29,807 nt of DNA, from positions 2,508,274-2,538,080 of the forward strand of contig NC_071110.1 in the NCBI RefSeq assembly GCF_024256425.1. Direction: 5' to 3'. The position numbers and the translations under genes are program-made. This DNA comes from Clarias gariepinus. Its lineage: Eukaryota. The notes under the pieces were generated by a model. The model ran no database searches, was not told the DNA's origin, and saw only the letters and a list, made by a program, of their open reading frames with translations. The first letter of the stretch is position 1; the number at the start of each line of letters is the position of its first letter. This document shows positions 1 to 29,807 of this stretch, piece by piece.

Positions 1-133
1 ATATACATAAACATGTTCAACTAAATTGAACCCCCTTTTTTTGTTTTTATTTTTTTGTGGAAGGTTAACAACCCGCCTACACCCTTTAGGCCAGATTCAG
101 AATAACTGGGTTTTATCTGGCGTCCATACCTGG

Positions 134-540
134 TTATGTAACCACCAGAGTTGGGCAGGTTAACAGTGTGGTTAGGTGTGTGTGTGTGTGTGTGTGTAAA
201 GTCATTGTGTGATGTAGTGTACTGTGGATCGGTGCCACATGTGGCTTAGTGCCATCATCAGAACAGCTGCTCCCAGGTTCTTTTGTGTCCAACAGGTGAC
301 GTCTGTTTGGTCTATAATCCTGCCCATCATCAGTATACACATAATATGATCCTTGAGTGTTGGCTGCTCTGACAATATCAGCTGGCTGTCGGTATCCATG
401 CTCTTGCATCCTAACTGCCTGTCCTTCCTTGAGCTGAAATAAGTGCTTAGCCCATCTGTCATAGTAGCACTTTTGGAGCTGTTGTTTATGCAGTCTCTTC
501 GCTCTGATATCTTTGTGGCTGATTTCTCTTTGGCAAGAGA
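134..540 (-). mobile_element. LTR-retrotransposon (Gypsy/DIRS-like) pol/integrase C-terminal fragment
   Basis: Minus-strand translation reads ...LQKCYYDRWAKHLFQLKEGQAVRMQEHGYRQPADIVRAANTQGSYYVYTDDGQDYRPNRRHLL. This resembles the conserved integrase C-terminal region (YYD..A, GD.V, V.T.DG...RRN..HL). There is no start codon context and the fragment is truncated. Confidence 0.35.
173..197. repeat. (GT)n microsatellite
   Basis: Uninterrupted GT dinucleotide run visible in the sequence. Confidence 0.9.
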
Positions 541-2329
541 CTCATCAACAGCTGAGCTGGGGATTTAAAACTATTAACATGGCTGTCGCGATATTCAGGA
601 GACTGAAGTATGGGTCACTCATGTCAGCCTTAAGCTTTTCCAGGAACATCTTTGCAGTCTGCGCATATTTTTCTGCCAATCCACGTTTTCGCAAATGTCT
701 CAAACTCACCCGAGCTGTACTAGGGGCTGCTATCTGAAATGTCAGCTTCTGGAACGCCATGTCGTGCAAAAGCAGCTTTTAGTTTTCACAGCAATTTAGT
801 TTGTGCTTGTGGTTTTAATGAAAATGGTGATAATAATTACCATATTATTATTATTACTACCATAATAATACTTTAAATGTATAATATTAATGTGGGTGTC
901 AAGAGTGCCTGAGTGTCCATGTACTGTATGGTGAAGAGAAAGATTTACACTCACTCTCATTAATTCTCTATTTCAAACCATACAAAAAGCAAATCAGAGC
1001 CACGTGGTGATACAAGTGGAATGTGCGCATGGTTCAGTAAAGATTAAACAATGGAAACAATTAAACACCTACACACTCCTTAGTTGCTGTGGTACACTAA
1101 AAAATTGCTGTTGAAAAAACAGCCACAATCTGACAGTAATGTACTGTTTTCCATTAAAGCAGTAATTTGCTGTAGAAAACAATGTATTCTGGGAAATATC
1201 TTGCACTTTTTATTAGTAGTCTTAATACGGTTATCTTCTGTATTTTGCAATGCATTGTGGTCTAGTCCTATTTGCTAATGTTTTAAATAACGGTACATTT
1301 CAGTATTTTTTGGGAAACTGATCGGAGTGTATACGTGCAAATCAAATCTGCTGATCAAATCTCATTACTGTTCTATTGAAGTAATTTGTTTTGTGTTATT
1401 ATCTTAAACATACCTTTTATAAGCAGCAATTTAAAAGATAATTTTCAGTCAAGTATAGGTAAACTTGCCGCAAACATCATTATTATTCATAAAGCTTTTA
1501 TTCTGAAGTCCTTCGTCCTTAACTCTGCGATTATCGGCATCTGCAGCAACAATCTGAACGGTAATTTAAACCTTTTTCTTTATTTTCTTGACTGTATTTT
1601 ATTCATAAAGGATGTACTATTAGAAGCAATGCCTGAAGATTATTCTTAGCAAGCTGTCAAGTTTGTGAAAATGTGTTTAGGAGGTACTTCAGTGTTGACA
1701 TGTGAGTGACATTTATATTTTTATAAATTGTCTTTTCAATATAAAATAGTGTTCATTGTTTCATGTTAATTGTTAACCATCATTATTAACGGAGATAATT
1801 TTTGGTGACTCCTGTTTAAAATGTGAGGGAGCAAATTGTTTTTTTGTACAGAATATATAAACAGATTTAATTTACTTGGTATATGATTTGATGTTTAGAT
1901 GCAAAGCTTTGTACAGGTAGTATAAAAAAACTGCTGTCAGTGTTGTCATCACAAAACCCTAGAAATTATCATGGCCTTGAATGTAACTTTTCTTAGAATT
2001 GATTAAATAGTGCATGTTAAAAATTATTTACTATTTAGTTATAGTTATATAAAAAAAAATTTCTGCTGAGCAGGTACTATAATGTGATCATATCATATAG
2101 TTAAGTATTTTTTTATTATATTTGATTTCTCTTTGGGCTAACCTTAAAATTCCATTAAAGTGTTAAGCAAACTGTGTTAATGTTAGGATGGGGTTGAGAC
2201 ATGTTTTTGTTAGGCAATGCTGTGTGAATATCACCTTACCACCTGAGTTGTTATTGTTGTTTGACAATTCTAGAGAAAGTTACTAAATTACTGCTTACAG
2301 TTATTTCGCAGTGGTACTCTGGAATAAAC

Positions 2330-3830
2330 CTGGAGAGAAACAATGAGCCAAGGAGTGATTACAGGTACAGTGCATGTGTCCCCCCACAGGACCTGTAGAA
2401 ACTAAATAACAAAATGTTACTCATACTGTACTGTTTGCTTATTACTATTACAGTTTTGTTATTATTACTTAACATTTTTACAATTTAAAATGCTTGTAAT
2501 GTTTTAACAATTTTTTATGTGTTGCCTTGGTTTGAGCAGCCGTTATTATGCAATTTAATGCAAAAAAAAAAAAATGCAATTACATGCTTCTGATATGCAA
2601 TTTAAGAATTATTTATAGATATTGTTTTTACTTTTTGAATTAAAATTTTTTGTTACATAACATTTTTCTGTGGCTCGCTCCTTGGGTCATTTTTTTTTCT
2701 CTACCTTTTAATTAAAGTTTTTGTTTTATATCCTTCCTGATGAGTTTATTGTATATTCTATAGATATTTAAAGAGCAATACTTTTCTACTTTTATTTGGA
2801 ATTTTTAATATAATAAGATTTATGTTGTAGATTTTTTTATTTATTTTATACCTCAAGTTATTTTATTACCAATTATACCTTTGTTTAATAAACAGAGAAA
2901 ATGAAAGTTAAACTCAGATAATCAGTTACGCATTTAATTTTTACAAAAAATTGCTGTAAAATAAATACTGGATGTATAAAATTACAGTAGATTGCTGGTG
3001 TGTGTGCTGCCAGTATATTCCTGTAAATTGTAAAAAAAAAAAAAAAAAAAAATACAGAAATATACTGTTTTATGTTTACAGTAATAAACTATAAAGTCAT
3101 TTAACTGTGCTGCCAGTAATCTACTGTTATTTAACAGGAAAATAATTTACAGTGTATCTATACAAATGCGTTTTCAGGCCTCCCCAGGTCTCAAAGGAGC
3201 AAGGACAAATGTAGACAGGGCACTAAATATTCATAACCAAAGGTATCATGCTTTATTCATTAATACTTGAGAAGGGGCCCTTTTGATGGAGCGACAAATA
3301 TATATTATACTGCAATCCCATAAGCTGGCACCCAAAAATGGAAAGGGACTATTAAGTTACCATACAGTAAGTTACAAGTGGGACTGTTTCTGTAAGGGCT
3401 GCCAGACTGGTAAAGTGGTGCTTCGATTTACATGACATTCTAAATCATATAGATCTACAAGGGGAGGTCGGGATCCAAGTGACTGGAAGGAAAAAGTGTA
3501 AAAGAAAAAGGTGTACAAACAATTGGGATGACAGTCTTAAGAAGATTCTCAAGCAAAGCTGATTCAAGAACTTGGGAGAGGTTCACAAGGAGTGGAGTGA
3601 GGCTACAGTCAGTGCATCAGGAGCCACCATGCACAGATGTCTTCATGAAATTGGCTACAATTGTTGCATCCATAGCATCAAGCCACTCCTGAACCAGAGA
3701 CAACTTCAGAAGTATCTCACCTATAGTAAATTTAACAATGATAAACACACACACACGGGACTGACCATAGAGAACATTTAGGGAAGAGAACCACAATGGT
3801 GCCGCACAAATCCTCCACTGCCTACACGTG
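2330..3830 (+). repeat. Copy A of a ~1.5-kb composite interspersed or segmental repeat; its 3' part carries a Tc1-like transposase N-terminal fragment
   Basis: Long stretches align by eye to 26780-27836 and 29172-29590, about 85-90% identical. Examples: acagtgcatgtgtcccc...ttacaatttaaaatgcttgt...; tttctgtggctcgc.ccttgggtcatttttt; gggctgccagactggtaaagtggtgcttc. The poly-A at 3030-3055 and the (TA)n at 26962-27022 are copy-specific microsatellite differences. Confidence 0.7.
3460..3830 (+). mobile_element. Tc1/mariner transposase N-terminal fragment (degenerate)
   Basis: ORF 3572-3781 translates to ...SGATMHRCLHEIGYNCCIHSIKPLLNQRQLQKYLTY, the Tc1-like HTH/N-terminal motif (cf. ...TVHRRLHELGY..R.PLL...). 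A near-identical copy lies at 29205-29590. Confidence 0.6.
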
Positions 3831-4269
3831 ACATGCTCTGCTGTGTTAAACAAATAAATCTCTCCTTTTATACCAAATTTTAAGCAACTACAAGTTTTTT
3901 GGATTAAACAAACAAGCAAAATCACAATGAACATTAAGACTTACATATTGCAAGGTGGCTATTGTCCATATTATCTATCCAGGATACAGTGGATCCAGTA
4001 TATAAAGTTGTGTATTTAAATGCACTTACAGCAAAGTTACACACCAGCTGGAGCATTAAAGAATGAGTGAGGGCAGTGACTTAGTATTATCCAAGCAGGG
4101 AAACACAAGTCAATTTTACAGTGGCTGATCCACATTGTAAATATTTTAAAGATTTTTTCCATTCACATCAAATTACAATGCAGAAAACTTCAAAATTTAG
4201 ATTTTTGAAATGTGCAAATATTGATATTTTTTATGTCATATGTGGAAATCATTTATGGTAAATCAAAAT

Positions 4270-4287
4270 GGGGGGGGGGGGGGGGGG
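4270..4287. repeat. G18 homopolymer
   Basis: 18 consecutive G residues. Confidence 0.9.
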
Positions 4288-4779
4288 TAGTGGAACTGAC
4301 TACCCAGGGCCCTAGTGACAGAGGGCCCTTGGAAACCTGGAATGAAATATGAAAAATATGGATTTGGGTGATTTGGCTAGTGGCTGCTAAACATACCAAC
4401 TGGAATAAATACAGTCACATGCATTTGTTGTATCACTTGTAACTCTGCAATGATAAAATCTATCATTTTATACAGGTAACGTGTACTGTATGTTTAGCAT
4501 TAGAGGAAATGTCTGGGCGTGCACAGAGGAACGTTGTGTGCATGTACAGTGTGTGCAGAATCAATGCCCTTATTTTCAGGAACTCAAGCTTTACTAAAGA
4601 GTTGATCTTTTTTTGGGCATTCATTTTGATATGTTCAACTTAAACAATAATCTGGTTTTCCGCGAACTTATAAGAAGGTAATAATAATAATAGTAATATT
4701 TCTTTCCATTATTATGATATTTACAGGCAACAGAATAATTTTCTTGTGTTGATATAGTAGTCACCACTGGATTAAAATA

Positions 4780-5040
4780 GAATTATTTTTTACCACATAG
4801 GTTTCTATAGCATTGATTAGTTTTGTTTTGTGCCACTAAGTAATGAAAAACCTACTGCAACCTCATAACATGATTTATTTCATGCCAGGGCATGAAAGCG
4901 TGGTATGTGTTTGGGCTAAAATATTAACCTCCCATGTGAACCGAAATAAAGAAATCTGGCATCTACATTGTCAAAACCACAGCTTCCTGCAGCAGCTTCT
5001 CTGACAATCCACATGATGAAACAAATCAACAGATTGTTGG
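4780..5040 (-). pseudogene. Duplicated, degraded copy of the katnal1 DDIADL...PWKG exon plus flanking intron
   Basis: Nucleotide similarity to 8440-8710. Compare ggaagctgtggttttgacaatgtagatgccagatttctttatttcggttcacatgggagg with gggaagctgtggttttgccaatgtggatgccagattttttcaagggcattcggcacccatggaagg. The flanking intronic blocks also match (...agcattgattagt.ttgtt.tgtgccact...ctactgcaacct.ataac). The reading frame is not preserved. Confidence 0.55.
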
Positions 5041-5201
5041 AGATCATTTTGGCATGAAACGCGAAATTCCTAAATTCTCCCACAAGACCTCACTTCTCTG
5101 ATCCTTGCACTGACTGATAAATGCTCGCAACAAATTCAAAACACTGATGCTTGCCTGAAAAGCTACTTTAAAAACAGTTAAGCACCCACTTACCACTCAG
5201 C

Positions 5202-5426
5202 TCAATCACACCTCGCACCGCAACACGTTCCCTCTGGTTCTCCAGCACTGCTCAACTGATCCCTCCGTCTGTCAGGGATCGAGGAAGACATGGGCTGTTT
5301 ACTTCTAGACAGCTGTGTCACTGGCAATCTTAAAGCAATGACTAAAGACCCACAATGTAACCTTGGATTGCGAGCATAATTCTTTCCAGAAGCGTGTTCA
5401 TATATCACATGACACTCGTAAATCAA
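5202..5426 (-). pseudogene. Possible highly diverged katnal1 C-terminal exon remnant
   Basis: The ORF reads ...LPVTQLSRSKQPMSSSIPDRRRDQLSSAGEPEG. It aligns loosely to katanin ...[27 protein letters not shown], sharing T, R, M, RRR, Q, L and EE. The similarity is weak and could be chance. Confidence 0.15.
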
Positions 5427-6327
5427 AGCAAATTTCCCCCATAAGAAATAATGAAATCCAGATTATTCGTTCCACAGCCAAAAAATAAATAAATACATAC
5501 CAATAATTAATACAAAACATAAAGTAAAAACAAAACAAATTAACCTGCACTTACCTTAGTAACCTTAGTAGAAGGTTAAAGAACTATTTTCTCTCTCTCT
5601 CTCTCTGTCAGCCTCTCGGTGTGTGCACACTTCATTAGACTCTGTGCCCCTCCCCTCCACACACATTTTTTATTGGGAAAATAAACAAGAAATTTTTCTA
5701 ATAACACTCGAGTGCGCATACACACTAACAGGATCTCTGCTTTAAAGTAAAAATAAAACAAATTAACCTGCACTTTACCTTTGAAAAGAATCACGACAGA
5801 GCAGTGTTTCCGTTAGAGTGTGTGTGTGTGTTTGTGTGTGTAAAGGGTGGAGGAGGAGGAGAACATTAGCTCGGTTGTGATCATGTGACACTCGCCTCCA
5901 AAAACAAGAAGCGCATGTTTGCCACAGGATACTTGGTATTTATTTAAAAAATTTGCTCGTCTTGCGGAACATTTGCAAACCGGGTAACTCACAATCCGAG
6001 GTTCCACTGTATATTTCTTAGATATTTAGGTTAATCGTTCTTAAAAGATTTTTAAAAAAAAACCCTACCAAGAGTGTTTGCCTGATGTTACTTAGTCAGT
6101 AACCTAGTAATTGGTGTAACTTTAAAGCACTTTTGTAAGTCGCTCTGAACAAGATAATGTATATTGATAAAGTATCTCAACGTCTAGTATGGGCTTCAAC
6201 ATTATACTAATTTAATACTGTCATCCTCATAATAAAGATTATAAAAAATCTCTCTACAAGCATCTACTAAGTTATACAAAACATCATATATATAAAAGCT
6301 ACATTGTTTGAGACTATTTTTATTCTG

Positions 6328-6521
6328 TTTACATTTAGGCATTTGGCAGACGCTCTTATTCAGAGCGACTTACATTTTTATCTCATTACACATCTGAGCA
6401 GTTGAGGGTTAAGGGCCTTGCTTAAGGGCCCAACAGTGACAACTTGGTGGTTGTGGGGTTTGAACCTGGGATCTTCCGAACCGTAGTCCAATGCCTTAAC
6501 CACTGAGCTACCCCTGGCCCC
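6328..6521 (-). mobile_element. tRNA-derived SINE (teleost family), reverse orientation
   Basis: Reverse complement of the tRNA-like head ggggccag.ggtagctcagtggttaaggc.ttgg...ggttcaaaccccacaaccaccaagttg.cactgttgggccctt.agcaaggcccttaaccctcaactgctcagatgtgtaatgagataaaaatgtaagtcgctctg...gccaaatgcc.aaatgtaaa. The same family occurs at 25401-25600. Confidence 0.75.
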
Positions 6522-6609
6522 ATTCTGTTAATCTGCACAAAAAGAGAGTCCTCAGTCGATATTAGTATTTTTGGACAAGACGTATTAATTCATATTAATA
6601 AGACACTGC

Positions 6610-7110
6610 AGGACTATCTTTACGCTGTACCTCAGACTTCAGACACTGCTCACAATTTTGCCATCTGCAGAAGTTCTCGGATGATTCTGCTGTCGTGGGC
6701 TGTATCAGGAGAGGCCGAGAGACTGAGTACTGGAGTGTTTTGTGAAGTGGTGTGAACTAAATCACCTGCAGCTCAATGTTTTAAAAAGAGCTGGTGGTTG
6801 ATTTTAGGAAGCAGAGGACCATCCCTAACCCCATAAACATCATGGGCAATAAGGTGGACGTTGTGGACAGCTACAAATACCTAAGTGTTCACATTGACAA
6901 TAAACTGGACTGGTCAAAGAACACTGCTGTTTACAAAAAAGGTCAGAGTCGCCTGTACTTTCTCAGAAGAATTGGGTCCTTTAATATATGCAGAACCATG
7001 CTTCAGATGTTCTACTATTCTGTGGTCTCCAGCATTATCTTCTCTGCTGTAGTCTGTTGGGGTAGCAGATTAATACCAGTGGCATTCAAACTCTATAACT
7101 CTTCCCCCTT
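6610..7110 (+). mobile_element. Non-LTR retrotransposon (L2/CR1-like) RT C-terminal fragment
   Basis: Translation reads KFSDDSAVVGCIRRGRETEY...VVDFRKQRTIPNPINIMGNKVDVVDSYKYLSVHIDNKLDWSKNTAVYKKGQSRLYFLRRIGSFNICRTMLQMFYYSVVSSIIFSAVVCWGS. This is the conserved FADDT...VDFR...LGV.I...L.W......KKAQQRL.FLR tail of fish LINE ORF2. It is interrupted by stops and truncated. Confidence 0.7.
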
Positions 7111-7600
7111 CATTTGGGAGCTGTCATGACAGCATTATCAATAGAGCTTTATCATGCCCTGATACATTGTGCAAAATTAGTATCACAATAATAATAACAT
7201 CATATGCAAAACCAATAATTATGCAAGATTATAAAAATCAAGTGCAATATCATACGGTGTGCAATATTAATATCACTATTACTCTCTATATGCAATATCA
7301 AATATTATGTGCAATATATATCCTGGGTGCAATAATATACATGTACAATACACAAAAGAGGCAATTCTGCACTTTTCTATACAATCAGTAGTGCTTTTAT
7401 TTATTTATATATATTTATTCTATTTATATCAGTTTTTGACATTATAGTACATTTTATTTTATTTTCTAATTTTTTTTATTTCCCATCCTATTGTATTTGT
7501 ATTTTTTAAATATGCAGCTACTGGAGAAACAATTTCCTTCGGGATTAATAACGACTTTTCTTATCTTATTTTTTGCTTTATCTTATTTTTTCTTATCTTA

Positions 7601-7822
<222 letters not shown>

Positions 7823-7868
7823 CTATCTAAAAAGCAACTAAATTTCTATCTGATGATCTGTTTCTCAC

Positions 7869-7995
7869 CATCCATCTGGACCAAAAGCTCTGACTTCACT
7901 CTCCGGCTTGCTTAGTGTTCATCTGATGTGCCACGTCTTCCACAAATGGAGTCAATTTCATCAATAAATATAGTGGTGGGGGCATAAAATCGAGC
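7869..7995 (-). CDS. katnal1: katnal1-like exon: [41 protein letters not shown], carrying an in-frame TAA
   Basis: Matches katanin ...[43 protein letters not shown]. The acceptor is tttaacag|GCTCGA and the donor GATG|gtgagaaa. The codon for the conserved Glu (DEH-E-ASRR) reads TAA; the plus strand has cttagtgttc at 7911-7920. Confidence 0.65.
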
Positions 7996-8169
7996 CTGTT
8001 AAACAGAACAGTGGTTGTCAAAAAGGTGTCAAGAACTCCCGGAAAACAAACGGGTACTTAAATTAATTAGGCTTAATCCTCTCTGTTTTAAACTTTTAAA
8101 TAACATTACAAAGAAGATTAAAGTGAATTTAAAAGACTCATGGACATTAACAGCGTATGACTTAATCAC

Positions 8170-8377
<208 letters not shown>

Positions 8378-8557
8378 TCAATAGGATAGGGCAATTATTA
8401 TGTAGAAGACCTATATGGAAAAACCACACTAATCACCAATGGATTCAAATATATACAAGTTTTACTATATTGGTTGCCACAGCATTGATTAGTCTTGTTT
8501 AGTGCCACTGACTTATAAACATACTACTGCAACCTGATAACCTGATATTTCATGTCA

Positions 8558-8764
<207 letters not shown>

Positions 8765-8996
8765 TTAATGGCAGCCAACTGCACCAAATAATACACCTAT
8801 TCCTGAAAGGTCTAGATCTAATCGAATCAGAAAAATCCACAAGACAAAACAAGTCTACAGACAGCTGGATATCATTTTGTCATGTACTATTCAGGAATGT
8901 TGTGAATATCCGGTTCTCCTAATTCTTTATTTGATAATGTACCCTAGCTTCTAGTTTGGGCTATAACATGATATTCATTTAATATTGACAACCAAA

Positions 8997-8997
8997 C

Positions 8998-9033
<36 letters not shown>

Positions 9034-9041
9034 CATCTTTC
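8997..9041. repeat. (AAT)n microsatellite
   Basis: 15 tandem AAT units. Confidence 0.9.
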
Positions 9042-9540
9042 TCAAGCTTCTACTGAGTTACACATATCAGATGTGTAAACGCTACATTCTTCAAGACAAT
9101 TTTTATTTTCTATAAATGATGTTGTCATTTAATACGTGTCTGCTAATATAAAACCTGCTCAAGGAACAAACCCCTAATCTAGGATTTAAGCTGTTTGCTT
9201 TCATAGAAAAATGCCTAAAAAGCATTACCTACATGAAGGTATAACTACTACACCCTAAGTTAATACATTTACATAAGATTGCTGCTTATGAGTTTTATGG
9301 TTAACACAGTCCAGATTTTTTTATTTTTTTATACTGCTGTCCATGTCTAAAGAGAGTTCTCATATAACTCCAATATATTCTACAGAAGTGACAGCAGTCA
9401 AGTACAAAGGAATCAGAATATAAATAACAATGAGTAGATTACAGTAGTACAGATTACAGTAGTTAACCACAATAAATGCCATGAATTTTAACAAAGCATC
9501 ATAATGCAAAAACCCTTATGGAAATTGTTTAACAGTGTAA

Positions 9541-9670
9541 TTGCATTATATTCTTAGATTGTGTATTTTGTACTGTACAGTTATTTTATTTTAATTTTAT
9601 ATTTTATTTTATTCTTTCTTACTTAAACTTACCCTTTATTTTATTTTTCATATTTATTTCCAATTTATAA
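9541..9670 (+). repeat. AT-rich ~130-bp repeat, copy 1 (paired with 11330-11480)
   Basis: tgtgtattttgtactgtacagttattttatttt.aattttatattttattttattctttctta.ttaaacttaccctttattttatttttcatatttatttcc recurs almost identically at 11362-11470. Confidence 0.7.
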
Positions 9671-10385
9671 TCAGTAATAGTCAGAACAAAAATAGCAGAA
9701 CATCGTATAATTTCTTTTAGGCTTTCCTTGCTTTGAGGATTAGGGCAATTAAACCTTGTTTTATACTTGTCATAAATTCTTCCCTGTCTATTCACTCTTT
9801 TAATGCATTGATGAGTACATTTTCAATTCTTCCAAAAGGAAAAAAGGAGAAAAAAAGCAAAGCCAAAACCTTTTTAATCATCTTTTAGAATGTCTTTTCC
9901 AGTGATATGAAACAGATACCTAGAGCCTTTAGTGAAACTAACTTTCCTTTATTCATTTTCATATAACACAGGGATGTTCAGAAAATGGTTGCTTTCATGA
10001 AACAGAAAGTTTTGCTGCCACAGCCTCAATAAACTTTTCATTCTCTTTTATCATACCACTAATTTACCATAGAACCTTGCTTCTCTTGCTAGAAGATGCT
10101 GTTGTGGCTAAATGAGCAAAGCCCCACAACTACTGTACATTCCAAAATTCAAAGGAAATCGTTCCCTGTTTTGTCGAGATTGTTTTAACTGAAATATAAA
10201 TCTGGACTCTTAAGAAAAATCACATGAGGGCATGATGGTCAGGTGTCGATAAACATTTTTACATACAGTATAGTGTAAATGATAATGTAACCACAATAAA
10301 ATTACATTAGTATTACAGAATTTGGCACTGTTGCTTAGGGAAAAAATAAATCTGAAGCTCTAGTTATTTTCCCCCCAAAACCATT

Positions 10386-10912
10386 TCATTTATTATCACA
10401 TAACCTTGTAGTTGAGTTAGTACCCATACAGAACCCAGCATACAGAGGCTGAGTGAATGTGGTGCGCACTCTGTGGAGGAGCCTCATTGTGTAAGAGACA
10501 CTGTAGAAGGACAGAGTTCCAGCATTGTAATCTACATACACTCCTATTCTGGAGGACGCTGGACCTCGGAGCTCAGTCTCAATGCTGTTGTGCCGGAAAG
10601 ATACAGAGGAAGAAAAACACCTCAGACTCCAGGACTGACTGTTGAATCCAAACACACACTCATCACCCTGTCCTTTCCTGCTGATCCCTTGATATGAGAC
10701 TGATATTAACACACCATCACCGCTCCACTCCACCTCCCAGTAACAGCGTCCACACACACTCTCCTTACACAACACCTGAGACCAGGAGTCAAATCTCTTC
10801 GGATGATCAGAGTATTGCTGTCGTGTCCTAATACGTGTCACCGATCTGTTCTTCTCAGACAGAATGAGTTCATAATTTGCTGTTTTGGGATCCAGAGTCA
10901 GATAACGGAAAT
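10386..10912 (-). CDS. Orphan B30.2/PRY-SPRY exon (finTRIM-type terminal exon) with its own stop codon; no upstream RING or coiled-coil exons found
   Basis: The ORF reads ...FRYLTLDPKTANYELILSEKNRSVTRIRTRQQYSDHPKRFDSWSQVLCKESVCGRCYWEVEWSGDGVLISVSYQGISRKGQGDECVFGFNSQSWSLRCFSSSVSFRHNSIETELRGPASSRIGVYVDYNAGTLSFYSVSYTMRLLHRVRTTFTQPLYAGFCMGTNSTTRLCDNK*. It has the classical LDPNTA, CYWEVEW and LSF motifs. The acceptor ttttag|ATTTCC and its phase match those of exon 6 of the upstream ftr gene, to which it is about 75% identical. Confidence 0.7.
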
Positions 10913-11329
10913 CTAAAACAATAAAATGACCACAGGTTGGATTTAAATTTTTATAATAAATATGTGTGAGAGTGTACTCATGCTCTGTATAAAACACTTG
11001 CGATACGGGCTCTTAATCAGTACACCACACAGTACTGATCCATTTTGCACATCACAAATATGTTTTTTGCAGTCACTCTGCACATTCTGGACATTCGTTT
11101 ACACTAGTGGTCACTGCACAACTACACTTCCTGGTCATTAGTTAAATCACTCTATCACAAGTCACTTTAAATAAATCACTTTCGAGCATATTTGCACGCA
11201 CAAGACACTTTAAATATGTGGATTGCACAGCCCCTGGACATTACCATTTTTATTACCATTTATATCTAACTTTATTTCACACAAAAATTCCTAAAAATCT
11301 ACATCTACTTTGTACAGCTGTTTTTCTTA

Positions 11330-11480
11330 TTGTTCCATATTTTTTTCATATATTTTCTTATATTGTGTTTTTTGTACTGTACAGTTATTTTATTTAAATT
11401 TTATATTTTATTTTATTCTTTCTTAGTTAAACTTACCCTTTATTTTATTTTTCATATTTATTTCCTATTTATAGTTTTTT
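11330..11480 (+). repeat. AT-rich ~130-bp repeat, copy 2 (paired with 9541-9670)
   Basis: See 9541-9670. The orientation is direct. Together the two copies flank the orphan B30.2 exon. Confidence 0.7.
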
Positions 11481-11559
11481 ATTTTAAGGTCATGAGCAGT
11501 TGTCAAAGCATTTTACTGCATACACATTGTACTGTACACATTGGCGGCATGGATTCGAT

Positions 11560-11880
11560 TCCTGGCCATCTCAATTCCCGTCTCTGTGTGCATGGAGTTT
11601 GCATGGTCTCTCTGTACTTGATGGGTTTCCTCCGGGTACTCTGGTTTCCTTCCACAGTCCAAAACCATGTAGGTTAGGTTAATTGGCGTTTCTTAAATTG
11701 CCAATAGTGTGTGAATGAGTGTGTGAGTGTGTGTATGTCTGTGTGCCCTGCAATGGATTTGCACCCTGTCCAAGATATACCCCGTCTCGTGCCCTAATTT
11801 TCCTGGGACAGGCTTCAGGTCCCCGCGACCCTGAATACAGGATAAAGTGGTATACAAGATGAGTGAGTATAGATAAAGCA
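11560..11880 (+). repeat. Widespread teleost interspersed repeat fragment
   Basis: ...ggtttcctccgggtactctggtttccttccacagtccaaaaccatgtaggttaggttaattggc...gtgtgaatgagtgtgtgagtgtg...gccctgcaatggatttgcaccctgtccaagatataccccgtctcgtgccctaattttcctgggacaggcttcaggtccccgcgaccctgaatacaggataaagtgg is a sequence common in fish introns. Related pieces lie at 15770-15900 and 16900-16990. Confidence 0.6.
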
Positions 11881-11902
11881 CACAATGTGATTTTGGCTGA
11901 AA

Positions 11903-11907
<5 letters not shown>

Positions 11908-11948
<41 letters not shown>

Positions 11949-11949
11949 T

Positions 11950-11989
<40 letters not shown>

Positions 11990-11992
11990 TGT
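11908..11992. repeat. Compound microsatellite (ATT)n-(GT)n
   Basis: (TTA)13 followed by (GT)18. Confidence 0.9.
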
Positions 11993-12373
11993 CATTCCTC
12001 ACCTTTATATTGCCAACAGTCTGTTTCAGGTCCTCCACCTTTTTTTTTTATTTTCCTGGGTCCTCTGCTGGGATTGTTCCTGCTCAATTTTTAGTTCTTT
12101 CTTTCCAAATAAAAATTTAATTTTTCATTTTATTTAATTATATGCTCTCTAAAACTCTAATTTATTCTTCTGCATTGTAATTGATCGTAAAAATTCTGTT
12201 TCATCTACAATTTGTTAGAATTGGACTCTACTGCTCCATATCAATAGGAAGTGGGAGTGAATTAGCAAGACAGTGAGGTCCAAGAGATCCTCACCTTCTA
12301 AGCATTTCATCAGTGATGTTATGTAACTGTATTTCATTGCCTTGTAGCATACATGTGCAAGGACAACAAAGTC

Positions 12374-12397
12374 TAATCTAATCTAATCTAATCTAAA
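12374..12397. repeat. (CTAAT)n pentanucleotide repeat
   Basis: ctaatctaatctaatctaatctaa. Confidence 0.8.
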
Positions 12398-13080
12398 TGT
12401 AACAGCAAATGTCCACGTCTATCAAAAGCTTCTCAGCAGTCAGTCCACCTCCCCACCTTAATTGTTTTAAAAGTAACAGTACTTGTATTTGGTACTTCTG
12501 GCCCACATGTAAGTTATGCACATGTAGTGTTACAGATCACAGTAGACATTGACACACTGAGTTCACTTCACTCCAATCTATTCTCTCATCTCACATATCT
12601 CCGAAGTATCCTTCACAAAACTACTACCAGTAACCTCATGCACTCCCCCAGACCCAAACTGTGGTGGTATTTAAGCTCTAAAAATTCCAGTCCAGAAATC
12701 TGACTTCATCCTGGTTTTAGCTTCAGCCTTTTCTTTTTCCGGGCACTAAGTAAAACCTGGAGCACACCAGAAAGACCAGGGCAAAAGACCAGGTTTGCTT
12801 ATGTTATGGAGTTGTTGATTCTATAAGGTGTGTCTTGCATTGTCTCATCTTAAAATCCAAAAGGTGTTTAAATACACTGAATGATCTAATAAGTTAACAC
12901 CTTACAGTACATACAATAACAATTTGATATTAAATAAGAATTAACCAGATGGAAGTCATAGATCCATTTTAAATCAACTAAACACAACTAAACAAATTAT
13001 AAGTATCTGTGAAACTGACCCATTGACAGCAAATCATTAAAAAAGAGTTTTTAAAATTTTCAAATGCATATGCCTTTCAT

Positions 13081-13262
13081 GGGGACAGGGTGGCTTGGTG
13101 GTTAAGGTGGTTAAGGTGGACCAGGATGTCCCCAGTTCGAGCCTGACACTGTCAGGTTGCCACTATTGGACTCTTGAGCAGGGTCCTTCACCCCTCAGAT
13201 ACAGTGTTCAGGTACAATTGGGCATTAAGCTGGCGACCCAACCCTGTAAATAACTGTCACAG
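13081..13262 (+). mobile_element. tRNA-derived SINE (second family)
   Basis: tRNA-like head ggggacagggtggcttggtggttaagg...ggttcgagcc with an internal 10-bp duplication (ggttaaggtg x2), followed by a tail ...gggcattaagctggcgacccaaccctgtaaataactgtcacagg. Confidence 0.6.
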
Positions 13263-13489
13263 GAACAATGGATGTATATCTGAAGTGACAACACTTTCTG
13301 GCCAAAAAAAGCCACCGTTTGTATTTAATGAAGTGAATACTTAAGAGCCATGTATCGGATAATTACTGCAGTATTTATTATGTTTTAGCTGGCACCAACA
13401 ACTGATGCACTGAGTAGCATTGCATTCTTAAATCCATGTCGAAAGAAATATCCCATGATCATAAAAAAAAATTATTAAATTGTATGTAT

Positions 13490-14050
13490 ATAGCGCTTTA
13501 TATGACGTAAAGCAACTTTACAGAACTAAACAGACATGCATTTGCATAAGGTTACAAAAAATAAGTAAAAAATACAGTTCTATAGTTTATTTGTCAACAA
13601 AACTTCAGGTTGTCTTACAAACACACAAATAGAAACAGAAACTGTTGTCTAAATAAAGACAGGCAATAGTATTGGAATCTACTGTTTTAGTTCAGACCTG
13701 GTTTGTTGATTCTTGCTGTTCCACAGGGACTGAATAGATTCATTTTTAAAAAAACATAAGATTTAGCAATAACACATCAGACAAAACATTCTATAGTTTA
13801 AACTATGTACTTAATTTCAAACTACCTAACAAAAACTATAAAATGTCCCCTATGCAGATGAAAGTAAAATAATAATGATAAGAACTAACACACGCAAATA
13901 TGCAGCTTCCAGCCGTGAATTCAAACTACAAGTGGAGAATAGACGAGCCAATCCAGAAACCAAGAATGTGCACACCTCCAGTTTCTGATTGGCTGGTATT
14001 GCCCCAATTTTAGTTTCTGGTTGGCTGGAACTGTGGCAGAGTTCTAGCGC
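13490..14050 (+). repeat. Interspersed repeat with CCAAT-like TTTCTGATTGGCTGG motifs (paired with 19930-20175)
   Basis: ...ggttacaaaaaa.aagt..ctatagt.t...caacaaaacttca.gttgtct.acaaacacacaaa...ttcaaacta.aagtggagaa.a..gagc.aatccag.a.caa.aatgtgc...ctc.agtttctgattggctggt.tt is shared by both copies. The motif occurs twice in this copy. Confidence 0.6.
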
Positions 14051-14216
14051 TGCTGCAGTCCGAGCAAGTGTAGCAACAGTGTGATATTAGCATACTTATA
14101 CTTAATATATTAACTAATGGTACACTTTTTTGTTAGTATCTTTGCAATGTACTATAAAAGATTTGAATATATTTCTAATACACAAAAGTGTACTTTTTTC
14201 TTTAGGGTAGTTACTG

Positions 14217-14222
14217 TTTATT
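14217..14222 (-). terminator. Candidate AATAAA polyadenylation signal for the ftr gene
   Basis: Minus-strand AATAAA about 66 nt downstream of the exon-6 stop codon, in the context ttaaaataaacagtaac. Confidence 0.35.
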
Positions 14223-14287
14223 TTAAAGACTCATTCTACTGTACAATGGACATATTTTAATATATGCTAAACCCTTTTACTATTATG

Positions 14288-14811
14288 TCATTTTGGATCA
14301 CATAACTTTACAGTTGAGTTATAAAATACCCAGAACCCAGCATACAGAGTTTGAGTGAATGTGGTGTGGACTCTGTGGAGGAGCATCATCGTGTCAGAGA
14401 CATTGTAGAAGGACAGAGTTCCTTCACTGTGATCCACATACACTCCTATCCTGGAGAAGGCTGAACCTTGGATCTCGGTCTCAACATTGTTGTGCCAGAA
14501 AGAGACAGAAGTAGAAGAACATCGCAGGCTCCAGGACTGATTGTTCCGTCCAAACATACTCTCATCACCTCGTCCTTTCCTGCTGATCCCTTTGTATGAG
14601 ACTGCCATGTACACACCACCACTCCACTCCACCTCCCAGTAACAGCGTCCATACACACTCTCCTTACACAATGCCTGAACCCAATAGTCAAATCGCTCTG
14701 GATGATCAGAGTATTGTTGATCTGTCCCACTGCACACCATTGCTCTGTTCTTCTCCTTCAGAACAAGTTTAGGGTATGCCGTGTTAGGATCCAGGGTGAA
14801 ATATTTGAAAT
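14288..14811 (-). CDS. finTRIM (ftr) gene exon 6: B30.2/PRY-SPRY domain and stop
   Basis: (Y)FKYFTLDPNTAYPKLVLKEKNRAMVCSGTDQQYSDHPERFDYWVQALCKESVYGRCYWEVEWSGGVYMAVSYKGISRKGRGDESMFGRNNQSWSLRCSSTSVSFWHNNVETEIQGSAFSRIGVYVDHSEGTLSFYNVSDTMMLLHRVHTTFTQTLYAGFWVFYNSTVKLCDPK*. The acceptor is gttttttag|ATTTCAAAT in phase 2. The length is 524 nt, that is 2 + 174 codons. The exon is open from the acceptor to TGA. Confidence 0.8.
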
Positions 14812-15419
14812 CTAAAAAACAATAAATGTCACTGAAGGCTGCTCATTATAGGATTTATAATACATGTTTCTGTCCGATCAATTGTGTTGTTGTTTTTTTT
14901 TTTTTTGAAGATTTACTCCTTAATTTAGTCATACCTACTTTCCATCCGTTACTAGGGGGCTTTTATATTAAGGCTACTACTACGACTCAGAGAGAGCCAA
15001 AGACTATTACGTGTTTCCTCCGAACCGTGCACATGCTGCTAGCTAACCGCATCTTTTCAAACTCACGCTCACTCACTATTGAGGGTGGCGTAACACACTC
15101 GGAGAACAGCACTATCTTCTCCTTACCCCTGTGAGAGCTCACAGATACCCCTGATTGGCTGTAGAGCCGTGATTGATGTGATAGTCTTGACCACCCCCAT
15201 CCCACTCCCGCTGAGGGAGCTCAGTCAAGACCCTGGCTGACCATCGCAAGCTCTCTCTCGACCCTGGCTGAGGCTGCAGCATCACCGGGGAATGACTCAT
15301 TATCTCTATATGATATCGCAAGCACTTTAACACTGTGCTACTTGGGGGCCATAATTGTGGTTTAATATTACCCAACATCACCCCTCAAGTTCAAATGTGT
15401 AGCTAAACATTTACACTTA

Positions 15420-15476
15420 CACTGCAGGAAATCCTTTCTGCTTTTCGGTTCAGAGAGCAACATCTGACCTGCTGAA
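15420..15476 (-). CDS. finTRIM gene exon 5 (57 nt)
   Basis: tcttcacag|CTTCAGCAGG...TTCCTGCAGT|gtaagtg. With phase 1 in and phase 1 out it encodes (A)SAGQMLLSEPKSRKDFLQ(Y), which links ...ISKILSE to FKYFTLDPNTA. The acceptor and donor are consensus-like. The exon is small, so alternative positions cannot be excluded. Confidence 0.5.
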
Positions 15477-15769
15477 GCTGTGAAGACAGAGACAAAGTGG
15501 AGATAAGAATAATGTGGAAACAGTGGAAAGAATAAATATGAAAAATTTTATTCCTTCCTGGTTTCAGAGTGGCACCTCAATAACAGATATTATTTATGGT
15601 GATATCTTTGTGTAATATGTGGGTTGACTAGTGGGTAAAATCAGTATTAGATTTCAAGGCATAATTCTTGTTACATGCAAACAGGATTACATAAATATAT
15701 ACTGTACACCGCCTGGCCAAAATCAAATATACTAATATTTTGTTTGCCGTCCTTGTTTTGATAATAGAC

Positions 15770-15900
15770 ATGACATCCTTTATGTAAAATTGTGGACTGT
15801 GGGAGGAAACCGGAGTAGCCGAGAGAAACCCACCAACCCACTCCAACTCTACCCACAGACCAAATGTGGGATTTGAACCCACAACACTACTGTGCCATCT
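15770..15900 (+). repeat. Teleost interspersed repeat fragment
   Basis: gactgtgggaggaaaccggagtagccgagagaaacccaccaacccactccaactctacccacagaccaaatgtgggatttgaacccacaac resembles the common fish repeat ...ggactgtgggaggaaaccggagcacccggaggaaacccacg.... Confidence 0.5.
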
Positions 15901-16139
15901 GTGTATATTTTTCATTACCCTTTAAAAAAGCAATATTTTAGCTTTTAAAATGATTAAATATCATACATCATGATTACGCTGTTTATTCATTTACTGCAAA
16001 CCCTCTGATAGACCCAGTGACTTTTATGGGTGTCTGTGGCGGATTCAAGTACACCTAGTTTTAACAAATGTTTGACAAATAGTGTTAATCTAATTTAAAT
16101 AAAGTCTTTTGAGTCTCTGAATTATAAGAACTTGTTTAC

Positions 16140-16299
16140 CTTCTGAAAGAATTTTGCTGATTTTTTTCCCACAGATTTCCTCGATTTGTTTTTTTAGACG
16201 TGAGAGCGATTTCATCACTCCATCAAATGTGAGATGTTGATTGACAGTGAAGCTGGGTGAGTCCTCACATCCAGGAGAAACACAGAGAGACGGGAAACT
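16140..16299 (-). CDS. finTRIM gene exon 4 (160 nt)
   Basis: ctgtag|AGTTTCCCG...TTTCAGAAG|gtaaac. It encodes SFPSLCVSPGCEDSPSFTVNQHLTFDGVMKSLSRLKKQIEEICGKKISKILSE plus 1 nt, and matches the ftr/btr linker between the coiled coil and the B30.2 domain (SF.SL...P......S..V.........V..S...L...LE.FC..E..KIS). Confidence 0.65.
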
Positions 16300-16487
16300 C
16301 TACAGAGAGGAAACACATCATAGAGAAGGAGAAAAGTGTAGGAGAGGAACGAATGAATCTCAGACTGAATCAGACCAAAGACACACTTGTGATCTCAGAC
16401 AGGAACATTTATTGTTGCTGTAATGAGCTTTTAGGAGGAAACTTTGTGAGGAACAGCGCCCTCTGTAGATCAGACAGTGAGTGTTAC

Positions 16488-16721
16488 CTGGAGGAAGTGG
16501 ATGTCATCGTGTGTGTGTGAAAGCTGTTCCAGCTCAGTGACTCTCCTCTTAAGATCAGCAATCTCCTGCTCCAGTTGCTTCAGGAGTCGTTCAGCTCGAC
16601 TCAGTTCAGCTTTCTCCTGAACTCTGATCAGCTCCGTCACCTCCGAGCGCTTTTTCTCCATAAGGCTGATCAGCTCAGTAAAGATCCTCTCATTCTCATC
16701 TACTGCTGCCTGTGAACGCCT
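16488..16721 (-). CDS. finTRIM gene exon 3 (234 nt, coiled coil)
   Basis: ttctaacag|AGGCGTTCA...TTCCTCCAG|gtaaca. It encodes RRSQAAVDENERIFTELISLMEKKRSEVTELIRVQEKAELSRAERLLKQLEQEIADLKRRVTELEQLSHTHDDIHFLQ, 78 codons in phase 0. The 234-nt length equals the canonical ftr exon 3 and the sequence closely matches the ftr consensus. Confidence 0.8.
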
Positions 16722-16728
16722 CTGTTAG

Positions 16729-16845
16729 AACACACACACACACAGACGCACACACAGACACACATACACAAAGAACTTTCTTATAAAATCAGATCCTTTT
16801 TTGTTTTTTTTGTGTGTGTGTGTGTGGGGGGGGGGTGGTCGGGGG
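16729..16845. repeat. (CA)n / (GT)n / poly-G compound microsatellite abutting the exon-3 acceptor
   Basis: acacacacacacagacgcacacacagacacacatacaca ... tgtgtgtgtgtgtgtgggggggggtggtcggggggt. On the minus strand this places a (TG)n tract immediately 5' of the exon-3 acceptor. Confidence 0.85.
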
Positions 16846-16989
16846 GTAAAGCATGGGGTTAGCCCAAGTAAATAAAAGTATGTGCAGGCCAAAGCATACT
16901 TAAGTGTATCTTCTATAACGCTTTCTCCTGTATACAGGCGACCTGGAGCCTATTCCAAGAGGCTTAGGGCATGAGGCAGGGTACAGTAC

Positions 16990-17270
16990 ATCCTGGACAT
17001 TCCTCCAAAGCAGGAGAGATCTCCTCTAGAGCAGTGATGTTTTGGGGCTGTCGCTGGGCAACATGGACTTTCAACTCCCTCCAAAGTTTTTCCATGGGGT
17101 TGAGATCTGGAAACTAGCTAGGCCACTGCAGGACCTTGAACTGCTTCGTTCCCTGGTGGTTTGTTTCGGATTATTGTCATGCTGAAAGACCCAGCCACAT
17201 TTTATTCCCAATGCCCTTGCTAATGGAAGGAGGTTCTCACTCAAAATCTTACGATACTTGGCCCCAGTAG
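16990..17270 (-). mobile_element. Tc1-like transposase C-terminal fragment
   Basis: Minus-strand translation contains ...[35 protein letters not shown]..., the Tc1 DDE C-terminal signature (LEWPSQSPDLNPIENLW..LK..V..R.P.N...L). Confidence 0.65.
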
Positions 17271-17379
17271 TATTAATGTCCTATTGTGTTACTGTTACTG
17301 TCAGTGAATATCTGTCCTGGTCCCTTATAGTCCAGGACAGATATTGGAAATTGGATGCTAATTAACTTCCTTCTGCCTA

Positions 17380-18095
17380 ATCCTGATAAGAGAGAAGTTC
17401 TAGTCATAGGACCGCATACAGCTAGAAGTAAGATTTTAGATTACTCTGTAACTTTAGATGGCCTTTCTGTTCCATCAAGTGCAACAGTAAAAGACCTCTG
17501 TGTGATTATAGACTCCAGCCTAATATAGATAATATTATCAGGATAGCATTCTTTCACCTCAGAAATATTGCCAAGATAAGAAATATATTGTCGCTAAACG
17601 ATGCAGAAAAACTAGTTCATGCTTTTATCACCTCTAGGTTGGACTATTGTAATGCCTTACTGTCTGGTTGTTCAACTACTGTAGGTGCATAAACAAGCTT
17701 CAGCTAGTCCAGAATGCAGCAGCGAGAGTCCTCACTAGAACCAGAAGATATGAGCACATCACACCTACCTTATCTTTACTTCATTGGCTCCCTGTAAAAT
17801 TTTGCATTGTTTTTAAAACACTACGTTTGACATAAAGTATTAAATGGTCTCCCACCGCAGTATCTGAGTGAACTGCTAGTGTCTTACAAACCGCCACGCC
17901 TACTTCGATTGAAGGATGCAGGCTGCTTGTCAGTACCGCGTATTATGAAAAATACAGCTGGGGGCAGAGCTTTTTCTTACAAAGCCCCAAAGTTATGGAA
18001 TAGTCTTCCAAATAGTGTTCGGGACTCAGACACAGTCTCAGTGTTTAAGTCCAGGCTAAAAACCTATTTATTTAATCAAGCATTTTTATAAATAG
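17380..18095 (+). mobile_element. Non-LTR retrotransposon 3'-terminal fragment
   Basis: Translation reads ...NILSLNDAEKLVHAFITSRLDYCNALLSGCS...LQLVQNAAARVLTRTRRYEHITPTLSLLHWLPVKF.IVFKTL ... GGRAFSYKAPKLWNSLPNSVRDSDTVSVFKSRLKTYLFNQAFL*. This is the conserved tail of fish LINE-associated elements (AF..A.P.LWN.LP..IR.A.SL..FK..LKTHLF). Confidence 0.65.
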
Positions 18096-18394
18096 ATTAG
18101 CCTTAGGTAAAGGAGCAGATCTGGGGGACTCATGGACGTAGAGTATTAGGTGAACTGGTATGTTTAGATCCTGTCTTCCTCACTCTCATTGATCACTCAG
18201 GTTTGCTGACGGTGAGGTGATTGGTTGCTTTACATCTCAGGAAGCCCTCATGTCTGTGTTTCCTTCTGGCTCTCCCTTTTAGTTATGCTGTCATAGTTAG
18301 TCCTGCCGGAGTCTCTGCTTGCACTCTACAGTAAATATACATTTACATTATACATTGTATGACTGTGACCAGACCTAACTGGTATCTCTTCTCT

Positions 18395-18470
18395 TCTGCT
18401 CTCTCTACTGCTCTTTCTCTTCCCTCTCTCCTTCCCTCTCTCCCTTTCCCTCTCTCTGTCGAGCTACACA
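18395..18470. repeat. CT-rich low-complexity tract (CTCTCC/CCTCTCT)n
   Basis: tctcttctgctctctctactgctctttctcttccctctctccttccctctctccctttccctctctctg. Confidence 0.8.
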
Positions 18471-19018
18471 TGTCGTTCCTAAGCTGCCAGTGATCCAGAC
18501 TCCCTCTGCCCTCCGGACCTGTCTGACTCATCCTGGTGCCCCGCTTCTGGTTGGAGATCTTGTCACATGGATGCCCCGTGTGTCTCTTTGGGATGCGTCT
18601 CGTGTCTGGTGATGGTTATCTTGACCTAGAAGACGGTTCTGGACTGGAATTTTTATACAAGTCCACCTGAGTTTTCAATAACTAACTGGACTCCATATTT
18701 ACATCAATTAACATCAACTGTTAAGCTGAACTGCCTGCCAACTAACACACAGTATAAATGCAGATCAATTCCTGCTTTCTGTTTCACCCAAATGAGGATG
18801 GGTTCCCCGTTGAGTCTGGTTCCTTTCAAGCTTTCTTCCTACTACCATCTCACAGAGTTTTTCCTTGCCACTGTCGCAAAAGATTTCCTGTGGCGCTCTG
18901 TGGAACATTTTACGTAATCAGTCTCTGGCTAAAATTGCTCCTCTGGTTAGCGAAAACCCTGTATAGTGGGTGAGAAGGATTGTTCAAAATGGATTGTACT
19001 TTGGAAAGAATCCTCCTC

Positions 19019-19780
19019 CTAGCTACTTTTCATTTCGGCCTTTTTAATTGCCTTGTCCAGTCTGTTCGTATCAAACACCTTCATGTTACAGCCCCAACAG
19101 ACCACAGCGTAAAAAATGACACTCGCCACAACGGTTCCATAAAACATCCGTAGAATGGTGTTACACCATTGGAGTAGGTGTATTATGGTGTCCTTTACTC
19201 CCATGAAAGGCTGATAGGCAAACTGAAGAGGGTCCAGAGAGGACTTCACCAGGGGACGAAGTGCATCCAGGATCAGTCTCTCCAACACCTTCATAATGTG
19301 CAATTTCAAAGCAACAGGCCTGTAGTCATTCTGGGCACAGGAACGTGATATTTTGGGGACCAATACAATACATGATTGTATTTCCACAATGCAGAGACTT
19401 TCTGTAGAGACAGACTTAAGGCTAAAGGGGTACTGGAGGACACCACAGAGTTGGGGAGCACAAGATTTCAGGACTCTGGGATTTATCTTGTCCGGACCAG
19501 CTTTACAGCTTTTGTAGGGCTGAGCTTGCTTAGGCCATATTTGACCTGATCCACTGAGATATTGAATGAGGGGAGTGCAGGAGTAGTGAATGTTTTTGTG
19601 TAGGGGAGGACATGGGAGCAGGAAGGTGGATTGGGGCTGAAGCTGGGGAAAGTGTGAGACATGGGGACATCAAATCTATTAAAGAAAGTGTTGAGATTGT
19701 TTGCAAATTCCACATTCCCCTCAATAGCCTTGCAGCTTGTCTTATAGCCATGGTGCTCCCCATGCCCCTCCACACCTCTC
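19019..19780 (-). mobile_element. L2/CR1-like LINE RT fragment with an internal deletion
   Basis: ORF 19483-19773 ends LSPTKAVKLVRTR (the ...KAAGPDGI.PR.LK region). ORF 19019-19387 reads IVLVPKISRSCAQNDYRPVALKLHIMKVLERLILDALRPLVKSSLDPLQFAYQPFMGVKDTIIHLLQ joined directly to ...FYGTVVASVIFYAVVCWG...LDKAIKKA. The RT N-terminal and C-terminal motifs are therefore juxtaposed and the core is missing. Confidence 0.7.
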
Positions 19781-19789
19781 TCGTGTTGT

Positions 19790-19900
19790 TTTGATTTAGC
19801 CTTTTTTTCCAGTTATTTTCCCAATCCAGACATTCTCCCAGTTCTCTTCTGGATCATCCAAATGCTCTCTAGCAAACTTTAGACGGGCCGGGACATGTTA
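19790..19900. mobile_element. Tc1-like element fragment
   Basis: ccaaatgctctctagcaaactttagacgggccgggacatgtt matches the Tc1-like segment also seen at 26700-26760 (ttttggcaaacttcagacgggctgccatgtgtc). Confidence 0.4.
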
Positions 19901-19929
19901 CATGTTATCAGTAATGATTAGGCAGATTT

Positions 19930-20175
19930 TATTCATAAGGTTAACAGATTTAATTTGCACACGGTTACAAAAAAAAAGTTTCTATAGTCTTCAACAAAAC
20001 TTCACGTTGTCTCACAAACACACAAACAAAAATATAAATTTTGTCTGAACAAAACAGGCATGTTTAATCAAGAATTCAAACTAGAAGTGGAGAACAACAG
20101 AGCTAATCCAGGAGCAAAAAATGTGCCTGCCTCTAGTTTCTGATTGGCTGGTGTTCACTAGGGAAGTGACGCTGG
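19930..20175 (+). repeat. Second copy of the 13490-14050 repeat, ending about 20 bp from the ftr exon 2 donor
   Basis: See 13490-14050. It contains one TTTCTGATTGGCTGG motif (20137-20151). Confidence 0.6.
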
Positions 20176-20196
20176 TAGTATTTTCTCACTCCTCAC

Positions 20197-20292
20197 CTTA
20201 ATAGTGGTCACAGTCTTTTCCAGCTCCTGCACCTCCTTCTGCTTCTTCTGGATCCTTGTCTGGGATTTCATCTGCTCCTCATTTAGCTCATT
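20197..20292 (-). CDS. finTRIM gene exon 2 (96 nt, coiled coil)
   Basis: ttctcag|AATGAGCTAAAT...ACTATTAAG|gtgaggagtgag. It encodes NELNEEQMKSQTRIQKKQKEVQELEKTVTTIK in phase 0. The 96-nt length is the hallmark ftr exon 2. The other two frames contain stops. Confidence 0.7.
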
Positions 20293-21399
20293 CTGAGAAA
20301 AAAGACATACATTTTATTAATTCTATGTTAAGGGCTAACTGTGTGAATATTAACTTTAGGTACAGATTTACACTTCCTGTAACTTCATATAACTCCCCAT
20401 CTCTTTCTTCCTGCACTACAGATGAAGGTTTTATATTATGGGGCTTTCCTCAGTTCATACCCTGCATCAGACAAAGAGTTTTTCAGCTATCAGTACTCAC
20501 CAATCTCTGTTTGATATCCTTGATATACATTATGAGCAGCTACTGTTTTTTTTATAGCTATGCACGCCTGTTTGGGCAACAATATTTAATATGACAGCTG
20601 TGGTTTCCACGCATTAGTTTCAATCAGTTTATCAACTGACTACCATCACTATTTCAAATAAACCCTATTGGCTAATTGTTATTGATAAATCTTGCTATCA
20701 AGACTTTTAGATGTATAACCGCATATGACATTAGGTAATTAAATTTTAACAACAAAAACAACAGTCAATTGTTATTTTAAGATAGTTCTTGCAAGAAAAG
20801 TATTGGGTCAAGTGCATTTTTAAAACCCATCAATGATGAAACTGTCTCTCATGAAGACCTTCCCAGGAAAACAAGACCAAAACTGAGCTCTGCTGCAGAG
20901 GAGAAGTTCATTTAGAGTCACCAGCCTCAGAAATCACCAATTAACAACCAGCACCTCAGATTAGAGCCGTTATGAAGCTTTACAGAGCAGAAGGAGCAGA
21001 TAAACATCTCAAAATCAACTTTTCAAATAAGATTATTGTTTATAAATTGTCTCCTGTTTAAAGGATATATTTTGGATATTTTGGTGTGTCCAAACTTTCA
21101 AACTTTTGACAGAGGTGCTACCACAGTTGTAAAATGGGAATAAATTCAGTGATAATCACTATTGGCCTCCATGGTCCTATAAGGGAGCACCATTAGAGGT
21201 CGCTGTTTGTCATTTGTAGTTTTTGTTGGCTGACTCAGTTTCCCAGAAGGCACGTCGGTCAGGTGATGCGAGTGCACACCTGAGCTGAGGTAGCCATTAG
21301 TCCATCTACAAAATAGCTGTTTAGTCTGGGAAACTGGGTCGAGCATTATCATTTACACGACTGTCATTTATGTGGGCATTTTGTGTTGTTTTTGTTAAG

Positions 21400-22120
21400 T
21401 TTGTATTTTGATTTACGTTATGGTTGAGTTGGGCTCTCATATTGGGAATGTTTCCTGTATATGTTCTGTGTGTCTATGTTTTTGGAGCTGATTCAGTCAT
21501 GTCATGTGTAGTGAAGTTCATGTGTATGTGAGTATTGTGGTTCTTGTCCCTCTGTTTTCGTGTGTGTTTAGGTAGAGCAGGTAAGTAGCTAGGTGTGTGT
21601 TTGGCTACTGTAGGAGCGTGTTTAGCTAAAAATCAAATGTTGAGCTAACTGTCATGCTTCTAGCCATAGCCCCTTTGTGTCTCTAGCCTTTGTGTTTCCT
21701 GCCTCCCTGGTTTCCCGGTGAGCCTAGCCTTTGAGTGTCCCTCATCTGTGTTTCTGTGCCCCGATTCCCTAGTGTTGTGTTGAGCTATTAGGTAAGTGTA
21801 GCTTAGTGCATGTCGGGCTAAAGACATGCTTAGCTAGATGTATGTGTAGCTGACTGTCATGGTTAGCTAATAGCCATGTCTAGCTCATTGCCATGTCTTT
21901 AGCCCTAGCCCTGTCTCTCGTCTGTCTTTAGCCCTAGTCCTGTCTCAGCTTCACGCATAGTTTGTGTCCTGTCACGTGTTTCGCCACAGGGTGTTTGCTA
22001 GGAGTCCTTCAGCCTGTTTTTCGCTACAGAGCTTGAACATAGTGTAACGGGTATTAGAGCCTGTTGGTGTCCCTTAGTCTGTGTCCTGCCTGAGAGCCGA
22101 TGTTATTAAGTTTTGTTTGA
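21400..22120. repeat. Internally repetitive low-complexity block in ftr intron 1 (tagctaa / tagcc / gtctttagccctagccctgtctc motifs)
   Basis: Recurring short motifs, for example ...gtctttagccctagccctgtctctcgtctgtctttagccctagtcctgtctc..., and multiple ttagcta / gtgtagct repeats. There is no coding potential. Confidence 0.5.
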
Positions 22121-22557
22121 GTTTGTTCCTTTGTTTGTTTTGTGTAGCAGCAATAAAATAGAGCTATGAAATTAGAATAAAAAAGATAGAGGATGGCATT
22201 AAAAATGGCATTTATGGGGCTTGTATTTAAATGTTAAGGAAACTTTGAGTTTGTGATGAAGGCCCTTTGAGAGATTACTTGCACTATTACTCACTTACTC
22301 CAGTAAGCCTAACACCTACATGTCAGAGTTCACAATACATCTGAGAATCGTTGATGTCATGAATGAACTGACAATTACATTTGTTGACAGATAATTTGAT
22401 TATAGATTTTAATTTTAAAAAGATTTTAATGTATATTCACATTCAAGTAAAACACAGTCATATATGCTAATAAAACAACTGAATAAAACTAGATTAGAAA
22501 CAGAATCTGCATAAATTTACATTAATGAAATGAAGAATAACATTGTCCAGTTCTCAC

Positions 22558-23139
22558 CTGTTTTTCAGTCCTTTCTGCTTTAGTTGAAACCGTCTCATGG
22601 CCTTTGTGTTCATCCATCGTACACAAGTAACAGATGAAGCTTTGGTCAGTACGACAGTAGATCTCGATCGGTTTGTCATGCTGAAAGCAGATCTTCTCTT
22701 GGAGCTCACAGGCTTCCACTAACTTGTGCTTCTTAAAGGCAGGAGACTGATAGTGAGGTTGAAGATGGTCTTTACAATAGGATGCCTGACACACCAGACA
22801 GGAATTAACAGCTTTGCGTTTTCTCCCGGGGCAGGAATCACACTCCACATCTCCAGGTCCAGCGTAACAGTGAGCAGGAGAAGCAGGTTGGACTTCAGAC
22901 TTCTTCAGTTTCTCCACCACTTCAGCCAGCATGGTGTTCCTGCGTAGAACAGGTCTTGGAGTGAAAGTCTCTCTACACTGAGGACAGCTGTAGACACCCT
23001 TTACATCCTCACAATCCCAAAAGTCATTAATACACACCTTACAGAAACTGTGGCCACAGGAAGTAGAAACTGGATCTTTTAGGAGGTCCAGACACACTGG
23101 ACAGCTAAACTGATACTGATCGGTTGAAATACCTGCCAT
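22558..23139 (-). CDS. finTRIM gene exon 1: RING (C3HC4) + B-box1 + B-box2; initiator ATG at 23139
   Basis: MAGISTDQYQFSCPVCLDLLKDPVSTSCGHSFCKVCINDFWDCEDVKGVYSCPQCRETFTPRPVLRRNTMLAEVVEKLKKSEVQPASPAHCYAGPGDVECDSCPGRKRKAVNSCLVCQASYCKDHLQPHYQSPAFKKHKLVEACELQEKICFQHDKPIEIYCRTDQSFICYLCTMDEHKGHETVSTKAERTEKQ | gtgaga donor. The exon is 194 codons. The listed ORF starts 6 codons upstream at a GTG. The first in-frame ATG gives MAGIS..., which matches ftr N-termini. Confidence 0.8.
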
Positions 23140-23164
23140 TTTGCAGGAGTCATACACACACAGG

Positions 23165-23182
23165 GAGAGAGAGAGAGAGAAA
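23165..23182. repeat. (GA)n microsatellite in the proximal promoter / 5' leader
   Basis: gagagagagagagagaga, between the ISRE and the ATG. Confidence 0.85.
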
Positions 23183-23189
23183 GGTTGGC

Positions 23190-23212
23190 TGAGTTTCGTT
23201 TTCTGGGAAAAG
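23190..23212 (-). promoter_or_regulatory. ISRE overlapping a GAS site, about 55-75 bp upstream of the ftr start codon
   Basis: The sense (minus) strand reads CTTTTCCCAGAAAACGAAACTC. It contains GAAAACGAAACT (ISRE consensus GAAANNGAAACT) and TTCCCAGAA (GAS consensus TTCNNNGAA). Confidence 0.55.
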
Positions 23213-23365
23213 AGCCTAGTTCAGTTTGTGGTGTCAGAGATAGAGTGGGTGTGGCTTTAAAGAGACAGAATTTTTGTAGTGTAAATCATTTTCACTGATA
23301 TAAATATTTATATAAATTGAATTTGGCTTTATACAAAGATATTGCATAGTTTAATGTATGTGTAT

Positions 23366-23371
<6 letters not shown>

Positions 23372-23436
<65 letters not shown>
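23372..23436. repeat. (TA)32 microsatellite
   Basis: Perfect TA dinucleotide run. It abuts the MITE's left TIR. Confidence 0.9.
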
Positions 23437-23444
<8 letters not shown>

Positions 23445-23786
23445 GTGGTGTGAAAAACTATTTGCCCCCTTCCTGATTTCTTATTCTTTTGCATGTTTGT
23501 CACACTTAAATGTTTCTGATCATCAAAAACCGTTAACTATTAGTCAAAGATAACATAATTGAACACAATATGCAGTTTTTAAATGAAGGTTTACGTTATT
23601 AAGGGACTTTTTTTCTCCCTAAATAATAAAAACCGTCATTTAAAAACTGCATTTTGTGTTTACTTGTGTTATCTTTAACTAATAGTTAAATGTGTTTGAT
23701 GATCAGAAACATTTAAGTGTGACAAACATGCAAAAGAATAAGAAATCAGGAAGGGGGCAAATAGTTTTTCACACCACTGTGTGTGT
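23437..23786. mobile_element. MITE-like hairpin element with ~90-bp Tc1-type TIRs (CACACACAGTGGTGTGAAAAACTATTTGCCCCCTTCCTGATTTC...)
   Basis: The left end cacacacagtggtgtgaaaaactatttgcccccttcctgatttcttattcttttgcatgtttgtcacacttaaatgtttctgatcatcaaa is the near-perfect reverse complement of the right end ...tgatgatcagaaacatttaagtgtgacaaacatgcaaaagaataagaaatcaggaagggggcaaatagtttttcacaccactgtgtgtg. The ~160-bp core is itself partly palindromic. The element has no ORF and is flanked by TA repeats on both sides. Confidence 0.7.
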
Positions 23787-25129
23787 AAAATATATATATA
23801 TCTATCTCTATCTCTATCTCACAGGACTGTTTATGCATAAAAAAATAGATGGTGCTGACTTATTTAACCACACAATTGACACATTCAATTCACAAAAAGT
23901 TGAAATAAATAAAATAAAAACAAATGTACAAAGCAGTTTATAATCAAGTCAGTATTTTTTATTAGATATATGAGGGAACAAATAAGCAAAACTCTACAAG
24001 AGACAGAAGAACCATCAAAAGACACTTGGCTAAATCGGACCTTTGTAGTCTGACTATTGTACAGTAAATCTTGCTAATAAACAACTATAGAATGATGGTG
24101 TTTAAATGGGCCACATTACACCTGTGCTTTCTACCTGTCTATGTTGGATTTACAGTATTTGGTTTAGTAAGAAAAGTAGAACTTATCCTAATATAAAAAG
24201 AGTAAATAAAATGGATTTCAAAATGATTTTTACATTTAAATTTAAATAATTGTTTGTCTAATTGTTAGCACTTTTATTGTTACAACATCACATTATATTA
24301 GGCACCGAGATGTCAGAAATGTCTTTGCTAAAACATGGAACATATTTTATTTTATGTACCTACTGTACTTATGATGTCCAAAAAGTACTTCAATTAAACA
24401 TTATATCAAATAACACTATTTTCCTTACAATAACATTCTGCTATACAGATGTGGCCACGTTTTTTCCCGTGGAAGTCTGCAATTCGTCTCGCTGAGTGCC
24501 GCTCAATCCCGCAAGCACCATTTTATGATTTAAATAAATGTGCTTTACAGAATATCAGATGGCGCATGGAATGACTTTATCTAAAAGCCAGACCAAATTG
24601 TTCCTTCACTGCTTTCAATTCGGTTGTTAATTATGCCTCTACTGTAGATACGGTACATACATAAAGTATCTGATAAATTACACTTTAAAAAATAAAACTG
24701 TGCTGTACTAAATTTTTTTGGCGAATCATTTTTACACTTAAAAATATTGAGTATATATAAAAGTTCTCATGTAAAATCATGTCAAATATACACCATGAAG
24801 TACAAGTCAGTAAAAAAATTAAGTAGACCTGAATAACTCTATTTAGTACAATGATGTACAAAATTAAGTAAATGTAATGAAAATCAGAAGTTAATGCAAT
24901 GGTTACCCCAAGTGAAAATGAGTAAAATAATTGAGTAGATATAATTGAAATGCAAGATAGAAGAAACTGAAAATTTTAATATTATTTAACAAACAAATGT
25001 GCTAAATTTACTAAATATTTTAACTGAATTTATTTTATACTGCTTTAACACAGAATTATTATGTTACACTTATTAAAAAAAAAAAAAAAACTATATTCAG
25101 CCTTTACTCAAGAGGTATTTTTATTCAGG

Positions 25130-25340
25130 TGCATGTGTGTGCAGACCTTCTCAGGTCTTAAAGAAGCAATGACAGTTTAAATGAAGACAGGACACTGAAT
25201 ATCCGTTTGATGATGCGACAAATGTGCAGAGCTTACACTGCCATCCTATAAGCTGGCACCTAAAAAAAGAATTATAGTATACAAGTAAGTACAAGTGTGA
25301 CTGGTACTGTAAAGTCTACCAGACTGGTAAAATAGTAATT
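25130..25340 (+). repeat. Third, partial and diverged copy of the 3' part of the 1.5-kb repeat unit
   Basis: ...tctcaggtcttaaagaagcaatgacagtttaaatgaagacagg.cactgaatat...gatgatgcgacaaatgt...cctataagctggcacctaaaaa...tacaagt.agtacaagtgtgactg...ctaccagactggtaaa aligns with 3170-3440 and 27590-27836. Confidence 0.55.
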
Positions 25341-25400
25341 CTGTTCAAATACATATTTTTTGGACTATTATACATACTAATATACGAGTGGTGTTCAAGT

Positions 25401-25600
25401 AGGGCCAGGAGTAGCTCAGTGGTTAAGGTATTGGACAACGTTTCGGAAGAGCCCCGGTTCAAACCCCACAACCACCAAGTTGCCACTGTTGGGCCCTTGA
25501 GCAAGGCCCTTAACCCTCAACTGCTCAGATGTGTAATGAGATAAAAAATGTAAGTCGCTCTGGCTAAGAGCATCTGCCAAATGCCCAAATGTAAATGTAA
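25401..25600 (+). mobile_element. tRNA-derived SINE, same family as 6328-6521, forward orientation
   Basis: gggccaggagtagctcagtggttaaggtattggacaacgtttcggaagagccccggttcaaaccccacaaccaccaagttgccactgttgggcccttgagcaaggcccttaaccctcaactgctcagatgtgtaatgagataaaaaatgtaagtcgctctggctaagagcatctgccaaatgcccaaatgtaaatgtaa. Confidence 0.75.
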
Positions 25601-26349
25601 GTCAAAGCAGGACTTGTGATGAAAATTCTATAAAACTAAGACATAAAACTGATTTGAATTTACAGAGTCCATTGCTGGAATGCTTTTACAAAAAACGGAC
25701 TGCTTTGATGGCATTTTGCTCTTGCAGAACAATGTAAAACCTTACATATAGAGAAAGAAATAAAGGGAGCTTTTACTCTAATACGTGTGTTCTGTTATTC
25801 TGCACAATTAAAGGTCCCACATTGACTTGAATGTCCCTTGTACATGTCTTTGTCCCTTCTATAAAAATGATACTTAACTTTATTTACACATTACTATTAA
25901 CTATATACTTCTTTTTTTTACTTTAGTTAATGGAAAATATAGTACACTCTAGTGGAAAACTTGTATATTCTGGATTCATTATAGATAAAGTGAAATATCT
26001 TAAGGATTGTTTAAATTTCTATCTTGGATTCAATGGTTACACATTTAATACTTCTGTAAGTTTTAAAAAGTTGACATTTACCTCCCGTTCTATCTTTATT
26101 CAACTTCTCTCCTTTAGTTGGTGCTATGAAAGAGATATTAAAATATACGATACATCCTGGAAGTATTCACAGCACATCACATTTTGTTATGTCACAGCCT
26201 GTTTCCCCTGATCATCCTGTTTCCCCTGATCATCCTTGAAATGTTTCTGCAGCTTAATTGGAGTCCACTTGTGGTAAATTCAGTTGATGGACATGATTTG
26301 TAAAGGCACACACCTGTCTTTATAAGGACCCACAGTTGACAGTTCATGT

Positions 26350-26785
26350 CAGAGCACAGACCCAGCATGAAGTCATAGGAATTGTCTCGAGGCACAAATC
26401 TGGAAAAGGTTACAGAAAAAATTCTGCTGCTTTGAAAGGTCCCAATGAGCACAGTGGCCTCCATCATCCATAAGTGGAAGAAGTTCAAAACCACCAGGAC
26501 TCTTCCTAGAGCTAGCCGGCCATCTAAACTGAGCGATGAGAAGGGCCTTAGTCAGGGAGGTGACCAAGATCCTGATGGTCACTCTGTCAGAGCTCCAGAG
26601 GTCCTCTGTGGGGAAAGTGAGAACCTTCCAGAAGGACAACCATCTCTGCAGCAATCCACCAATCAGGCCTAAATCAGTTTCTCATGGTCTGAGGGTCCTT
26701 TAGGTGCCTTTTGGCAAACTTCAGACGGGCTGCCATGTGTCTTTTACTAAGGAGTGGGTTCCGTCTGGTCACTTTACCATAAAGG
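26350..26785 (+). mobile_element. Tc1-like transposase N-terminal fragment followed by an inverted partial segment
   Basis: Forward part: ...KVPMSTVASIIHKWKKFKTTRTLPRASRPSKLSDEKG..., the Tc1 N-terminal HTH (cf. SVSTVQTIIRKWKKFGTTRTLPRAGRPAKLS). From 26690 to 26785 the sequence ...ttttggcaaacttcagacgggctgccatgtg...cactttaccataaaggcctgatt is the same element region in reverse orientation. Confidence 0.6.
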
Positions 26786-26956
26786 CCTGATTACATGTAC
26801 AGTGCATGTGTCCCCTCACAGGACCCGTAAGAAGTAAATACCAAAATGTTACTTGTACTGTACTGTTTTATTACTTATATTGTTATTACTGAACATTTTT
26901 ACAATTTAAAATGCTTGTGTTGTCCTGGTTTGAGCAGCTGTTATTATGCAATGTAA

Positions 26957-27026
<70 letters not shown>

Positions 27027-27836
27027 GCCACATTTGCAATTTAAGAATTATTTATGCCTATTGTTTTACTTTTTTAATAAAAATTTTTTTTTAAACTTTT
27101 TCTGTGGCTCGCCCCTTGGGTCATTTTTTGACTCTACCTTTTAATAACAGTTTTTGTTTTATATCCTTTCTGACGTGTTTATTGTATATTCTATACATAC
27201 AGTATTTACAAAGCAATACTTTTTGGGGGGAATTTTTAATGTAACAGCTTTATATTATTGGGGACGCTTTTATTTCAAACCTCAAGTTATTTTATTACCA
27301 ATTATACATTTGTTTAATAAACAGAGAAAATAAAAGTTAAACTGAGATAATCAGTTACACATTAAATTTTCACAGAAAATTGCTGTAAAATAAATACTGG
27401 ATGTATACTATAAAATTACAGTAAATTGCTGGTGTCTGTGCTGCCAGTATTCTCCTGTAAATTGTGATAAATACAGAAATATACTGTGTTTTATGTTTAC
27501 AGTAATAAACTATAAAGTCATATAACTGTGCTGCCAGTAATCTACTGTTAGCAGGAAAATAATTTACAGTGTATCTATACAAATGCGTTTTAAGGCCTCC
27601 CCAGTTCGAAAAGGAGCAAGGACAAATGTAGACAGGGCACTGAATATTCATGACCAAAGGTATCATGCTTTATTCATTAATACTTAAGAAGTGAAACTTT
27701 TGAAGGAGCGACAAATGGTATACCACATTTCCATACTAGCACCTAAAAATGGAAAGATATTGTTAAGTTACCATACAGTAAGTACAAGTGGGACTGTTTC
27801 TGTAAGGGCTGCCAGACTGGTAAAGTGGTGCTTCAC
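26780..27836 (+). repeat. Copy B (5' part) of the ~1.5-kb composite repeat; contains the (TA)30 microsatellite at 26962-27022
   Basis: Aligns with 2340-3436 of copy A. It is interrupted at 27837 by the Tc1-like insertion and continues at 29172. Confidence 0.7.
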
Positions 27837-27839
27837 ATA

Positions 27840-29169
27840 CAGTTGTGTTTAAAAGAATAGCAGTGTGTTAAAAAAGTGAGTAAAGCTCCATATCCATATA
27901 ATAACTTTTCATTTAAATCACACAAATGCATTGGAAACCCTGCACATTCTATTCTGAATTACAACATGAAGAAAAATGTGCTAAATGAATAATTAGTTCA
28001 CAAAAAGTAAAGAAAAACAAATATTGGTCTGTTTAAAAAAATAGCAGTGTCATTATTCATCTTTACAAAGTGATGAATTTACAGTTTAAACAAAAATGCT
28101 TGAAGTTTAATCTTTCTTGTGCATCTCTGAACTAATATTTAGTTGTATAACCATGGTTTTCATTTTTTGTCTCAGACACAGCATTTTTAATGTCAGCCCA
28201 GAAGTTTTCTATTGGATTAGGGTCTGGGAATTAGGCTGGCCACTCCATAACGTCAATCTTGTTGGTCTGGAACCATGATGCTGCTCGCTTACTGGTGTGT
28301 TTGGGGTCGTTGTCTTGTTAAAACACCAATTTCAAGGGCATTTCCTTTTCGGCATAAGGCAACATGACCTCTTTAGGTATTCCGAGGTACTCAAATTGAT
28401 CCATGATCCCTGAAATGTAATAAATAGGCCCAACACCATAGTACGAGAAGCATCCCCATATCATGATGCTTGTGCCTCAATGCTTTACTGTCTTCACAGT
28501 GTACTGTGGTTTAAACTCAGCGTTTGGGGGCCTGACAAACTGTCTGCAGCCTCTAGACCCAAAAAGGACAAGCTTGCTTTTATCAGTCCACAAAATATTG
28601 CGCAATTTCTCTTTAGGCCAGTCAATGTGTTTTTTGGCGAACTGTAACCTCTTCAGCACGTCTTTTTTTTTAAAATGTGACTTTACGGGGGCTTCTTGCT
28701 GATAGCCTTCTGGTTTTGGTCTCCATTTTAGAGCATTTAATATCATTTTAGCAAAGCAGTCTATTATTTCCTGCACTTCTTTGTATGTTTTCCCATCTCT
28801 AATCAACTTTTGAATCAAAGTACGCTGTTCTCCAAGACAATGTCTAAAACGACCCATTTTATTTTTTAGAGAGAAATGCACAGAACAACCTTTTCTGCAT
28901 TTATCCTTGAATTTTTTCATCCTTGAATACACCAGTTTTTCACAGAATAATTTACCTCTCTAATTAAACTTCACACTATTATTTTGAACACGACCCTTTT
29001 CGATTAATGATTTAATTACACAGAATCAGGTGCAGGTTGGGCCTGTTGGTTTCTATTACTCCACTACACCTACAAGTAAAATATTTACCAGGAAGAAATA
29101 TAATTTCTCCCAAAAACAATTATTGATTTGTTTACTGATGTTGGACTGCTATTATTTTGAACACAACTG
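27840..29169 (-). mobile_element. Non-autonomous Tc1-like DNA transposon (1.33 kb) with intact TIRs, flanking TA, and a degraded transposase
   Basis: The left end TA|CAGTTGTGTTTAAAAGAATAGCAGTG matches the right end CACTGCTATTATTTTGAACACAACTG|TA as an inverted repeat. ORF 28477-28932 (minus) reads ...GEQRTLIQKLIRDGKTYKEVQEIIDC...KKKDVLKRLQFAKKHIDWPKEKLRNILWTDKSKLVLFGSRG, the Tc1 HTH and first D region. The remainder is frameshifted (...LDVMEWP..SPDLNPIENFW... at 28150-28270) and the C-terminus is truncated. Confidence 0.75.
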
Positions 29170-29171
29170 TA

Positions 29172-29590
29172 CATACGTTTTGGACAAATACGTATCATTA
29201 TATAGATCTACAAGTGGAGATCAGGATCCAAGTGATTGAAAGGGAAAATCTAATATAAAAAGGTGTACAAACAACAGGGATGACAGTCTTAAGAAGATTG
29301 TCAAGCAAAGCTGATTCAAGAACTTGGGAGAGGTTCACAAAGAGTGGAGTGAGGCTACAGTCATCAGGAGCCACCATGCACAGATGTCTTCATGAAATTG
29401 GCTACAATTGTAGCATCCATAGTATTAAGCCACTCCTGAACCAGAGACAACTTCAGAAGTATCTCACCTACTGTATAGTAAATTTAACAATGATAAACAC
29501 ACACACACGGGACTGACCATAGAGAACATTTAGGGAAGAGAACCACAATGGTGCCGCACAAATCCTCCACTGCCTACACGTGACATGCTC
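29172..29590 (+). repeat. Copy B (3' part) of the 1.5-kb repeat, including a Tc1-like transposase N-terminal fragment (ORF 29280-29516)
   Basis: tatagatctacaagtggagatcaggatccaagtgattgaaagg...ggtgtacaaacaacagggatgacagtcttaagaagattgtcaagcaaagctgattcaagaacttgggagaggttcacaaagagtggagtgaggctacagtc aligns with 3455-3610. The ORF reads ...SGATMHRCLHEIGYNCSIHSIKPLLNQRQLQKYLTY. Confidence 0.7.
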
Positions 29591-29807
29591 TGTCTCTAAA
29601 AGATGTTAGTGCCAGACATTGTATATTACTTTCAGCTATTCAAAACTGGTTTGGTCCGTGTTTCCTCCTTAAAGTGTCCGAGTGAAACATAAAATAATTA
29701 TTCGAATATGCTGTGTTTTATATACTTGCCACTGTGGCTGTTGCTTCACACAAATAAGGCAACTAAATCCGCTGTGAAATCTGATGGAAAACTATCAGAT
29801 TTCACAG

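Follow-up and report, generated by a model that had tools for sequence, protein, structure and literature searches.

An orphan B30.2 exon behind an intact finTRIM gene of Clarias gariepinus: probable tail of a truncated neighbouring paralogue

Introduction

The finTRIM (ftr) genes form a multigene family, whose clusters contain genes of one orientation as well as pseudogenes and incomplete copies (van der Aa et al. 2009, PMC2657112). The ftr genes of zebrafish, too, include likely pseudogenes (PMC2657112). The survey reported there took RBB exons as its starting point, so that orphan B30.2 exons would escape its catalogue. For the NLR-B30.2 and finTRIM genes of fish, both shuffling of B30.2 exons and gene conversion have been described (Howe et al., bioRxiv 10.1101/027151).

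A known case in which a TRIM gene changes its recognition domain is TRIM5-CypA (TRIMCyp) of Old World monkeys. Here, the RBCC exons are joined not to the B30.2 exons but to a CypA sequence that inserted in or near the TRIM5 3' UTR (Newman et al. 2008, PMC2279257). The macaque module originated as a cyclophilin A cDNA inserted by retrotransposition, and the transcripts have been demonstrated. A linked mutation promotes TRIMCyp expression by abolishing the native acceptor of exon 7 (PMC2279257).

The window, i.e. the whole stretch of DNA analysed here, comprises 29,807 nt of Clarias gariepinus (assembly GCF_024256425.1, contig NC_071110.1, positions 2,508,274–2,538,080). It holds one finTRIM gene, referred to as gene A, and a second B30.2 exon, referred to as exon 6', which lies 3.4 kb behind exon 6 of gene A (Table 1). 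The locus resembles the described ftr family in the six-exon layout and the domain set of gene A and in the B30.2 domain being a single phase-1 exon. Moreover, exons 6 and 6' differ from each other mainly at positions that are variable in the family.

Results

Gene A is a complete finTRIM gene

Mapping of catfish homologs and reading of the splice sites showed that the minus strand carries one intact finTRIM gene (23139–14288). Its six coding exons (582/96/234/160/57/524 nt) form an open reading frame of 550 aa, and all introns are of the GT-AG type, with AG acceptors and GT donors. The product comprises the domains zf-C3HC4_4 (RING), zf-B_box, TRIM_CC (E 9e-52), PRY and SPRY, all of them above the Pfam cut-off. 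Exon sizes and domain set fit the published ftr layout (555–594/96/234/154/60/~545 nt; PMC2657112), and gene A is a complete canonical finTRIM gene. Its exon 5 is the sole exon-5 sequence in the window. Two poly(A) signals follow the stop codon of exon 6, an ATTAAA at 27 nt (14256–14261) and an AATAAA at 66 nt (14217–14222).

The closest database relatives of every gene part were siluriform proteins with identities of 77–82%. No protein in the searched collection was ≥90% identical to exon 1, exon 6 or exon 6'.

Table 1. Features of the finTRIM locus, in window coordinates
Feature	Position	Strand	Description
Gene A exon 1	22558–23139	-	582 nt, RING and B-boxes, ATG at 23139
Gene A exon 2	20197–20292	-	96 nt, coiled coil
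Gene A exon 3	16488–16721	-	234 nt, coiled coil
Gene A exon 4	16140–16299	-	160 nt, phase-1 end
Gene A exon 5	15421–15477	-	57 nt, phase-1 end, donor GT at 15420
Gene A exon 6 (B30.2)	14288–14811	-	524 nt including stop; complete PRY and SPRY (Pfam)
Two segments	13529–13997		~74–84% identical to the start of gene A intron 2 (19943–20152)
Exon-2 (coiled-coil) finTRIM relic	12003–12100	-	98 nt versus the canonical 96; AG acceptor and GTGAGG donor kept
(GT/CA)n microsatellite	11953–11992		immediately past the relic donor
AT-rich direct repeat, copy B	11344–11473		430 nt upstream (minus sense) of exon 6'
3' splice region of exon 6'	10913–10946	-	pyrimidine tract, then AG at 10914–10913
Exon 6' (orphan B30.2, PRY/SPRY)	10386–10912	-	527 nt, phase-1 start, 174 codons, TGA at 10388–10386
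First canonical AATAAA past exon 6'	9948–9953	-	433 nt beyond the stop
AT-rich direct repeat, copy A	9541–9669		~720 nt downstream of the exon 6' stop

Exon 6' is an intact B30.2 exon that depends on a donor

The initial annotation of this DNA had described a second B30.2 exon with the acceptor phase of exon 6 and a stop of its own. Both the frame reading and the Pfam search bore this out. The ORF of exon 6' is intact and carries no lesion, and it encodes a complete PRY (Pfam E 2.7e-21) and a complete SPRY (Pfam E 3.5e-12), as does exon 6. With PRY and SPRY in a single phase-1 terminal exon, exon 6' is a B30.2 exon of the finTRIM type. Its best database relatives were B30.2 domains of catfish TRIM16-like and TRIM25-like proteins (77–79% aa identity). 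The closest solved structures were the PRY/SPRY domains of TRIM16L (PDB 6sjh, the top match) and TRIM16.

The acceptor region is conserved with that of exon 6 up to 10925 and with intron 5 of Pangasianodon gigas up to 10946. On the other side of the exon, the distance of 433 nt between the stop and the first canonical AATAAA falls inside the range of catfish ftr B30.2 exons (22–680 nt). The first in-frame ATG of exon 6' is found only at about codon 142. As an early in-frame ATG is missing, the exon can be expressed only by splicing from a phase-1 donor, and the only phase-1 donors in the window are those of gene A exons 5 and 4. When exon 5 (donor GT at 15420) was joined to 10912, an open frame of 551 aa resulted. 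The junction with exon 4 is in frame as well, both exons ending in phase 1.

A functional role of exon 6' as an alternative last exon is accordingly conceivable. Gene A transcripts would sometimes skip exon 6 together with its poly(A) sites and join exon 5 or exon 4 to 10912, which would give a finTRIM protein with a second B30.2 specificity that is kept by selection. The frame-compatible splice with its open product, the conserved acceptor region and the exon's own stop with a downstream AATAAA are all consistent with this, and TRIM5-CypA of macaques, in which a downstream recognition module is spliced to the RBCC, offers a precedent (PMC2279257). However, the acceptor of exon 6 is equally good and nearer, and the two signals 27 and 66 nt past the exon 6 stop should end most transcripts. 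A layout of one RBCC and two B30.2 exons was found in none of eight loci of five catfish species (P. gigas, P. djambal, T. fulvidraco, A. melas and N. graeffei), loci that may or may not be orthologous to the window. A comparison of synteny with the end of the P. gigas cluster (AHD-domain gene) gave no matches. Furthermore, splicing of a single RBB exon to a range of C-terminal exons has been explicitly rejected as the source of finTRIM diversity in trout (PMC2657112). Taken with the conservation data below, we regard use as an alternative last exon as a serious but minority possibility.

Exons 6 and 6' belong to different lineages

Exons 6 and 6' were 80.2–80.7% identical at the nucleotide level and 68.8% identical at the amino acid level (55 aa differences), with a dS of 0.38. 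The identity of about 75% given in the initial annotation lies between the two measured values. The differences were expected to cluster in variable parts of the domain, and they do: 39 of 83 family-variable columns differed, versus 16 of 91 conserved columns (Fisher p = 4e-5).

The similarity was limited to 10383–10925 versus 14285–14826, which corresponds to the exon and ~14 nt of the acceptor. Beyond the exon, no similarity of the flanks was found between the two. No gene-conversion tract was detected between them either; the longest identical run was 29 nt, and the identity was evenly distributed at ~80%.

Exon 6' was more similar to the B30.2 exons of other catfish. The identity to B30.2 exons of Pangasianodon, Pangasius, Tachysurus and Ameiurus was 86–89% nt (dS 0.145–0.23). 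Within this set, P. gigas exons reached 86–89% nt, with a best value of 89.4% (P. gigas locus L002, 21385–21900), and those of P. djambal and T. fulvidraco reached ~87% nt in the coding alignment. Exon 6 was about equally far from all catfish copies (dS 0.30–0.42), and the dS of gene A exon 1 to these copies was at the same level (0.26–0.35). At sites that are invariant in the other catfish copies, private changes amounted to 9.0% in gene A exon 2 and 9.3% in exon 6. Hence, gene A is a coherent and rather divergent lineage that includes its exon 6. Exon 6' belongs to a separate, 'typical' catfish lineage, other than that of gene A.

These distances bear on a tandem duplication of gene A exon 6 alone as the source of exon 6'. 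Such a duplicate would have the same strand and the same phase, and an acceptor that is alike over ~14 nt, all of which is the case here. It would not be expected to stand closer to the copies of other species than to exon 6, to share no flank past the exon edges and to be separated from exon 6 by a relic of another exon (see the following subsection). We therefore consider this origin hardly credible. The locus had also been interpreted as a possible relic of a partial tandem duplication. A relic is indeed the kind of object that the data favour, but its origin from exon 6 was not upheld, given a dS of 0.38 to exon 6 versus 0.145–0.23 to other catfish copies and given the intervening exon-2 relic.

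An exon-2 relic lies between the two B30.2 exons

Contrary to the earlier statement, by which the stretch between 10913 and 14287 shows no exon for a RING, B-box or coiled coil, a relic of a coiled-coil exon 2 was found in this interval (12100–12003). It is frame-shifted by two extra nucleotides in an A-run and matched catfish exon-2 peptides in two frames (tblastn E ~1e-5). Its nucleotide Smith-Waterman score was 36, versus 11.1 ± 0.9 for dinucleotide-type shuffles. The relic was 80–84% nt identical to exon-2 copies of P. gigas and differed from the catfish consensus by 21 substitutions. A (CA)n tract after the exon-2 donor, as seen behind the relic, is common to most catfish ftr copies and absent after exon 2 of gene A. 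Based on this tract, the relic belongs to the 'typical' lineage as well.

Exons 1, 3, 4 and 5 were not found in 10913–14287, using tblastn with 240 homologs, nucleotide Smith-Waterman comparison against shuffles and, for exon 5, peptides with a positive control. The unit around exon 6' is thus not a complete finTRIM gene: only the frame-shifted exon-2 relic lies upstream, and there is no RBB exon and no other middle exon of its own. A B-box-like tblastn match at 11032–11121 (E 0.001) contained a stop and was hit by 428 alignments from related queries. Its nucleotide scores were in the range of the shuffles, its protein score was significant only before correction for ~200 windows, and the match was treated as chance.

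Upstream of the exon-2 relic, but out of collinear order with it, are the two segments at 13529–13997, which represent a repeat or else another fragment of a gene. In the minus-strand ORFs of the interval, Pfam detected neither an LRR nor a NACHT nor any other domain, and an NLR-B30.2 reading was rejected for this reason. A search for RNA genes in the interval gave no Rfam match, and the tRNA scan gave no tRNA. The only Rfam match was a UnaL2 element at 6333–6386.

We also considered that exon 6' belongs to a B30.2-only gene. A short ATG exon with a phase-1 donor would then be located in 10913–14287 or upstream of a cryptic promoter. Many catfish database entries are in fact B30.2-only models of ~190 aa, and TRIM16L is a natural RING-less protein of the same branch (PDB 6sjh). 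However, the short models turned out to cover just exon 6, with or without exon 5, of ordinary full-length genes that annotators had left unjoined, and the interval contains neither an exon-5-like sequence nor a Pfam-recognisable ORF. This makes a B30.2-only gene very improbable. The more general idea that such genes are common in catfish was dropped, as the mapped loci show split full-length genes. The length distribution of the models carries no evidence in this respect, all database matches listed being ≤340 aa.

One locus of A. melas (L006), in which exons 1, 3 and 4 are spread over several frames and the B30.2 exon is intact, was set aside as a precedent for B30.2 exons that survive the rest of their gene. 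Here, indels of the long-read assembly are suggested, because the multiple frameshifts sit in otherwise well-conserved sequence. A 602-aa model of N. graeffei spans its locus and skips an intact B30.2 exon; this model could be a chimeric prediction.

Direct repeats flank exon 6'

Near-identical AT-rich direct repeats around exon 6' had been taken as a sign that the exon moved or was duplicated as a cassette. The repeats themselves are real: the two copies of ~130 bp were 94–95% identical. The inferred movement gained no support from them, as they do not occur around exon 6. No further copies were found in the window, and the eight catfish loci gave only low-complexity matches to the repeat. 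Directly before copy B lies a stretch (~11500–11890) that we take to resemble a common teleost interspersed repeat; it had no Pfam or Rfam match. Since copy B abuts this stretch, the picture would be explained equally well if members of one repeat family had inserted twice, once in truncated form.

Exon 6' might still be a recent duplicative insertion. A B30.2-bearing piece of ~1.7 kb would have come from a functional finTRIM gene elsewhere in the cluster, the repeats would mark its junctions, and the young exon would have had too little time to decay. The bracketing of exon 6' by the similar repeats is consistent with this, and the repeat divergence (~0.03 per copy) fits an intact ORF under neutrality. 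The few private changes in exon 6' also agree with a recent insertion, and the much older appearance of the exon-2 relic fits separate histories of the two pieces. Against this, the repeat occurs just twice in the window, and the two-insertion account gives the same picture. In addition, exon 5 was not copied along, although it lies only ~85–140 nt upstream of exon 6 in three examined species (in N. graeffei, the distance is 1.3–2.3 kb). Overall, we judge a recent insertion to be improbable.

Exon 6' is well preserved

We checked 91 columns that are ≥90% conserved in 101 homologs. Exon 6' departed from the conserved residue at 5 of these columns, with a homolog median of 2. As 20% of the homologs have at least 5 such departures, exon 6' is in the normal range. 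Exon 6 of gene A departed at 11 of the same columns, which is more than in any homolog.

At otherwise invariant nucleotide sites, private changes were found at 4.5% in exon 6' versus 19.2% in the exon-2 relic (Fisher p = 5e-5) and 9.3% in gene A exon 6 (p = 0.017). Exon 6' is hence ~4 times better conserved than the relic, which means that it has drifted for a shorter time. Alternatively, the contrast may arise because the relic and exon 6' have different histories.

The private changes of exon 6' in framework codons comprised 11 nonsynonymous and 9 synonymous changes, with a pN/pS of 0.36. This value was significant at equal rates (p = 0.02) and reached p = 0.04–0.08 with a transition bias. 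With 20 substitutions and p = 0.02–0.08, the signal of selection is weak, and gene conversion would mimic it. The pairwise dN/dS was discarded as a test: values were 0.54–0.90 for exon 6' against the catfish copies and 0.78–0.98 for P. gigas copies among themselves, so that function and decay are inseparable by this measure.

Survival of the ORF under neutrality was simulated with indels at 10% of the substitution rate. The probability of an intact exon 6' ORF was ≥0.26 only at a divergence of ≤0.02, and it was ≤0.08 from a divergence of 0.04 onwards. A short recent neutral phase of exon 6' (t up to ~0.05) may fit this simulation.

Of the features of a gene-fragment pseudogene, the loss of exons 1 and 3–5 and the frame shift of the exon-2 relic are present. 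Exon 6' itself is free of lesions, and with its 4.5% of private changes (versus 19.2%) and its pN/pS it departs from the neutral substitution pattern expected of such a fragment. Exon 6' is better preserved than would be expected of an old relic, which counts against the remnant reading. The preservation is explained by one of the following: recent orphaning, recent arrival, refreshing by gene conversion, or use.

For use as an alternative last exon, it counts that exon 6' is better conserved than both the exon-2 relic and exon 6 and that its private changes lean towards synonymous ones. As splicing from gene A would be the only route of expression, any selection on exon 6' would imply this mechanism. 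The weakness of the selection signal and the possible mimicry by gene conversion speak against it. Selection may maintain exon 6' as a second B30.2 terminal exon of gene A, mutually exclusive with exon 6, so that one RBCC scaffold would display two pathogen-recognition domains of different lineage; this is a tentative minority proposal. In a weaker variant, the exon would be silent and be retained as a gene-conversion donor or reservoir in the cluster.

Discussion

Exon 6' is best explained as the surviving terminal exon of a neighbouring finTRIM paralogue that was truncated in the course of birth-and-death turnover, and we put the probability of this reading at roughly 0.55. A second finTRIM paralogue would once have been located head-to-tail behind gene A. 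Deletions would then have removed its RING/B-box exon and exons 3–5. Its exon 2 would have remained as the frame-shifted relic at 12003–12100, while its B30.2 exon would have remained whole.

The exon-2 relic is followed by the 'typical' (CA)n tract, and exon 6' is of a lineage separate from that of gene A; together, they give exon 6' the appearance of a tail left by another, truncated paralogue. The relic and exon 6' presumably derive from one former gene. In the simplest history, two paralogues would have stood in tandem, and of the downstream one only a decayed exon 2 and an intact exon 6 would be left.

Gene debris of this kind is normal in the ftr clusters of catfish. The ftr loci of P. 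gigas, T. fulvidraco and A. melas contain exon-2 copies standing alone, B30.2 exons of which only half is present, and incomplete genes, and partial or disabled ftr copies were seen in four other catfish genomes.

Lacking a promoter, a start codon and an upstream partner exon of its own, exon 6' makes no autonomous protein. We infer that it is most probably silent, or a minor alternative 3' exon at most.

If exon 6' is a remnant, the locus is one more example of birth and death in a fast-evolving cluster of immune genes, and the value of the finding lies mainly in annotation. Exon 6' should then not be called a gene, and the exon-2 relic accounts for its origin. The many short 'B30.2-only' catfish models in the databases are split full-length genes. 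If exon 6' is spliced to gene A, the result would be a fish antiviral TRIM with two alternative recognition domains, whose closest parallel would be primate TRIM5/TRIMCyp. Orphan B30.2 exons in finTRIM clusters would then be worth a systematic survey. The salvage of a recognition exon from a dying neighbour would, if true, add a route of TRIM diversification that has not been described before.

Comparison with known systems

The locus differs from the reported ftr genes in two respects. The second copy consists of a last exon and a decayed exon 2 only. Moreover, exon 6' is fully intact and unusually well conserved, and it lies behind a complete gene with possibly usable donors.

The work of Howe et al. 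describes B30.2 exons as semi-independent modules, and this fits the much stronger conservation of exon 6' relative to the exon-2 relic. The locus departs from that description in that no conversion tract connects exon 6 with exon 6'.

TRIMCyp is the model for the reading as an alternative last exon: the native B30.2 exons are skipped, and one gene gains a second specificity. The differences are that the module in C. gariepinus is a paralogous B30.2 exon whose transcript is hypothetical, and that the acceptor of exon 6 is perfect.

Exon 6 of gene A

The B30.2 exon of the intact six-exon finTRIM gene (exon 6 of gene A) departed from the catfish consensus in 11 of the 91 columns that were conserved to at least 90% in 101 homologs. 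The maximum among the homologs at the same columns was 9, so exon 6 exceeded all of them; as the homologs had been picked by similarity to exon 6', the orphan B30.2 exon behind gene A, this count is somewhat biased. The departures included a change of the invariant alanine of VDHSAGTLSFY to glutamate and a Cys>Tyr change within SVCGRCYWEV. Judged from these columns, the canonical exon 6 looks more aberrant than the orphan exon 6', even given the bias of the homolog set.

Introns and repeats of the locus

Gene A intron 5 measured 609 nt, compared with about 85–140 nt in three other catfish. The length includes an insert of ~450 nt with a terminal run of ~15 A (at about 14891-14905), which looks like a SINE-type retroposon. 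A search of the insert for a tRNA with ARAGORN found none, and its ORF had no match in Pfam.

Two segments in the interval from exon 6 to the exon-2 relic (a frame-shifted coiled-coil exon) had 74–84% identity to the opening ~200 nt of gene A intron 2 (19943-20152). They lie upstream, not downstream, of the relic and are therefore not collinear with it. Either a dispersed repeat or part of a third gene fragment could account for them.

Dispersed direct repeats of 250–840 nt with 80–93% identity lay to either side of the finTRIM gene and are probably copies of transposable elements. One ORF nearer the end of the window looks like a Tc1/mariner-type transposase fragment but had no match in Pfam. 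LINE remnants were also present, and ~190 nt around the UnaL2 element (6328-6520) recurred as an inverted copy with 93% identity.

Long palindromic repeats, perfect or near-perfect, were located 200–650 nt upstream of the gene A start codon. Their arms reached about 400 nt with 89% identity, and the perfect cores were 66 nt long. A related palindrome occurred elsewhere in the window.

Coordinates of exon 6 and of repeat-related features in the window
Feature	Position	Paired position	Strand	Remark
Exon 6 of gene A	14288-14811			
Segments similar to intron 2	13529-13997			two segments
Intron 5 insert	14890-15381			
Direct repeat pair	27032-27834	2593-3424		
Direct repeat pair	29197-29592	3444-3840		
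Direct repeat pair	8430-8676	4758-5000		
ORF	28477-28932		-	
Reverse-transcriptase fragment	19019-19387			weak; inside gene A intron 2
UnaL2 LINE 3' element	6333-6386		-	Rfam, 58.6 bits
Inverted copy of UnaL2 region	25402-25595			
LINE-related ORF fragments	6794-7129			
Upstream palindromes	23355-23444, 23404-23817			
Related palindrome	26948-27028			

Comparison with finTRIM loci of other catfish

In the Ameiurus melas finTRIM gene (L006, 6966-10685), exons 1, 3 and 4 were scattered over several frames with stops, and the B30.2 exon was intact. The gene may be a pseudogene that has kept its B30.2 exon, or the broken frames may stem from indel errors in a long-read assembly.

For Neoarius graeffei (L007, 1-20564), the public annotation gives a 602-aa RBCC-PRY/SPRY gene model across the full 20.5-kb locus. 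The model bypasses an intact B30.2 exon (10043-10555), which the annotation lists as a 187-aa gene of its own. Either the prediction is chimeric, or a usable B30.2 exon is genuinely skipped by long-range splicing.

The Pangasianodon gigas cluster (L002) contained two partial B30.2 exon pieces (3027-3299 and 8961-9059) and three orphan exon-2 copies (7073-7183, 16411-16518 and 18057-18167). The latter were near-identical to the family consensus, and two of the three lay within a long intron 3. Exon 2 and its (CA)n tail seem to be duplicated together, as one unit.

Follow-up and report, generated by a model that had tools for sequence, protein, structure and literature searches.

The finTRIM (ftr) genes of zebrafish, as described by van der Aa et al. 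in 2009 (PMC2657112), encode proteins with a RING, two B-boxes, a coiled coil and a B30.2 domain in six coding exons of 555-594, 96, 234, 154, 60 and ~545 nt. The 96- and 234-nt exons encode coiled coil, and the B30.2 domain is carried by a single exon. The genes lie in tandem clusters of the same orientation that hold many pseudogenes and truncated copies, and the B30.2 domain is the most variable region. In B30.2-based trees, ftr genes are relatives of TRIM16 and TRIM25, their nearest in tetrapods, whereas the bloodthirsty (btr) genes are relatives of TRIM39 (PMC2657112). Fish have one copy each of trim25 and trim16, in conserved synteny, and the RBB region of TRIM16 is truncated (PMC2657112). 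In one zebrafish gene, ftr06, an intact, unmutated B30.2 exon lies beyond the terminal exon in use, which encodes a chromodomain (Boudinot et al. 2011, PMC3137616).

The window analysed here, 29,807 nt of the Clarias gariepinus contig NC_071110.1, is a 100 % match to CM044214.1, the chromosome record in the C. gariepinus haplotype-1 assembly. Positions 14288-23139 on the minus strand very probably represent an intact ftr gene, forming one unit in a tandem cluster of ftr genes that share the same orientation. The exons and associated features are listed in Table 1. When spliced, the six exons give a coding sequence of 1653 nt that is open throughout (550 codons plus stop), with phases of 0, 0, 0, 1 and 1, and both the consistent phases and the product of ~550 aa agree with the original prediction. 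Exons 1, 2, 3, 4 and 6 had also been placed exactly and are flanked by AG/GT. However, exon 5 had been located one base away, at 15420-15476, where the preceding intron ends in GC, the next intron begins with TA and the peptide is VQQVRCCSLNRKAERISCS. In the corrected frame (CAG/CTTCAG...CTGCAGT/GTAAGT), the peptide is ASAGQMLLSEPKSRKDFLQ, which aligns with AAAVQMILPSEPKSREDFLQ of catfish homologues. This one-base move restores AG/GT and puts 19 codons right, alters neither the length nor the phases, and gives a model in which 10 of 10 splice sites are canonical. The first three predicted junctions (22558/20292, 20197/16721 and 16488/16299) are retained, and the last two, which involve the splice sites of exon 5, become 16140/15477 and 15421/14811. 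The ATG of exon 1 is in an A-3/G+4 context, and an in-frame stop is found ~27 codons upstream with no intervening ATG.

Table 1. Features of the ftr gene and its surroundings, in window coordinates. A slash marks the exon boundary in splice-site sequences.
Feature	Position	Strand	Details
Exon 1	22558-23139	-	582 nt coding, aa 1-194; donor CAG/GTGAGA; RING, B-box 1, B-box 2
Exon 2	20197-20292	-	96 nt, aa 195-226; coiled coil start; AG/GT, phase 0
Exon 3	16488-16721	-	234 nt, aa 227-304; coiled coil; AG/GT, phase 0
Exon 4	16140-16299	-	160 nt, aa 305-358; AG/GT; phase 1 at end
Exon 5 (corrected)	15421-15477	-	57 nt, aa 358-377 (...SEPKSRKDFLQ); acceptor CACAG/C, donor GCAGT/GTAAGT
Exon 6	14288-14811	-	524 nt including TGA (14288-14290), aa 377-550; PRY/SPRY (B30.2); acceptor TTTTTTAG/A
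Candidate polyadenylation signal ATTAAA	14256-14261	-	motif match; 26 nt past stop
Candidate polyadenylation signal AATAAA	14217-14222	-	motif match; 65 nt past stop
ISRE (GAAAACGAAACT)	23192-23203	-	motif match; 53-64 nt upstream of ATG
GAS-like TTCCCAGAA	23201-23209	-	overlaps ISRE
LINE ORF2 (reverse transcriptase) fragment	19019-19773	-	intron 2; RVT_1 E=0.0017, below Pfam curated cut-off
Orphan ftr-type B30.2 exon (6b)	10386-10912	-	527 nt; TTTTAG acceptor intact, phase as exon 6, open frame, homologous TGA

The corrected product is identical (550/550) to GenBank KAM9469290.1 ("TRIM25-like") from C. gariepinus haplotype 1, for which the annotated gene span of 8852 nt corresponds to 14288-23139. 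The haplotype-1 annotation was built independently, using miniprot, RNA-seq/StringTie and ab initio predictors (PMC11458897). Among the Logan contigs, which are assembled from public reads, none encodes the exact 550-aa protein. As it has already been deposited in GenBank, the gene is known and ordinary, apart from the one-base exon correction and a spare B30.2 exon just downstream.

The order of domains is that of finTRIMs, in which B-box 1 is degenerate, namely RING, B-box 1, B-box 2, TRIM coiled coil and PRY-SPRY (RBCC-B30.2). All of the Pfam matches exceed the curated cut-offs (TRIM_CC, 9e-52; PRY, 3e-19; RING, 3.5e-12; B-box, 9e-11; SPRY, 6e-11), and at E-values as low as 9e-52 chance matches can be dismissed. 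The Cys/His patterns of the RING (C3HC4, aa 13-55), B-box 1 (aa 100-138) and B-box 2 (aa 151-181) are complete, and every zinc ligand is retained. In a set of 83 catfish homologues, the B30.2 domain is the most variable region, as in zebrafish, with a mean column entropy of 0.65 versus 0.34-0.53 in the RING, B-box and coiled-coil regions, and variable patches at aa 399-410, 455-465, 481-493 and 533-546. The pairwise dN/dS of B30.2 exons ranges from 0.38 to 0.59, values which do not demonstrate positive selection.

The exon lengths, 582/96/234/160/57/524, match the zebrafish ftr pattern, including the two coiled-coil exons and the single B30.2 exon. The deviations are +6 nt in exon 4 (160, not 154), -3 nt in exon 5 (57, not 60), which lacks one codon that most catfish paralogues have, and about -21 nt in exon 6 (524, not ~545). 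None of the numbered zebrafish ftr genes is expected to be a one-to-one orthologue. The 96/234-nt exon pair had been taken as a teleost-specific signature, but this does not hold. A gene of Polypterus senegalus (bichir), a non-teleost ray-finned fish, has exons of 588/96/234/160/60/542 nt with AG/GT sites, and its 559-aa product (XP_039616011.1, 'TRIM16-like') is 46 % identical to the catfish protein and collinear over the whole length. Proteins with the same architecture and exon plan were found in Polypterus and Erpetoichthys, and an ftr-like RBCC in Acipenser. The bichir gene may belong to the ftr clade proper or to a parallel expansion. On these sequences, the teleost-specific criterion in the 2009 definition of the family looks outdated.

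In the search for homologues, 2100 representatives of 50 %-identity clusters were recovered at E<=1e-30. Among the matches listed, at least dozens of paralogues and orthologues of ~550 aa, 74-83 % identical, are spread across catfish genomes, often with many per chromosome. Homologues from Silurus asotus are 62-66 % identical, and some were named 'finTRIM family, member 14' by annotators. Close by, within 50 kb and on the same strand, are a partial ftr without a RING, exon 1 of another ftr gene and an orphan exon for B30.2, and a collinear repeat with an offset of ~25.5 kb runs through this tandem cluster. Exon 3, intron 3 and exon 4 share 96.5 % DNA identity with the downstream partial ftr.

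The original prediction described the introns as loaded with Tc1, LINE and SINE debris. One LINE fragment was indeed found in intron 2 (16722-20196), and it weakly matches a LINE fragment at 6989-7072. However, the search for Tc1-like sequence gave no match within the gene, and the Tc1/Sleeping Beauty-like fragments (3528-3761, 26445-26672, 28477-28932 and 29280-29516) are all outside it. A check for SINEs found no tRNA-like heads.

The exon pattern, the same-orientation tandem cluster and a positionally conserved ISRE bear out the designation as a complete class-IV TRIM of the expanded fish ftr family. However, of the two halves of the 'ftr/btr' label originally used, only ftr is retained, on the exon pattern, the likeness to TRIM16/25 and the tandem cluster. 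A bloodthirsty-like, TRIM39-related gene would share the class-IV RBCC-B30.2 layout and the membership of a fish multigene family. Against the solved chains compared, the B30.2 domain scored 112-131 bits with TRIM16 (131), TRIM16L (129) and TRIM25 (122) but 46-54 bits with TRIM21 and TRIM11. Because the TRIM16/TRIM25 scores exceed those of TRIM21/TRIM11 and a B-box 1 is present, the gene is, judged on sequence, a finTRIM and not bloodthirsty-type. No 'bloodthirsty' name appears among the best 120 matches listed, and a btr identity has almost no chance of being correct. More speaks for the view that the gene lies outside the expanded ftr family and is an orthologue of TRIM25 or TRIM16 with endogenous targets of the RIG-I type, as the protein is called 'E3 ubiquitin/ISG15 ligase TRIM25-like' or 'TRIM16-like' in GenBank and RefSeq and the best solved match is the full-length chain of human TRIM25 (257 bits, E=3e-75; collinear at query 10-352 and 367-550). 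Nevertheless, such orthology is very unlikely. The exon pattern is that of ftr genes, the RING is complete, unlike the truncated RBB region of TRIM16 (PMC2657112), and the dozens of close relatives and the tandem cluster stand against the single-copy state of fish trim25 and trim16 (PMC2657112). In human TRIM25 (PDB 4cfg, 6fln and 6flm), the linker of ~80 residues between the coiled coil and PRY/SPRY (residues ~358-444) is unmatched in the catfish protein. As this linker is missing and the gene is multi-copy and clustered, we infer that it is not the TRIM25 orthologue.

Whether this finTRIM gene is alive, and where it ends, were weighed in the same way. The gene could be a recent pseudogene, a paralogue of intact appearance that is silent or decaying in a cluster with fast turnover. 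This would fit the abundance of pseudogenes and truncated copies in ftr clusters (PMC2657112) and the downstream neighbour without a RING exon. It is nonetheless quite improbable, as all 1653 nt are open, every splice site is canonical, the zinc ligands are intact, the ISRE is kept and the dN/dS of the exon 6 B30.2 is <1 relative to two neighbouring B30.2 exons. A longer transcription unit is modelled in RefSeq XP_053363466.1 (1244 aa), where residues 1-549 are followed by 6b (10389-10913), katanin-like AAA fragments (8258-8332 and 7619-7819) and the partial ftr. However, the join from exon 6 to 6b needs a non-GT donor (..GATCCAA/AATGA) directly before the TGA, and the protein stitches together two B30.2 domains, two AAA ATPase pieces and a RING-less TRIM, as is typical of read-through models in tandem clusters. 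The haplotype-1 annotation ends at 14288, and we consider that there is very little chance of exons 1-6 reading on downstream. A six-exon gene ending with exon 6 is preferred.

Upstream of this gene, the ISRE consensus GAAANNGAAACT is a 12-nt motif with 2 matches in the window versus 0.13 expected, the second of which, at 13632, has no obvious role. The next full ftr paralogue in the cluster has GAAATTGAAACTCAGC ~72 nt upstream of the ATG in its exon 1. From the family, the functions of which are covered in PMC13030082, and from the ISRE, we infer interferon (IFN) induction and an antiviral function for the catfish gene. Type I IFN or virus would raise transcription via the ISRE. The RBCC and PRY/SPRY regions are collinear with those of human TRIM25, and on this likeness the protein should work as TRIM25 does, with an antiparallel coiled-coil dimer, a RING E3 that would recruit ubiquitin-loaded E2 and a substrate-binding SPRY. 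Substrate choice would lie with the variable loops in B30.2, and the target could be a protein of a virus or a component of the host's IFN pathway. Candidate host targets, as reported for other finTRIMs, would be TBK1, IRF, MAVS/MDA5 or TRAF-type. The IFN response could be either enhanced or damped, and neither the substrate nor the direction is predictable for this catfish paralogue.

The orphan exon 6b is 69 % identical to exon 6 at the amino acid level and up to 80 % identical to other catfish ftr B30.2 domains, and its dN/dS (0.51-0.59) is like that of other B30.2 exons. It is comparable to the spare B30.2 exon of zebrafish ftr06 (PMC3137616), although in the catfish both exon 6 and exon 6b encode B30.2. 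Instead of being a relic, 6b might still serve as a second, alternative terminal exon, with exon 5 splicing to either 6 or 6b, but this is unlikely. The acceptor, phase, open frame and stop are all kept and the dN/dS is ~0.5-0.6, which speak for this possibility. On the other side, no product of exons 1-5 plus 6b has been recorded, the search with 6b gave no near-identical protein, and gene models that consist of B30.2 alone are common among catfish. If 6b were used, the gene would give two E3 ligases with a shared RING/B-box/coiled-coil scaffold and B30.2 domains that are only 69 % identical, and this would be a cassette-type widening of the target range within one ftr gene.

Exon 1 of the studied gene translates without stops from an ATG through the RING, B-box 1 and B-box 2, and no in-frame ATG lies between an upstream stop and the start codon at 23139, which has A at -3 and G at +4. 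Inspection of the flanks found canonical AG/GT borders around exons 1-4 and 6, as placed in the original prediction, and the six joined exons give an open frame of 1653 nt. However, exon 5 had been placed one base off, at 15420-15476, where the flanking dinucleotides are GC and TA, and AG/GT borders are obtained with 15421-15477 (CACAG/C...GCAGT/GTAAGT). This shift alters 19 residues, from VQQVRCCSLNRKAERISCS to ASAGQMLLSEPKSRKDFLQ, and the corrected peptide aligns with AAAVQMILPSEPKSREDFLQ of catfish homologues. The junction phases are 0, 0, 0, 1 and 1. Save for this one-base error, the gene had been identified correctly. Features of the region are listed in the table.

Features in and around the studied gene (window positions)
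Feature	Position	Strand	Remarks
Exon 1	22558-23139	-	RING, B-box 1, B-box 2
ISRE GAAAACGAAACT	23192-23203		perfect; 53-64 nt upstream of ATG
(TA)33 microsatellite	23371-23436		perfect; ~230-300 nt upstream of ATG, just distal to the ISRE
LINE reverse-transcriptase fragment	19019-19773		intron 2
Second exact ISRE-pattern match GAAACAGAAACT	13632-13643	+	~650 nt past the stop codon, between gene and exon 6b
Exon 6b, intact ftr-type B30.2	10386-10912	-	3.4 kb past the stop of the studied gene
Katanin p60-like AAA ATPase fragments, exon-like	8258-8332, 7619-7819	-	one a Walker A segment (GPPGTGKT), the other a second AAA segment
LINE-derived ORF	6794-7129	+	Pfam ALKBH8_N match; neighbour of the UnaL2 element
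UnaL2 LINE 3' element	6333-6386	-	58.6 bits, at the Rfam gathering score

The corrected product is identical (550/550) to KAM9469290.1 of Clarias gariepinus, deposited as 'E3 ubiquitin/ISG15 ligase TRIM25-like isoform 1-T1', so that public databases already contain the gene. The locus of that entry is CM044214.1 (assembly GCA_024256435.1), to which the window is 100 % identical across the 25.5 kb compared, and the gene call there spans the identical 8852 nt. The haplotype-1 annotation was made independently using miniprot, RNA-seq/StringTie and ab initio predictors (PMC11458897). The RefSeq entry XP_053363466.1 (1244 aa) instead joins residues 1-549 of the studied protein to a second B30.2 exon (exon 6b), two AAA-ATPase fragments and the next partial ftr gene. 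We rejected this longer gene because the join of exon 6 to 6b would require a non-GT donor in the window, directly 5' of the stop codon, and XP_053363466.1 is regarded as a read-through chimera.

In Pfam, TRIM_CC (9e-52), PRY, RING, SPRY and B-box each scored over the curated cut-off, and a regular-expression check found complete zinc-ligand patterns in the RING, B-box 1 and B-box 2. The most variable region among 83 catfish homologues is the B30.2 domain, where aa 399-410, 455-465, 481-493 and 533-546 stand out as variable patches.

The original prediction had labelled the gene finTRIM/bloodthirsty-type (ftr/btr). The features that define ftr genes include a six-exon plan with very well conserved coding lengths (555-594/96/234/154/60/~545 nt) and similarity to TRIM16/25 without orthology, and btr genes, which are relatives of TRIM39, are kept apart from them (PMC2657112, van der Aa et al.). 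The exons of the studied gene measure 582/96/234/160/57/524 nt, compared with these published zebrafish values. Among solved structures, the best matches to the B30.2 domain are TRIM16 (131 bits), TRIM16L (129) and TRIM25 (122), whereas TRIM21 and TRIM11 score only 46-54 bits, and the btr reading was rejected on these grounds. Full-length human TRIM25 is collinear with the studied protein (257 bits, E=3e-75), which would fit the deposited name. However, the TRIM25 linker (approximately residues 358-444) has no counterpart in the studied protein, and relatives are many and arranged in a tandem cluster, so a TRIM25 orthologue was also rejected. Dozens of relatives of ~550 aa, 74-83 % identical, are found in catfish genomes among the matches listed, some Silurus copies being called 'finTRIM family, member 14' by annotators, and a full-library search returned 2100 representatives of 50 %-identity clusters at E<=1e-30. 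Proteins named as zebrafish ftr, btr, trim25 or trim16 were sought by full-library representative search, cluster look-ups and bridging from a cyprinid homologue, and only 'TRIM16-like' and 'TRIM25-like' names were recovered. Judged by exon plan, domain similarity and tandem clustering, the studied gene is most probably an ftr gene, and neither a btr gene nor a TRIM25 orthologue; the ftr half of the earlier label is kept and the btr half dropped.

Joining two loci gave a 50-kb composite in which the studied gene, the orphan B30.2 exon, a RING-less partial ftr and another ftr exon 1 lie on the same strand. Window positions 2596-7583 and positions 7-6105 of locus L001 (equivalent to 27035-33133 in window coordinates) share collinear blocks of 85-96 % identity at an offset of ~25.5 kb, and the ftr cluster is therefore built of tandem segmental repeat units. 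The stretch from exon 3 through exon 4 of the studied gene, intron 3 included, shares 96.5 % identity with the downstream RING-less ftr, whereas the remaining exons reach only 81-88 %, a contrast that suggests recent exchange or gene conversion between neighbouring copies. The katanin-like fragments, which among solved structures match KATNAL1 and KATNA1 best (E about 1e-34), look like pieces of a gene fragment carried inside the ftr repeat unit. The next gene, KAM9469301.1 (371 aa; L002 10001-13073, beyond the left edge of the window), is an ftr without the RING/B-box exon, with B-box 2 present just as a degenerate remnant. Beyond it, from L002 21462 onward, comes another ftr, whose exon 1 is complete and which has its own ISRE ~72 nt upstream of its ATG.

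The TTTTAG acceptor and phase 1 are both preserved in exon 6b, whose reading frame stays open as far as a TGA at the homologous site. Its amino acid identity is 69 % to exon 6 and up to 80 % to other catfish ftr B30.2 domains, and dN/dS is 0.51-0.59. The haplotype 1 annotation omits 6b, but the RefSeq read-through chains it in. The exact protein of exons 1-5 plus 6b was absent from the protein collection searched, and the 6b domain, used as query, matched nothing beyond 79 % identity and nothing derived from Logan. Nor is 6b clearly the orthologue of the second B30.2 in a double-B30.2 model from Pangasius djambal (69-70 % identity). Catfish annotations hold very many stand-alone models that consist of a B30.2 alone (170-300 aa; labelled 'stonustoxin subunit beta-like' or 'TRIM16-like') and are 65-79 % identical to 6b; orphan B30.2 exons therefore seem common in these catfish ftr clusters.

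The introns had been described as loaded with Tc1, LINE and SINE debris. Using tblastn with the window's own Tc1 and LINE fragments and self-blastn, only the LINE piece in intron 2 and one 82-nt repeat were found there. Tc1/Sleeping Beauty-like fragments lie solely outside the gene, ARAGORN found no tRNA-like SINE heads, and the Rfam scan returned only the UnaL2 element, also outside the gene. Hence the LINE part of the description is borne out by one fragment, and the Tc1 and SINE parts found no support in these searches.

Upstream, the ISRE overlaps a GAS-like TTCCCAGAA. The window has two matches to the pattern GAAANNGAAACT (0.13 expected), and the 50-kb composite, both strands together, has three to the shorter core GAAANNGAAAC. 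Of these three cores, two precede the two complete ftr first exons by similar distances, each continuing with ...GAAACTCAGC. The predicted ISRE and its recurrence support a putative interferon responsiveness of the gene. The (TA)33 repeat in the promoter region could be length-polymorphic. Interferon would induce the gene through the ISRE, the coiled coil may form an antiparallel dimer like that of TRIM25, the RING would transfer ubiquitin and the loops of the B30.2 would pick the substrate. Characterised finTRIMs promote or damp interferon signalling, usually by E3-dependent action on pathway components (PMC13030082, review).

The 96-nt and 234-nt exons had been taken as a teleost-specific signature. 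However, a 'TRIM16-like' gene of the bichir Polypterus senegalus (L003 3001-24971, CM029062.1), 46 % identical to the catfish protein, has exons of 588/96/234/160/60/542 nt with AG/GT sites and shares the six-exon plan; it is therefore probable that both the 96/234 pattern and an architecture of the ftr type are older than the teleosts. A called NACHT/LRR (NLR) gene model spans the bichir gene. Polypterus and Erpetoichthys have several clusters of this kind, and Acipenser has an ftr-like RBCC. The literature searched contained no link of finTRIMs to the Polypterus, Erpetoichthys or Acipenser lineages.

This is a known kind of gene whose exact protein is deposited, in a family described since 2009, so that there is little new in it and the finding as it stands is of minor importance. 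Its practical use is a clean, verified gene model where annotations conflict (550 aa in haplotype 1, 1244 aa in RefSeq), and a worked example of one unit of the catfish ftr cluster. Two points may interest fish immunologists: intact orphan B30.2 exons beside ftr genes raise the question of whether they are alternative recognition modules, and the ftr-type six-exon plan of the bichir weakens the 'teleost-specific' label.

Follow-up and report, generated by a model that had tools for sequence, protein, structure and literature searches.

A probable ISRE overlapped by a copy-specific GAS-like palindrome upstream of a catfish-type finTRIM gene

Introduction

Does the motif just upstream of the finTRIM (ftr) start codon in the stretch of DNA analysed here (29,807 nt; hereafter the window) act as an interferon switch, and do both of its halves take part? 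[quoted passage not shown] For an IFN-inducible TRIM gene, an upstream ISRE, perhaps joined by a GAS, is the expected arrangement. The appeal to the known inducibility of finTRIMs agrees with what is documented for the family: trout finTRIMs increase more than 10-fold in response to virus or poly(I:C) (PMC2657112), IFNphi1 induces over 20 zebrafish ftr genes (10.1101/693333), and the 5′ flank of zebrafish ftr42, with putative ISREs, supports a reporter activated by SVCV, poly(I:C), IRF3 and IRF7 (PMC10973201). The basal genes ftr82-84 are not IFN-inducible (10.1101/693333).

Overlapping ISRE/GAS composites are an established class that includes BST2, IFI35, TAP1 and HLA-G (PMC5985295, Table 1; PMC10287828), and elements with both sites switch between ISGF3, GAF and IRF1 (PMC10287828). 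STAT1 signalling by IFN-gamma through TTCN(2-4)GAA reporters is documented in fish (PMC4215117).

Experimental procedures

Positions are those of the window or, with a minus sign, are counted from the A of the ftr start codon. The ISRE consensus was AGTTTCN2TTTCN, equivalent to (N)GAAANNGAAACT (PMC5985295). Small ISRE and GAS PWMs were built from the table of validated human sites in the same paper, and both strands were scanned. An ISRE-consensus match inside a dispersed repeat of the window (13632-13643) was used as an internal negative control. The sequence GACAACGACACT is an altered (mutant) form of the ISRE GAAAACGAAACT.

Exons 2-6 of the gene were found with relatives as guides and have canonical AG/GT boundaries. 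The genomic loci of ten relatives were fetched and the 300 nt 5′ of each exon-1 ATG were extracted. The loci are from Ameiurus (L001), Tachysurus vachellii (L002), Pangasianodon gigas (L003), Hemibagrus (L004), Neoarius (L005), the characiform Metynnis hypsauchen (L006, with copies a, b and c) and Silurus (L007); the other loci are from a gymnotiform, an eel (Conger) and a salmonid (Salvelinus). Twelve homologous ftr promoters were aligned with MAFFT (alignment A1).

Results

The gene and the motif both lie on the minus strand, on which the sense context reads CTCTTTAAAGCCACACCCACTCTATCTCTGACACCACAAACTGAACTAGGCTCTTTTCCCAGAAAACGAAACTCAGCCAACCTTTCTCTCTCTCTCTCTCCCTGTGTGTGTATGACTCCTGCAAAATGGCAGGT. 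The 22-mer of the original prediction, CTTTTCCCAGAAAACGAAACTC, was located at 23212-23191 (minus strand) and the composite TTCCCAGAAAACGAAACT at 23209-23192 (minus strand). The ISRE core, GAAAACGAAACT, spans 23192-23203 (minus strand), which places it at -64 to -53 relative to the ATG (A at 23139), and matches the consensus exactly. The plus strand over it reads AGTTTCGTTTTC(T), which fits AGTTTCN2TTTCN, and AGTTTCGTTTTCT (plus strand, 23192-23204) agrees with GAAANNGAAACT at 12 of 12 positions. The GAS-like palindrome TTTCCCAGAAA (23200-23210, minus strand) shares GAA(A) with the ISRE; its core, TTCCCAGAA (23209-23201, -70 to -62), overlaps the ISRE by the three nucleotides GAA at 23201-23203. 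By this sharing of nucleotides the site, 53-70 nt 5′ of the ATG, resembles the overlapping composites of the BST2/IFI35/TAP1 type. The predicted pair is present, and its predicted distance of 55-75 bp from the ATG is about right, with the motifs at -70 to -53. The accompanying tract, given as (GA)9, is in fact (GA)8; it lies at 23165-23180, between the ISRE and the ATG, and reads GA only on the plus strand, whereas along the gene it is (TC)8.

Taken alone, the quality of the motif is no more than mildly beyond chance. Two copies of the string GAAANNGAAACT are present in the window, where 0.13 would be expected; the exact composite TTCNNNGAAANNGAAACT is present there once, and in none of 100 dinucleotide-preserving shuffles. 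A PWM scan, which the original prediction had proposed as a check, placed the promoter site as the top ISRE match and the top GAS match of the window with the human-derived matrices, but an equal or better score arose somewhere in 18 of 100 shuffled windows for the ISRE and in 4-10 of 100 for the GAS; since comparable scores appear in shuffled DNA at these rates, the PWM score was rejected as stand-alone proof. The ISRE-consensus match used as a control, GAAACAGAAACT (13632-13643, plus strand), has a near-equal PWM score; it is part of a dispersed repeat that recurs as a 75% copy at 19953-20060, and is without positional support. With motif quality this close to chance, position and conservation carry the case.

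The coding sequence behind the motif is that of an intact finTRIM gene. Exon 1 (22558-23139, minus strand, 582 nt) begins with the start codon at 23139-23137, encodes a RING and two B-boxes and ends at the donor CAG/gtgaga. It is followed on the same strand by exon 2 (20292-20197, 96 nt), exon 3 (16721-16488, 234 nt), exon 4 (16299-16140, 160 nt), exon 5 (15477-15421, 57 nt) and exon 6 (14811-14288, 524 nt), the last encoding the PRY/SPRY. The six joined exons give an ORF of 550 aa with no stops, in which Pfam detects zf-C3HC4_4, zf-B_box, TRIM_CC, PRY and SPRY domains; the match of B-box 1 is ANCHR-like. The exon plan of 582/96/234/160/57/524 nt agrees with that of zebrafish ftr genes, in which an RBB exon of 555-594 nt is followed by exons of 96, 234, 154, 60 and about 545 nt (PMC2657112). 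The best protein matches are all from teleosts, mostly catfish, at up to 82% identity, and carry the names TRIM25-like, finTRIM family member and fish virus induced TRIM protein. The label 'ftr', which denotes a teleost-specific clade near TRIM16/TRIM25, is reasonable on these grounds (domains, exon plan and best matches). The matches also make a siluriform, with an ftr copy that the database lacks, the probable source of the window.

No other 12-nt stretch within the upstream 160 nt of the 12 promoters is as conserved in alignment A1 as the ISRE. The sequence GAAAACGAAACT is identical at 12 of 12 positions in P. gigas, Hemibagrus, Neoarius and Metynnis copy L006a, amid flanks of about 25-60% identity; between the window and L006a the flanks are 29% (5′) and 38% (3′) identical. 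The ISRE of Ameiurus is one base off (...GAAAGT). In the window lineage the 13 nt directly 5′ of the ISRE have taken four substitutions and a 2-nt deletion, and the 12 positions of the ISRE none. The placement is equally regular. Across 256 kb (the window and the ten fish loci) TTCNNNGAAANNGAAA is matched six times, each time in sense orientation and 50-90 nt 5′ of the ATG of an ftr exon 1. The five relatives concerned (L001, L003, L004, L005 and L006a) have the ISRE at this distance and orientation and share with the window the order of a CACCC-type box, (TTCNNNGAA)AAACGAAACT, a CT tract and GTGCAGGAAAATGG. The catfish have in common the cassette CTCTTTAAAGCCACACCCACTCT ... ACCAGGAAGTTCATTTCAGAGAAAACGAAACT ... 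(CT)n ... GTGCAGGAAAATGG, and a CT microsatellite of variable length stands at the place of the (TC)8 tract in all catfish relatives. These patterns point to purifying selection on the ISRE at exactly the positions that define its consensus, and it is mainly because of this signature that we accept the ISRE as functional.

Not every copy has kept the element. Eroded forms are found in Metynnis copies L006b and L006c (GTAACTGAAACT and GTAATTGAAACT), in Silurus and in the gymnotiform, Conger and Salvelinus genes. The three Metynnis promoters belong to tandem ftr paralogues (L006:680-848, 9860-10030 and 20835-21005); the ISRE is perfect in one of them and eroded in the other two. Recognisable remnants of the cassette are present in the eel and salmonid ftr genes.

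In the T. vachellii locus, where two ftr copies stand in tandem, a (CGAACGAACGAACCAT)n minisatellite occupies the place of the ISRE in both (L002:9850-9960 and L002:17560-17690) and is followed by CT/CA repeats; the array may be an expansion seeded from the ACGAAAC core. The annotation gives at least one of the pair (P0003, 209 aa) as a short gene with RING and B-box only.

The GAS half has a different history. Relatives with an intact ISRE all read TTCAGAGAA where the window copy reads TTCCCAGAA (L001, L003, L004, L005 and L006a were compared). The sequence TTCAGAGAA fits TTCN3GAA formally and is a poor STAT1 site. Its AGA spacer is as invariant in the relatives as the half-sites, which is not the pattern of a GAS, where the half-sites are kept and the spacer is free. 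The CCA spacer, and with it the strong GAS TTTCCCAGAAA, was seen in the window copy alone among the promoters compared. The core TTCCCAGAA has one optimal half (TTCC), short of the full optimum TTCCNGGAA, and the 11-mer TTTCCCAGAAA is the GAS listed for human BST2 and IRF9 (PMC5985295, Table 1). The comparison indicates that the strong GAS is a derived, copy-specific feature, which may have arisen by adaptive gain of a STAT input or by drift in a visibly changing flank. With a spacer as conserved as the half-sites in the relatives, conservation does not back a STAT1/IFN-gamma input, which nevertheless stays plausible given that human BST2 and IRF9 have the same 11-mer as their GAS. Of the proposed type I/II logic, therefore, the conserved ISRE stands and the GAS is a good STAT site by its sequence, but the conservation signature of a GAS is missing.

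Upstream of the motif lies a conserved block (...CTCTTTAAAGCCACACCCACTCT..., 23236-23265, minus strand) with a TATA-like TTTAAAG at 23261-23255 (-122 to -116) and the CACCC box CCACACCC at 23254-23247. The block is identical at 29 of 30 positions to Ameiurus L001:3835-3864 and at 24 of 24 to P. gigas L003:9841-9864. Silurus has TATAAAA at the place aligned to TTTAAAG, and all three Metynnis copies have a CCAAT-type box in place of the TATA-like box of the catfish. As the ISRE follows 45-60 nt 3′ of the TATA-like/CACCC block, it may be situated in the 5′ leader: if TTTAAAG is a TATA element, transcription would start near -90, with the ISRE about 20-40 nt inside the leader and an upstream ATG transcribed. 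A TSS within the (TC)8 tract or 3′ of it is the alternative, and would make the leader shorter than 50 nt. In trout, the position of a RACE primer implies a leader of at least 16 nt (PMC2657112).

The upstream ATG (23151-23153, minus strand) is in a weak context and opens a uORF of 24 codons that runs, out of frame, across the main ATG to about 23079. This upstream ATG is absent from the relatives, which read GTGAGTGCAGG there, and is of consequence only with a TSS 5′ of it. The relatives also have (CT)nCAG...GTGCAGGAAAATG and GTGCAG/G before the ATG, so that CAG or GCAGG could serve as an acceptor, and the annotated Hemibagrus model P0006 splices at (CT)nCAG just before the ATG. The window copy, in contrast, lacks an AG acceptor from the (TC)8 tract to the ATG; the sole AG after the ISRE (CTCAG/CC) follows a purine-rich stretch. 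Two annotated models from relatives, P0035 and P0044, which like P0006 are predictions, read through the motif in frame (FQRKQNSE and RENETQ), as a TSS farther upstream would allow. The N-terminal extensions of P0035, P0044 and P0006 look like annotation artefacts, yet they hint at transcription through the motif. The original prediction had offered a very short 5′ UTR or an unannotated upstream non-coding exon. This choice is incomplete: an ISRE within a leader that starts at the TATA-like/CACCC block is at least as likely as either. The non-coding exon is unlikely for the window copy, since it has no AG from (TC)8 to the ATG, unlike its relatives.

On its 5′ side the unique proximal promoter, of about 230 bp, is bounded by (TA)33 (23371-23436) and then a foldback MITE, inserted about 300 nt from the ATG. 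The arms of the MITE (23435-23606 and 23616-23787) are 172 nt long and 92% complementary, with the Tc1-like ends CAGTGGTGTGAAAAAC.... Both elements begin more than 160 nt farther 5′ than the motif region. A transposable-element origin of the motif was rejected, as no further copy of the segment 23140-23300 was found in the window or, within the loci, outside ftr 5′ ends. A divergent second gene sharing the motif was likewise rejected: no coding evidence was found on the plus strand 5′ of the motif, and the exon at 10389-10997 lies downstream.

An ETS-like ACCAGGAAGT stands directly 5′ of the ISRE position at L001:3917-3926, in L003, L004 and L005, and at L008:about 17215, L009:about 9905 and L010:about 9915. 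It has been kept from eel and salmonid to catfish, and is lost in the window copy (CTAG--GC, about 23215-23225) and in Metynnis. Either the loss of the ETS-like site or the gain of the upstream ATG in the window copy could signal regulatory decay.

Discussion

We regard GAAAACGAAACT at -64/-53 as probably a functional ISRE of an intact finTRIM gene; it would very probably be the actual switch for the gene during virus infection. The sequence, position and conservation of the element and the integrity of the gene were established here; factor binding, inducibility and the TSS are inferred. The mechanism proposed on the basis of the established JAK-STAT/IRF pathway is as follows. On virus sensing or exposure to type I IFN, ISGF3 (STAT1-STAT2-IRF9) and/or IRF1, IRF3 or IRF7 would bind GAAAACGAAACT, and the bound factors, together with a basal CACCC/TATA-like module, would raise ftr transcription from the compact promoter of about 230 bp. 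The ISRE would have been inherited with the gene, as suggested by a cassette at equal distance and orientation in ftr paralogues and orthologues of Siluriformes and a characiform, and by eroded versions of it in the gymnotiform, eel and salmonid. In the window copy two substitutions (AGA to CCA) would have turned the ancestral weak TTCAGAGAA into the STAT site TTTCCCAGAAA, whose 3′ half-site is shared with the ISRE. Whether this step added an IFN-gamma/STAT1-homodimer input is a tentative matter, and we lean slightly against it. If it did, binding of the STAT1 homodimer and of ISGF3 or an IRF would probably alternate, because the sites overlap in the shared half-site; an alternation of this kind has been put forward for overlapping composites.

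We consider it evenly balanced whether the ISRE is functional and the GAS-like palindrome incidental, the CCA spacer being neutral drift in a freely evolving flank. The ISRE already supplies a GAA half-site, so a TTC six bases upstream suffices for a palindrome; TTCNNNGAA is a common string, found at 11 sites in the 29.8 kb, and by calculation about 44% of random spacers would supply one or both optimal halves (a C in position 4, a G in position 6). The relatives moreover carry the poor STAT1 site TTCAGAGAA with an invariant spacer, and the flank of the window copy shows its four substitutions and deletion beside an unchanged ISRE. Against drift, TTTCCCAGAAA is the best GAS PWM match of the window and is identical to the GAS of human IRF9 and to that of BST2, which also overlaps an ISRE (PMC5985295), and fish STAT1 signals through reporters of the TTCN(2-4)GAA type (PMC4215117).

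The remaining two explanations would deny the ISRE its role. A random match or decaying remnant, in a gene that is silent or constitutive and free of IFN control, is very improbable. ISRE-like strings do arise in AT-rich fish DNA, the window copy is without the conserved ETS-like site and has an upstream ATG, the ISRE is clearly eroded in paralogues of Metynnis (L006b and L006c), T. vachellii (L002) and Silurus (L007), and ftr82-84 show that not every ftr gene is IFN-inducible; yet the ISRE is intact at 12 of 12 positions beside a diverged flank, its position and orientation recur in five other promoters from two fish orders, and the coding sequence is intact across six exons. Conservation of the block as leader or core promoter, with a role in RNA or initiation to which the likeness to an ISRE would be secondary, is highly improbable. 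With the TATA-like/CACCC block 45-60 nt 5′, a TATA-directed start would fall upstream of the motif, and P0035 and P0044 read through it. A site just downstream of a TSS may nonetheless function as an ISRE, the most conserved stretch comprises exactly the 12 specified positions of a transcription-factor consensus, and the finTRIM family is IFN-inducible.

Among the closest known counterparts is human BST2 (tetherin), in whose proximal promoter the ISRE AGTTTCAGTTTCC overlaps the same GAS 11-mer, TTTCCCAGAAA, through one shared TTTC/GAAA half-site (PMC5985295). BST2 is a mammalian gene of an unrelated family, in which the function of the site has been studied; the central triplet is also in the opposite orientation relative to the ISRE, with ...TTTC-CCA-GAAA after the ISRE in BST2 and ...TTTC-TGG-GAAA on the plus strand of the window. 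An ISRE and a GAS that are close or overlapping in the proximal promoter are likewise found in GBP1, IFI35, TAP1, HLA-G, IRF9, STAT1/2 and TRIM69, the last being a TRIM gene. In these composite ISGs both sites have ChIP-seq or mutagenesis behind them, while the evolutionary support gathered here is for the ISRE only. Zebrafish ftr42 and crucian carp FTRCA1 belong to the same gene family and have 5′ flanks with putative ISREs; they are cyprinid genes, likened here by description and not by motif sequence or position, and no GAS is reported for them (PMC10973201).

What appears to be new is a cassette co-duplicated with ftr across at least two otophysan orders, with instructive differences between paralogues and a BST2-like overlapping GAS. 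The ISRE is the likely cis-element behind the virus and IFN inducibility of finTRIMs, here for a catfish-type ftr gene, and would have been inherited through the expansion of the ftr family and not newly acquired, for example from a transposon. The paralogue series (ISRE perfect, eroded or replaced; ETS-like site present or absent; GAS weak or strong) could account for the restriction of ISG status to some ftr genes. The understanding of IFN signalling is unchanged by these results; their value lies in annotation and as a guide to the design of promoter reporters.

A broader scenario, rather unlikely as a whole, can be put together from the same material. An old ftr cassette of CACCC box, ETS-like site, ISRE and CT tract would predate the split of Siluriformes and Characiformes and would have been copied at each duplication. 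Edits within about 30 bp of individual paralogues (erosion of the ISRE, replacement by (CGAA)n, loss of the ETS-like site, changes of spacer) would determine whether a copy responds to type I IFN or to IFN-gamma, or does not respond at all. On this view the window copy would be an instance of regulatory neofunctionalisation, in which the ETS-like site was lost, two substitutions converged on the BST2-type ISRE/GAS TTTCCCAGAAA and a STAT1-homodimer input was gained, with the ISRE perhaps in the leader.

The window holds a second intact PRY/SPRY (B30.2) exon, at 10389-10997 (minus strand), whose protein is 69% identical to that of ftr exon 6. No other ftr exons were found near it, and it is possibly an orphan duplicate or an alternative 3′ exon. 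The introns of the ftr gene are rich in transposable elements. The ORFs at 19019-19773 (minus strand), 6794-7129 (plus strand) and 28477-28932 (minus strand) comprise reverse-transcriptase-like fragments, one of them in ftr intron 2, and an ORF that to the eye resembles a Tc1-type transposase.
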